A DNA stretch of 64,000 nt from Bacilli bacterium (GTDB taxonomy: Bacteria; Bacillota_I; Bacilli_A; RFN20; CAG-826), in NCBI GenBank assembly GCA_045628045.1, contig JAZQOV010000011.1, forward strand, positions 4,912 to 68,911, in the 5' to 3' direction. Positions 1 through 64,000 of this stretch are shown piece after piece. The notes beneath the pieces are model-generated. The model worked only from the letters and a program-made list of their open reading frames with translations, searched no databases and was not told the origin of the DNA. The position numbers and the translations under genes were made by a program. The number at the start of each line of letters is the position of its first letter. The first letter of the stretch is position 1.

Positions 1-1440
1 ATTGTTTTAGGTGAAACAAAGGCATTTAAGATCGCAGTTAAAGTTGCAGCATGCGTGCTTGTCGCGCTTATGTTTGCAAGATCTTATTGTAACGATAGAT
101 TTGTTGTTATTATTAACAAAGGTTATTTTGAAGGACGTTTCTACGATAACGCTACTCCAGAAACTAATTTACTTGCTATCTTAAGATGGATTCAATTTGC
201 GTCCTTATGTATTATTATTCCTGCTGTTTTCTACGATAATCGCATATTTAGAAATATGGCGAAGTATTTCTGCGCTCCTTTTGGCGTAGTTAACTTATTC
301 TTCCTAAGTAAGTATTTAGATGATTTTAATATCCTTGCAGTTAGTGGAGTTGGCAAAAATAAAGGATTCTACGTCCAACCTTCTATAAGAACACCATTTG
401 TTATTATTGAATTTGTCTTATTTATTGTTGTTCCAGCACTTTTATTCTTCATGGAATCTGGAAAGAAATATTACTCAACCAAAAAAGAAATCATTCTTAC
501 TTGTATTTACGTGCCATGCGCTATTGCGTTATGCCCACCTGTATATTTATTTCAATCAGTTTTTGGATTTACAGAGAAATTTATGCTTTTAGGCACTTCT
601 AGTTGGTTCTTGTGGGTGCTTTCAATACTTGTACTTCTAGCAGGAATTTATTTCCTATTTAGATTCAAGGATAAAACAACAAGAGAATCTGTCATTCTAA
701 TGCTTGCGCTATACACGTTCATGCATTACAACACGATTTATATGATGGATTTAGTTGCATCACGCTTGCCACTTCAATTATGTAACCTTGGTTCATATTT
801 GATTTTAATTGCATGCATTTTCCATAATCAAAAATTCTTTAACTTCATCTTTATTGGAAACGTTTTTGGTGCGGTTGTTGCTACAATTATTGGCTACGAT
901 AGTAATGAATTACTATCATTCTGGTCAATGCACTACATCATTGAGCATACTTGGGTTATTAATTTACCACTTTTAATGGTTGCCTTTAGACTTTATGAAA
1001 TGCCTGACTTTAGAAAGAAAGCATTACTTCACTTCTTTATCGGATTCACAATCTTCTTTGTGGTCTGCTGGAGCGGTGGTTTTGTTCTCAACTGTTTCTT
1101 ATTTAAACAAGGCCATAAATTCTTTAATCACGTCAACTACTTCTACATGTATGACAATACGGTTGCGAATGTATTCCCGTTCTTAGGATTTACAAAAGCG
1201 GGTTCTATAACAATAAACAATTACACATTCTATCCGATTTATCAGGCTGGAATTTATATTGGATACATGGCTCTTTGTATCGCGTTTTATTTCTTAATTT
1301 GGTTTAGCCAAAGCGTTGCAGAGAGACATTTCAAACTTAGAAAATTAAGAATTAATTTCTTAAAAGAAAAAGGATTCTACAAGAAATTCCATCTTGAAGA
1401 GCCATTACTTGAATACAAAAAAGAAAGCGAGGAGAAGTAA
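1..1440 (+). CDS. Polytopic integral membrane protein (at least 10 predicted TM helices). The 5' end is probably outside the window. The first in-window start is GTG at 55, but the frame is open back to nt 1 and the upstream residues complete a TM helix.
   Basis: Long ORF 55..1440 in the six-frame track. The same frame has no stop between nt 1 and 55. The product is strongly hydrophobic and repetitive. There is no RBS upstream of 55. Confidence 0.55.
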   Translation: MVLGETKAFKIAVKVAACVLVALMFARSYCNDRFVVIINKGYFEGRFYDNATPETNLLAILRWIQFASLCIIIPAVFYDNRIFRNMAKYFCAPFGVVNLFFLSKYLDDFNILAVSGVGKNKGFYVQPSIRTPFVIIEFVLFIVVPALLFFMESGKKYYSTKKEIILTCIYVPCAIALCPPVYLFQSVFGFTEKFMLLGTSSWFLWVLSILVLLAGIYFLFRFKDKTTRESVILMLALYTFMHYNTIYMMDLVASRLPLQLCNLGSYLILIACIFHNQKFFNFIFIGNVFGAVVATIIGYDSNELLSFWSMHYIIEHTWVINLPLLMVAFRLYEMPDFRKKALLHFFIGFTIFFVVCWSGGFVLNCFLFKQGHKFFNHVNYFYMYDNTVANVFPFLGFTKAGSITINNYTFYPIYQAGIYIGYMALCIAFYFLIWFSQSVAERHFKLRKLRINFLKEKGFYKKFHLEEPLLEYKKESEEK

Positions 1441-1441
1441 A

Positions 1442-2161
1442 ATGATCAGCATTAGAAATTTCTCAAAGCAATACAAGAAGAGTACTTATTACTCTGTAAA
1501 AGATCTCAGTCTTGAAGTAAAAGATGGAGAAGTTTTCGGATTTTTAGGACCTAATGGTGCTGGAAAATCTACCACAATCAAATCCATTATTGGGGTTCTT
1601 CCATTAACTGAAGGACAAATTTTGATTGATGGAATTGATATTTCTAAAGAACCAATGGCCGCAAAAAAGAAAATTGGTTATGTTCCTGATAACCACGCAA
1701 TCTTCGAAGGTTTAACAGGTAGAGAATACATTAATTACCTCGCAAATATATATCAAATTGAATTAAGCCAAGCAGAAGCTGTAGCTGAAAAATATCTTGA
1801 TGTTTTCGGTTTACGCTTTGCGTACGATAATCCAATCAAGTCATACTCACATGGTATGAAACAAAAAATATGCGTTATTGGATCTTTAATTCATAATCCG
1901 AAAGTTTGGATTCTTGATGAACCATTAACTGGTCTTGATCCACAAAGTGCATATCAATTAAAAGCTGCAATGAAAGAACATGCTAAAGCAGGAAATACAG
2001 TTTTCTTCTCAAGCCATATTCTTGATGTTGCTGAAAACCTCTGTGACAGAGTTTGCATTATTAAAAAAGGTCAATTACAAGGCGTTTATAACACAAAAGA
2101 TCTTAAGAAAGGCGACAAATCACTTGAAGATGTCTTCATGGATGTTATTGCAAAGGACTAA
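1442..2161 (+). CDS. ABC transporter ATP-binding protein
   Basis: Walker A GPNGAGKST, signature-like YSHGMKQK, Walker B ILDEPLTGLD, and an H-loop SSH are present. ATG at 1442 is preceded by GAGGAG. This is preferred over the track start at 1394, which overlaps the upstream gene. Confidence 0.85.
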   Translation: MISIRNFSKQYKKSTYYSVKDLSLEVKDGEVFGFLGPNGAGKSTTIKSIIGVLPLTEGQILIDGIDISKEPMAAKKKIGYVPDNHAIFEGLTGREYINYLANIYQIELSQAEAVAEKYLDVFGLRFAYDNPIKSYSHGMKQKICVIGSLIHNPKVWILDEPLTGLDPQSAYQLKAAMKEHAKAGNTVFFSSHILDVAENLCDRVCIIKKGQLQGVYNTKDLKKGDKSLEDVFMDVIAKD

Positions 2162-2167
2162 TTAAGG

Positions 2168-3904
2168 ATGAAAAAGACAGGTTTCTTTAAGAATATAAAA
2201 GATACCCTTATCGCAAAGTTTAAACGTGTTCCTCAACACGCCGAACGCAGTAAGGCTGTTTTAAGCTTACTTTTTGCGAACGCTTATCCTAATATGAGAA
2301 AAGGAAAACGTAAACAAGCCATTCCATCACTTCTTAAGAACATTCTTATTATGGCTGTTGTCTTCTTTGTTTTCTGGTTCTTAGCTGGAAAAATAATGAA
2401 CTTCTTAAGTATTAAGGTTAATGGCGAATTCCTTTCAATTGCTTTACTTTTAACATCTGTTTTAGGATTAGCATTCGCTACAACAAGCATTATTACAAAA
2501 ATGTATTTGAGCAACGATAATAACTTGTTATTATCTTTACCAATATCATTCAACGAATTATTTATTGCAAAGGTTGTAATGGTTTATATTTCGGAATTCA
2601 TGTTCAACCTTATCTATATTCTTCCAATCTTCTGCGCAATCGGAGTTATTGGAGGAGTTGGAGTTTTGTATTACGTTGGAGTTATTGTTTTACTTCCATT
2701 CATTTCAGTTTTACCAATTGCTCTGGGAGCATTAATTTCAATTCCAATTATGTTTATCGTGAAATTCTTTAAATCACGTCCAGTTGTTACAATTGTTGTA
2801 TCAATTATTGCAATTATTGCTGTATTCGTTGGATACATGTTTATTGTTAGATCTGTTTCTGGTGCATTTAACATTGCTGAAGAACAAATTTCTAACTCTC
2901 TCAAAGTGCATTACGCAATCAACGATATTGGCGGAAAACTCTTCTGTTACACATACATCATGCGAGCACTAGAAAGTTTCTTTGTAACGAAAAATATCGT
3001 GGAATTCCTGGTGTTTTTCGGAATTTTACTACTTTATTTAATTGGTTCAGTTATTGTTTTACTTCCATGTTTGTTACTTATCAAACACTTCTTCCAATCA
3101 ATCGAAACAATGAATGAACAAACTCCTGTCATTAAAGTAAAAGGCGATAAGAAATTTAAAAAACGTAGTCAATTTAGACAATTACTTGAAAACGAGTTTA
3201 AGATGATTCTTCGTTCACCAAATCAACTTTTCAAGTACTTCTTAATCACAATTTTAATGCCTCTTATTGTTTTCACTTATGACTTTATTTTAAAAGACAT
3301 TGTCGTTAACGATACAGGCAACATTGTTAAATACGCATCGCATTATTTTGCTTTATTTACAATGGTTTGTTTATCAAGTTTAATTTCTAGCGTCGCTATT
3401 TCAAAACAAGGAAGTTTATTCTACCTAACAAAGACTCTTCCAGTTGATTACAAGAAACAAATTACTGTAAAAGCTGTATTCAACTGTTCTTTAACAATTG
3501 GAATGGTTCTTATCACCATGATTGTAGTTCTCGCTACTGGAGTTATTAATGTCTGGCAGGTAACAGTGTGTTCAGCATTAAGTGCAATCTTTATTTGTAT
3601 TGGGCACGTTTGTCACTCTATTGATTTAGATTTAAGAAAGCCAACTTTATCTTGGTATGATGTCAGTGATATTGATGAACTTAGCAAGAACACTGCAACA
3701 TCAGTTTTGATTGGTTTACTTATTTCAGCAGCCTCATTCCTTATTATGTATTTGACTTACACATTAAGGTTAAAAGAAGTTGTCTCTGTTAGCATTATGG
3801 AACCAGTCATAGTAGTTCTCATTTTAAGCATTTTATACGCGATTTTCCGTGTATATTTCCTATATTTACGCGTTCAAGATGAATTAGAAAGGATGGAATT
3901 ATAA
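2168..3904 (+). CDS. Multi-pass membrane protein, probably the permease partner of the preceding ABC ATPase
   Basis: 578-aa ORF with a long run of hydrophobic segments. It is tightly coupled to the ATPase gene by a 6-nt gap. Confidence 0.6.
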   Translation: MKKTGFFKNIKDTLIAKFKRVPQHAERSKAVLSLLFANAYPNMRKGKRKQAIPSLLKNILIMAVVFFVFWFLAGKIMNFLSIKVNGEFLSIALLLTSVLGLAFATTSIITKMYLSNDNNLLLSLPISFNELFIAKVVMVYISEFMFNLIYILPIFCAIGVIGGVGVLYYVGVIVLLPFISVLPIALGALISIPIMFIVKFFKSRPVVTIVVSIIAIIAVFVGYMFIVRSVSGAFNIAEEQISNSLKVHYAINDIGGKLFCYTYIMRALESFFVTKNIVEFLVFFGILLLYLIGSVIVLLPCLLLIKHFFQSIETMNEQTPVIKVKGDKKFKKRSQFRQLLENEFKMILRSPNQLFKYFLITILMPLIVFTYDFILKDIVVNDTGNIVKYASHYFALFTMVCLSSLISSVAISKQGSLFYLTKTLPVDYKKQITVKAVFNCSLTIGMVLITMIVVLATGVINVWQVTVCSALSAIFICIGHVCHSIDLDLRKPTLSWYDVSDIDELSKNTATSVLIGLLISAASFLIMYLTYTLRLKEVVSVSIMEPVIVVLILSILYAIFRVYFLYLRVQDELERMEL

Positions 3905-3905
3905 T

Positions 3906-4832
3906 ATGAAAAAGTTCTCTATTATCATTCTTATTTTACTTCCGTTTTTCCTAATTTATTTCGTCTCATTAGCAGGAAAAATTTATTCTGCATATTCTTC
4001 AATTGAACTCATTAGTATGTCGATTAGAGACTCAGATCACACCTTTGAAGAAGGCGAGATTTTAGAGATGAGAGTTGAAGAATCTCATTACATTGAAATT
4101 GAGTTTAATCCAGATAACGCTTCAAACAAATCTTATACAGTTGCTAAGTATGATGAATCAGTCATTTCATATAACAACCACGGTTTAATTGAAGCTGTTG
4201 GCGAAGGTGTTACAACTTTAATTTTCACATCACTCAGTAATTCATCTATTTTCACCGAACTCACTGTCCATGTACGTGATGATCAATTAAGAGATTTCAC
4301 ATTACCTACAAGCGAAATTAATATAAAAATCGGCGGAAAAGAGCAAATAAATCCAGTTTATGAACCAAAAAATCCAGTTGAAGAACAAAAAGGATTTACA
4401 TATACATCCCTTGATCCATCAATCGCAACCGTTGACTCGAACGGTTACGTTACTGGTGTTTCTGAGGGTGAAACATACATTGTCGTTAAATCTACTTATT
4501 TAGGAAAGGAGAAACAAGTCAAGGTAAAAGTATCAGAACACGGAGCAGGATCTGCCTACTTTAATCTCGAAAAGGAAGAAGGTTATTCTTACGCTATTTG
4601 GCACGAAGATACAATCGAACTTTATGACCATATTACTATTGTTAATGGATCACGAAAAGATTATGTATTTGATGTAACTTCAGCAAATGGTGTTGATACA
4701 ACTTACTTAGAGAGCGATGGCATCCTCAGATTTACACAAAAAGGCGTACTGGTCACAGTTAATTTATATAGAAAGACCAGTGATTCAAAAGTAAAAATTG
4801 ATGATATTTCAATTAAATATATTGCTAATTAG
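3906..4832 (+). CDS. Membrane-anchored protein with bacterial Ig-like (Big_2) domains
   Basis: N-terminal TM helix (IIILILLPFFLIYFVSLAG). Big_2-type motifs ...GLIEAVGEGVTTLIFTS... and ...SIATVDSNGYVTGVSEGETYIVVKS... Confidence 0.6.
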   Translation: MKKFSIIILILLPFFLIYFVSLAGKIYSAYSSIELISMSIRDSDHTFEEGEILEMRVEESHYIEIEFNPDNASNKSYTVAKYDESVISYNNHGLIEAVGEGVTTLIFTSLSNSSIFTELTVHVRDDQLRDFTLPTSEINIKIGGKEQINPVYEPKNPVEEQKGFTYTSLDPSIATVDSNGYVTGVSEGETYIVVKSTYLGKEKQVKVKVSEHGAGSAYFNLEKEEGYSYAIWHEDTIELYDHITIVNGSRKDYVFDVTSANGVDTTYLESDGILRFTQKGVLVTVNLYRKTSDSKVKIDDISIKYIAN

Positions 4833-4841
4833 GAGGAAAAT

Positions 4842-7800
4842 ATGAAAACTAAATTTTCGAAAATCATTCTAGCAAGCGCATGCGCATTTTCAGTAAGTGC
4901 ATGTAATCAACAAACTCCAAAACTAACTATTAGTGTGGAGAACAACATTTCAAGTATCCAAAGAGCTCAAGAAATTCAAATTTCTGCAGCTATGGAACAT
5001 CTTAGCGGCGATGTAGTTTATACCGTTGCTACAGATAAGGATACAGAAGAAGTAAAATACGCAACAGTTAGCGCAACTGGACTCTTAAAATGTTCAGAAG
5101 AGGCACCTGTTGGCGCAATTATCACAGTTGAAGGAAGCGTAAATGGAACAATCTCTAACCCACTTACCTTTACCGTTCAACATACTTATGCTGAATCAAT
5201 TGAAATTGTTGCAACAGGCAGTGATGGAAAAGCTAAAGAAAACTTTGCTACATCTTTAGATGAAATTACTTTAACAACTTTATTTACACCTGCATACGCA
5301 ACAGTTAAATCAGTTAGATATTCAATTGTTGATGGTGATGAATTTGCTGTTGTCAGTGAACAAGGAGTTGTAAGCCTTAAACCAGGCATCGACTTTGAAG
5401 ACACTGCTAAAAACAAAATTGTTGAAGTTAAATCAACAGTTGTCAATCCAGATTCAACCGCTAAAGAAGTAAGTGCCACAAAGTCACTTATTATTAACGG
5501 TATTCTTCCAGATAGAATTGAATTATCTGCAAAAATTGGTGAAGAACCAGCAGTCTCAATTAAGAGAAAAGATGAAGTTGTTTTAACACGTGCTTTCTCA
5601 TGCGAAAGTGGTGAAGAACCAACAATCAAAACAACATCATATGAATTTGAATCAGGTAGAGATATCTGCACAATTTCAAAAGATGTTCTTAAGTTAAAAT
5701 CCATGGATTTATCCGCATATTATGGCTCAAAAATTAAATTTAGAGCAGTTTTAAATGCTGATGAATCAATTGCTTCAAACTGGGTAGAATTAACAGTTGA
5801 AGAACTTACCGCATATCTTGATATTAAATGTGCAAAAGCAATGGAAGTTACCGAAACAGTTGCTATTCAAGTTGATTGCCAAGATGGTGCATCAAATGAA
5901 TTCACAATTGGAATTGTCTCAGGTAAAGGCGATGACATTGCTGAAATTATTACAAACGAAACAAGCTCAGGAAAAACATACACTCTTGCTATTAAACATG
6001 GTCAAGAAGAGAACGCTGTTAATAGAGCTATCACAATTACAGCTACATCAGTTAACGATCCAGAAATTAATGACACTGTAGTTATCAACGTTATTCCAGC
6101 AGTTGAACTTCAAGTTAACACAATGAACTTCATTGATGAATATTCATCAAATAACCATATTTCATTCTCAGTTCTTGAACATGGTGCTGAAATTCCAAGT
6201 GAACGAATTGATACCTCAAAAGTTAAATATGAATCATTAAATGCTGAAATTTTCACAGTTGATGCAACCGGTAAAGTTACAGCAGTTAATCATGGTAAAG
6301 GTTCAGTAAAAGTTACCTATGGTGAAGTTGTTGGCTATGGCGATGTTAACATTATGGTCGCACCAACATCAGTCAATATTAACCTTGGTTTAACAAAAAC
6401 ATTCCAAGCAAACCACAGATATTCTTACTCTAAGAATGAAACATTAAAAATTGGTGTTTCTGCAACAAACATCTCTGGTAAGAAAACAACCGAATCATTC
6501 AAATACAGATTTGATAGATTAGTTGATGGTGCAATCGTTGAAACTGGTAACTCAGTTGCAGAAATTGATGCATCACAAAACATTACATTCAAACAAACAG
6601 GCGAAATTAAGCTAACCGTTACATCAATCTCATCACTCAATGGTGAAAATACAACCGCTGTTGAAAAGTCAGATTACATGATCTTTGAAATTAATGAAGG
6701 TGTTAACGTTAGAACTCAAGAAGACCTCGCAAAACTAAATAAGGGTAAAAATCTCACAATTAACTTTGTTAACGATATTTACATGACTGGCGATGGCTTC
6801 GGCTTAACAACTAACGCCGTCTATAGAGGCCTTATCTTCTATGGCTCAACAAAGATGAACGGAAATGGCTTCAAAATCTCTTCTGAAAAACTTAAATTCC
6901 ATACAGAAGCAGAAGATGGACAAAATAGTAATATGTTTACATTCCAACCAGAAGGATACGTTGATAATGGTGAAAACTCTAGAATTGAAGAAAATAGAGC
7001 TTGGGAAGTTATCGTTAAAGACCTTGAAGTCGTTGGTATGATGGGCGTTAATGGCGATTACACCGGTACAGAAGCATCTTCTAAAGGACTTAGCGTTGTC
7101 AATAAAGACGGAACTCCAAAATGTGTATTCGAAAAAGGTTTCCATGTCGGTTATGGTGGATATCAAAACTACGCAGGATTAAGAGTCGCATCTTCATGTC
7201 TTGAAAGATTAGTCCTTGAAAATTGTAATATTCACAACTTCCGTTTCGGCGTTAGAGTTGAACACGCAATTTATGCATTAGTTAAGGACACATACGTTGG
7301 AGCATGTTACGAATCCGGTATTATTTTCTCACAATGCTTTGCAACTCTTGAAAACCCATGGTTTGGTCAAGTCGGTACATTCGCTATTGAAATGGCACCA
7401 GACTGCATGAGAGATAAAGCATCTCAAAATCCAACTGGCTGTGCTGGTAAGGATTACAATCAAACTGCAACCCTTTACCTCAATGGTGATATTGTTCGTG
7501 ATGGTGTTTCAAGCATTCAAAACTTCAACAATGGTGCTTCTACTCCAGGCATGAAGGGATTCACCTTAGGTGAATATACAATGCCAATGGTTATCGCAAT
7601 GTTAACTCAAGGCATCATTCAAGCTATTGTTGGACAAACTGGTGGTGGACAAGCTCTTGCGGATCAATTATTCGGAGCTGTTTCAAGATGCTTATATAAG
7701 AATGGTGATGCTTCAGCATCAGAAATTAACTTATTCTTATTAATCTTCGTTAATCCAACACAATTTAACAGCTACTACAAAGGCAACCAAGAAGGTAAGT

Positions 7801-7997
7801 TTGGTCAATTTAAAACAAATAACACCGAACAAAACATGATTACCTTAATGGATTTGTTAGCTGGTATTGCAGCACAAAGTATTAATCCAGCAGATTATCA
7901 ATACATTAGAGTTGACCTTGATGTTTCAAGTGTTGTCGGCACTGATATTGGTGACGCAATTGTCATTAACCAAGCTTATAAAGGCTTAGCAAAATAA
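4842..7997 (+). CDS. Large surface lipoprotein with Big_2 domains and a C-terminal beta-rich domain
   Basis: Lipoprotein signal MKTKFSKIILASACAFSVSAC (lipobox VSAC). RBS AGGAGGAAAA upstream. Big_2 motifs such as EIFTVDATGKVTAVNHGKGSVKVTYG. 1051 aa. Confidence 0.65.
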   Translation: MKTKFSKIILASACAFSVSACNQQTPKLTISVENNISSIQRAQEIQISAAMEHLSGDVVYTVATDKDTEEVKYATVSATGLLKCSEEAPVGAIITVEGSVNGTISNPLTFTVQHTYAESIEIVATGSDGKAKENFATSLDEITLTTLFTPAYATVKSVRYSIVDGDEFAVVSEQGVVSLKPGIDFEDTAKNKIVEVKSTVVNPDSTAKEVSATKSLIINGILPDRIELSAKIGEEPAVSIKRKDEVVLTRAFSCESGEEPTIKTTSYEFESGRDICTISKDVLKLKSMDLSAYYGSKIKFRAVLNADESIASNWVELTVEELTAYLDIKCAKAMEVTETVAIQVDCQDGASNEFTIGIVSGKGDDIAEIITNETSSGKTYTLAIKHGQEENAVNRAITITATSVNDPEINDTVVINVIPAVELQVNTMNFIDEYSSNNHISFSVLEHGAEIPSERIDTSKVKYESLNAEIFTVDATGKVTAVNHGKGSVKVTYGEVVGYGDVNIMVAPTSVNINLGLTKTFQANHRYSYSKNETLKIGVSATNISGKKTTESFKYRFDRLVDGAIVETGNSVAEIDASQNITFKQTGEIKLTVTSISSLNGENTTAVEKSDYMIFEINEGVNVRTQEDLAKLNKGKNLTINFVNDIYMTGDGFGLTTNAVYRGLIFYGSTKMNGNGFKISSEKLKFHTEAEDGQNSNMFTFQPEGYVDNGENSRIEENRAWEVIVKDLEVVGMMGVNGDYTGTEASSKGLSVVNKDGTPKCVFEKGFHVGYGGYQNYAGLRVASSCLERLVLENCNIHNFRFGVRVEHAIYALVKDTYVGACYESGIIFSQCFATLENPWFGQVGTFAIEMAPDCMRDKASQNPTGCAGKDYNQTATLYLNGDIVRDGVSSIQNFNNGASTPGMKGFTLGEYTMPMVIAMLTQGIIQAIVGQTGGGQALADQLFGAVSRCLYKNGDASASEINLFLLIFVNPTQFNSYYKGNQEGKFGQFKTNNTEQNMITLMDLLAGIAAQSINPADYQYIRVDLDVSSVVGTDIGDAIVINQAYKGLAK

Positions 7998-8018
7998 ACT
8001 TTGTTTATTAAGATTAAA

Positions 8019-8046
8019 GGTTCGGAGCAAAATCTGAACCTTTTTT
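8019..8046 (+). terminator. Rho-independent terminator after the lipoprotein gene
   Basis: GGTTCGGA-gcaaaa-TCTGAACC stem (8 bp, one G·U) followed by TTTTTT. Confidence 0.7.
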
Positions 8047-8105
8047 CGTAAAATTTTACGAAAAAAATTGATTAAATTTAGAATATTATATATATTTATA
8101 TACGT

Positions 8106-10454
8106 ATGATTATCGCGAGAAATTTAGTAAAGAAATTTAAATCTCCAGATAAGAACGAGGAAATCGTTGCTTTAGACCACCTTAGTCTTACACTTCCAGA
8201 CAAAGGTTTAATCGCTATTGTTGGCGCATCAGGATGTGGTAAATCCACTCTTTTACACGTACTTGGTGGCCTTGAAAAAGCGGATTCAGGATCTTTTGTT
8301 GTAGATGGAAGAGACTCTAAATCATTCTCTGGCACAGAATGGGATTCATACAGAAACCAAATGGTTGGGTTTATTTTCCAAAATTACTATCTTCTTCCAC
8401 ATCTTACTGTTTTTGAAAACGTTGCAATAACACTTGAATTGTCCAGAAACACGAAAGACATGAAGGAAAAAGTTATGGCTGCATTAGAAAGAGTTGGCCT
8501 TACTAAGTACGCAAAACGCTTACCAAGACAGCTTTCGGGCGGTCAACAACAACGCGTTGCCGTTGCTAGGGCACTTGTTTCAAACCCATCTATTATTCTT
8601 GCAGATGAACCTACTGGCGCTTTGGATGCTAAATCATCTATTGCGGTTATGGATAACTTAAAAGATATTTCCACAGATCATCTTGTTGTTATGGTTACTC
8701 ATAACGAACGTCTCGCTAATGAATATGCAGATAGAATTATTGAGATTTCCTATGGAAAAATTTTTAAAGACCTTACTTTAAAGACAAAAGATCAGAAAAA
8801 AGAGAATATAGAACCTCTTCGTAGAATTCACACTCCGTTCCTTACCTCAATTAAGTGGGGAACAAGAAATGTTATTAAGAAAAAAGGACGTTCAATTCCT
8901 ATTGCTGTTGCAACCGGTATTGGTTTAGCAGCTTGTGGTGTTGTCATTTCGATGACCCAAAGCGTTAATAAATATGTTCAAGAATCTCAGGATGCTGCTT
9001 TAAGCTCTTCTCCAATTTATATTCATTGTGTTGCGAATAACACAGTTGATTATTATCAGAAATCATTAACTATTTACCCAGATTCAACAGATGTCATAAT
9101 CGAAAGATCTGGTGTTCAAAATCAATTCTTCCCAATCTTTGATAGCGAATTTAATGACTATGTTGATAAGCTTGTTCCTGGTGTTGATTATGGTTATCTA
9201 AGAAAGTATGGTGCATACAAATTTAACCTCTATACTGAGAAAAATCCTGGGGAAATCATGAGGATTTCAGACTCAAATGCTTATACTGCTCCACTTTCTT
9301 TGGATCACGATACACTAGACTTTGTAGCAAATGATTACACAGTTTTAGCAGGTCACATGCCAGAAAACGAAAATGAAGTTGCATTGCTTGTAGATGAATA
9401 TAACTGTATTTCCGAAAAGAAATTAAAAAATCTTGGATTCTCATTTACATCAGAAACCGATGTTATTAAATGGGATGATATTGTTAACAAAGAATATCGA
9501 TGTGTTGATAACGATGATGTCTATTATGAAGCTACAAGAACTGTCGCTGATGATCCTGAACCACGAACAGTTTTCTATAGAAAATCAAATGTAGATGCAT
9601 ATAATTCATCATCTATTAATTTAAAAATCACCGCAATTCTAAGAGCAAATAAAGAACTCGATGATACTCTTTTTGATGGAACATTACTTTTCCATCCAGA
9701 TTTTTATAATAATCACGTAAGATTAAACGAAGAATCCGCTATAGTTAAAGCTCAAAAAGAGCATCCAAATTACAGCATTTTAGACGGGCACACATTTGTT
9801 GATGATGTCTCTGGCACAAAGAGATACTATTATGAAGCAACCTTAGTTGAAATTGGTGGACTTAATGTTGCTTATTCGTATTTAATCTATACAGATTATT
9901 ATGAGCAAAGAGCTCAAATTATGAATTATTTTAATGCATACAACAACACCAATCCTGATTACATAATCAAGGTTAAGGATTCACTTGGGAATCTTAGTAA
10001 CTCTTTCGCTAGTATCACAAAAACTTACTCAACTGTTGTTTTAGTGTTTGCAATCATTGCAATAATTATTGCAGGATTCTTAACTGCAATCTTGACCTAT
10101 ATATCTGTTGTTGAAAGAACAAGAGAAATAGGCCTACTTAGATCACTCGGAAGTAGGTGCATAGATATATTTAACCTATTCTTGGTGGAAGCGTGTATTG
10201 TTGGCGTAATTGGAGGCGTTTTAAGCGTAGCTTTGTCTTATGCTTTATCGCCAGTAGCTTCGGGCGCTGTTATTAACCTTATTGAAGTTGCTGAAACTAA
10301 CTTCCCACTTCCAACTCTTAAAGAATTCGCGTATGTTCCTGGTTGGATTGCTCCATTCTTAATAGGTCTTTCATTAATTGTTGCTATTATTTCATCTCTT
10401 GCACCTGCAATCATTGCAAGCCGCAAGAGACCTGCACAAGCATTAAAAGAATAA
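8106..10454 (+). CDS. Fused ABC transporter ATP-binding / FtsX-family permease protein (MacB-like)
   Basis: N-terminal Walker A GASGCGKST, signature LSGGQQQRVAVARAL, Walker B ILADEPTGALD. The C-terminal 400 aa carry an FtsX-like 4-TM permease domain (VVLVFAIIAIIIAGFLTAIL ... LIGLSLIVAIISSLAPAII). Confidence 0.85.
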   Translation: MIIARNLVKKFKSPDKNEEIVALDHLSLTLPDKGLIAIVGASGCGKSTLLHVLGGLEKADSGSFVVDGRDSKSFSGTEWDSYRNQMVGFIFQNYYLLPHLTVFENVAITLELSRNTKDMKEKVMAALERVGLTKYAKRLPRQLSGGQQQRVAVARALVSNPSIILADEPTGALDAKSSIAVMDNLKDISTDHLVVMVTHNERLANEYADRIIEISYGKIFKDLTLKTKDQKKENIEPLRRIHTPFLTSIKWGTRNVIKKKGRSIPIAVATGIGLAACGVVISMTQSVNKYVQESQDAALSSSPIYIHCVANNTVDYYQKSLTIYPDSTDVIIERSGVQNQFFPIFDSEFNDYVDKLVPGVDYGYLRKYGAYKFNLYTEKNPGEIMRISDSNAYTAPLSLDHDTLDFVANDYTVLAGHMPENENEVALLVDEYNCISEKKLKNLGFSFTSETDVIKWDDIVNKEYRCVDNDDVYYEATRTVADDPEPRTVFYRKSNVDAYNSSSINLKITAILRANKELDDTLFDGTLLFHPDFYNNHVRLNEESAIVKAQKEHPNYSILDGHTFVDDVSGTKRYYYEATLVEIGGLNVAYSYLIYTDYYEQRAQIMNYFNAYNNTNPDYIIKVKDSLGNLSNSFASITKTYSTVVLVFAIIAIIIAGFLTAILTYISVVERTREIGLLRSLGSRCIDIFNLFLVEACIVGVIGGVLSVALSYALSPVASGAVINLIEVAETNFPLPTLKEFAYVPGWIAPFLIGLSLIVAIISSLAPAIIASRKRPAQALKE

Positions 10455-10455
10455 A

Positions 10456-11802
10456 ATGAAATTTGATCATGTTACTGGAAAGTGCGTTGATCTTTCCTTT
10501 GAAGGGAAAGGCGTTGTAAAGCTTTCGTATGGAACAGTTTTTGTTGATGGCTTATTCCCTGGTGAAGAAGCTGAAATAGAAATTGAATATAAACGTGCTG
10601 GTAATTATTTTGGAAAAGTTTATAGATTAATCACAAAATCTCCAGATAGAATTCAACCAAAATGTGGTGTTTGTACTGCGTGTGGTGGATGTCAACTTCA
10701 ACAACTTTCTTACAATGCTCAACTTGCTTATAAAACTAAAAAAGTAGCAGATGCTTTTAGACGTAATAAAATAGAAAATATTGAGGTTTTTCCGTGTATT
10801 TCAATGGAAAATCCCTATGAATATCGTAATAAAATACAAGTTCCAATTGGTAGAGATCCTCATGGCCATATCGTCTCCGGATTTTATAGAAGTGGCACTC
10901 ACAAAATCATTCCGGTGGACAAATGTTGGATCGAATCAAAGGAAGCACCAAAGATAATTTCTGAAATCAAGAACTTGATGAAGGAATTTCATTATGCTCC
11001 ATATGATGAAGACACAAGAACAGGTCTTATTCGACATGTCTTAATTAGAACTTCACTTCACTATAAAGAAATCATGGTTACTCTTGTTACTAATAAAGAT
11101 GAATTCAAAGGAAAGAATAATTTCGTTAAAGCTTTAGTGAAACGTTGTCCTCAAATTACAAGCATTGTTCAAAACATTAATACGAGAGACACAAATGTAA
11201 TTCTTGGAGAAAAAGAAAGAGTCCTTTTTGGCCCTTCTGTAATTAAGGATTCAATACTTGGCGTTGACTTCTTAATTTCATCAAAATCATTCTTCCAAGT
11301 AAACCCTGTTCAAGTTGAAAATCTATACAAATTCGCCATTAATTTCGCAAATTTAAGCAAAGAAGAGAACATTTTTGATGCTTATTGTGGAATTGGAACA
11401 ATCTCGTTATGCGCATCAAAATATGTTAATAAAGTTGTTGGCGCAGAGATAGTTAAAGAAGCAATTATTGACGCTAAAAAGAACGCTAAATTAAATAATA
11501 TTAATAATGCAACTTTTGTATGCGGAGACGCTGGTGAAGTTTTAGAAACTTTAATTAATAATGGAGAAAAATTCTCGACAGTTTTTGTGGACCCTCCTCG
11601 TAAAGGATTAGATGAAAAATTTATTAAGCATCTTCTTGAGCTTGCTCCATCGAAAATCATTTATGTTTCATGTGATCCGGAAACTTTAGCAAGAGATGTA
11701 AAAATCCTTGCTGAAAAATACGAGATACAACAAGTTCAACCTGTCGACATGTTTCCGATGACATTCCACGTTGAGACTGTTGTTTGTTTATGTCTAAAAT
11801 AA
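10456..11802 (+). CDS. rlmD: 23S rRNA (uracil-C5)-methyltransferase, RumA/RlmD family (TRAM + 4Fe-4S + SAM-dependent methyltransferase)
   Basis: TRAM-like N-terminus. Cys cluster CGVCTACGGCQLQ. SAM-binding DAYCGIGTISL. DPPRKG motif. Catalytic Cys region SCDPETLARD. Confidence 0.8.
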   Translation: MKFDHVTGKCVDLSFEGKGVVKLSYGTVFVDGLFPGEEAEIEIEYKRAGNYFGKVYRLITKSPDRIQPKCGVCTACGGCQLQQLSYNAQLAYKTKKVADAFRRNKIENIEVFPCISMENPYEYRNKIQVPIGRDPHGHIVSGFYRSGTHKIIPVDKCWIESKEAPKIISEIKNLMKEFHYAPYDEDTRTGLIRHVLIRTSLHYKEIMVTLVTNKDEFKGKNNFVKALVKRCPQITSIVQNINTRDTNVILGEKERVLFGPSVIKDSILGVDFLISSKSFFQVNPVQVENLYKFAINFANLSKEENIFDAYCGIGTISLCASKYVNKVVGAEIVKEAIIDAKKNAKLNNINNATFVCGDAGEVLETLINNGEKFSTVFVDPPRKGLDEKFIKHLLELAPSKIIYVSCDPETLARDVKILAEKYEIQQVQPVDMFPMTFHVETVVCLCLK

Positions 11803-11826
11803 CGATGCATTCTCGATGTGTTTTTC

Positions 11827-12711
11827 TTAATTTAATATTGATATATATTTATTCAATCTTTCCAATAAATATTTAGATATAAGTTTTTTCATTGGCTCAA
11901 GATTGTGCTTTAAATGAAATGCATCAAAAGCATCATAATAAGCACGTCTGTCGCTATATTTAATATCAATAGGTGGGAATCCTTGTTTCATTAATTCTAG
12001 ATTTAATAAGAGCCTTCCAGTTCTTCCGTTTCCATCAATAAAAGGGTGAATTGCTTCAAATTCAATATGGAATCTTGCTAATTTTGTAACAATATCTTCA
12101 TTAGATGTATTGTAGTTACAAATTAATTCATTCATTTTTGGTTCAATAGCATACGGTTGAACAGGTGTATGCTTTGAGCCCATTATTCTGACAGGGACCC
12201 TTCTGTAAACCCCTTTGTCTTGAGGTTGATCAGATAAAACCAAGGCATGTATTTGTTTAATTATACTTTCACCAATTTCAGTGTTTTCTTTCACTAAGTC
12301 GCATATAAAATCAAACGCTTCTTTGTGGCCAACAACTTCGAGATGATCTTTTAATGGTTTTTTGTCAATGGTAAGACCTCTTAGAACCATATCCGTTTCT
12401 CTTAGTGTTAATGTATTACCTTCGATGGCGTTGCTGTTATATGTGAACTCTACAACGAATTCCTCATTTAATCTTTTAATTTCGCCAGGCGTTAATGGCC
12501 TTTTAGAATCTAATATATTTTTAAGTTCTAAAATTTTGGATAAATAGTTTTCGTTGTTTTTGATTCTGCCATCAATTGGTTTTACGGCATCATCTGGTAT
12601 AAACCACGTTTTTCCATACAATTCTGCTCCATCAATTTTGCCTTCTGCACAAAGAATGCGAATCCTTCTGTCAGATATATTCCATTTTAGACTAGCTTCT
12701 TTAGTATTCAT
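11827..12711 (-). CDS. fic: Fic-family AMPylation (adenylyltransferase) protein, class II (N-terminal inhibitory helix)
   Basis: Canonical Fic motif HPFIDGNGRTGR. Inhibitory motif SNAIEGN ([ST]xxxE[GN]). The N-terminal 45 aa look like a small DNA-binding domain. RBS GGAGG 9 nt upstream of ATG. Confidence 0.85.
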   Translation of the reverse strand: MNTKEASLKWNISDRRIRILCAEGKIDGAELYGKTWFIPDDAVKPIDGRIKNNENYLSKILELKNILDSKRPLTPGEIKRLNEEFVVEFTYNSNAIEGNTLTLRETDMVLRGLTIDKKPLKDHLEVVGHKEAFDFICDLVKENTEIGESIIKQIHALVLSDQPQDKGVYRRVPVRIMGSKHTPVQPYAIEPKMNELICNYNTSNEDIVTKLARFHIEFEAIHPFIDGNGRTGRLLLNLELMKQGFPPIDIKYSDRRAYYDAFDAFHLKHNLEPMKKLISKYLLERLNKYISILN

Positions 12712-12730
12712 TATCGATTGCCTCCGACTT

Positions 12731-12790
12731 TATCGGAATAATAATAACACATATCGGAATAATAATAAAGCAATATCGGAATAATATTAA
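12731..12790. repeat. Three direct repeats TATCGGAATAATAAT(A) with 21-22-nt period, immediately upstream of the minus-strand fic start
   Basis: Copies at 12731-12747, 12752-12768 and 12774-12790 seen directly. They lie in the -10..-70 region relative to the fic ATG. Confidence 0.7.
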
Positions 12791-12982
12791 AAATGTGTTT
12801 TTGTTTCACGATTATAACGATTTGGGATACGTACCTAATTTGTTACACCAAAAGTGTAACCGCGTGTATCGGTGACTAGTAGTAACACGTGATTACAAGT
12901 GACATGTTTGTTAACATCGAGGTAGGGTTGCAAAAATGTATGTAACACGGTAATAAAATGGTAATGGTTTTCCTATTGTTTT

Positions 12983-13009
12983 TGACAAAAATTTAGTTTC
13001 AGTATAATA
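12983..13009 (+). promoter_or_regulatory. Consensus sigma70-type promoter (TTGACA-15 nt-TATAAT) driving the DUF285 surface-protein gene
   Basis: TTGACA at 12983-12988 and TATAAT at 13004-13009. Confidence 0.55.
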
Positions 13010-13167
13010 CAGTTATATGACAGCCACGTATAGGCAAAACACTAATCATACGTCTTGTTACGGTACATGTGGAGACTGTCGTTTCGTTAATTTTTAAGCA
13101 AAAATAGCAAATTGTTGTTGCTCCCTGCAATTTGACTTTTATATATTGTTTCTTTACAATTCATATT

Positions 13168-15582
13168 ATGAATTACTTTAAAAACATCAGTAAAAACACA
13201 AAAATATTGGCGATTTTGCCGTCATTTTTCTTAACTCTAGTTTCGTTTGTCTCGATAGGACACGACAAAATATCTGAAGTAAAAGCAGAAGAAAATAAGA
13301 TTTTTATAGCAATTGATAGCACAGAAGGAATTGGCTACATTTCGTCTGTCGATAATGATTTAATTCGTGGGACAAATTATTTTTGCGAAGTTGATCCAAC
13401 TTTAACTCGTTCAGCGACAATCTTTTTACAAGATAAATACCAAGGATCCCAAGATTACTTAGGAGACATAAAAAAAGTCGTAATTTTAGATAATGTCGAG
13501 CTTAATAACTGTTCCTTCCTCTTTGGAAATCTCGAAAATCTAGAAACTATTGAGAATTTAGGAAACATTAGTGTTCCAGTATGTTCATCTTTCGAATATA
13601 TGTTCAGTGGTTCTCCAAAATTAAGAGAAGTGGATTTTACAGGTTTTGATGTTTCTAATTGCAGTAGTTTTAAAAACATGTTTTATGACTGTGCACTTGA
13701 AACAATAGATTTATCTGATTTTGACACTTCAAGTTGTGGTGATTTCCACTATATGTTCGATTCATGTCGCAATTTAACATCCTTAGATTTATCTTCTTTT
13801 GATACAAGAAATGCTTCGTCAATGGTAGGCATGTTTTCTGGATGCTCTTCATTAGAATATCTCGATATTTCAAGTTTTGATTTATCAAATAGCCCACGCA
13901 CTGATGAATTTTTATTTGGCACAAAACCAAAAGTTATTGTTGCGCCTAAGTGTGTTCCGGAGCACGCAGTTGATAATATTGTTAAATTTGATCTTCCTCA
14001 AGAAACAGAAGAAAAACCTTACTATTATGATTATGACCTCAACACTTATGAGGAAATGGCTGAATCCAATAAATCTATAACTTATTATCACCACTCATTA
14101 ATACGTACGCTTGAATCTGCGTCGTTTACTTGTTCAAATTCTTTTAAAGAATACGAAGATTTAGATAATTTAGATATTGATGAATTAATTTCGCATTGGG
14201 ACTTCCTTTACGATACGCTTTTTGGATTTCTTCCAAAGAAAGACAATGAACCAATTTACACAATTTTAGAAAAATGCAAGGCTGACACCATCAACGTTGA
14301 AGTAGGAAAATGGCTCACTATTTATGACAAGGTTTATCCACACTATTGCCATGCTTTACAAGAATGTGGTGGAGACTTTTTGAATAGATGTCCAGACGCA
14401 TTAGATCCTGATGGTCTTGTTCATATTGGAGTAAATACAGATGAAAATATTGGTTATCTTTCTTCTTTTGATACCTACGAAATCTTAAAATCTGATTTGC
14501 GAACAAAAGTCGATTTATCCGTGAAAACCATAGGAAATTCAGTATTTTCTCTCTTAGATTCGAATGGATATGAAGATATTACTAAAGTCGTAATTCAAGA
14601 TGAAATTAGTCTTTCGGATTGCTCAAATTTCTTTAAAGGTTTGACCAATCTTGTTTTAATTGATGGAATGAAAAAAGTAAATACTGAGCTCAACACAAAA
14701 TGTATTTCAATGTTTGAGGATTGTTCTAAATTAGAATCTGTTGACTTATCTGCATTTAACACAGAGAAGGTTATTGTTACAGATTGCATGTTTAAAGGAT
14801 GCGTATCGTTAGGAGAAATTACTGGACTTTCTTTCACCTCAAAAACATTAGTTTCTATGTCAGAGATGTTCTCAGGATGCCAAGCCTTAGTATTACTTGA
14901 TTTATCTAGTTATGATTTAACTAACGTAGAAAACACCTTTAATTGTATTTATAATACAACTCCTAATTATATTAAGACTCCAAAAGCGATGCCTACTAAA
15001 GCAAATTGCGATATAGATTTGTATTTCCCTATGGGCATTATAAATTTTGGTTACTACGATTTGTCTTTTGCTACATACACCAAATTACCAAGTATCAATA
15101 GTTCCATTACATTAATTAGTGAAATCGGCAAATATGTCTTAGAAGATTTCTGTGATGATTTTGGTAAAGACACCGCGTATTATTGCGATGCAAACGGAAA
15201 TACAGCAGAAGCAAAATTAATTAGTCTTTGGGAAGGGCAATCTAAGGAATTCAATAAGCACTTTAAAGGTACTCAACACGAATGTTTATTAGAATTCTTT
15301 GGGAAAGATAATTCTTCATGTACTAACACTTCATTGAAGAATTTCTCGGCAAAATATGACTATATTTACGGAAAATACCAATCATTTTTAGATGAACATG
15401 GTGGAGATTTCGCTAATAGATCAAAGCTTATTTCATTCCCAAATAGTTCAGCATTTATTCGTTTCAATCACACTACAAATGAGTCATCTGTTTTAATAAT
15501 TTGTATTATTTCTATTGCTAGCGTTTCAACATTAATTTGTTTAGTGTTTACAAAAAAGCGTATTTCTGCTAAAAGGAAATAA
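13168..15582 (+). CDS. Surface protein with Cys-containing leucine-rich repeats of the DUF285/BspA-like type, N-terminal signal peptide and C-terminal TM anchor
   Basis: Repeated about 26-aa units ...FDTSSCGDFHYMFDSCRNLTSLDLSSFDTRNASSMVGMFSGCSSLEYLDISSFDLSN... C-terminal VLIICIISIASVSTLICLVF + KKRISAKRK. An alternative TTG start at 13132 is in the ORF track. ATG 13168 gives a clean signal peptide, MNYFKNISKNTKILAILPSFFLTLVSFVSIG. Confidence 0.7.
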   Translation: MNYFKNISKNTKILAILPSFFLTLVSFVSIGHDKISEVKAEENKIFIAIDSTEGIGYISSVDNDLIRGTNYFCEVDPTLTRSATIFLQDKYQGSQDYLGDIKKVVILDNVELNNCSFLFGNLENLETIENLGNISVPVCSSFEYMFSGSPKLREVDFTGFDVSNCSSFKNMFYDCALETIDLSDFDTSSCGDFHYMFDSCRNLTSLDLSSFDTRNASSMVGMFSGCSSLEYLDISSFDLSNSPRTDEFLFGTKPKVIVAPKCVPEHAVDNIVKFDLPQETEEKPYYYDYDLNTYEEMAESNKSITYYHHSLIRTLESASFTCSNSFKEYEDLDNLDIDELISHWDFLYDTLFGFLPKKDNEPIYTILEKCKADTINVEVGKWLTIYDKVYPHYCHALQECGGDFLNRCPDALDPDGLVHIGVNTDENIGYLSSFDTYEILKSDLRTKVDLSVKTIGNSVFSLLDSNGYEDITKVVIQDEISLSDCSNFFKGLTNLVLIDGMKKVNTELNTKCISMFEDCSKLESVDLSAFNTEKVIVTDCMFKGCVSLGEITGLSFTSKTLVSMSEMFSGCQALVLLDLSSYDLTNVENTFNCIYNTTPNYIKTPKAMPTKANCDIDLYFPMGIINFGYYDLSFATYTKLPSINSSITLISEIGKYVLEDFCDDFGKDTAYYCDANGNTAEAKLISLWEGQSKEFNKHFKGTQHECLLEFFGKDNSSCTNTSLKNFSAKYDYIYGKYQSFLDEHGGDFANRSKLISFPNSSAFIRFNHTTNESSVLIICIISIASVSTLICLVFTKKRISAKRK

Positions 15583-15607
15583 TTAAGTAATATAGGAGGA
15601 ATAAATA

Positions 15608-16525
15608 ATGAAAAATAACTTTAATAAGGCAGCGTTGTTATTACCAATTATTTTAACTTCGTGTTCTTTAGCGACTTCCGGAGAAAAAGCAAAAAATTTT
15701 TACGACAAAATTTGTGATGAGATAATAGAATTTGGAAACCCTAGAGATGATGATTTTGCTATTTCTTTCAAAGGTCGTTACAAAATTGGTGATGTCGAGA
15801 TTAGAAATATTGACGGCTTTTTCGATGGTAGATTTATAAATATTATTGGTGATTATTATAACGAAAGACTGACCGCAAAATATTATACATTTGATGAACT
15901 AGGCGAAAACGGATTGCCTTATCCATATACTTACTCATCTTTGTTAAATTCAGAAAATGAAACAGTTCTTGTTAGTAGAAGAAAACCATTTGATGGAATA
16001 CAAAATTATTGTGTTTTCCCGGACAAAATTGATGAATATAACGAAATTTACAATAATATTTTTAGAGTTTCGATATGTATAATGGAGTATGGATTATTTG
16101 CTTCTGATCGTTATAGTGAAGAATCGCTCAAACAAGTTTTCTTGTTAGCTGATGAAGAAAGAATTGAATTTGATTTATCAGATCGCGTTAAGTATAGTTA
16201 TGAAAAGAATGAAAATCTTGTTTTTACGATTTCTAGCGATTTAGATTCAATTGGGCCTTTTACTATTCTTTCTCCGGATCAATCAGTCAGATTTGCATAT
16301 TGGAATAAAATGGCAAACGGACCGACAGGAAATTATTGGAAGAAAATCACGGTAGATAAGAAAACATATCAAGTTAAGAAAGTTGAAGTTTCATATAAAG
16401 GAATTGATACAAGATTATTACCAGGCGCGTCGACAGACTTTTATTTTGAATTTGAGCCTCGTGAGCAAAGCACTTCATCTTATAAAGATCAATTTAAGAT
16501 AAGTTGCGATTCATATTTTGATTAA
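15608..16525 (+). CDS. Lipoprotein of unknown function
   Basis: RBS AGGAGGAATAAATA. Signal MKNNFNKAALLLPIILTSCSLA (lipobox LTSC). Confidence 0.7.
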   Translation: MKNNFNKAALLLPIILTSCSLATSGEKAKNFYDKICDEIIEFGNPRDDDFAISFKGRYKIGDVEIRNIDGFFDGRFINIIGDYYNERLTAKYYTFDELGENGLPYPYTYSSLLNSENETVLVSRRKPFDGIQNYCVFPDKIDEYNEIYNNIFRVSICIMEYGLFASDRYSEESLKQVFLLADEERIEFDLSDRVKYSYEKNENLVFTISSDLDSIGPFTILSPDQSVRFAYWNKMANGPTGNYWKKITVDKKTYQVKKVEVSYKGIDTRLLPGASTDFYFEFEPREQSTSSYKDQFKISCDSYFD

Positions 16526-16531
16526 GATAAA

Positions 16532-16560
16532 GCATCCTTAAAAGGATGCATTTTCTTTTT
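16532..16560 (+). terminator. Rho-independent terminator
   Basis: GCATCC(TT)-aaaa-(AA)GGATGC hairpin followed by ATTTTCTTTTT. Confidence 0.7.
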
Positions 16561-16587
16561 AAAAATGGATTTTTAGAAAATAATTAA

Positions 16588-16617
16588 TTGAATCTTTGCA
16601 TCAAAATTAGTTATAAT
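16588..16617 (+). promoter_or_regulatory. Strong sigma70-type promoter, copy 1 of 3 (TTGAAT-18 nt-TATAAT)
   Basis: TTGAAT 16588-16593 and TATAAT 16612-16617. Near-identical copies at 16857-16886 and 17439-17468. Confidence 0.6.
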
Positions 16618-16623
16618 ATTTTT

Positions 16624-16698
16624 ACCACAATACACCTTATGGTGTGATTAGTGATTAAGATCGGTGTTTCGACCGCTTAGTGCGGTGCCGGTCTTTTT
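16624..16698 (+). ncRNA. Candidate about 75-nt small RNA, copy 1 (promoter + hairpins + U-tract terminator)
   Basis: Begins 7-8 nt after the -10. Hairpin ACACC-uuau-GGUGU. Mutually exclusive hairpins CGGU-guuucg-ACCG and ACCGC-uuagu-GCGGU. GACCG...CGGUC followed by UUUUU. The copy-2 substitution (t->c) falls in a loop. Confidence 0.4.
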
Positions 16699-16726
16699 CT
16701 TTCCGGATAAAGTTTATATATTGTAT

Positions 16727-16829
16727 TTTACATAATATTATTCTTTGTTATAATAATGATGCGGTTGCGATAAAAGGCTTATGCCTCGCAGTGCAATTAG
16801 GGCACCTTAATGGCAGCCTTTTTCTTTTT
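16727..16829 (+). ncRNA. Candidate short structured transcript between the two repeat copies
   Basis: Promoter TTTACA-16 nt-TATAAT at 16727-16754. Following about 65 nt are flanked by AAAAGGCU ... AGCCUUUUU long-range complementarity, with an inner hairpin AGGC-uua-UGCCU, ending in a T-tract. Confidence 0.25.
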
Positions 16830-16892
16830 AAAAATAATATTTTAGAAAATAATGAATTGAATTTTTACATCAAAATTAGTTATAATATTTTT

Positions 16893-16968
16893 ACCACAAT
16901 ACACCTTATGGTGTGATTAGTGATAAAGATCGGTGTTTCGACCGCTTAGCGCGGTGCCGGTCTTTTTT
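16893..16968 (+). ncRNA. Candidate about 75-nt small RNA, copy 2. It is antisense to the 3' end of the minus-strand 131-aa ORF.
   Basis: About 95% identical to 16624-16698. Promoter TTGAAT 16857-16862 / TATAAT 16881-16886. T-tract 16963-16968. Overlaps the last ~17 codons of ORF 16917..17312 (-). Confidence 0.4.
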
Positions 16969-17312
16969 CTTTCTAGATAAAGTTCATATATTGTATCTGA
17001 CTTAAGAACATCCTTTTTGGACAACCCCCTTTTTATGTACTTCTCGCTATAGGTTTTCGCAGGGTAACTCCTAATTCTTTGTATAAAATAACTCTGCAAC
17101 GAATTATTTACTTTAAATGGTTTACATAACTTCGTATTTGCCTTGCCTTCCGAATAAGGCTTTGAAGTCAAAAAAACACTTGATAAGATTAGCCCATCTT
17201 TTGTAGCTATAATTGCTTTAATGTGGCCATAATGTCCATGTTTATAATTATAACGAATTTGCCCAATTCTATAATTTCTTCCGATATTGATTTTAATAAT
17301 TTGTTTGCACAT
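16917..17312 (-). CDS. Hypothetical basic 131-aa protein. The C-terminal ~17 codons are encoded by the antisense strand of repeat copy 2.
   Basis: ATG at 17312 is preceded by RBS AAGGAGA (minus strand). The ORF reads through into the repeat. No recognisable domain. Confidence 0.45.
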   Translation of the reverse strand: MCKQIIKINIGRNYRIGQIRYNYKHGHYGHIKAIIATKDGLILSSVFLTSKPYSEGKANTKLCKPFKVNNSLQSYFIQRIRSYPAKTYSEKYIKRGLSKKDVLKSDTIYELYLERKKTGTALSGRNTDLYH

Positions 17313-17330
17313 GTTGTTGTCTCCTTGGGC

Positions 17331-17403
17331 TCAAGAATATTTTACCATCTCTAAAGCAAGCCGATTCCCGTTTTTCATAACATTTTAAAGAACATAGTTC
17401 TTT
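17331..17403 (-). promoter_or_regulatory. Conserved ~73-nt leader, orientation minus. It has the palindrome AAAGAAC-ata-GTTCTTT (17387-17403) and a potential 15-codon uORF (MKNGNRLALEMVKYS, 17378..17331). It is homologous to 51905-51979.
   Basis: About 85% nucleotide identity over about 64 nt with the region upstream of the yhcG-like gene. The palindrome is perfect in both copies. Confidence 0.5.
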
Positions 17404-17438
17404 CTTTTTAAAATTCAACATTTTTAGAAAACAATGAA

Positions 17439-17468
17439 TTGAATTTTTTCATCAAAATTAGTTATAAT
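17439..17468 (+). promoter_or_regulatory. Promoter copy 3 (TTGAAT-18 nt-TATAAT), driving a structured leader and the 85-aa ORF
   Basis: TTGAAT 17439-17444 and TATAAT 17463-17468. Sequence identity to copies 1 and 2 stops 10 nt after the -10. Confidence 0.6.
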
Positions 17469-17474
17469 ATTTTT

Positions 17475-17625
17475 ACCATAAAGAGTACGGCGAGGGACAA
17501 GCCCTATGACCCGTCAGCAACCTGCGTATAGCAAGGTGCTAAAGCTTGACTGATGGTTGTTTTTATTTTATAAGCCGTCAGTATCGATGGCTTTTAATTT
17601 CTTTGTGGTAGATAAGGAGGCTTAT
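17475..17625 (+). promoter_or_regulatory. About 150-nt structured 5' leader (attenuator/riboswitch-like) ending in an intrinsic terminator just before the RBS
   Basis: Nested stem ACGG-cg-AGGG-acaag-CCCU-auga-CCGU. CAACC...GGUUG + UUUUUAUUUU. Terminator hairpin GCCGUC-aguauc-GAUGGC + UUUU (17569-17596). RBS AAGGAGG at 17614-17620. Confidence 0.35.
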
Positions 17626-17880
17626 ATGCCACAGAAAACATTACAAAACGATCTTTACGTAGTCGTTATCTCTTCTAAAGAAGAAAGAGATGAACTTAAA
17701 GCATTATGCGTAAAACATAACATTCCTCTTCTTTATCCAGAGTTATTTAAGGAAGAGGAGATTCATCACTTATGGGGAATCTCTAAAAACGGTGTTGCTT
17801 TAGTGGGCACAATGATTGCAAGACATACACCTAAAGAGAATATATTTCATTCTGTTAAAGAACTGGAATGTATTCTCTAA
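17626..17880 (+). CDS. Hypothetical 85-aa protein (MPQKTLQNDLYVVVISSKEERDEL...)
   Basis: ATG 17626 with a perfect RBS AAGGAGG 6 nt upstream. The track's longer ORF from 17557 would span the leader terminator, so it is rejected. Confidence 0.55.
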   Translation: MPQKTLQNDLYVVVISSKEERDELKALCVKHNIPLLYPELFKEEEIHHLWGISKNGVALVGTMIARHTPKENIFHSVKELECIL

Positions 17881-18155
17881 TATCTTTTCTTGATAGAGAA
17901 GCGTAAGCAAGTTCTCGTATAACAAGAAAAGTGCGCTAAATTTCAATCCTTAAATGTCTATTAAATTAGCATCACGGTTAACACTTGCTCGTATTTACTA
18001 GGGGAAGCGGTAGTTATCTTTTCTTAAATTGCGCTATTTCCTGCCAATAAACAAGACTGGTTGTATTGGCTTTTTGTGTACTAAGAAAAGCAAATTTCGA
18101 TATTGAAATACTGCATATTTTTTAGTAAAATATATTCAGTAAAAGAAAGGTTAAT

Positions 18156-27946: not shown

Positions 27947-27966
27947 TAGCTTACTAATAACAAACA

Positions 27967-27996
27967 AGGCGGATACTTTGTATCTGCCTTTTTTAT
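27967..27996 (+). terminator. Rho-independent terminator
   Basis: AGGCGGATAC-ttt-GTATCTGCCT (10 bp, one G·U) followed by TTTTTT. Confidence 0.8.
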
Positions 27997-28017
27997 TAAT
28001 TAATTTAATATTATATA

Positions 28018-28045
28018 TTGAATAACAATTCAAAATCCGTATAAT
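28018..28045 (+). promoter_or_regulatory. Promoter TTGAAT-16 nt-TATAAT. Its -10 ends 7 nt before ATG 28053, predicting a leaderless mRNA.
   Basis: TTGAAT 28018-28023 and TATAAT 28040-28045. No RBS between the -10 and the ATG. Confidence 0.45.
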
Positions 28046-28052
28046 AAAAAGC

Positions 28053-28958
28053 ATGAAACGTTTATATATTTACACAATCATTGTGGCCTCCTCTTTAGCA
28101 ATGGGTGCTTTAGTAGGTTTTGGGGCCAAAAAACTATTTAATAAAGAGTACGTTTACAATAACGTTGACTTTGATGCATTTGTACCAGATTACAATGCTA
28201 TTTTTGAAGAAGTTAATTCATATAAAGGAAGCTCGAAAGAAAAAGTTGATCATTTCTCAGCAGTTGAAGTAATTAATTATTCTTTAGAAAAATTCCGTCG
28301 TAATGAAAAATGTGCTACTTATACCTATGGTATTTCCCATACAGCGGTTGAACAAATCATTAGAGGCGCAAATTATAAAGTTGGTTCAGAATATTTTGAG
28401 GAATCACTTTCTAAATCTAGCCTTGTTTCGGTCGCAAGCAGGGTTTATATGAGCGGAAAGTCCGGAGACATTAAAATGTATAAGGGAGAAGATGATTCAA
28501 TCGTTATTAACGATAAAGAAGCATTTGCAGAATATCCTGAAGTTTCGGAAGACATTATTGAACACAGCACATATAAGAAAACATACGGAAAAACACTTGA
28601 TGAGATGTTTATTTATCTTATTTGTAATGATGGCGTATTAAGTTCATCAGTTAATGAAACAGATAGTGGTTATCAATATGTTGTTAATTTAGATAATGAA
28701 ATTTCTACTTACTTTAATAAGTTACAAATGAAAAATCTATCTGATCTTGATACTTATCCAGTATTCCAAACTGTTACTCTTACTTTTGATTTAGACAAAG
28801 ATTTATCTTTGAAGAAATGTAATATAGATGAATATTATAAAGCTAAGAAAATTATTTATGCGAGTGCGCATGCTCTAATCGATATCTATTTTGTATCTAA
28901 TGCAGATATTGAAATCCCGGCAGTAAATGAAAAATTAAATTATGATTTGGAGTTTTAA
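28053..28958 (+). CDS. Membrane-anchored hypothetical protein (N-terminal TM helix)
   Basis: MKRLYIYTIIVASSLAMGALVGFGAKK then a hydrophilic 270 aa. Confidence 0.5.
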   Translation: MKRLYIYTIIVASSLAMGALVGFGAKKLFNKEYVYNNVDFDAFVPDYNAIFEEVNSYKGSSKEKVDHFSAVEVINYSLEKFRRNEKCATYTYGISHTAVEQIIRGANYKVGSEYFEESLSKSSLVSVASRVYMSGKSGDIKMYKGEDDSIVINDKEAFAEYPEVSEDIIEHSTYKKTYGKTLDEMFIYLICNDGVLSSSVNETDSGYQYVVNLDNEISTYFNKLQMKNLSDLDTYPVFQTVTLTFDLDKDLSLKKCNIDEYYKAKKIIYASAHALIDIYFVSNADIEIPAVNEKLNYDLEF

Positions 28959-28963
28959 CCATT

Positions 28964-31303
28964 ATGAAATTATTTAATAAAAAGAATTTAGGAAAAATTA
29001 TTACCGGTGTAGCATGCTTTGGCGTTGCTTTTACTGTTCTTTATTTAGTTGTTAACCCAAGAAAGGTCGAAAGTAACCTAAAACCTTCAGCTCCAGAGAT
29101 TCCTGTTACAGAAGATACATATTTTGATAAATTTGCAAATAAACTTATTGATAAATTCGCAAAATCTGAAGAACCTTTAAAATTTAAGGCCACACTTGAA
29201 AATTTAGCAGTTTCTTCTAAAGAAGACCCAACAAATGTTTATGCTTCTACTAAAGGTGAATTAGCTTTATCTATTGATGAAAATAAGAATATTGAATACA
29301 CAGTCGATTTAGATGTTTCTAGCGGCGGAAGTGATCTTCTTTTAGGATTTGGCTATGTTAATAAATATAGCTATTTCTCATTAGGCGATAAAGGATTTAA
29401 ACTTGCAGATACATCATTTGATGAAATAACCAATTTTGCTAAAGAAGTTTTTACCTCAGTTTTAGATCTTGATATTGGTGGTGTTTCACTAGATTTATCC
29501 GGTTTAATTTCAGGCATTGATATTGATTCATTACTTCCTCAAGAAGTTGTTGATGGTGATAATGTTAATTTTTTAATTAACAATGACACTATTAATCTTG
29601 AAATTAGTGCTAATAAAGAAACATTAGAACTTAAGAAAATTAATGTTAAGAGTTTAAATATTGAATCTATTTCTCTTTCTACACTAGTTTCAGTTGAAAA
29701 AATTGAAAAAGTTTGTCCATTTGATGATGGCTCATATAAAGGAAGACATATTTCTTTTGCAGAAGCAAAGGTTTTCTCAAATGTCATTTCTGGTTTTAAT
29801 AGACTTGCCGCTATTGGAGAAATGGGGATGAGCCTTAAAGCCTCAATTAGCAAAAGCGGAACAAAACTTATCGACATACAAAATAGTGTTAATTCCAAAT
29901 TAGATGACAATCATAATCCTGAAATTGATTTAGATATTTTTGCAACTATTGAAAAAAGCAAAGCTTATGCAGCTATTAATGCATGTTACTTTGATGGTTG
30001 CACATATGTAACCGTTCCTACCGAAAATGATAGTCTTAAATTAAAATATGCAGACGAAAAATTCACAAGCATTTATGAATTTATGATTGAGATTGTTTCT
30101 GGTTTAATTGGCGATGAATTAAGCGATATTTTTAGCCGTTCTAGCAGAGTTATGCGAACAATTAGCAAGGCAACAAGCGGAAATATACTTTCATTTGATA
30201 TTCTTTCATTTATTAATAACACCTTTGAGTATTTCGATTTTACAGAGAATAAATTAATTATTAATTTATCAGATGATGCAAATCCTGCTCAAATCGTTCT
30301 TACTTCTAAGGAAAATGAAAATACAATGAATGTTTCCTTTGAAAACTTTAATATTGAATCTTTAGTATTTGATTTGGACCTTGATATTGTAGATTTTGAC
30401 TCCAAAAACATAGAAAAAGTCAAAAAGGAAGCAAAACAATATGATGAATTTGATTTTGTTTTATTAAGATTCCTTTTAAGATCTCTTAACACCAAAACAT
30501 ATAGATTAACAACATCATTATCATTGTCTTTCCCGGCAGTATTTATCAATACACAAATTGTCCTTAAAACAGAACTTAGCATTTATGTGGACTATTCTTC
30601 AGGATATTTAAAGATATTTATTGAAACACACGATCAAATCTTCTGGCCTATCATTATGAGTTATGGAGTTAGCAATGTTAAAATTGGTTATGATGGAGAG
30701 ACGGGCCTTGTTCATATTTTAAATTTAGTACAAGAATTAGACCCATTTACAGGCTTTCCGTTTGGAGATATGTATAATCTCTATTATGTGACAGATCTCG
30801 ATAATTTCATCGATAATATTGCTGAATATCTTTTAAAAGATATATTGTACTTTATTCCAGATTTAGTTGATGAAATTCTTGGTTCGAGAAGAACCTCTCC
30901 TGTTTTATCAAGAGCTAGAGTTACATCTTCATACAATATTTATGAATCATTCTTATCCTTTACCCACACATATAATGAAAAAACTAAAGAAGATGTGATT
31001 TCCACAAAATTCGATTTATCAGCAATTTTAGGTATTTCTATATTTAAAGATCTTAATCTTACACTTTATGGTAAAAGAGAAAACGATGATTCTAATTTCA
31101 TTACAAGATACACACTTAGTACAAAATTGTTTAATATTATTACTCTTACTGCTGAAGCAGTAAATGACAATGAATCATCAGAACAAGATGAAAAGTGTGA
31201 TGCATTATTTAGTATTTACGCTAATTTATCTAGTGAAGAAAAAGCTTTATTTGATGAATCTTATCTAAATAACCCAGCAGTTGGTTGGAAGATACGTTTG
31301 TGA
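28964..31303 (+). CDS. Membrane-anchored large hypothetical protein (N-terminal TM helix, 779 aa)
   Basis: ATG 5 nt after the previous stop. IITGVACFGVAFTVLYLVV TM helix. No recognised domain. Confidence 0.5.
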   Translation: MKLFNKKNLGKIITGVACFGVAFTVLYLVVNPRKVESNLKPSAPEIPVTEDTYFDKFANKLIDKFAKSEEPLKFKATLENLAVSSKEDPTNVYASTKGELALSIDENKNIEYTVDLDVSSGGSDLLLGFGYVNKYSYFSLGDKGFKLADTSFDEITNFAKEVFTSVLDLDIGGVSLDLSGLISGIDIDSLLPQEVVDGDNVNFLINNDTINLEISANKETLELKKINVKSLNIESISLSTLVSVEKIEKVCPFDDGSYKGRHISFAEAKVFSNVISGFNRLAAIGEMGMSLKASISKSGTKLIDIQNSVNSKLDDNHNPEIDLDIFATIEKSKAYAAINACYFDGCTYVTVPTENDSLKLKYADEKFTSIYEFMIEIVSGLIGDELSDIFSRSSRVMRTISKATSGNILSFDILSFINNTFEYFDFTENKLIINLSDDANPAQIVLTSKENENTMNVSFENFNIESLVFDLDLDIVDFDSKNIEKVKKEAKQYDEFDFVLLRFLLRSLNTKTYRLTTSLSLSFPAVFINTQIVLKTELSIYVDYSSGYLKIFIETHDQIFWPIIMSYGVSNVKIGYDGETGLVHILNLVQELDPFTGFPFGDMYNLYYVTDLDNFIDNIAEYLLKDILYFIPDLVDEILGSRRTSPVLSRARVTSSYNIYESFLSFTHTYNEKTKEDVISTKFDLSAILGISIFKDLNLTLYGKRENDDSNFITRYTLSTKLFNIITLTAEAVNDNESSEQDEKCDALFSIYANLSSEEKALFDESYLNNPAVGWKIRL

Positions 31304-32157
31304 AAATAAATACTAGAATTTCAAACCAAACTTTTGATCAAGAACGCTCTTTATACGGCGTAAAAAATGCAGAAGTTTTTTCGTGCAAATTTAGTGGTCC
31401 AAATGATGGCGAATCACCACTTAAAGAAACGTCAATCATAAACGTTCATGATTGTGAGTTTGACCTCCGCTATCCTTTGTGGCACTCAACAAATTTAATT
31501 TTAGAGAATTTAAGTTTTTCTAACTTATCAAGAGCTCCACTTTGGTATGACAAAAACGTTGTTATTAAGAACACAAATTCCCAATCTCCTAAAATTTTTA
31601 GAGAATGCGAAAACATTAAACTGGAAAATTGTAAATTAGAAAGCGAAGAGCCTTTTTGGAAATGTAGCAAAATCACCGGGAATTCCTGCATATTTTCAGG
31701 ATTTTATGGCTTTTTTGCGTGTAAAAATATTTCTCTTTTTGATGTAAAATTCTCGGGTAAATATTCATTTCAATATTGCAAAAATATAAGGATTTTTAAC
31801 TCTGAAATTGACACAAAGGATGCATTCTGGCATTCCAAAAATGTTTACGTAAAAGACTCAATAATTAAGGGTGAATATATCGGGTGGTATAGCTCCAATT
31901 TAACATTTGTAAATTGTATTATTGAATCACATCAACCATTTTGTTATTCTAATAACGTAACCTTTATCAATTGCAAGATGCCAAATTGCGATTTAGCGTT
32001 TGAAAAAACGTCAATCAAAGGTAATGTTACCGGGAAAATCAATTCTATTAAAAACCCAAGGAAAGCGAGCTTTAAAGTCGAAGAAATTGGGGAGTTGATT
32101 CAAGAGAAGAAAAATAGACATGTTCATATCAAAATTACAGGTGATGTGAATAAATAA
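31285..32157 (+). CDS. DUF3737-like repetitive beta-strand protein (parallel beta-helix-like repeats)
   Basis: About 22-aa repeats of the pattern ..C.F....S.F/W.... (RYPLWHSTN, RAPLWYDKN, EEPFWKCSK, KDAFWHSKN). Start TTG 31285 or GTG 31300, overlapping the upstream stop. Confidence 0.4.
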   Translation: MEDTFVKINTRISNQTFDQERSLYGVKNAEVFSCKFSGPNDGESPLKETSIINVHDCEFDLRYPLWHSTNLILENLSFSNLSRAPLWYDKNVVIKNTNSQSPKIFRECENIKLENCKLESEEPFWKCSKITGNSCIFSGFYGFFACKNISLFDVKFSGKYSFQYCKNIRIFNSEIDTKDAFWHSKNVYVKDSIIKGEYIGWYSSNLTFVNCIIESHQPFCYSNNVTFINCKMPNCDLAFEKTSIKGNVTGKINSIKNPRKASFKVEEIGELIQEKKNRHVHIKITGDVNK

Positions 32158-32169
32158 AAGGAGATACTT

Positions 32170-33891
32170 ATGGGAAAAACTTCAATTGAAAAACCATGGA
32201 TGCAGTTTTATAAAAATTTCGATGGTGATATAAGCTCAACAAATAAAACCATTTACAGATACTTGGTTGATGAAGTTGAAGATTACTTAGACTACACTGC
32301 AATAAACTACTTTGGTAAAAAATATTCATATAGACAAATGCTTTACGAAATTGATCGTTTGGCAGATTGTTTTACATATTTAGGTATTAAGAAAGGTGAA
32401 AAGGTCGTTTTTGTCACCGCAAACTTACCTGAAACACTTTTCTCATTCTATGCTCTTAATAAAATCGGTGCTGTTCCAGTTCTAGTTGAACCAAGAATGG
32501 CAAAAAGTAGAATTGAACACTTCATCGATATGGTGAAAGCTAAGACAATTATTCTTCTTGATATTGTTTATCCAAAAGTTGCTGACTTATTAGACAAGTA
32601 CGAAATTGAACACGTTATTGTCCAAAATGCCTCGCACGCGCTCCCGTTATATAAAAAGGTATTTAAATTAATACACGAAAGAATTTCAGGTCTTGGAACT
32701 GACAAACGTGCTATTAGATATTCAACATTCTATGACGATTATGCTAAACAAGATGCTAAAGAAGTTAAGTTCAAACAAGGCTCATTAGCAGTCGTAACTC
32801 AAACTGGTGGTACAACAGGTTCACCTAAAGGTGTTATGCTTACAAACGAGGGTTTAAATGCTGTTGCATTAAGCTTCAAGTTTACAGGCAATGATTGTGT
32901 TCCATCAGACCGCTTCTTAAACATTATGCCAATCTTTACTTCTTATGGTGTTGTTTGTGGTGTCCATATGGCATTTACCCAAAGGGTAGAAAACATATTA
33001 GTACCAAATTTTGCTCCAAAGAAGTTCCCAAAATTAATGCTTCAACATAAGCCTCATGCTGTTATCGCTGTTCCTGCATTCTATGAGATATTTATTAATG
33101 ATAAAAGAGCACAAAAAGCAGACTTATCAAATTTGAAGTTTGCGGTCTCTGGCGGTGATGTTCTTAACCCAACCTTAGAAGAAGAGTTAAATCTCTTCTT
33201 TAAGAACCATGGATGTAAGTATCATATTTGCCAAGGTTATGGCTTGTCTGAAACATCTGCTGTAACGGCATTTAACTGTGTTTATAGAGCGAAAAGTGAG
33301 GGTATCCCTCTATGTACCTCAACCATGGGTATTTTTGATCCTGATACAGGAGAAGAACTTGACTATGGTAAAAGAGGCGAAATTTGTATTACCGGTCCAT
33401 CAATTATGAATGGATATTATGATAATAAGGAAGAAACTGATAACGTGCTTAAAATGCATGATGATGGCCTTCTTTGGGTTCATAGTGGTGATAGAGGCTA
33501 TTTTGATAAAGATGGTTTCTTATTCTTTGAAGGTCGTTTCAAATTCGTTATTCCACGCTTTGACGGGCACAAGAATTTCCCTATTCAAATTGAGAGAGTC
33601 GTAAATTCTTACGAAGGTGTTGCAAATTGCTGTGTTGTTGCATGTAAAGACCTTGACCATTTACAAGGGATGTATCCTCTTGTAATTGTCGAGATGGATG
33701 ATAAAGAAATTCCTGAAGAAGAAGTGCGTGAAGGCATCCTTGCTTTGTGCAATGATAAACTCGAAGAAAGAGGGCAGCCTTGCGATGTTGTCGTTGTTGA
33801 TAAAATTCCACTTACTTTGGTGGGCAAAAACGACGTTACTTTGTTAAGAGAACAATATGAACATTATGATTATTATAATCATAAACTTTAA
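32170..33891 (+). CDS. AMP-dependent synthetase/ligase (acyl-CoA synthetase family, probable fatty-acid-CoA ligase)
   Basis: AMP-binding motif TQTGGTTGSPKGVMLT. YGLSET. GDRGYFDKDGFLFFEGRFKFVI. RBS AAAGGAG. Confidence 0.85.
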   Translation: MGKTSIEKPWMQFYKNFDGDISSTNKTIYRYLVDEVEDYLDYTAINYFGKKYSYRQMLYEIDRLADCFTYLGIKKGEKVVFVTANLPETLFSFYALNKIGAVPVLVEPRMAKSRIEHFIDMVKAKTIILLDIVYPKVADLLDKYEIEHVIVQNASHALPLYKKVFKLIHERISGLGTDKRAIRYSTFYDDYAKQDAKEVKFKQGSLAVVTQTGGTTGSPKGVMLTNEGLNAVALSFKFTGNDCVPSDRFLNIMPIFTSYGVVCGVHMAFTQRVENILVPNFAPKKFPKLMLQHKPHAVIAVPAFYEIFINDKRAQKADLSNLKFAVSGGDVLNPTLEEELNLFFKNHGCKYHICQGYGLSETSAVTAFNCVYRAKSEGIPLCTSTMGIFDPDTGEELDYGKRGEICITGPSIMNGYYDNKEETDNVLKMHDDGLLWVHSGDRGYFDKDGFLFFEGRFKFVIPRFDGHKNFPIQIERVVNSYEGVANCCVVACKDLDHLQGMYPLVIVEMDDKEIPEEEVREGILALCNDKLEERGQPCDVVVVDKIPLTLVGKNDVTLLREQYEHYDYYNHKL

Positions 33892-34099
33892 TACTTAATT
33901 CCAAAAATTACAAAAAAATTTCCTCGATGAATTCGGGGATTTTTTATTTCAAAACGAGCAGCTATTGTCGGATCAATGTCTATAAGAACTTATAGTAAAT
34001 ATGTGAAAAATGTGTATGATTACCTATGGTAATAATTAGTATTGTATTAGATAAAATTTGGTAGTATAATTACTTTGTAAAAAATTTAGGAGGAACGAT

Positions 34100-37000
34100 A
34101 TGACTAAACTTTTTAAAAAGATTAAGTTGTTCTTGTTAGTCTCTGTCGCCGGCTTTATGGGCTTAGCTACTGCCGCTGGTGTCAAAGGCGCAAAAGCAGA
34201 CGCAGAACCAGAAACAAAGTTAGTTTCACTTGGTAGCACTGCTGCAACAGGCACAAACTTAACAGCAGGGGTTACCGAAGAAGCAGACGGTTTCCTTGTT
34301 GAGGTCGCAGATTCATATGCGGCAAAATACGCAACAAAGGTTGGCGCAAAACTCGTTAATCTTGCTGCAGATTCATTCAGACTTGAAGATATTTGCTTTG
34401 AGTTAGAAAACGAATCAGAGGATAGGTACTTTACAAAAGCCTTCCGTGCTGAAGGAGAAGCAAAGAGAAACAGCAAATTCGTTGCTGCTGCTACAGATGC
34501 TGGATTCAGTCTTGTAGGCTCAAGCGATAACATAAAACTTACCAGCTTCATGAAAGAAGAAATTAAATCTGCTAATTATGTTACCGTTGATGCAGGCTTC
34601 GGTGGTTATGCTGAATACTTAAAGTATGCAGTTAATAATTTAATCGAAGGCAATCAAAAGGTTGAAATTAACGGAATCATGGAATTATTGCTTCAACCAA
34701 TCAACAAGATTCTCGAAGAAGCAGTTAAATCAAACGAAGTTACTAAAGCAATCTTTGAAGTTGTTGATGAACTCATTGATGTTGATCTCGTTAAATTATT
34801 AAACGTTGGTGATGCAAAGAAGGCAGTCAGCGATTTTGTTAAACTTGTTAATGAAATGCTCGCTAGCTACTTCAATAGCATTGACACATTAACTTCAAAA
34901 ATTCGTTCACTTAACAAAGATGCAAAAATTATTGTTGTTGGCGCATCAAATCCAGTTAAAAACGGAAAAGTCAGAATTGGTGACAAGACTGTTAATGTTG
35001 GCAAATACATCGATGCAATTATCAAATTAGTTAATAACTATACTCAAATCACAACTAAGAATTCTGGTAGTTATTTCTTTGTCGATCCAGTTAAATTTGA
35101 CCTTGATACAGTCGAAGGACACGCATCAGTTGCAGAAGCAATTGACGCAGTCGTAACAGCTGGCAAATCAGCAAGAGCAGTCTTCATCGAAGATACTGTT
35201 GCTGCTATTAAGAAAGCTGTAACTGAACTTATTGATCATATTTTTGGTAAGAAAGTTTCTAAAGGCGCTATTACAAAAGGTGTCTTAAATGAAAGAAATG
35301 ATTTAACAGAATTTATTATGGAATTCTTTGATGGCGTTATCTATTCAGCCTTCCCAGGTATTGAACAAGAACACGTTGTCACAGAAATTGTTGATTTCTT
35401 TAGCGAAGATATATTCAGCAAAATCAACGCATTCGCTGTTGGTATTGTTGCAAAAGTAACAGATGAAATTATTCCTGCTGCTTTTGATCAAGTTATGACT
35501 GTTCTTAGCGGTGTTGCTTGCTATATCGAAAACGTTGTTATCGAAGCAATCAACTTTGTTGCAGCAATTCCAGCAAACATGGAAAACTGTGCAAGTGTCC
35601 AAATGATTATGGATTTCTATAATCAAACCTTCGAAACTAAAGTTAACGTCCTTGCTGATGTTCTTTCAAAAGCATTCATTGATTTAAGAGGACAAATTAC
35701 TGAAGGTGTTGGATTCTTATTTACTATTCCAGCTATTTTAACAGTTGAAATTCGTTCCGCTTTATTAGCAAAACTTGTAACTGTTTTTGTCTCACATCCA
35801 ATTGATTCATTAACAATTGCATATTACTTTAATAAACTCTTTGGAGATGATGCTTCAGCATTACTCGAAAAATTAGGTGCACTTAAAGATGGCAACGCAG
35901 TTGAACAACATATTTATAATATTTTGTTTGATGTTGATGCATTATTCAAAGGTGTTCCAGCAGATGTAGAAGGATTCTTTGCTCAATCAGATCTTCTCAT
36001 TGCAAAAATTGTCAGAGCTCTTGATGGAATCGTTGCAGAAATTCATTCAGAAGTTGCTCCAATGATTGCCGAAATCTTTGATACAGTTGTTGAAAATATT
36101 CAAAAGGTTATGCCACATGAATACTTATTAGTTTCAGAAATTGATGCTAATGAAAACATTCACTATTATGCAGAATGTCAAGATTGTGGCTTCCGCGTAG
36201 AAGTTTATCCAGAATATACTTGGAAAGTTCTCGAAGATGATTATGGAAATGGCGTTGGCATTGGTTGTGATGTTGAATTTACATTACCATCAGTTCGTGG
36301 CGAAGAACCAGTTGTCATCAAAGGCTATGCAGTTGGTGCTCCTAGAGAAATGTCTACTAATCCATTCTTAGAGATGGAAGTTGTTGAAATTCCAGAAATT
36401 GAATTTGGCGATTACGGTGTAGTCGTTGATCAAACTCCAGGTGTTGCTAAATTCACTGTTGAACATGTCTATTTCGAAGAAAATGATGAATATGTTGACG
36501 AAGTTTACTTCGATGAAGAACTTTGCTTAGATTTCGTTCTCGATCCTATTTGCTATTTCGATTCTGGATATTATTATCAATCTGTTGCAAAATTTGACGC
36601 ATACACTCTTCTTGGCGATGAATTGTGCTACATTGGTACAGTTAAATTTGAAGGAAAAGTTAATGCAGAAAGCCTTAAATTAGATCTTGAAAACAAGATT
36701 GCAACATTCGAGACCGTTTATGGAGTTGATGAATTAAGTAGCACATTCTCCTTAGCACATAGTTACGGATATACACCATACGTTAGCACTTATGAATTCG
36801 ACGATGAAACAGGTGTCTTAACAGCTATTGGTACAATTGTTACAGAAGGTGGCAAAAACTTCGATTATGAAGAAAGCGTTAGCTTTGCAGATGGCACACT
36901 TCATTTCTATGATGAAGATCAATATGATGAAGATGACAATCTAGTTTATGAAGAAGGTTTCACTGCTGAATTTGAAGTCTTCGGCACACAACAAATTTCA

Positions 37001-38488
37001 TATCACATGGAAGATGTTGAATATGTTTTCGACAAGAAAGAGGCCACATACACAGCAAGCGGATATGTCACATCTAACAACGTTGGTGATCAAATCCAAT
37101 TCTATGTAGAAGAAACCACTGATGCATATATTGCAAAGAAAACAACTCCAGCCGGATTCTGCATTTGCATGGACTTCGATTTCCCAGGATTCGCTGATTA
37201 TTGCAAATTATTACAAGTTTCAGGTATTCAATATCGTTGGGATATGGAAGAATTAAGCTGTTTAGCAACATTCTATGTTACTTCCCAAACTGATTCTGAT
37301 ATTAGTTTCATGTTCTATGAATATGCCACTGTTGAAGATTATAGTGGCGTTGAAGTTACTGCTGATGGTAGACTCTGTGCTGATTTCACTTTAGTTCCTG
37401 ATTCATATATGGGTGCAAATGTATCTGAAGTTTACACACGTATATATAATAAGGACGCAGGCACAGCTGTTGAACATTCAAACTACTATATTGATGGTGT
37501 TAAAGCTGGTGAAACAAATGTTGTTTACGAATTAGAAGGTGAAGCTTTAGTTCAACATTATATGGACGGATCATGGGCAGTTGGCTATGTTATTGCCGGA
37601 ACCGAATATGCTATACCATTCTATGATTTAGAAGTCGAAGAAATTCCTACATTTGTAAAAAATGAAAACGGCAATTTCGAAGCAACAATGAAATTCGTTG
37701 ATCCACTTGGACAACACTTTGAAGGCAAATATCTTTTACAAAATGCTATCTATGCTAATTCACAAATTGCAGAAGGCTCTTCAGTTGAATACACATTAAG
37801 TGAAGACGGATCAACATTCACAGCATCTGTCACCTTAGTTGATATATTCGACTTTACTTACATAGTTGAAGAAACAGTACCAGCAGTTAGTGAATATAAG
37901 ATTCTTCCAGACGGAACAACTGTCTTTACGTATAAAAACGCAGTAGACTTTACCTTAAAGAATTTATTCAAAGGTTGTTCTGAAGAAGTTAGAGTTTCAG
38001 GAACCCCACTTGCTGTATTTGCAGAAGGTGGTAAGGCATCTGTTAGTGGTGTTGGTGTTTCATTCAGCGAAGGTGCATTAGAATCATTAAGCGATTCTGC
38101 TGCATTAGTTGCTAATACAACAAAGACCGAAGATGGAACAATGCTTGATATTAAGATTGAAGATCTTGGTAGAGAAGTTGAATTTGATGGTGAATGTACA
38201 GTTACAGTCCCATTTGATGAAAAAGTTCCAACTGGTTGTGAAGTCAAAGTTTATTACCAAGGTGCTGATGGTGAAGTTGATATGGGTGCTGTCTATGATA
38301 AGACAACAGGTACTGTATCATTCAACACTACACACTTCTCACAATACCGTGTTGTTGTTGAAAGAGTCGGCTTAGGCTTATGGTGGATTTTAATCGGATT
38401 TGGCATTCTTCTTGCTGTTGCAGCAGTTTGCTACTTCGTTATTATTAGACCACGCACAAATAAGAAGGCTAAAAAAGGGAATAAATAA
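34100..38488 (+). CDS. Giant (1462 aa) surface protein with N-terminal signal, degenerate SGNH-hydrolase-like N-domain, acidic central region and C-terminal TM anchor
   Basis: Perfect RBS AGGAGG. Signal MTKLFKKIKLFLLVSVAGFMGLATAAG. LVSLGSTAATG aligns with the GDSxxxG block of the two paralogues but lacks Asp and Ser. VTVDAGFGGYAEYL aligns with their block III. C-terminal LWWILIGFGILLAVAAVCYFVIIRPR. Confidence 0.7.
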   Translation: MTKLFKKIKLFLLVSVAGFMGLATAAGVKGAKADAEPETKLVSLGSTAATGTNLTAGVTEEADGFLVEVADSYAAKYATKVGAKLVNLAADSFRLEDICFELENESEDRYFTKAFRAEGEAKRNSKFVAAATDAGFSLVGSSDNIKLTSFMKEEIKSANYVTVDAGFGGYAEYLKYAVNNLIEGNQKVEINGIMELLLQPINKILEEAVKSNEVTKAIFEVVDELIDVDLVKLLNVGDAKKAVSDFVKLVNEMLASYFNSIDTLTSKIRSLNKDAKIIVVGASNPVKNGKVRIGDKTVNVGKYIDAIIKLVNNYTQITTKNSGSYFFVDPVKFDLDTVEGHASVAEAIDAVVTAGKSARAVFIEDTVAAIKKAVTELIDHIFGKKVSKGAITKGVLNERNDLTEFIMEFFDGVIYSAFPGIEQEHVVTEIVDFFSEDIFSKINAFAVGIVAKVTDEIIPAAFDQVMTVLSGVACYIENVVIEAINFVAAIPANMENCASVQMIMDFYNQTFETKVNVLADVLSKAFIDLRGQITEGVGFLFTIPAILTVEIRSALLAKLVTVFVSHPIDSLTIAYYFNKLFGDDASALLEKLGALKDGNAVEQHIYNILFDVDALFKGVPADVEGFFAQSDLLIAKIVRALDGIVAEIHSEVAPMIAEIFDTVVENIQKVMPHEYLLVSEIDANENIHYYAECQDCGFRVEVYPEYTWKVLEDDYGNGVGIGCDVEFTLPSVRGEEPVVIKGYAVGAPREMSTNPFLEMEVVEIPEIEFGDYGVVVDQTPGVAKFTVEHVYFEENDEYVDEVYFDEELCLDFVLDPICYFDSGYYYQSVAKFDAYTLLGDELCYIGTVKFEGKVNAESLKLDLENKIATFETVYGVDELSSTFSLAHSYGYTPYVSTYEFDDETGVLTAIGTIVTEGGKNFDYEESVSFADGTLHFYDEDQYDEDDNLVYEEGFTAEFEVFGTQQISYHMEDVEYVFDKKEATYTASGYVTSNNVGDQIQFYVEETTDAYIAKKTTPAGFCICMDFDFPGFADYCKLLQVSGIQYRWDMEELSCLATFYVTSQTDSDISFMFYEYATVEDYSGVEVTADGRLCADFTLVPDSYMGANVSEVYTRIYNKDAGTAVEHSNYYIDGVKAGETNVVYELEGEALVQHYMDGSWAVGYVIAGTEYAIPFYDLEVEEIPTFVKNENGNFEATMKFVDPLGQHFEGKYLLQNAIYANSQIAEGSSVEYTLSEDGSTFTASVTLVDIFDFTYIVEETVPAVSEYKILPDGTTVFTYKNAVDFTLKNLFKGCSEEVRVSGTPLAVFAEGGKASVSGVGVSFSEGALESLSDSAALVANTTKTEDGTMLDIKIEDLGREVEFDGECTVTVPFDEKVPTGCEVKVYYQGADGEVDMGAVYDKTTGTVSFNTTHFSQYRVVVERVGLGLWWILIGFGILLAVAAVCYFVIIRPRTNKKAKKGNK

Positions 38489-38556
38489 TATAAGAGGAAA
38501 AGGGTTACGATAGTTTGTCGTAACCCCTATCCCGTATATCGGAAAGGAATTAATAT

Positions 38557-41500
38557 ATGAAAAAATTATTACAATTATTACTTGCGCTTACTATGGCAAG
38601 ACCAGCTGCATATGCTGAGAAAAATAAGACATTCAATTATGTTAGTTTTGGTGATTCCCAAACTGCCGGCTTAGGCTTACATGGTTGCGTTCCAGAATGG
38701 TTCTATGAAGATCCTTCGTATTATTGGACAGGAACAAACCCAATCACTGGAGAAAAAATAAAGAGTGGTTACTTCGCATCGGGATATTATTTCCAATCAG
38801 AAGATAGCTATCCAAGATTAATTGAAAAGGCATTACAAAGAGAATACAAAAATGTAAACTTCAAACCTGCCGCAATTAATGCATTTAGAGCCGAAACTCT
38901 TAAACATCTTCTTTACGGCGAACCAATGACTCATGTCTATGATCAATTTATGGCATCTGACTATATTAGTGGTTCTGAAGCAGAAAGACATGAAACTTAC
39001 ACAATTAATGGTAAGGTTTATACTTACGATAAGGCAAAAACAAGCGTAAGTGCTGAAATGATTAGCGCAGTCGAAAATGCTGATTTAATCACATACGATT
39101 TAGGCGCAAACGATTTCGGTGGATTCTTTATGTTTGGATCTTTTGCTTCTTACCTTGAAAAATACGGAATTAAAGTCACAGATTTATATGAACTTATTCC
39201 AGCCGAATATGCTGATATTTATTATTCAACAAAAGGCTATATTTTAAATATGATTCTTGAATCTGCTGGAGAAGCTATTCCTGCAGAATTACTTTCATCA
39301 CTTACATCATATGTTGATATGTTTGTTTATTCATTAGTGTCATTCATAGTTAACTTTGATGCCACTATGGAAAGAATTTATACATTAAACCCAGATGTTG
39401 AAGTTGTCGTTATGTCAATTCAAAACATCTATAAAGATGCACAAGCAGCAATGGGTGATATGGTTCTCCCACTCGGTGACATCATAGGTGTATTAATGAC
39501 TATTGCTAATGCATATACATCATTCTTCTCACCATATGCTAATAAGTATTATTATGTTGATTTTGGTAATGAACACGTTCACGATCATATCGATGAACTC
39601 GAAACATGGTCATCACAAAGATCATTCTTAAATACTTCACTTACACGTTATGCTGAATTAGAAAGATTAATGGGTTATGGTGAAATTATTGATTCATTCA
39701 ATGTTTACTCAGAACTCTTAGTTGAATATACTCTTAAGAACGAAATTGCAGCAAGAGAAAACGTTATCGTCGGTGGAAGACAACTTACATTTGACGAAAT
39801 CGTCAATTCAAATTCCTATGCTTTAAGAAGCATTAAGAATAGAATTCAAAAAGAATTAGCTGTTAAAACAAAACTTTCTTATTATGCTCATGCTAGAGCA
39901 TTTGTATGTTCATTTGAAAACAAGACCATGGCCATGGAAGCCACATGGGGCGATCCAGCACTTGATCAAATCAGTGTTATCGCAAAAGAATATCAAGATA
40001 AATTTAATCCAAATCTTAGCGAAGAAGCTAATATCTTAAATGTTATTAATGATCTTGATAAAGCAATTACTGCTGAATATTCAGGAGCAGAGAACGCTGA
40101 TAAACAAGCTGCATTATTTGCACAATTATTAGGTACTGGTTATGCTTATGCATTTATGTGCCACAGATCTGTTGAAGGTCATAAAGAATGTGCAGAAAGA
40201 GTACTTGCAGCATTCCACGCAAAGAATAATAAGAGAACAACTGGTAAAGAAGGCTTACTCGCTGCATTACCATCAATCTTATTTAACTTTAATAAAGAAA
40301 AGAGCTATCAAACTGTAGCTCAAGTAGTTGCAGCAATTACCCCATTTATCGTTGGTGGTAAGATCAATGAAGGCTATATCGTTTCAACACTTGATGAACT
40401 TCTTGCCTTTATCGATAACGCTGAACAATACGTTACAGAAAACGAAGAAGCTGTTGTAAATGTTAAGACAGCAATTGATAGCTTAGTTGAACAACTTGGT
40501 TTAACTGAACAATTTGCAGAATTACTTGCAAGCAATCCATTATTAAAAGAATTCTACGAAAATACTGAAGAAATGCTCATCAAGACATTCGGTGATGCAA
40601 GACTCGCATTAAAGATTGTCGAATTTGTTGAAATACTCAGAAATACATTCGTTGGAAGAGATATTGCTGTTGCAGTTTCATATGCAGTTGGCGAAGTCTT
40701 AAAAGATCTCGGCATTGCATTAGCTGAAATTGTTAAGGTTGCAGAAGGCATTGGCGAAAAAGTTCATGAAGCAATTATGAACACTCCAAGTGCTATCTCA
40801 TATGCTATTAAAGCAATTGAAGAAGCTCTTGGCGTTGTCGCTGATAAAGTAATGGCAGCTCTTGACTATGCTGGCCACGTTGCTGGTGAAGTTAAAGATA
40901 AAGCAATTGAAGTTTCAATCGAAGCACTTCATGCAATTGATAAGGCATTTGATTGGACAGGTGATCAACTTAAGAATTTAGTTGAATTCATTGCTAAAAC
41001 ATTTGTTAAAACTGTAAATGCTACTGAAGAAGCTGCTAAAAATGCTGCTGTTGCAACATATAACGCAGTTAAATATGTAGCAGAAGAAGTTGGTAATTCA
41101 GTTGACTTTGTCTTAGGAGAATTATCAGAGATTCCAGGAATCATTGGCGAAGCTATAGGCGATGCCCGTGCATTTACTGAATCAGTCTTATCATGGGCAG
41201 GTAAACAAGTTAGCAAGGCATTCTCTGCTGTTGTTGATGTCCTTGATAGTATTCCAGGCGCAGTTAAAGAAGGTGCAGAATTTGTTGCCTCAGTAATTGC
41301 TGATCTTATTGGAAAAGCAAAAGATGCTATCGGTGATGTTGTCAGTTTCGAAAAAGAAGTTGCTGAAAAAATCTATAATGCTGGTAAATCAGCTGTAGAA
41401 TATGTTGTCGATGAAGTTTCTAAGGCAATTCCAGAAGTTGTTGAATTTGTCGAAGATGCAGCAAAATTCGTTTCTGACGGAGTTAAAGCATATGTTAATT

Positions 41501-42129
41501 TTGTAAGAGAAACCATTGCTTCAATTCCAGGTGCTATCCGTGATGCAGTTGATAATATTGGCGAAGTTGCAAGTAAGATCTTCAACTCATTATCTGATTT
41601 CTCAAAAGAAGCAATTACCACAGTTATTAATGTAGCTGGTGAAATCGCTGGTAATGTTGAAGATGCAGTTAAAGCAGGAGCTTCATTTATTGCTGATGCA
41701 GTTTCAGAAATTGCTGGTAATGTTGGCGACTTCATTGGAAGCGTTATTGAATTCTTTACAGGAAATAGAAGAGTTACAAGAGGTGCTCCAGTACCACAAG
41801 AATATCATGGTATTGAAGCTCTTGAAGAATTCGTTGCAAAGATTCAAGAAACATTAGCAAAAGCTGAAGATGTCAGCCTTGAAACTGTTGCTGTGCTTCT
41901 TGGTTATGTTACCAAAGTTATTCCGGCAGCAATTCAAGAAGTCTATACAATGGCTGTTAAAGGAGTTAATGAATTTGTCATTGCTTCTTATGAAAAACTT
42001 GCAAGCACTGTAATGAGCGAAGTTTGTGGCTTTGTTAGTTCAGTTGCTCCAGTTGCAATGAGCGTCTACTCAGACCTCTTAGCAGCATTATCAAGTGCAT
42101 TCATTGCATGGGCTCCATTATTCAAATAA
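38557..42129 (+). CDS. Secreted SGNH/GDSL-family hydrolase (lipase/esterase-like) fused to about 800-aa Ala/Val/Glu-rich amphipathic repeat region
   Basis: Signal MKKLLQLLLALTMARPAAYA. Block I YVSFGDSQTAG. Block III DLGANDFGGF. A DxxH-like HDHID. C-terminal repeated (A/V)xxAxxEVxxxA heptad-like segments. Confidence 0.75.
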   Translation: MKKLLQLLLALTMARPAAYAEKNKTFNYVSFGDSQTAGLGLHGCVPEWFYEDPSYYWTGTNPITGEKIKSGYFASGYYFQSEDSYPRLIEKALQREYKNVNFKPAAINAFRAETLKHLLYGEPMTHVYDQFMASDYISGSEAERHETYTINGKVYTYDKAKTSVSAEMISAVENADLITYDLGANDFGGFFMFGSFASYLEKYGIKVTDLYELIPAEYADIYYSTKGYILNMILESAGEAIPAELLSSLTSYVDMFVYSLVSFIVNFDATMERIYTLNPDVEVVVMSIQNIYKDAQAAMGDMVLPLGDIIGVLMTIANAYTSFFSPYANKYYYVDFGNEHVHDHIDELETWSSQRSFLNTSLTRYAELERLMGYGEIIDSFNVYSELLVEYTLKNEIAARENVIVGGRQLTFDEIVNSNSYALRSIKNRIQKELAVKTKLSYYAHARAFVCSFENKTMAMEATWGDPALDQISVIAKEYQDKFNPNLSEEANILNVINDLDKAITAEYSGAENADKQAALFAQLLGTGYAYAFMCHRSVEGHKECAERVLAAFHAKNNKRTTGKEGLLAALPSILFNFNKEKSYQTVAQVVAAITPFIVGGKINEGYIVSTLDELLAFIDNAEQYVTENEEAVVNVKTAIDSLVEQLGLTEQFAELLASNPLLKEFYENTEEMLIKTFGDARLALKIVEFVEILRNTFVGRDIAVAVSYAVGEVLKDLGIALAEIVKVAEGIGEKVHEAIMNTPSAISYAIKAIEEALGVVADKVMAALDYAGHVAGEVKDKAIEVSIEALHAIDKAFDWTGDQLKNLVEFIAKTFVKTVNATEEAAKNAAVATYNAVKYVAEEVGNSVDFVLGELSEIPGIIGEAIGDARAFTESVLSWAGKQVSKAFSAVVDVLDSIPGAVKEGAEFVASVIADLIGKAKDAIGDVVSFEKEVAEKIYNAGKSAVEYVVDEVSKAIPEVVEFVEDAAKFVSDGVKAYVNFVRETIASIPGAIRDAVDNIGEVASKIFNSLSDFSKEAITTVINVAGEIAGNVEDAVKAGASFIADAVSEIAGNVGDFIGSVIEFFTGNRRVTRGAPVPQEYHGIEALEEFVAKIQETLAKAEDVSLETVAVLLGYVTKVIPAAIQEVYTMAVKGVNEFVIASYEKLASTVMSEVCGFVSSVAPVAMSVYSDLLAALSSAFIAWAPLFK

Positions 42130-42152
42130 TTTGAGTAATTAAACAAATACAA

Positions 42153-42185
42153 AACCAGATCGTTTCTAGCGGTCTGGTTTTTATT
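42153..42185 (+). terminator. Rho-independent terminator
   Basis: AACCAGATCG-uuucua-GCGGTCTGGTT followed by TTTTTATTTT. Confidence 0.7.
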
Positions 42186-42190
42186 TTGCT

Positions 42191-42264
42191 TAATTGAGAG
42201 TTCTTTACTTTTCTTATATTAATATAAAAAAAGCTTTTAGGCTTATTTAGGCTCTCAATTAAGA
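42191..42264. repeat. Perfect 12-bp inverted repeat CTTAATTGAGAG / CTCTCAATTAAG separated by 50 nt
   Basis: Seen directly. It lies between convergent genes. Confidence 0.6.
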
Positions 42265-42288
42265 AAGAATGTAAACTTAACCGTCACA

Positions 42289-42314
42289 ATAAGAAAAAGG
42301 CCTCTATGGGCCTT
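42289..42314 (-). terminator. Rho-independent terminator for the minus-strand gene
   Basis: Minus strand: AAGGCC-catagag-GGCCTT followed by TTTTTCTT. Confidence 0.7.
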
Positions 42315-42348
42315 AAAACATATTTATAAATAATTTTATTATTAATTC

Positions 42349-43239
42349 TTATTTAGATTTAGCACGATTAAGTAGTTTTGCTATTAATAATGAAGATAAA
42401 TATAGTTCTAATGAAACAAGTGTTGTAATAGCGAGTGTTTCTATTGTTCCTATCTTATCTAGGCTTATATGAAGAAGCATCTTATTAATTACATAGCCAA
42501 TTCCTAATCCTAATAAAGAGAATATGATTATTATTAATAATGCTTTACGAGTTCTTGGCTTTTTATCTTTTATTAAATAAAGTTTTAACGAGAATGCTTC
42601 TGCCGCTACAAGGATGATAGCGGTAATCCAATATAATAAATAAAATTTATTCCCGCCTACGTACTCGTACGAGCCCACAAGTGCGCTACAAGATCCAAGA
42701 AGTGGGATTATAAACGACAAGATTGTTGGTAAGGAGAATTTTGAATTCTTTTTAACGGAAATCATATGCTCTTTATCAAGTACAAGAAGTGGGAAGTTTA
42801 ATTCCACATCTGCGAGTTTGTTTATATCTAATTTAAATGACTCTAATTTATCAAAAGAAACATAAAGAGGATTATATTTATTTACGATTTTAATTAGAGT
42901 CTTTATTTTCTCAATTTGTTGAGCCTCTGATAATTTATTATCAGTTTTTAACATTACAAGTTCATTTAAAATCTTCTTTCCTTGATTTTCATTAAAGGAA
43001 TTTTGTGCAAAATTTGCCATGAAAAAACCAACTTTATTCATGTTAATTTTTATTTGCACAACATCATTAATTTCATTCTTGTTTGAGTCAATTATTTTTA
43101 GACCCATAACCTTATTTTTCGCATATGATTTATTTAGCGAAGAAATGAAGTCTTTATCTCTAATAACGACAATGTTATTTTCAAAACTAAATTTGCGACT
43201 TGAATCGGAAATTTGGAATGTGATTTGATTTTTTTCCAT
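42349..43239 (-). CDS. Membrane protein: cytoplasmic N-domain (about 150 aa) + 4 C-terminal TM helices
   Basis: ORF with LPTILSFIIPLLGSCSALVG, LLYWITAIILVAAEAF, ALLIIIIFSLLGLGIGYV, TLAITTLVSLELYLSSLLIA. The start is uncertain because there is no RBS. Confidence 0.45.
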   Translation of the reverse strand: MEKNQITFQISDSSRKFSFENNIVVIRDKDFISSLNKSYAKNKVMGLKIIDSNKNEINDVVQIKINMNKVGFFMANFAQNSFNENQGKKILNELVMLKTDNKLSEAQQIEKIKTLIKIVNKYNPLYVSFDKLESFKLDINKLADVELNFPLLVLDKEHMISVKKNSKFSLPTILSFIIPLLGSCSALVGSYEYVGGNKFYLLYWITAIILVAAEAFSLKLYLIKDKKPRTRKALLIIIIFSLLGLGIGYVINKMLLHISLDKIGTIETLAITTLVSLELYLSSLLIAKLLNRAKSK

Positions 43240-43504
43240 AACGATATTTTAGATTATTATCAGTTATCTTTCTATACAAAAATTTTTAAAGTTATCCGCG
43301 AAATTACCATTATTTTCGGTATAAAACGCTCATTTTTTAAACTCAAATTGAACTTTTTTGACCACAAAATATTATTTTGATTGTTATTTAGAAGACACTT
43401 AATATAAAATATTAGAGAAGTAAGATTTAGTTCATTTATTTAAATTTGTAAAAAATGGTTGTCTATTTTATAAGACAAACTACATCTTAAGGAAGGATAT
43501 CATT

Positions 43505-46321
43505 ATGAAAAAAAGTATCTCTGGAATCTTGTTAGCATCCGTTATGTCACTCGGCTTTTTAGCTGCACCTAGTACAGTTAAGGAATCAGGAAGTGCAGAG
43601 GAAGAAACAGCCATTACTTTACGCGCGAAGGCAAAAGAGGAAAGAAATTGTTTTATTTCCACTTTAGTTGAAAACATTACATCTGGGAAAACATATACCT
43701 TTAAAATTGATGGAAAGGATGTCGGTCGTTTTAGACTAACCAAATATAAAAAAGGCTGGGCAATTTCTAAGGGAACAATGTTTGTCGGCATTCAAAATAA
43801 GAGAATTGTCTACAAATTAACCCCAACTGAATGGAATTATGAAGATGGTGCATTTAGCCTCCCAGTAAAAAAAGTAAATTTTGGTTTTATCCATATTGAT
43901 ACTTCCGAACAACCAACCCAATACATTAAATCATTTAAAGTTGGTGCAAGATTAACCACCGAAAAAACTAACGTTGAAATTTATAACGTTATTCACACTG
44001 CGCACGCAATGACCGACTGGATTGATTGCGAAGATGGTGTACACCACAAGAAAGTTTGTTTAAATGAATGTGGTTACGAAGAAATTGGCGTTCATAACTT
44101 TGGTGAATTTAATAGTTCGCTTTATTGTCTTGATTGTGGCGCTATTAATCCAGGTGATCCTGAAGTTAATATTTCTGCTGCATTTAGAGAAGTAGAAACA
44201 GTCAATTATTTGAACATTCTTGTTGGAAAACCATTTAAATACACTACATATTATGCAGACGTTGATGTTTCATATAATAACGTTGGTATTTCCAAAGTTG
44301 AATTAAGAATGAATGAACAAGGCGACTTTGTCGAAGGATATAGTTGCTCACTAAATTCAAGAATCAAAACTCTTGAAGTTAGAGTTACCGATACACGCAA
44401 CAATGTTTACAACGAAGTATTCAAAAACCTCATTGTTTCATTTGATTTACAAGGTAAAGCATCAAAAATCGCTCCTATTACACATGTGGGCGAAGGCGAT
44501 AAAATCGCTGCTCCAGAAAGACCAGCTCCAACAAAAGATGAAATCTTTGCTGGCTGGTACAAAGAAGCAGAATGCGAAAATCCTTGGGATTTCGAAGTTG
44601 ATACTGTCGAAGATGATACAGTTTTATATGCTAAGTACGTTAAAGGAAATACCCTTTCAAGTGTTTTAAGCTTAAGCTATGACATCTTCCCATACGCAAC
44701 AAGCGCAACCCCAGTTCCAACAAAATCTTGGGTCAATGGCAAAGGCATTAGAGCATACATTTCAGGTGAAAACCTTGTTCTTTTAAACGGCACGAAGAAA
44801 TTAACACTTCCTCTTGCAACCGAAATGTCTATTAACGAAAACAATGAATACATCATTCAAGAAGGATCTGTTACTTGGAAATTCAACCTTCTTAGATACT
44901 TTGGATTTGATTATTTAGGATATTTTGAAATCGAAGGTTCAGAAGGCTTTGATGGTGCTTATGGTAAAACAAGTTCAAGACTTACAACAGTTATTGCAAA
45001 TGCAACAGGTATGGGTGGTTTCCCAGTTGGTGAAGCTCGTCCAGTAAATGCTTGGTCCAATGAAAAAGGAAATCGTTTATATGTAGATTCTGCTACTGGT
45101 GCAATTACAATTGAAAGCCCTAATAAAGAAGCAATTGTTCTTGAAAACAATGTTCCTGTTAATGTTTTTGATAACTATGTTATCAGAGATGAAGAAAATA
45201 ACATTAAGTTAATGCTTAACACTGAAAATGGTAAATTAACTTCTATTGAAGTTGTTACACTTGGATCATCTGAGGAAACTTCCGATTTCGGAACATTCAT
45301 TCCAGCATATGATTTAGGTAGCCTTTTAGGTACCACATTCCCAGTTACAGATATTAACAAAGCTCCACTTGATGCTTGGTTAAATGGTAATGGCGGAAAA
45401 GCATATATTGATGCAAATGGTAATTTTGCTATTGCAGATAACAACGGAATTGTTTACTCAGATTCCTTAGAAAAACCATACGTTTACAAAGATGGTTACT
45501 ATGTAAATGTCGGTGCTACTGAAGAAAATTATGTTAAAGTTGGTTATGTGGATGATGTTGTAACCTCAATTATTGTTAATGGTAGCTTTGGTAGCGGTGC
45601 AAATGGCACTTACACAGCTTTAGGAATTACTGTTTCATCTGTATTAGACACACTTAAAGTAATCTTCCCATATTTCAATGGAAATGGTGAAGTTTGGAGC
45701 AGTGCTTCTGGCGCAACAGTTTATTATGATGAAGATGCAAAAGCTATCGTTTTCAACACATTCTCACTTGCAGATACAACTGCATGTATTAGAGATGGTG
45801 AAAACTATGTTTGCACATATAAGAAAGGCTATGACAGCGCAAAGGTTACCTTTGTTATGGATAATGGAACATTAACATCAATTGTTGTTTCAGATGCTTC
45901 CCTTATGATTAGACGTGCAAATGGTGAATACGTTCCAACATCATTTATTGAAACTGTTAAAGATGTATTAGATTGCTCTAGTAGAGCATTCCCAGTTAGA
46001 TCAGCTGAAAATAATAACAATTCTTCAGCAATTCCAGAAGAAGCTTGGGAAAATGAAAATGGCATTAAGTGCTTCATTCAAAATGGCGAAGATACTCAAT
46101 CATTAGTCTTCTGTGAAGTCTTAGACGTCAAAGGCTACAAGATTGAAAAGAAAATCACTATCGACAATATTCTTGATAATATTGATCAAGCTGAAGGTGA
46201 TTATGTCTATCAATATTTCACATTTAAGATGACAAGAGGTGTCCTCTCAAGTATTGAAGTTAACTATCCACAAGGTAGCTTATATATTTCATTCAACGGT
46301 TCATATCAACCAGTTCTTTAA
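43505..46321 (+). CDS. Large secreted protein (938 aa) with signal peptide and a Flg_new-like segment
   Basis: RBS AAGGAAGG. Signal MKKSISGILLASVMSLGFLAAPSTV. ...FAGWYKEAECENPWDFEVDTVEDDTVLYAKY. The palindrome TTGTCTATTTTATAAGACAA sits just upstream, near the -10. Confidence 0.6.
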   Translation: MKKSISGILLASVMSLGFLAAPSTVKESGSAEEETAITLRAKAKEERNCFISTLVENITSGKTYTFKIDGKDVGRFRLTKYKKGWAISKGTMFVGIQNKRIVYKLTPTEWNYEDGAFSLPVKKVNFGFIHIDTSEQPTQYIKSFKVGARLTTEKTNVEIYNVIHTAHAMTDWIDCEDGVHHKKVCLNECGYEEIGVHNFGEFNSSLYCLDCGAINPGDPEVNISAAFREVETVNYLNILVGKPFKYTTYYADVDVSYNNVGISKVELRMNEQGDFVEGYSCSLNSRIKTLEVRVTDTRNNVYNEVFKNLIVSFDLQGKASKIAPITHVGEGDKIAAPERPAPTKDEIFAGWYKEAECENPWDFEVDTVEDDTVLYAKYVKGNTLSSVLSLSYDIFPYATSATPVPTKSWVNGKGIRAYISGENLVLLNGTKKLTLPLATEMSINENNEYIIQEGSVTWKFNLLRYFGFDYLGYFEIEGSEGFDGAYGKTSSRLTTVIANATGMGGFPVGEARPVNAWSNEKGNRLYVDSATGAITIESPNKEAIVLENNVPVNVFDNYVIRDEENNIKLMLNTENGKLTSIEVVTLGSSEETSDFGTFIPAYDLGSLLGTTFPVTDINKAPLDAWLNGNGGKAYIDANGNFAIADNNGIVYSDSLEKPYVYKDGYYVNVGATEENYVKVGYVDDVVTSIIVNGSFGSGANGTYTALGITVSSVLDTLKVIFPYFNGNGEVWSSASGATVYYDEDAKAIVFNTFSLADTTACIRDGENYVCTYKKGYDSAKVTFVMDNGTLTSIVVSDASLMIRRANGEYVPTSFIETVKDVLDCSSRAFPVRSAENNNNSSAIPEEAWENENGIKCFIQNGEDTQSLVFCEVLDVKGYKIEKKITIDNILDNIDQAEGDYVYQYFTFKMTRGVLSSIEVNYPQGSLYISFNGSYQPVL

Positions 46322-46333
46322 TAAAAAATAACA

Positions 46334-48325
46334 ATGATTAACTTTGTTAAAGCGATAAAAATAATATGCGCTACTTTTAGCGCACTTACATCAATGTTTG
46401 GCATTAAGCCAAATCATGATAAAAAATACACCTATGTTTCTTTAGGTGATTCCATGTCTACTGGTTTTGGCTTTGATGACTATTATATTGACGACGAAAT
46501 CATTCCGGTTGAATCAATGGAACATTATAGACCAGAAGACGGTCATAAAAATGTTCATGGATTTTTAAGAGAGGCCAAAGAAGCTTATCCAACCTTAGTT
46601 CATTCTTATCTAAAAGATAAATATGGAGAAGAGAATGTTGAGCATATTCAATTAGCGGTTAACGTTACAAGAATTGATGATATTTATTATCATCTTAACA
46701 AAGACGCAAAAACTGACGAATTTTATCAAGCCCTTTTTGAAGATAATGGTCATGGTGATCAATGGAATGATGTTTTTGCTAATAGAGCAAGACAATTTGG
46801 TTACACTACAAATGAAGATAACAACGAAGCTGTAGTTGAAACATACGTAAATTCTATAAAGAAAGCCGATTTAATAACTTTAAATGCTGGATTTAATAAC
46901 TTTGGTTGTTTCTTTAGCGGAAAATTAGGCGACATTATTGAAGGTTTGCCTATTGCCGAAAGCTTTGGAGGTCACGACACTCTCCAAGGATTCTTAGATA
47001 GAACTGGTGTTGATCTTAATATTGGCGAAGTTTATGAGCAAATAAATGATATTTTTCATAGTTACACTGGACTTGATTTAACTTCGTATGAAAAGGTCAA
47101 AGTTGGTGGCTATAACATTAATGTTAAATATTTATTAGAACTCATTGTTACTGCCTTTGCTTCATATTGTTATTATATGAATGAGACCACTAAATTAATT
47201 TATGAATTAAATCCAGATGTTGAATTAGTGGTAATTGGATTATTTAATATCCTAAAGGGTATTAAACTTTCTGTTAATGATATAACAATTGATGTTGGTG
47301 AAATCACTAGCAAGATTTTTGAACTTGTTAATTTACATACAGCCTTAGGAACAGAATGTTCAAATAAATACAAATTCGTGGATTCTACAGATTTAAACGT
47401 TGGTATTCATGCTGAAGATATTGCTAATGGCACAATGGACGAAGAACAAGTAAGACGTGCATACATTGGCTTATACACAATGGCTAAAGAAGTTGGTGTT
47501 GATATTCCAACATTTACTATAGTAAAAGACCAAATTAATGGAGCCATGATTAATTTAGGCAATCTTGATTTTGATATCTCTGAATATATTGTTGATGAAG
47601 ATGAAAATCCATTAACTGATGCTGAGGCTTATGAGACTAAGTGGTTAGCATCATCCTTGGTGTTTGGTGAAGAGAATGCTAACAGCATTAATAGCGTGCT
47701 TAACGAGTATTATGGCGTCATTGATTCACTCTTTAATGTTCTAAAACGCGCCACAAACTCAAAAACAGTCACTTTAGAAGCTCTTTCTAGTTTAGGTGAA
47801 AGTATTTCTGTTGAACAAATTAATAATGGCGATTTTGATGGTTTAATTAATATTTATGTTCGCATTGTTATCAACAATGGAATGTGGAGTCATCCTAACG
47901 AAGAAGGGCACATTGAAATTTCAAAAGCAGTTATTGAAACACTTGAAAGTCATAAAACTGCAAAAGAAGTTGGAGAAGAAAGAATTAGAAACATTCTCAC
48001 TAACATTACTTCTGAAATAGATTCGCTAGTGGATGAGTTAAAAACTCAAATTGGAATTGAGACAAAAACACTTCTTGTAAAGTTTATTGGAGAAAAAGGT
48101 TATGAAAAAGTAATTGAAGTCTCCACAAAAGTTTATAAACTCATTAAAGAATGCATTAGAATTTTGAATTTTATAGATCAATTTTTATCTTTGATAAAAG
48201 AATACAATCCTATTCTTTATAAATTCATCGAAAATTTTAATGGTAATTTGCAAAAATATTTGGTTAATCCATTTATTAAGAAGATTTTATCTTCAAATCG
48301 TTTTTGCAATATTTTATTAGGATAA
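46334..48325 (+). CDS. SGNH/GDSL-family hydrolase, paralogue of the N-domain of 38557..42129, with helical C-terminal extension
   Basis: Block I YVSLGDSMSTG. Block III ITLNAGFNNFG. Block V MWSHPNEEGH. Weak or uncleaved signal-anchor MINFVKAIKIICATFSALTSMFG. Confidence 0.7.
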   Translation: MINFVKAIKIICATFSALTSMFGIKPNHDKKYTYVSLGDSMSTGFGFDDYYIDDEIIPVESMEHYRPEDGHKNVHGFLREAKEAYPTLVHSYLKDKYGEENVEHIQLAVNVTRIDDIYYHLNKDAKTDEFYQALFEDNGHGDQWNDVFANRARQFGYTTNEDNNEAVVETYVNSIKKADLITLNAGFNNFGCFFSGKLGDIIEGLPIAESFGGHDTLQGFLDRTGVDLNIGEVYEQINDIFHSYTGLDLTSYEKVKVGGYNINVKYLLELIVTAFASYCYYMNETTKLIYELNPDVELVVIGLFNILKGIKLSVNDITIDVGEITSKIFELVNLHTALGTECSNKYKFVDSTDLNVGIHAEDIANGTMDEEQVRRAYIGLYTMAKEVGVDIPTFTIVKDQINGAMINLGNLDFDISEYIVDEDENPLTDAEAYETKWLASSLVFGEENANSINSVLNEYYGVIDSLFNVLKRATNSKTVTLEALSSLGESISVEQINNGDFDGLINIYVRIVINNGMWSHPNEEGHIEISKAVIETLESHKTAKEVGEERIRNILTNITSEIDSLVDELKTQIGIETKTLLVKFIGEKGYEKVIEVSTKVYKLIKECIRILNFIDQFLSLIKEYNPILYKFIENFNGNLQKYLVNPFIKKILSSNRFCNILLG

Positions 48326-48330
48326 TTATT

Positions 48331-49440
48331 ATGAAAAAGAATAAGGCTTTGGATTTCTTATCAACATCACTTAACGGGATGGCGTATGGTCTTTTTTCTA
48401 CACTTATTATTGGAACAATAATTGCTACAATTGGTTTAATTTTCTCAAATTGGAATAATTCCTTTTGTAACTTTATGGTTGATTTATTAGGAACTAATAA
48501 CGTAAACAAAGGAATATCATTTATACTAAAAAATTTAACTGGTGTTGGAATTGGTGTTGGAATTGCCTTATCTTTAAAGCTTGGTTCTCTTGAAACAATT
48601 ACATTAGGAATAGTTGGTGAAATTGCAGCACTTGCTGGCAAAAATTCTAATGGTTTTCCTGTTATTACTTCAACCTTTGCAGTTGGTGATCCATTGCTTA
48701 TTTTTGTAGCTTGCATTTTGGTTGTTCTACTTTTTAAAGTAGTTTTAAAGAAAAAGACTTCTTTAGATATATTTATAATTCCTCTTTTAGGCGTCGTTGG
48801 AGGCGTTTTAATTACCCTTGTGGCATATTATCCAACTTGGGCAATTACATATGGAATTAGATGGTTAATTTCTGAAGGCACAACACTTATGCCATTCCTC
48901 ATGGGAATTGTAGTCGCTGTATTAATGGGAGTTGCACTTACTGCACCTATTTCTAGTGCGGCAATTGCTGCTATTATCTTTGGCTCAGGAGTTACAATGA
49001 GCGAAGGACTAGCTTTAGCTAGTGGAGCAGCGGTTGTGGGTTGCTCAACTCAAATGATTGGTTTTGCAATTCAATCAATTAGAGATAACAAATTTGGGCA
49101 AGTAGTTTCTGTAGGAATCGGAACTTCTATGCTTCAATTTAAAAATATCATTAAAAAGCCAGTTATTTGGCTTCCAACAATTATTGCGTCTGCTATTTTA
49201 GGTCCAATTTCGACTTGTGTATTAAAGCTTCAATGTTTTGGAGTAGCATCTGGAATGGGTACAGCAGGACTTGTTGGTCAAATTGGAACTTATTCATCAA
49301 TGGGAAATACATGGCAAACCTGGGTTGGAATATTCGGAATGCAGATTATTTTCCCAATGATTCTTGTATTTTTTATTGATCTTATTTTTAGGAAATTTGG
49401 CCTCATTAAGAAGGGTGACTTATCACTAAAAAATGAATAA
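48331..49440 (+). CDS. Polytopic membrane protein (possible transporter), Gly-rich TM helices
   Basis: ATG 48331 (MKKNKALDF...). The track's start at 48304 overlaps the upstream gene. About 10 TM helices (GVGIGVGIALSLKLG, IIPLLGVVGGVLITLVAYY...). Confidence 0.5.
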   Translation: MKKNKALDFLSTSLNGMAYGLFSTLIIGTIIATIGLIFSNWNNSFCNFMVDLLGTNNVNKGISFILKNLTGVGIGVGIALSLKLGSLETITLGIVGEIAALAGKNSNGFPVITSTFAVGDPLLIFVACILVVLLFKVVLKKKTSLDIFIIPLLGVVGGVLITLVAYYPTWAITYGIRWLISEGTTLMPFLMGIVVAVLMGVALTAPISSAAIAAIIFGSGVTMSEGLALASGAAVVGCSTQMIGFAIQSIRDNKFGQVVSVGIGTSMLQFKNIIKKPVIWLPTIIASAILGPISTCVLKLQCFGVASGMGTAGLVGQIGTYSSMGNTWQTWVGIFGMQIIFPMILVFFIDLIFRKFGLIKKGDLSLKNE

Positions 49441-49496
49441 TGAATATTGTTTTTAACAAGTTCTTGCAAAGCAAGAAAAGTTGTTTTTGAAATATT

Positions 49497-49868
49497 CTAG
49501 ATCTTCTTAAAATGTTTCTTAGTCTTCTGTGCGTCTAATAATTCTTTTTCCAATTCTTCTTTCTTTGGGAGATGAGTTATATATTTAGTCACAAAGATTT
49601 GGTTCGTAATATTTCCTAGTGCATATTCTACCTGTATGTGATCATAGTCAGTACACATGACAATACCAACAGGGTCATTGTCGCTCGATTTATTAACGTT
49701 TTCCTTAAAATAATTTAGGTAAGTGTTAATTTGGCCCATTACATCTTTTTTAAATGGAGTGGCTTTTAGCTCAATGAGCACATAACATTTAAGATTTTCA
49801 TTATAGAACACTAAATCGACAAAATATTTCTTGTTATCAATTAAAAATTGATACTGATTATCATTGAA
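49497..49868 (-). pseudogene. C-terminal fragment of a YhcG/DUF1016-family PD-(D/E)xK nuclease gene split by the IS element
   Basis: The frame is open from 49868. FNDNQYQFLIDNKKYFVDLVFYNENLKCYVLIELK... aligns with the YhcG core (…FIDLLFYHRRLRCLVLIDLK…). Confidence 0.65.
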
Positions 49869-50010
49869 CTACCCCCACTTAAACATTCTATGTTTAGAAG
49901 ATGGGGGATTCCTACTCAAGAATCCTCGAGGATTCAGTGTCGATAGGCTAACCCCGTAGTTCCTACGGTTTGGTGGACTACCACTATTGTTTTTGAAGTA
50001 CTAATCTAAT
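49869..50010 (-). ncRNA. Predicted omegaRNA (reRNA) scaffold of the TnpB element (3' end of tnpB plus right end)
   Basis: Dense hairpins on the minus strand: CCCCCAUCU...AGUGGGGG, GAAUCCUCGAGGAUUC palindrome, CCGUAGGAACUACGG. Position is as expected for IS605-family omegaRNA. Confidence 0.4.
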
Positions 50011-51132
50011 TCCTTCTTTTTTGATATTAATTGCTGCATTTATATCTCTATCATGCTTTCTACCACAGATAGGACAAATCCAATCTCTATCATTTAATTC
50101 AAGACTTTTGTTGATGTAACCACAATCACTGCAAGTTTTACTAGACGGAAAGTACCTATCTACTTTTATTAATTCCTTACCTAACCATCTTAATTTGTAA
50201 TCTAGAAAATTGACAAAAGTTCCATATGCTCGATCAGATAGATTTCTGCCCAACTTCATTTTTGTATCTTTTGATTGCATTGATTTCAAATCTAAATTTT
50301 CTACAAAAACATAATCGTATTTATTTGCAATTTTTCTGGATTCTTTATGCAAAAAATCTTTCCTAGAATTTGAAATATGAAGTTGAAGTTTTCTGACTTT
50401 TTGCCAGGATTTAATGGAGTTTTTGCTACCTTTTTGGCATTTTGATGCTCTTCTGGTTAATTTTGCAAGTTTCTCCATTTCGTTTTGAAGATACTTTGGC
50501 ATATCTGCGTGATTGCCATCGCTATCGACATAAAGATGTGACAAAGAAAAATCTAATCCTATTGAGTTGTTGATATCAAGTTTTTCAAGCTTGTCGAATA
50601 ACTCGACGTTTGGATTATCTTCTTCACCAGTCAATGTCACAAAATACATGTTTGCAACTCTAGAGATGGTGACTGTGGTAAAAGAGAATGATTCAGGCAT
50701 CAAACGAGATACTACAACTTTAACTCTGCCTAATTTAGGAATTTGGATTTCGTTACCATCAAGGCGGAGGTTATTGTTGATTTTCATAGTTGTGTAGCTA
50801 TGATCATTTCTTTTGGATTTAAATTTTGGAAAAGAACCTCTATGTTCAAAGAAATTAATATACGCAGCATGTAAATGAATAATGGCTTGTTGCAAAGCAA
50901 CACTATCAACTTCTTTTAAGTATTCATACCCTTCTTTGTAATCAGGAAGTATTTTGACTAAATCAAATTTTCTCAATTTAAAAGAAGGATCTTCCGCGTG
51001 CTTTTCGACACACATTTCAAGAAAATCATTATAGACTTGGCGAACGCATCCTAAAGTTTTCTCAATTTGTTGTTTTTGAGAAGAATTAGGATAGATTCGA
51101 AATTTATAAGCTTTCTTTATTTTCTTTTCCAT
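49984..51132 (-). CDS. tnpB: TnpB (IS605 OrfB family RNA-guided nuclease)
   Basis: N-terminus KAYKFRIYPNSSQKQQIEKTLGCVRQVYNDFL. RuvC-I IGLDFSLSHLYVDSDGN. RuvC-II YVFVENLDLKSM. Zn-finger CSDCGYINKSLELNDRDWICPICGRKHDRDINAAINI. Confidence 0.9.
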   Translation of the reverse strand: MEKKIKKAYKFRIYPNSSQKQQIEKTLGCVRQVYNDFLEMCVEKHAEDPSFKLRKFDLVKILPDYKEGYEYLKEVDSVALQQAIIHLHAAYINFFEHRGSFPKFKSKRNDHSYTTMKINNNLRLDGNEIQIPKLGRVKVVVSRLMPESFSFTTVTISRVANMYFVTLTGEEDNPNVELFDKLEKLDINNSIGLDFSLSHLYVDSDGNHADMPKYLQNEMEKLAKLTRRASKCQKGSKNSIKSWQKVRKLQLHISNSRKDFLHKESRKIANKYDYVFVENLDLKSMQSKDTKMKLGRNLSDRAYGTFVNFLDYKLRWLGKELIKVDRYFPSSKTCSDCGYINKSLELNDRDWICPICGRKHDRDINAAINIKKEGIRLVLQKQ

Positions 51133-51239
51133 ACTTATATTATACTATCATTTCTTAAGAAATGATAGTGTTATTTCATTTTTTGCTTGCAATTCATCCC
51201 GCCGCTTTACGAGCTTCAAGCGTGGGTCTTCTTGCTAAA

Positions 51240-51887
51240 TTAGATAAATCTAAAACCTGAGCCTAGTTCTAAAAGGAATTCTTTCATGTGCGTTATAATA
51301 CCTTTTTCAATTTCTTTTTCCCTAAGGTTAAAACCTTTTTTGAAGAAATTAATTACAATCGGATCTACCATTACATCTTTTGGTTCAACAATCTGATTCC
51401 CAAGAGTGGATAATTGATTCTTTTTTGCCTCTATATTTTCTTTTGAGCCCAGTAAGATTCTTTGATAGTATCCCGATTGTATTTGTCTTTTTAAATCCCT
51501 GACAGACCATCTTTGTTTTGCACACTCTATTTCATAGAATTTTCTTTCTTCATCATTTTTTACATTTAGAAGACAAAAGTAATGCCCCCATGATAAAGTG
51601 GGAAACAGTGTTTCCCAATTTTTATATATAATATAAAAATTTAACATTGCTTTAATGTTTCTTCTTGAATACCCAGAGCCGAATTCTTTGGTTAGCTCAT
51701 TAGAAATTGAACTAATCGTGCGCTTTTTATAATCGCTTTTTCCTTTATTGGAGTCGATGTCTTTTTGAATTTGTTCCCCTATATACATATAAAGCTTAAG
51801 TAATTCAGTATTAACGTTATATATGATTTTTGCCTTCGTTGTTTCTATTGCATTTTTTAAATTTATTACTAGTTTATTTTCTTTCAT
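51240..51887 (-). pseudogene. N-terminal fragment of the YhcG/DUF1016-family nuclease gene (ends ...LGSGFRFI* at the IS junction)
   Basis: DUF1016 N-domain pattern ...TLSWGHYFCLLNVKNDEERKFYEIECAKQRWSVRDLKRQI... RBS GGAGGAGG. Confidence 0.65.
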
Positions 51888-51904
51888 AACCTTTCCTCCT
51901 CCGG

Positions 51905-51979
51905 CTTAAGAACATTTTAACATCTCTGAGGCTAACTGATTCCCGTTTTTCATAACACTCTAAAGAACAAAGTTCTTTC
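51905..51979 (-). promoter_or_regulatory. Conserved leader, copy 2. It has the palindrome AAAGAAC-aaa-GTTCTTT (51963-51979) and a 15-codon uORF (MKNGNQLASEMLKCS). It is homologous to 17331-17403.
   Basis: Seen directly. Lies upstream of the yhcG-like N-fragment. Confidence 0.5.
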
Positions 51980-52121
51980 TTTTGAAAATTGACTGTTTTA
52001 TGATTATTTTTAGTTTTATTAGATAGGTGAGATTTAATCAATAATGAATATACTTTTATAGAAAAAGTATTTTAAATTCATTATTATATTAGTATAAGTT
52101 TTTAAAAAGAGGCCTTTTATT

Positions 52122-53297
52122 ATGTATGACATTAATATAAAAGTTTGCGAAAATACTAAAGTTTTTATTTTTAATGGTCCTATCGACTCTAACGTTACAG
52201 ACGAAATTAAAAATTTCGTTGAATCGAATTCTTCTGGCTCTGATAGCGTTATTTTTGATATGGAAAAAGTTCCATACATGTCTAGTGCAGGCCTTAGAGT
52301 AGTGCTTAAGACTGCTAAATCAGTAAAAGAATTTGAAGTTATCAATGCTTCTGTAGAGTTATATAACATTTTCGACATGGTTGGGTTTACCCAAATGATC
52401 AAAATTAAGAAAGCCATGAGAGAAATTTCTATCGAAGGAAAAGAACTTATTGGAGAAGGTTATATGGGTAAAGTCTATAGACTTGATCCAGATACAATCA
52501 TCAAAGTATTTAAAAGAACCTCTGATACTTCTGATATCGAAAGAGAAATTTCTTTGGCAAAGAAAGCATTCATTCTTGGAGTTCCTACCGCAATACCTTT
52601 TGACATAGTCAAAGTTAAAGAAGGTGGCTACGGTTCTGTATTTGAACTTCTTAAATCATCTTCATTTAATAAATTATTTATTAATCATCCTGAGAAGGAA
52701 GATGAATACATTAAGATGTACGTGAACATCATTAAGACAATTACTTCTATTGAGGCTAAAAACCCTAGTGAGTTCCCTCGTAAGATAAATGATGCGTTAA
52801 CTTGGGTAAATGGTCTTAAGGAAGCAAAAGCCTATGATGAAGCTACACTTGCTAAACTTGAAAAATTAGTTAACACAATTCCTGAGAGTTCGCACTTAAT
52901 TCATGGTGATTGCCACATCAAAAATATTATGATGCAAGGTGATGAACCATTCCTTATTGATATGGACACTTTGGGTGTTGGGCACACCATATTTGAGTTA
53001 ACTGCAATATTCTTAACTTATATCGGATATCCTGATAAATTCCCAGGAAATGTCCAGGAATTCCTAGGTATTTCCGATGAAACCGCTAAGAAATTATTCT
53101 ATTCAACAATTGATTCTTTATACGCAGATAAATCAAAAGAAGAAAGAAACACAATTGTTGAGAAATGTGCTTTGTTTGGTTATATGTGGTTAACATACAA
53201 GACATTATTATTTGAACCAGAAAATAAAGTAAGACTTGATAACGCAAAAGAGAAAGTTATGAGTCTTATTGATAAATACGACACACTTAATTTTTAA
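52122..53297 (+). CDS. STAS domain fused to a protein-kinase-like / aminoglycoside-phosphotransferase-like domain
   Basis: N-terminal STAS (MSSAGLRVVLKTAKSV...IFDMVGF). Gly-rich loop GEGYMGKVYR. Lys IIKVFK. Catalytic HGDCHIKNIMM. IDMDTLG. Confidence 0.65.
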   Translation: MYDINIKVCENTKVFIFNGPIDSNVTDEIKNFVESNSSGSDSVIFDMEKVPYMSSAGLRVVLKTAKSVKEFEVINASVELYNIFDMVGFTQMIKIKKAMREISIEGKELIGEGYMGKVYRLDPDTIIKVFKRTSDTSDIEREISLAKKAFILGVPTAIPFDIVKVKEGGYGSVFELLKSSSFNKLFINHPEKEDEYIKMYVNIIKTITSIEAKNPSEFPRKINDALTWVNGLKEAKAYDEATLAKLEKLVNTIPESSHLIHGDCHIKNIMMQGDEPFLIDMDTLGVGHTIFELTAIFLTYIGYPDKFPGNVQEFLGISDETAKKLFYSTIDSLYADKSKEERNTIVEKCALFGYMWLTYKTLLFEPENKVRLDNAKEKVMSLIDKYDTLNF

Positions 53298-53315
53298 TGA
53301 AAGAAGGACACGAAA

Positions 53316-53612
53316 ATGGAAATAAACAAACTTGTAGAGAAAGACACTCTCACACTTGCTATTGAAGGAAGACTTGATACTTTAACATCTCCAACCCTTC
53401 AAGAAACAATTAATTCATCACTTGAAGGCATTGTTCATTTAGTAATTGATCTAAAGAAAGTTGTCTATATTTCGAGTGCCGGATTAAGAGTAATTTTAAG
53501 TGCACAAAAATTAATGAATACGAAAGGTGATATGGTTGTAAAAAATTGTTCAGCTGAAGTCCTTGAAGTTTTTGAAATGACAGGATTTACTGAGATTTTA
53601 ACGATAAAATAA
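53316..53612 (+). CDS. STAS-domain anti-sigma-factor antagonist (SpoIIAA/RsbV-like)
   Basis: 98 aa. ISSAGLRVILSAQKLM...VFEMTGF. RBS GAAGGA. Confidence 0.8.
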   Translation: MEINKLVEKDTLTLAIEGRLDTLTSPTLQETINSSLEGIVHLVIDLKKVVYISSAGLRVILSAQKLMNTKGDMVVKNCSAEVLEVFEMTGFTEILTIK

Positions 53613-53613
53613 T

Positions 53614-56484
53614 ATGGAATTCCTGGATATTTTTAAATTTATAATAGCTGCAATCATTCCAATTCTTTTAAGCGTTGGCTGTATTTATCTTGAGAAAACA
53701 AGAAGATTTTCTAAGTTAAACAAATACGTTAAAGCTTTAATATTTGGAGTTATTTTTGGCATCAGTTCAATTAGTGGAACTTTACTTGGTTTAAAACTAC
53801 CAAATGGCGCAATCATCAACGTGCGTGATGCCTCTCCTATTATATGTGGTCTTCTTTTTGGTGGACCATCAGGAATTTTGGCTGGCTTAATTGGCGGCGG
53901 CTTTAGAGCACTTACTCCTCTTTGGGAACCATCGACAGCTTACACAGTTGTTGCATGTTCTATTTCAACCGCAATGGCTGGTGTATTTACTGTGTTTGTT
54001 AGACATTTCATCTTTGATGATAAAAAAGGTACTTGGTACTATGGATTCTTCCTTGGCGTATTAGTTGAAGACTTCCATATGATGATGTCTGTGCTTACAC
54101 ACACAGAAGATATTGTTAAGGTTTATAACTCAGTTATAAAAGTATGTACAGTTCCAATGGTATTAGCAAATTCATTAGCGGTAATGATTGCAATTATTAT
54201 TGTTAATTTAATAAATCACGAGAAAATATTTGAAAAAGAAGTCAGAACTCATATTTCTACAAAGGTTCAGGTTTCTTTGATTCTTTCTCTTGTTGTTTCT
54301 TATGTTGCAACTGCGTTATTTACGAATATGTCTGTTAATAAAGTTGTTCAAACAAATATTAAAGGTCAATGTGAAAACGCTATAAGCGATGTTATTAATA
54401 ATGTTGATGACACAATCAACAATGTTATGAGTGACAAACTTGATGAAGTCGCAATAAAACTTCTTGATGAAGTAAAACCATTAGAAAAAGATAGGCTTTT
54501 ACGTAAAGAAGCATTAGTAAGTATTCTTAATGATTTCTCTGGTGAGATTTCTGAAATCAATATTGTTGGCACTGATGGTTTTGTTCATTATTCCACAGAT
54601 CAATACGATTTTATGGAAGACGGAAGTGGACCATTTAACATGGAAATTGGTGACCAATCAAGAGAATTTAATGTCTTACTTAAAGAAGGCGAAACAAACT
54701 ATTTTATCCAGGAATTCCGCGAGATTTCTGCGTATGATGGCGGAAAATCAATGAAATATGCTGGCTATAGATTTGATGCTGAAGACATTGAATCAGACTT
54801 CTGTTATTTCCAAATTGGTTTAGATGCTGCAAGGTATCACGAACTACTTCAAGACTATGTTGATGAATGTGCTAAATTTAGACACATTGGTGAAGAAGGA
54901 TTCGTTGTAGTTAGCGATGAAAATGGTGCAATTGTTTCAACAATCGTTGATTGTCCATTTACTGAAACAATTGATGTAAATAAGTTCCTAAACGATGGTT
55001 ACGATAAATATTACACTTACTCTAAATTTGTTGAAGGTTACTACATTGTTGCTTTTGCAGGCGCTGAAGAAAGTGATTTAGCATCCGTAATTTCATTCAC
55101 TGCAATTTCTCTTGCTGAAGTTTTTGTTTATTTGCTTTTATATTGCGTTTTATATATAGCAGTTAAACGTAGAATCGTTGATAAAATTAAAACTATAGGC
55201 TTAAGCCTAAATGAAATTTCTTCAGGAAACTTAGATGTTGTTGTTAATCAAAGAGACAGTTATGAATTTGATTCATTAAGTAACGACATTAATAAAACTG
55301 TTGGAACTCTTAAAGAGTTCATTGCGAAAGAAGCTAATAAGAATGCTGAAGAGTTAGCATTTGCTAAAAACATTCAATATTCTGTTCTTCCAACCGCTTT
55401 CCCAATGAATGATAGATTTGAAATTTATGCTTCTATGTCAACCGCCAAGACTGTTGGTGGTGACTTCTATGATTTCTATTTTATAGATAGAGAGCATGTA
55501 TTAATTGAAATCGCTGATGTTAGTGGAAAAGGTATTCCTGCCGCTATGTTCATGATGAGAGCAAAATCTGTTCTTAAATCACTTATAGAATCAGGTATTG
55601 GAATTGAAAATGCCTTTATTGAAGCAAATAGAAAACTTTGTCAAGGTAATGATACTCAAACATTTATTACGGTTTGGGGTGGAATTATCGATTTAACTAC
55701 AGGACATGTTGACTTTGTCAACGCTGGTCATAATCCTCCAATTATTTGTAGAGATGGCAAATTTGAGTACTTACATAGTAAACCAGGCTTTGTTTTAGCA
55801 GGTTTAGAAGGATTTAAATACGTTAAGCAAAGCTTTGACATTAAGCCAGGTGATATGATTTATCTTTATACTGATGGTGTTACTGAAGCTAATAACGAAA
55901 AACATGAACTTTATGGAGAAGAAAGACTTCTTAAAGCAATTGGAGATAAAACATATACTTCTAAATCTATTTGTGAAACTGTCTCAAAGAGTTTGAAGAA
56001 GTTTGTGAATGATGCAGAACAATCTGATGATATTACAATGCTCGCATTTAAATTCTATGATGTTGAGCTCGCTAATATTAAAGTTGTGGATGCAGACTTA
56101 AAGAATTTACCAGAAATCATAGATTATATCGATGATTTGCTTGATAAAAATAACGCCACATTATCTGCAAAATCACAAATCGATGTAGCAGTGGATGAGA
56201 TATTCTCAAATATCGCATTCTACGCTTATCCAGAAGGCCAAGTTGGTAAGGTCAAAGTTTCAGTCATTATGTCTAAAGACAATGAAGAAATGACCATTAT
56301 CTTTGAAGATAAAGGAAAAACATATAACCCACTTGAGAAAGAAGATCCAGATACTTCACTATCTCTAGAAGAGAAGTCTATTGGTGGACTAGGTATATTT
56401 ATTGTTAAAAAGACAATGGATTCATTAGAATACGATAACGTTAATGGTCATAACGTATTAACCCTCAGAAAGAAGATTCATTAG
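53614..56484 (+). CDS. Membrane sensor: multi-TM + extracytoplasmic domain + HAMP + SpoIIE/PP2C phosphatase + C-terminal RsbW-like HATPase_c (anti-sigma kinase) domain
   Basis: N-terminal 5-6 TM helices. HAMP-like VDKIKTIGLSLNEISSGNLDVVV. PP2C GGDFYDFYFID...IADVSGKGIPAAMFMM...DGVTEA...DDIT. HATPase VDEIFSNIAFYAY...SIGGLGIFIVKKTMDSLEY. Confidence 0.75.
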   Translation: MEFLDIFKFIIAAIIPILLSVGCIYLEKTRRFSKLNKYVKALIFGVIFGISSISGTLLGLKLPNGAIINVRDASPIICGLLFGGPSGILAGLIGGGFRALTPLWEPSTAYTVVACSISTAMAGVFTVFVRHFIFDDKKGTWYYGFFLGVLVEDFHMMMSVLTHTEDIVKVYNSVIKVCTVPMVLANSLAVMIAIIIVNLINHEKIFEKEVRTHISTKVQVSLILSLVVSYVATALFTNMSVNKVVQTNIKGQCENAISDVINNVDDTINNVMSDKLDEVAIKLLDEVKPLEKDRLLRKEALVSILNDFSGEISEINIVGTDGFVHYSTDQYDFMEDGSGPFNMEIGDQSREFNVLLKEGETNYFIQEFREISAYDGGKSMKYAGYRFDAEDIESDFCYFQIGLDAARYHELLQDYVDECAKFRHIGEEGFVVVSDENGAIVSTIVDCPFTETIDVNKFLNDGYDKYYTYSKFVEGYYIVAFAGAEESDLASVISFTAISLAEVFVYLLLYCVLYIAVKRRIVDKIKTIGLSLNEISSGNLDVVVNQRDSYEFDSLSNDINKTVGTLKEFIAKEANKNAEELAFAKNIQYSVLPTAFPMNDRFEIYASMSTAKTVGGDFYDFYFIDREHVLIEIADVSGKGIPAAMFMMRAKSVLKSLIESGIGIENAFIEANRKLCQGNDTQTFITVWGGIIDLTTGHVDFVNAGHNPPIICRDGKFEYLHSKPGFVLAGLEGFKYVKQSFDIKPGDMIYLYTDGVTEANNEKHELYGEERLLKAIGDKTYTSKSICETVSKSLKKFVNDAEQSDDITMLAFKFYDVELANIKVVDADLKNLPEIIDYIDDLLDKNNATLSAKSQIDVAVDEIFSNIAFYAYPEGQVGKVKVSVIMSKDNEEMTIIFEDKGKTYNPLEKEDPDTSLSLEEKSIGGLGIFIVKKTMDSLEYDNVNGHNVLTLRKKIH

Positions 56485-56493
56485 GTAGAAATT

Positions 56494-57324
56494 ATGTCAA
56501 TTGCAGATAAGATTTTTGTAGAAAATATGAAAGACATTCTTAAGAATGGTTTTTCAGATGAAAAGTTAGAAGTTAGACCTCATTGGGAAGATGGAACTCC
56601 TGCTCACACGATTAAAAAGTTCTGTATTGTGAATAGATACAATCTTCAAGAGGAGCTTCCAATTCTCACAATAAGAAAAACCGCTTTTAAGTCATGTCTT
56701 GATGAACTTCTTTGGATTTGGCAAAAGAAATCAAACAATATTCATGATTTAAAATCACATATTTGGGATTCTTGGGCTGATGAAAATGGTTCGATAGGCA
56801 AAGCCTATGGTTATCAACTTGGAGTCAAACATCATTATCCTGAAGGAGACATGGATCAAGTTGATAGAGTTCTTTATGATTTAAAACATAATCCTCAATC
56901 AAGAAGAATCTTAACAAATATCTATAATTTCCAAGATCTTCATGAAATGAATCTTTATCCATGCGCTTACTCAATGACATTTAATGTCACTGGTGACACA
57001 TTAAATGGAATTTTAAATCAACGTTCTAACGATATGTTAACAGCGAATAACTGGAATGTTTTGCAATATTCATTATTGTTAATAATGTTCGCGCAAGTTT
57101 CAGGTTTAAAACCAGGAACTCTAGTTCATGTAATCGCTGATGCTCATATTTATGACCGCCATGTTGAGCTTGTTAAAAAGGTAATTGAAAAACCTCAACA
57201 TAAAGCTCCTAAATTATGGGTTAATCCAGAGATCAAAAACTTCTATGATTTTAAAGTTGAAGACTTCAAACTTATTGATTATGAATATGAAACTTTAGAA
57301 GAAAAAATACCGGTGGCAATTTAG
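56494..57324 (+). CDS. thyA: Thymidylate synthase (ThyA type)
   Basis: 276 aa. ...LPILTIRKTAFKSCLDELLWIW... Active-site Cys context LYPCAYSMTFNV. ...QRSNDMLTANNWNV... Confidence 0.85.
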   Translation: MSIADKIFVENMKDILKNGFSDEKLEVRPHWEDGTPAHTIKKFCIVNRYNLQEELPILTIRKTAFKSCLDELLWIWQKKSNNIHDLKSHIWDSWADENGSIGKAYGYQLGVKHHYPEGDMDQVDRVLYDLKHNPQSRRILTNIYNFQDLHEMNLYPCAYSMTFNVTGDTLNGILNQRSNDMLTANNWNVLQYSLLLIMFAQVSGLKPGTLVHVIADAHIYDRHVELVKKVIEKPQHKAPKLWVNPEIKNFYDFKVEDFKLIDYEYETLEEKIPVAI

Positions 57325-57325
57325 T

Positions 57326-57820
57326 ATGATTATTTCAATTTTAAGTGTTGACAAAAACTATGGAATTGGGAAAAATAATTCCCTTCTTTTCCATCTAAAA
57401 AAAGACATGGAATTCTTCAGAAAGACAACTGAAGGTCATATGGTTTTTATGGGTGAAAATACTTTACTTTCTTTCCCTGGAAGTAAGCCACTTAAAAATA
57501 GAATCAATGTAGTTCTTAGCAAAGACAAAACTCACAATTACGAAGGTTGTAAGAATGTTCACAATTTCCGAAAATTCACGAGAATTCTCAGGAAAAATGG
57601 CAGAAAACACGATGTTTTTGTAATTGGTGGAGCGTCTATTTATATGCAAACACTTCCTATAGTGGATATGGTATTATTAACCAAAGTTGATGCTGATGGA
57701 CACGCTGATGTCTTCTTTGATAATTTAGATAAAAATCCATCTTTTGAATGTGTTGATCAAGGCACACCAATTATGGATGGAGATTACAAAATTAGATTCA
57801 CAACTTATATTCGAAAATAA
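57326..57820 (+). CDS. folA: Dihydrofolate reductase
   Basis: 164 aa. MIISILSVDKNYGIGKNNSLLFHLKKDMEFFRKTT...MGENT...FVIGGASIY. 1-nt gap after thyA. Confidence 0.8.
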   Translation: MIISILSVDKNYGIGKNNSLLFHLKKDMEFFRKTTEGHMVFMGENTLLSFPGSKPLKNRINVVLSKDKTHNYEGCKNVHNFRKFTRILRKNGRKHDVFVIGGASIYMQTLPIVDMVLLTKVDADGHADVFFDNLDKNPSFECVDQGTPIMDGDYKIRFTTYIRK

Positions 57821-57895
57821 TCTTTAGTATTGTATTGCAATTTAACGAGAATTATTTGTAATATTGTTATCAGGCGAGATGGGTCTGACAAAAGG

Positions 57896-57925
57896 AAAGA
57901 GATTGGCTGCTACCAATCTCTTTTT
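57896..57925 (+). terminator. Rho-independent terminator (in repeat unit 1)
   Basis: AAAGAGATTGG-cugcua-CCAATCTCTTT followed by TT. Confidence 0.8.
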
Positions 57926-57977
57926 CATACTTTGGAATACAGACTGTAGAATTAATCATGAATTTTGCAAAAATGCA

Positions 57978-58005
57978 TTGAAATAATTATGAATTTAGAT
58001 ATAAT
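57978..58005 (+). promoter_or_regulatory. Consensus promoter TTGAAA-16 nt-TATAAT inside repeat unit 2
   Basis: TTGAAA 57978-57983 and TATAAT 58000-58005. Confidence 0.5.
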
Positions 58006-58011
58006 AATAGT

Positions 58012-58066
58012 ATCAGGCGTGGGATCTGACAAAAGGAAAGAGATTGGTTGCATCCAATCTCTTTTT
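58012..58066 (+). ncRNA. Candidate about 55-nt small RNA (repeat unit 2), running from the promoter to the terminator AAAGAGATTGG-uugcau-CCAATCTCTTTTT
   Basis: A consensus promoter is immediately upstream and a perfect terminator hairpin sits at 58037-58066. A homologous unit lies at 57867-57925. Confidence 0.3.
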
Positions 58067-58446
58067 CATAGTTTGGAATACAGGCGTGGGTTTCTAACCC
58101 TTAATCATTGATTTTAATAATCAGTAAAATAAGAGCTAGAATAAGAAGGTACTCCACTAAGGACATCCTCCCTTCCCAAACGCCTGAATGCAAACTCCGA
58201 CGTTCGAAGACCGCCATCATATTCCTTTCTATGAAGTCAAATGAATTATTGACCCCACACTAACTAATTAGAGAAAAATAAGCAAAACTGCTAAAAAATA
58301 TTTTTAATATATTAATATATTACAATTTAGCACTTTTTCTGAGACTCAAAAAAGTACGGAAAAAAACTTGCTTTTATACTTAAAAAGGAATAATTTAACA
58401 TAAATGTTTAATTACATTGCTTTACTCTAGAAAAGAGGTAGAAGTT

Positions 58447-61400
58447 ATGAAGAAAAGTAGATTTTATACTTTATTAGCTCTATCAAGTATCCTTACTTTA
58501 GGAACTGCTTTTGCAGCCACCTCAATTAATGATGAAACTAATAGAAACCAAGGCATTAACGAATTAAATGCAGAGTCTTTGTCAGAGGATAAACTTTATG
58601 TTGCTCCTGCTGCAGTTTCTCCATATACATACACTACTTCTCCAACTAATGAACCGTGGTATAAAAATAGCCACGAATACCATTCTACAGCAACTGGATC
58701 AGATGGGTTTGATTATCAAAGAAACCAAAAAACTACAATGTATGATTTCATGAATGTTTCTGAAACATGGAACTCATATCGTGGTGAAAATGTTAAAGTA
58801 GCCGTTATTGACACAGGTTGTTATACATCACATGAAGACTTTAACGGCACAAATATAAAAACAATCTCTAAAAACATGGTGTCAGGAACAACTGGATTAT
58901 CAGCTGTAAATGATGCTCATGGACATGGAACAACTTCTGCAGCAACAATTGCGGCCGCTGTTAATGGTAAAGGCGGCACCGGAATTGCACCAAATGTAGA
59001 ATTAATAGTTTTGAAATGCGTTGATGCTAACAATGCTTTTAGTAATACTGCAATTAACAATGCTCTTCAATATTGTATTGATAATGATGTTGATGTCATT
59101 AACATGTCAATTCAAGGTTACAACGTTTATTCAAACTTTTCCTCAACATATGTTGAAGATTTTGGAAATTACACGGTAAACACAACTTCATCTGGCATAA
59201 TGACTCCTACACAATTCTCTACAAAAATTAAAGCTTGTCACGATGCTGGTATTACTTTAGTTGCCGCTGCCGGTAACTATAATACTTCCAAAGAATCATA
59301 TCCTGCTGCCAATGATTATGTCATTGCTGTTGGCTCCACAGGCTTAACGAGTGCAACATCAAAAGCTGGTTATTCCAATTATGGAGATTGGCTTGATATT
59401 AGTGCTCCTGGTTACGTTTATACTCCATCGCTATCCGGAACCGACCAATATTCTGTTACAAATGGCACAAGCTTTTCTGCTCCTTTGGTTACTGGTGCAA
59501 TAGCACTATATAAATCAAAATATCCTGATGCAACTCCTGATCAAATTGAAGAAGCTCTAAAAGCGACTGCTCAACCAATTAATTGGCAAGGTGGCGCTGG
59601 GGCAGTTAATGTTGGAGCTTTCTTGGAATATGCTCCTAAGTCACCAGTTAGCAGTTTAGCTCTTCCTGATGAAACAAAGACATTATCTGTTGGAGAAACA
59701 TATCAACTAATTCCAACAATTTTACCGTCTGATGCTTCGCAAGAAGTTACTTATGGTAACACAGACAATTCTGTTGTATCAATTTCAAATACTGGATTAG
59801 TCACTGCATTAAAAGCAGGGACATCAACAGTCACTGTGTATAGTAAAAACACATCCATCTATGACACAGTTGTAATTACTGTTAATGCTGTTACTGGCGA
59901 GAAAAAAACAGTATCAAAAGAATGGACTTTAACCAGTTCTAATACTGATTGGACAGCATCAGGAAACGAAACATATTTTAGCCAGCCTTATGGTTACAAA
60001 GCAAATGGTGGAACTCTCATTACAACAAATTCAATAGAAGACTTTACTAAAACAAACAAAACAGAGATTAAAGTTAGTTTTAAGTGTCTCCAAAATGGTG
60101 GTTCAAGTTCAAAAATCACTATTTACCTTTACGATAGCAGTGGAAACGTATTAGGTTCAGAAGTTTTTACTCCTGTAAATAAAAATTCAGCTTCCAATAC
60201 CGAATATTGCACAGCAACATTCACATCAAATTTAACTAATGCAGCCAAAATAGGAATGAAGGTCACTACGTTTGGAAAGAACATTTTGGTTAATGGTGCA
60301 AAGTATGAATTGACTTATCTAGATTCAGGAGCAACCCCGTCAGTTAAGACGCTTTCTAGCATTTCTGTTTCTAATCAAAAAACCACATTTACTGTTGGTG
60401 AAACATGGACATTTGGCGGAACAGTAACTGCTACTTACTCTGACAATTCAACTGCAGATGTTACTTCTAATGTCACATTCAGCGGTAACACAACATCATC
60501 CGCCGGTCAAAAAACGGTAACTGTTTCTTATAAAGAAGGCAGTGTTGAAAAAACAACAACCTATTCAATTACTGTTTCAGCACCGGTTGTTACAAATTAC
60601 ACTGTCACATTTAACTCAAATGGTGGTTCGGGCACAATGACTAGCAAAACCACTACTGGTTCTACATATGTTGTTCCTGAATCTAACTTTACAAAAGAAG
60701 GCTATACATTTGACAAATGGGCTCTTAATAGTACATCTGGTAGTAAATACGCAGCCGGAACAACAATCAATAATATCTCCTCTAATATCACGTTATATGC
60801 TACATGGATTCAAGATTTAACACCTCAACCAGGTGATTATTACAAGGATGTCGACACAAGCTCTCAAGAAAATCTAATTTCAACATTGCATTCAACCATT
60901 TCACAGGGAACTGTAGATGTTGGTTATGATGGCCTTTGGGATGCTTATGAAAAAACAGATTTACGTCCTGGGACAAATTATTATTGGGATATGTATTCCA
61001 ATTATAATTTTACAAAATCTTCGCCAAATAGCAATTATAAAAAAGAAGGTGACGCAGTAAATAGAGAGCACACTGTTCCACAATCTTGGTTTAATGAAAA
61101 ATCTCCAATGAAAGCCGACTTATTTCATGTTTATCCAACTGACGGCTATGTAAACAATAGAAGATCTAATTATCCTCATGGTGATGTTGGTAATGCAACA
61201 TATACTTCTGAAAACGGAAGTAAATTGGGAACAGCTAGCTTTCCAGGAATTTCAGGCACCGTTTTTGAAGTAATTGATGAATATAAGGGCGATTTTGCCC
61301 GCAGCTATTTTTATATGGCTACCAGATACTATAATACGTTTAATGATTGGGATTCAAACGTGATATTCCAAAAAACACCGCCGTATATGACTTCTGCTTT

Positions 61401-64000
61401 CATCAATCAATATTATGCATGGCATATAGCTGATCCGGTTTCAGAAAAGGAAGTAAACCGTAATGAAGCAGTTTATGGAATTCAGAAAAATAGAAATCCG
61501 TACATTGATCATCCTGAATGGGTTGCATATGCTTTTAAAGGCATTGCTCCAATTGTGGGTGAAAAAACACTTAACTCAATCACTTTAAGTGGTTCACAAA
61601 AAACAGAATTTACTGTTGGTGAAACTTTCTCATATACTGGATTAGTTGTCACTGCTCATTACTCAGACAACACAACAGCAATAGTAACACCAACAAGTGT
61701 TTCTACACCAGACATGAATTCTGCTGGTGAGAAAACAGTTACTGTTACCTATACAGATTCAACAGGAACAAAGACTGATACTTATACTATTACAGTAAAA
61801 AGCAGTGGAGTTACACCAGAGCCAGAAAAACACACAACTGCATTAACACTAGATAAAACAACCGCAACAATAAAAGTAGGAGAAAATCTAACATTAACAG
61901 CAACTAAGACGCCATCTGATTCAGTTGATGGAATTAGTTGGTCCACGGACAATTCTTCTATTGCAACAGTTTCAAATGGTGTAGTAACAGGCGTTTCTCC
62001 AGGAACTGCAACTATCACAGCTACATCTAATGGCATCCCTGCCACTTGTTTAGTTGAAGTTAAATCACAAAGCACTAGTAGTACTGTCACAGCATCAATT
62101 GATTTTACAAATAGTAATGATTCTTACAAAGACAGTGTTGGAAATACATGGACAGGAGCCGGAGGCAATAAAGGAAATTATTATCGACTTGATAGTGCTG
62201 ATTCTATAACAAGCTCATCAATTTCTATTGATACTTCAAAAACAATAGATCTTTCTCTATACATTGGTTCATATGGTAGTGGCACCAAAACGCTAAGTGC
62301 TTATGCAATTAATAGTTCTGGAACAGTTGTTACAAACCAAGTTTCAATGTCACCAACATCTACGAGTTCAAATAAATTTACAGGGACTCTAACTTTTAAT
62401 AACACCTCAGATTCAAATATTAAAATTGTTTTTAAAACAACTTCTGGTTCAATTCGTTTTTACAAAGGAGATATTACTTATACTCCGTTGTCAATTGGAC
62501 CACAAGTAACAAGCATTTCATTAAGTGAATCAGAATTAACTTTTGATTTATATGATAATTATTCGCCTCAAACACTTACTGCTAGTATTGAAGCAGATGT
62601 CGGTGCCGACAAAACAATACTTTGGACATCTTCTGATGAAACTGTCGCAACAGTTGTTGATGGTGTTGTTACTCCTCACTCCAAAGGAACTGCAACAATT
62701 ACCGCAACATCTAAAGCAAATTCAGAGATAAAAGCTACTTGTAAAGTTGAAGTTACTGATTCTAGTCCGATACCGGTCACCGGAATAACATTAAATGAAA
62801 CTTCAGCAACACTTATAATTGGTTCAACCTTGACATTAGAAGCAACAATCACACCTACTAATGCTACAAATAAAAATATTAGTTGGTCTTCTAATAATGA
62901 AAATATTGCTACTGTTTCAGATGGCCTTGTTACAAGCAAGGCTATTGGTACAGCTATTATAACAGTTACGACAGATGACGGCGGTTTTACTGCAACTTGT
63001 ACAATAACTGTCAGTGCCGCACCTGTTATCACATATCAACTTGAAGCAGATGAAACAGAAGTTCCATTTATGAGCGGAACAAATCATATTGCTTCGGTTG
63101 GAGTCAAATTGTATCAATACACAAATGGTGTTAAAGGAAACCAGGTTAGTTCAGGAAGCTCTAATGTTGATACTTCTTCATTAGGCAACAAAACAATTTC
63201 TTATATTTATCAAGATATTACATACGAAACGATAGTTAAAGTAACAAATTATGGTGCTGATGTTGGCTTGCCAACCCAATTAGATCCAGTAACTAATAAC
63301 ATAACGTCAAGTTTTACAGTCACTAGCAGTACTACTAGCTCCTGGAGTATGCCAACTGGATGGACTGTTACAAGTAGTGGAACAACTGGTTACGAAGCCA
63401 ATCGAGGAATTCAATTACAAAAGAACGCAAAAATATCGTTCGTTCTTCCTTCATATAAGAATATTACTTCCATTTCTTTAGATGTTGCAAGAAGCAGTAA
63501 TGGATCAGGTTCTTTTACGGTAACCGTTGATGACGAATTAGTTAAAACAATTTCTAGTTTTAATACTACAAAAACTACACAAACGATTAAATTTGATGAG
63601 GCAAAATCAGGTGTTATTAAAATTGATGGCAGCGCTTCTGCTAGCTCATTATATATCAAAGCAATTTCTATAAATTATCAAGAAATTGTAGAAGGTCAAT
63701 TAATTGAACACAATGCCACACCAAATCAACAAGCGATAGCCTGGTCTGATTATTTTATTAAGTTAACTGGTGGCGGAGCATTTGATGGACCATGTAAAGA
63801 ATCAACTCCAGAAGCAAGAAGAGCTGCACTTCAAGAAATTTGGGGTGAAGTCTCTGCAGAATATGGTTACATGGTAAATGGATCTAAAGATGCATTCTGT
63901 GATTCATCTGCCACTGGTTCTATTTCAGAGGCAATGCAACATTATAGTTACATTGTTGATACATATGGATTAGATAATTTCGTTAAAGATGGATCAGGTA
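58447..64000 (+). CDS. Giant secreted/surface multidomain protein, 3' end beyond the window (over 1850 aa in-window). It combines a subtilisin-like S8 peptidase, Big_2 and Flg_new repeats, an Endonuclease I (EndA/NucM-type) nuclease domain and further Big_2 repeats.
   Basis: RBS AAGAGG. Signal MKKSRFYTLLALSSILTLGTAFA. S8 triad contexts VAVIDTG, HGHGTTSA, GTSFSAPLVTGA. Flg_new unit YTVTFNSNGGSGTMTS...EGYTFDKWAL. Endonuclease_1 motifs REHTVPQSWF, DLFHVYPTDGYVNNRRSNYP, FARSYFYMAT. Not in the ORF track because there is no in-window stop. Confidence 0.75.
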   Translation, partial: MKKSRFYTLLALSSILTLGTAFAATSINDETNRNQGINELNAESLSEDKLYVAPAAVSPYTYTTSPTNEPWYKNSHEYHSTATGSDGFDYQRNQKTTMYDFMNVSETWNSYRGENVKVAVIDTGCYTSHEDFNGTNIKTISKNMVSGTTGLSAVNDAHGHGTTSAATIAAAVNGKGGTGIAPNVELIVLKCVDANNAFSNTAINNALQYCIDNDVDVINMSIQGYNVYSNFSSTYVEDFGNYTVNTTSSGIMTPTQFSTKIKACHDAGITLVAAAGNYNTSKESYPAANDYVIAVGSTGLTSATSKAGYSNYGDWLDISAPGYVYTPSLSGTDQYSVTNGTSFSAPLVTGAIALYKSKYPDATPDQIEEALKATAQPINWQGGAGAVNVGAFLEYAPKSPVSSLALPDETKTLSVGETYQLIPTILPSDASQEVTYGNTDNSVVSISNTGLVTALKAGTSTVTVYSKNTSIYDTVVITVNAVTGEKKTVSKEWTLTSSNTDWTASGNETYFSQPYGYKANGGTLITTNSIEDFTKTNKTEIKVSFKCLQNGGSSSKITIYLYDSSGNVLGSEVFTPVNKNSASNTEYCTATFTSNLTNAAKIGMKVTTFGKNILVNGAKYELTYLDSGATPSVKTLSSISVSNQKTTFTVGETWTFGGTVTATYSDNSTADVTSNVTFSGNTTSSAGQKTVTVSYKEGSVEKTTTYSITVSAPVVTNYTVTFNSNGGSGTMTSKTTTGSTYVVPESNFTKEGYTFDKWALNSTSGSKYAAGTTINNISSNITLYATWIQDLTPQPGDYYKDVDTSSQENLISTLHSTISQGTVDVGYDGLWDAYEKTDLRPGTNYYWDMYSNYNFTKSSPNSNYKKEGDAVNREHTVPQSWFNEKSPMKADLFHVYPTDGYVNNRRSNYPHGDVGNATYTSENGSKLGTASFPGISGTVFEVIDEYKGDFARSYFYMATRYYNTFNDWDSNVIFQKTPPYMTSAFINQYYAWHIADPVSEKEVNRNEAVYGIQKNRNPYIDHPEWVAYAFKGIAPIVGEKTLNSITLSGSQKTEFTVGETFSYTGLVVTAHYSDNTTAIVTPTSVSTPDMNSAGEKTVTVTYTDSTGTKTDTYTITVKSSGVTPEPEKHTTALTLDKTTATIKVGENLTLTATKTPSDSVDGISWSTDNSSIATVSNGVVTGVSPGTATITATSNGIPATCLVEVKSQSTSSTVTASIDFTNSNDSYKDSVGNTWTGAGGNKGNYYRLDSADSITSSSISIDTSKTIDLSLYIGSYGSGTKTLSAYAINSSGTVVTNQVSMSPTSTSSNKFTGTLTFNNTSDSNIKIVFKTTSGSIRFYKGDITYTPLSIGPQVTSISLSESELTFDLYDNYSPQTLTASIEADVGADKTILWTSSDETVATVVDGVVTPHSKGTATITATSKANSEIKATCKVEVTDSSPIPVTGITLNETSATLIIGSTLTLEATITPTNATNKNISWSSNNENIATVSDGLVTSKAIGTAIITVTTDDGGFTATCTITVSAAPVITYQLEADETEVPFMSGTNHIASVGVKLYQYTNGVKGNQVSSGSSNVDTSSLGNKTISYIYQDITYETIVKVTNYGADVGLPTQLDPVTNNITSSFTVTSSTTSSWSMPTGWTVTSSGTTGYEANRGIQLQKNAKISFVLPSYKNITSISLDVARSSNGSGSFTVTVDDELVKTISSFNTTKTTQTIKFDEAKSGVIKIDGSASASSLYIKAISINYQEIVEGQLIEHNATPNQQAIAWSDYFIKLTGGGAFDGPCKESTPEARRAALQEIWGEVSAEYGYMVNGSKDAFCDSSATGSISEAMQHYSYIVDTYGLDNFVKDGSG

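Follow-up and report, generated by a model that had tools for sequence, protein, structure and literature searches.

P0001, the 1899-residue protein encoded by the gene that starts at position 58447 of the window (the whole 64,000-nucleotide stretch of DNA analysed here), is best read, with a probability of roughly 0.6, as a type-I membrane-anchored bifunctional extracellular hydrolase, most likely nutritional, that belongs to a clade-restricted family of module-swapping proteins. It carries a subtilisin-type protease domain (Peptidase_S8) and an Endonuclease_1 domain on the same chain, a combination that appears to be undescribed: literature searches found no published S8 + Endonuclease_1 protein or secreted protease-nuclease fusion, and the partners listed for Endonuclease_1 in a survey of His-Me finger proteins are only fn3, LTD and Big_2 (PMC5714182). 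The initial annotation had called such a fusion unusual, which agrees with this lack of precedent, but the protein is not a one-off, since 28 or more proteins, all from a single clade of uncultured low-GC Bacilli, have both domains on one chain, with the S8 domain always N-terminal to the nuclease.

Translation of positions 58447-64000 on the forward strand gave 1851 codons without a stop, a run expected by chance with a probability of about 1e-60 (by arithmetic, at ~33 % GC, where ~7 % of random codons are stops), and the other ORFs across this region encode 61-118 residues only. The full-length protein was retrieved, its gene lying on a 137-kb NCBI contig; it is 100 % identical to the window ORF and the gene ends 48 codons beyond the window, in agreement with the single unbroken frame of more than 5.5 kb, running past the window, that had been proposed. 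A GAGG ribosome-binding site lies upstream of the ATG at 58447. A Pfam scan of P0001 returned Peptidase_S8 and Endonuclease_1, both far above the curated cutoffs, together with four Big_2, two Big_3 and one Flg_new domains. The multiple Big_2 modules expected from the first reading are thus present, whereas the several Listeria-Bacteroides repeats reduce to a single Flg_new copy. Around 40 % of the chain is without a Pfam match (residues 24-112, 483-628, 1207-1345, 1523-1625, 1626-1752 and 1753-1855). The segments of the gene are the following.

58447..58515 (+): Sec signal peptide, residues 1-23, cleavage after AFA (read from sequence)
58516..58782 (+): N-terminal region, residues 24-112, without Pfam match
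58783..59574 (+): Peptidase_S8 catalytic domain, residues 113-376 (Pfam E 2.2e-42)
58810-58812, 58924-58926, 59275-59277 and 59470-59472 (+): codons of the S8 catalytic residues D122, H160, N277 and S342
59647..59853 (+): Big_2 domain 1, residues 401-469 (Pfam E 9.5e-14, isolated segment)
59893..60330 (+): module U1, residues 483-628, predicted CBM-like beta-jelly-roll and recently exchanged cassette
60373..60576 (+): Big_3 domain 1, residues 643-710 (Pfam E 4.7e-07)
60598..60801 (+): Flg_new (Listeria-Bacteroides repeat), single copy, residues 718-785 (Pfam E 3.5e-14)
60835..61536 (+): Endonuclease_1 (His-Me finger) nuclease domain, residues 797-1030 (Pfam E 8e-63)
61069-61071 (+): codon of nuclease residue H875
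61597..61797 (+): Big_3 domain 2, residues 1051-1117 (Pfam)
61837..62031 (+): Big_2 domain 2, residues 1131-1195 (Pfam E 1.7e-15)
62065..62481 (+): module U2, residues 1207-1345, all-beta by composition, no Pfam match
62506..63006 (+): Big_2 domains 3 and 4, residues 1354-1431 and 1443-1520 (Pfam)
63013..63321 (+): module X, residues 1523-1625, no Pfam match
63322..63702 (+): module U3, residues 1626-1752, predicted CBM-like beta-jelly-roll
63703..64000 (+): helical domain Ct next to the membrane, residues 1753-1855, truncated where the window stops

The Peptidase_S8 match (PF00082) scores 145.8 bits against a gathering cutoff of 21.8. In alignments with subtilisins DY, Carlsberg and BPN' (E ~1e-28 to 1e-30) all four catalytic residues are matched, D122 (in VIDTG), H160 (in GHGT), N277 (in AAGN) and S342 (in GTSFSAP) lining up with subtilisin D32, H64, N155 and S221, respectively. 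The four residues are invariant in 109 of 109 homologues, so that the complete catalytic triad attributed to the protein is upheld and the domain looks active, as judged from its sequence. Two narrower assignments were rejected: similarity to the type VII secretion mycosins (TIGR03921) amounts to generic S8 similarity, at 143.5 bits for an equivalog cutoff of 278.75, and the score for QhpE membership fell under the cutoff.

The N-terminus (MKKSRFYTLLALSSILTLGTAFA, cleaved before ATS, by sequence reading) is a typical Sec signal whose cleavage site is of the AxA type; a signal peptide had been recognized at the outset, and the N-termini of the homologues are comparable in this region. An N-terminal I9-type propeptide is common in secreted subtilases, without being universal. 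No Pfam match at E <= 0.1, of the I9 type or any other, was found in residues 24-112, which are 44-53 % conserved only among relatives with the same S8 subtype and are possibly a propeptide. At the opposite end, beyond the window (residues ~1866-1899), a transmembrane helix is followed by the basic tail KKRKSDVE. This ending is shared by 26 of the 28 fusions, by 79 of the 81 S8-only relatives and by two other large proteins of the window. Neither LPXTG nor any conserved motif precedes the hydrophobic segment in P0001 and 25 relatives; of the elements of a sortase anchor, P0001 has the hydrophobic segment and the KKRK tail but not LPXTG. The C-terminal anchor that was to be looked for is thus this helix with its basic tail.

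The nuclease match (PF04231) scores 212.8 bits against a gathering cutoff of 25 and extends over residues 809-1024, covering positions 4-235 of the 235 of the model. The motifs N872-R-E874-H875, N903 (in VNN-RSN), GDFAR and NRNPYID are all in place, which bears out the complete Endonuclease_1 domain of the initial annotation. Over its C-terminal half the domain can be aligned to Vibrio Endonuclease I and to Vvn, and N903 falls on the Asn of the EVNGDRSN segment of both; the His and Asn of these motifs are presumably equivalent to His80 and Asn127 of Vvn. The motifs N-[RK]-E-H, xN..R[SG]N, GD.AR and NRN[PA]F[IV]D are intact in 35 of 35 copies of the nuclease although the domains are now only 23-76 % identical, a sign that catalysis is under purifying selection, and the domain of P0001 looks active on these sequence grounds. 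It contains no cysteine and lacks the disulfides described as activating EndoI and Vvn after export; since these characterize a proteobacterial subgroup only, membership of the family holds and membership of the subgroup does not. Endonuclease_1 relatives are numerous (8807 in the representative library), and a scan of GTDB genomes with the nuclease domain gave matches in Bacteroidales and unclassified entries. The identity to Bacteroidales nucleases is 49 %, as against 28-32 % to the adjacent nuclease-only giant, which was for this reason discarded as the source of the domain.

Between and beyond the two enzymes, modules U1 and U3 fold in the structural models as CBM-like beta-jelly-rolls similar to solved CBMs, with identities to these of 19 % or less. 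None of the modules of P0001 matched a Pfam CBM family (U1 gave only a weak, sub-threshold PPC match), and hence they are designated CBM-like and not members of a CBM family. Profile iteration found module U2 in 12 homologues, module X in 41 and Ct in 47, one neighbouring nuclease giant included. Four helices are seen for Ct in the AF2 model, and two structure searches found no solved counterpart of this helical domain because the beta domain dominated both. U1, U2 and U3 could not be joined into one repeat family by BLAST self-comparison, iterated HMMs or hhalign, the best link being a weak profile-profile one between U1 and U2 (45 % probability). A likeness noticed by eye to the C-terminal module of a Bacteroidales nuclease was not upheld by profile comparison either.

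The chain is a mosaic, in which the S8 head, the nuclease and the C-terminal part each match different relatives. The clearest case is U1, whose DNA is 93 % identical to that of a genome whose thyA-folA is only 76 % identical, and the ends of the exchanged segment coincide with the module boundaries. Nuclease subtypes also differ between syntenic genes. This surface-protein family, restricted to one clade, diversifies through the exchange of whole modules, the nuclease cassette included.

With these elements the following mode of action can be proposed. The Sec signal peptide would export the chain and the C-terminal transmembrane helix with its cytoplasmic K/R tail would hold it in the membrane, leaving ~1,830 residues to project outward as a string of beta-sandwich modules. 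The subtilisin-type protease, taken as active, would be placed at the distal tip and the cysteine-free EndA/NucM (His-Me finger) nuclease, also taken as active, in the middle of the stalk, while at least two CBM-like jelly-rolls probably tether the protein to a polymeric substrate. Extracellular protein and DNA/RNA would then be cut near the cell, and the resulting peptides and nucleotides imported. Cell-envelope S8 proteinases serve amino-acid nutrition in lactic acid bacteria. The presence of a second Endonuclease_1 giant downstream of the fusion, a conserved neighbour in the related loci, suggests that the clade has invested more than once in breaking down nucleic acids outside the cell. 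Mycoplasmas, with their reduced genomes, depend on membrane nucleases for nucleotide precursors (PMC12115388, PMC6895004), and in Flavobacterium the depletion of phosphate induces Endonuclease_1 enzymes (PMC8115612).

Thymidylate synthase and dihydrofolate reductase genes lie upstream of the giant gene, as first reported and now supported by Pfam, and the adjacency had been offered as a hint of function. The features of this part of the locus are listed here.

56494..57324 (+): thyA, thymidylate synthase (Pfam Thymidylat_synt, E 2e-85)
57326..57820 (+): folA, dihydrofolate reductase (Pfam DHFR_1, E 5e-39)
57821..58261 (no strand): spacer of ~440 nt without counterpart in L003, the closest syntenic locus
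57896-57923 and 58037-58064: hairpin unit, two copies (terminator scan)
57978-58005: promoter-like site (promoter scan)
58262..58446 (+): conserved leader and probable own promoter region, with the GAGG ribosome-binding site

It is possible, if on the whole unlikely, that thyA, folA and the fusion form an operon with a shared pathway, in which the deoxyuridine or deoxycytidine products of the nucleotides released by the surface nuclease would feed thymidylate synthesis. The order thyA-folA-fusion recurs in six related loci (L003-L008) despite differing genes upstream of thyA, and in L004 and L006 folA and the fusion are 4 nt apart, so close that the ribosome-binding site falls within folA. In L009, where the S8 protein is located elsewhere and lacks the nuclease, thyA-folA still leads into a conserved minus-strand gene and then a nuclease-only giant. 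The adjacency is not due to chance in this clade. Nevertheless, all these loci belong to close relatives (ThyA 92-97 %, FolA 71-94 % and SmpB 74-90 % identical; for the window, thyA is 92-93 % and folA 71-78 % identical to the related loci), and in two genomes with 86 % ThyA the linkage is absent and unrelated genes follow folA. The gaps in L007 and L008 are of 86-133 nt, and in the window folA and the fusion are separated by 626 nt with two terminator-like hairpins. The hairpin unit, present twice against 0.01 copies expected, has no match in the other loci, and no riboswitch or sRNA was found in the spacer by Rfam above noise. The fusion has its own conserved leader, positions 58262-58532 being 85 % identical in DNA to 7821-8086 of L003, above the 79.5 % of thyA-folA. 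The close kinship of the loci, the unlinked 86 % ThyA genomes, L009 and the spacer with its hairpins and separate leader make the adjacency weak evidence of a functional tie. In addition, ThyA makes dTMP de novo from dUMP, and direct thymidine salvage would need a thymidine kinase.

The nutritional reading can be extended, tentatively and as a rather unlikely whole, to a 'digestive mast' in uncultured, probably reduced-genome gut Bacilli, in which protease, nuclease and glycan-docking modules would share one anchored stalk, sometimes co-transcribed with thyA-folA and paired with the second surface nuclease, and catalytic and binding cassettes would be swapped between species, occasionally with Bacteroidota, to retarget nutrient capture.

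A doubtful alternative is that P0001 is a colonisation or matrix-remodelling factor which degrades the eDNA-protein of biofilms or mucus, or neutrophil extracellular traps (NETs), for access or escape and not for feeding. A protease together with a nuclease is the combination needed against eDNA-protein matrices, on whose glycans the CBM-like modules could dock, and surface nucleases of Mycoplasma are known to degrade NETs (PMC9740415). This function overlaps with feeding and is hard to separate from it by sequence; there is no sign that the organism is a pathogen, the relatives being known from assembled metagenomes, among them one record with the label gut.metagenome, and the domain scans of P0001 found no toxin or host-binding domain. 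Nothing found supports the digestion of NETs put forward initially, and no host-interaction feature was seen.

The very fast evolution and the module swaps of the family, as in an arms race, together with a long stalk that would reach neighbouring cells and CBM-like modules that could bind foreign capsules or walls, would also suit a weapon or feeding tool, antagonistic or epibiotic, directed at the surface proteins and released nucleic acids of other microbes. This is quite improbable, for no immunity, toxin-delivery or secretion-system gene was found nearby in the window and related loci, and phage or host immune pressure is equally expected to diversify surface proteins. An action of the nuclease on incoming DNA, either as the foreign-DNA barrier proposed for Vvn/EndoI or in transformation processing, with the protease as an incidental partner, is very improbable. 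Periplasmic Endonuclease_1 members do lower transformation rates (PMC5714182), but the nuclease of P0001 would be remote from the membrane, halfway along a stalk of ~1,800 residues, competence genes are absent from the surroundings, and the invariant protease triad argues that both activities are selected. Finally, an assembly artefact joining repeated Ig-like modules from different strains, which a metagenome-assembled contig with repeats and a mosaic identity profile might bring to mind, is scarcely credible given that 28 or more proteins, assembled independently from many samples, have the same domain order, that the reading frame is intact over all junctions, and that the exchanged U1 is 93 % and not 100 % identical and ends at module boundaries.

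Both enzymes of this anchored hydrolase belong to textbook families, and what appears to be undescribed is their pairing on one anchored chain. If the activities are real, P0001 illustrates a way in which uncultured gut bacteria with small genomes may obtain peptides and nucleotides, and offers a natural example, apart from the cellulosome and gingipain paradigms, of a modular multi-enzyme scaffold tethered to the membrane. The mosaic documents how surface enzymes can recombine by whole cassettes, which bears on the reading of metagenomic 'giant genes' and on antigenic variation between strains. Three to five of the unnamed modules that recur here (U1, U2, U3, X and Ct) could become families in annotation.

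Among known systems, the nuclease matches the full model of the Endonuclease I family (E. coli EndA, Vibrio Vvn/Dns, Bacillus RNase Bsn; PF04231, His-Me finger group 9), with the metal-ligand Asn motif aligned with the Vibrio enzymes and the E-H dyad conserved. The family is extracellular, as P0001 is, and its association with Big_2 is known (PMC5714182). Those of its members with a solved structure consist of one small domain, are periplasmic or secreted, and are described as having disulfides (PMC5714182), whereas the nuclease of P0001 is cysteine-free and placed mid-chain in a 1,899-residue anchored protein shared with a protease. The nearest relatives outside the clade are multidomain secreted nucleases of Bacteroidota, at the 49 % identity given above (e.g. 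the 816-residue L001 protein), in which the nuclease is likewise paired with beta-sandwich modules. Flavobacterium EndA1 and EndA2 consist of fn3, LTD and Endonuclease_1, and their induction by phosphate depletion indicates a nutritional role (PMC8115612). Unlike P0001, the Bacteroidota proteins carry the nuclease at the N-terminus and no protease, and the L001 protein ends without the transmembrane helix and basic tail of the P0001 clade.

The membrane nucleases of Mycoplasma (MnuA, SNase-like lipoproteins and Mm19), which supply nucleotide precursors at the surface (PMC12115388, PMC6895004, PMC4807054), have the same function as proposed for P0001 and unrelated folds, the likeness being one of analogy only. 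They are lipoproteins without a protease, P0001 a type-I transmembrane protein with one. For the protease side, lactococcal PrtP, with its nutritional role, and streptococcal ScpA and PrtS are surface-attached proteins with an N-terminal subtilisin domain, a long beta-sandwich stalk and a helical segment before the anchor, and bear a PA-domain insert and an LPXTG/sortase anchor. P0001 has the same N-terminal S8 domain, beta-sandwich stalk and pre-anchor helical segment but differs from them in lacking the PA domain and LPXTG, in its transmembrane-helix anchor and in the insertion of the nuclease and the CBM-like modules.

The closest parallels are the sibling giants of the clade, S8-only (~1,300 residues) or nuclease-only (1,213-1,575 residues), which have one catalytic activity each and have in common with P0001 the S8 head, Ig-like modules, the Ct domain and the transmembrane/basic-tail anchor. 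Nuclease-only giants adjoin the fusion in the related loci, and in L009 the S8-only and nuclease-only proteins are encoded by separate neighbouring genes. The fusion has the appearance of a recombinant between an S8-only and a nuclease-only protein.

The gene beginning at position 58447 could be read through 1851 codons to the end of the window (58447–64000, + strand) with zero stops, and the remaining ORFs over this region on both strands are just 61–118 aa long. In DNA of about 33 % GC, where about 7 % of random codons are stops, our own arithmetic gives a probability of about 1e-60 for such an open run by chance. A protein-database search retrieved the full-length product (P0001, 1899 residues, on a 137-kb NCBI contig), which is 100 % identical to the window ORF, so that the gene stops 48 codons past the window end. 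The initial annotation had described, from the sequence alone, a single uninterrupted ORF of more than 5.5 kb running beyond the window and joining an S8 protease to an Endonuclease_1 nuclease (the fusion, hereafter); the frame holds over its full length and the Pfam scan recovered both families. Several Big_2 domains had also been proposed and four were found, together with two Big_3, but the Listeria-Bacteroides (Flg_new) repeat, said to be multiple, is by Pfam a single copy.

Domain layout of P0001 (residues)
113–376: Peptidase_S8, Pfam E 2.2e-42
809–1024: Endonuclease_1, Pfam E 8e-63, model positions 4–235 of 235
401–469, 643–710, 1051–1117, 1131–1195, 1354–1431, 1443–1520: Ig-like domains, from the scan of isolated segments
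24–112, 483–628 (U1), 1207–1345 (U2), 1523–1625 (X), 1626–1752 (U3), 1753–1855 (Ct): no family in the Pfam scan of isolated segments

The S8 domain was aligned with subtilisins DY, Carlsberg and BPN' at E-values of about 1e-28 to 1e-30, and the alignment places D122, H160, N277 and S342 on subtilisin residues D32, H64, N155 and S221. These four residues are invariant in 109/109 collected S8 homologues, which bears out the complete catalytic triad claimed earlier. In the nuclease the motifs N872-R-E874-H875, VNN-RSN (with N903), GDFAR and NRNPYID are present, and its C-terminal half is alignable to Vibrio Endonuclease I and Vvn. Each of the 35 aligned domain copies retains these four motifs despite just 23–76 % identity to that of P0001, a pattern that, at the level of sequence, indicates selection for catalysis; together with the near-full model coverage it agrees with the complete domain first proposed. 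Since the Bacillus RNase Bsn is a member of the Endonuclease_1 family (His-Me finger survey, PMC5714182), RNA is a possible substrate of P0001 besides DNA.

The N-terminus, with MKKSR, a hydrophobic stretch and cleavage between AFA and A, is a standard Sec signal, as had been read from the window. A C-terminal anchor, whose presence had been left to the full-length sequence, was found beyond the window: the end of P0001 (...VTVVTAIIVMVGAMSVGAYFFYKKRKSDVE) is a transmembrane helix followed by a basic tail, and no LPXTG motif is seen there. The same end closes 26 of 28 fusion relatives and 79 of 81 S8-only relatives and is shared by two further large window proteins (13132–15582 and 34100–38488); it appears to be the general surface-protein anchor of the organism. 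We infer a type-I topology with the entire ectodomain extracellular. Other large predicted surface proteins crowd the window (4842–7997, 13132–15582, 23891–27946, 34100–38488, 38557–42129 and 43505–46321), among them a DUF285 protein and lipoproteins bearing either Big_2 or four Flg_new repeats, and large products of 1,462 and 1,190 aa are without any Pfam match.

Our preferred reading, to which we give a probability of roughly 0.6, is that P0001 is a membrane-tethered bifunctional exo-hydrolase digesting extracellular protein and nucleic acid for uptake. The tethered protein would cut both close to the cell, the digestion products would be taken up by it, and CBM-like modules would dock the protein onto its polymeric substrate. 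The unnamed modules share at most 19 % identity with solved CBMs, so 'CBM-like' describes the fold only, and sequence profiles showed no relationship among U1, U2 and U3. Known systems lend the preferred reading support. In lactic acid bacteria, cell-envelope S8 proteinases serve nutrition. Membrane nucleases supply the nucleotide precursors on which mycoplasmas depend (PMC12115388, PMC6895004), and phosphate depletion induces Bacteroidota Endonuclease_1 enzymes (PMC8115612).

The genes thyA (56494–57324, +) and folA (57326–57820, +) lie directly upstream of the fusion gene, an adjacency initially taken as a sign of scavenging. In the related loci L003, L004/L005, L006, L007 and L008 the genes run thyA, folA, fusion, minus-strand gene, second giant and smpB, and the genes upstream of thyA vary among L003–L008.

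Genes that follow the fusion (or folA) in the related loci
L003 13559–14515, L004 13250–14230, L006 12628–13632, L007 6591–7670, L008 6682–7602, L009 17228–18223 (all – strand): conserved membrane-protein gene lying after the fusion (or folA) and before the second giant, 306–359 aa, no Pfam family
L003 14614–18843, L004 14334–18353, L006 13747–17388, L007 7771–11967, L008 7703–12430: second giant, Endonuclease_1 with Big_2/Big_3, 1213–1575 aa

The minus-strand gene is conserved yet fast-evolving (31–53 % identity); in its product a soluble N-terminal domain is followed by a lysine-rich linker and about four TM helices. In the window genome this gene presumably sits just past the window end. 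The second giant carries an N-terminal Endonuclease_1 of a different subtype (28–32 % identical to that of the fusion) and directly precedes smpB in all the related loci.

In L004 and L006 the fusion begins 4 nt past folA with its ribosome-binding site within folA, which makes co-transcription very likely in those loci. A true thyA-folA-nuclease operon, which would refine rather than contradict the exo-hydrolase reading, is a rather doubtful explanation. The folA-fusion spacer of the window measures 626 nt, and its last 185 nt, 85 % identical to L003, suggest that the fusion gene has its own leader; the 440 nt or so before them form an insertion that carries two terminator-like hairpins and a promoter-like site. 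The syntenic genomes are close relatives (ThyA 92–97 %, FolA 71–94 %, SmpB 74–90 %). In L009 an S8 protein without nuclease is found about 4 kb upstream, and the minus-strand gene and a nuclease-only giant come straight after thyA-folA. In two genomes whose ThyA identity is 86 %, the genes behind folA are unrelated. The initial interpretation of the neighbourhood is therefore borne out only in part. The linkage belongs to the clade and may be functional in some of its lineages; its recurrence speaks against mere chance, but by itself it argues only weakly for nucleotide scavenging in the window genome.

Further features of the window and of L006
57821–58261: spacer insertion of some 440 nt by comparison with the syntenic L003 spacer, with two copies of an about 80-nt unit, each containing an 11–12-bp terminator-like hairpin and T-run (57896–57923, 58037–58064); no Rfam family and no further copy in the window or the loci compared; could be a small RNA gene, tandem terminator or mobile-element remnant
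57978–58005: strong promoter-like site TTGAAA-16-TATAAT between the two hairpin units
52122–56484 (+): partner-switching module directly upstream of thyA, also in L003 (STAS-APH kinase fusion, STAS protein, 5TMR-LYT-SpoIIE phosphatase-HATPase_c_2 protein)
49984–51132 (–): TnpB/IS605 OrfB-type gene (HTH_OrfB_IS605, OrfB_IS605, Cas12f1-like TNB)
51240–51887 (–): adjoining truncated DUF1016/YhcG PD-(D/E)XK nuclease gene, which with the preceding gene marks the scar of a mobile element, some 7 kb upstream of the fusion gene
17473–17559 (+): SAM (S-box) riboswitch scoring 51.8 bits (gathering score 44.4)
11827–12711 (–) and 18156–19214 (+): two Fic/DOC-domain proteins less than 7 kb apart
L006 6666–7496: thyA in two ORFs (99 and 137 aa), folA and fusion gene intact; either a frameshift/pseudogene or an assembly error

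Remodelling of matrix or of neutrophil extracellular traps is unlikely; the digestion of such traps had been raised at the outset, and no result speaks specifically for it. That the protein serves antagonism against neighbouring microbes seems very improbable, and a DNA barrier or uptake role more improbable still.

The family sample comprised the best 120 matches and their cluster members. An S8 head is present in 109, of which 28 also carry the nuclease, C-terminal to S8 in 28/28 (lengths 1377–2137 aa); for the S8-only members (n = 81) the median is 1309 aa. An exhaustive search with the nuclease domain alone against 1.84 billion representatives gave 8807 relatives at E ≤ 1e-3, the majority with an N-terminal nuclease in proteins of 300–1500 aa. 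Just 5 of the 150 closest also contain S8 (P0001, P0007, P0025, P0249 and P0251), all with the TM and basic-tail end of the clade. As far as sampled, the fusion would be restricted to one lineage; the loci have 33–36 % GC.

Comparison of P0001 with family members module by module gave a mosaic profile. The S8 head is 67–71 % identical to P0006, P0008, P0012, P0022 and P0018 but only 41–50 % to P0003, P0007, P0019 and P0002; U1 matches P0003 at 96 % identity and was detected in no other member; Big_3-1 shares 77 % identity with P0002 and P0019, Flg_new 86 % to P0002 and 74 % to P0019, and U3 and Ct 66–68 % to P0002. For the nuclease, identity reaches 76 % with P0007 and 67 % with P0025 and drops to 24 % with P0002 and P0019; the domain shares 49 % with Bacteroidales nucleases (L001, L002) against 23 % with that of the syntenic L003 gene, and 28–32 % with the adjacent nuclease-only giants. 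At the DNA level window 59899–60329 is 93 % identical to L007 2253–2685, against 76 % for thyA-folA of the two genomes and zero nucleotide match in the flanking gene parts, and the borders of this U1 piece are module boundaries. We read the pattern as cassette-level recombination among members of one surface-protein family, to which another phylum may have contributed. An assembly artefact is the least credible explanation of all, because the exchanged piece is 93 % and not 100 % identical and the architecture recurs across many independent assemblies. The nearest U1 relatives outside the clade (61–64 % identical, contigs of 39–45 % GC) have signal peptides that look Bacteroidota-like and lie N-terminal in short or truncated proteins (L011 3796–4473); a 1,238-aa surface protein starting with a similar-looking jelly-roll-type module (L011 2–3715, –) adjoins them. 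This hints that Bacteroidota-like organisms also have the U1 module family.

The two catalytic families are known, as are Ig-like stalks and anchoring by a TM helix. S8 and Endonuclease_1 on a single chain were not found in the searchable literature, in line with the early view of the fusion as unusual, and the main value of the system lies in its recurrent architecture, the evidence of module swapping and several unnamed recurrent modules. In the His-Me finger survey the partner domains given for Endonuclease_1 are fn3, LTD and Big_2, and protease coupling is noted only for another nuclease family, Endonuclea_NS_2 (PMC5714182). The proteobacterial Endonuclease_1 enzymes are described as disulfide-containing (PMC5714182), whereas the nuclease domain of P0001 has 0 cysteines.
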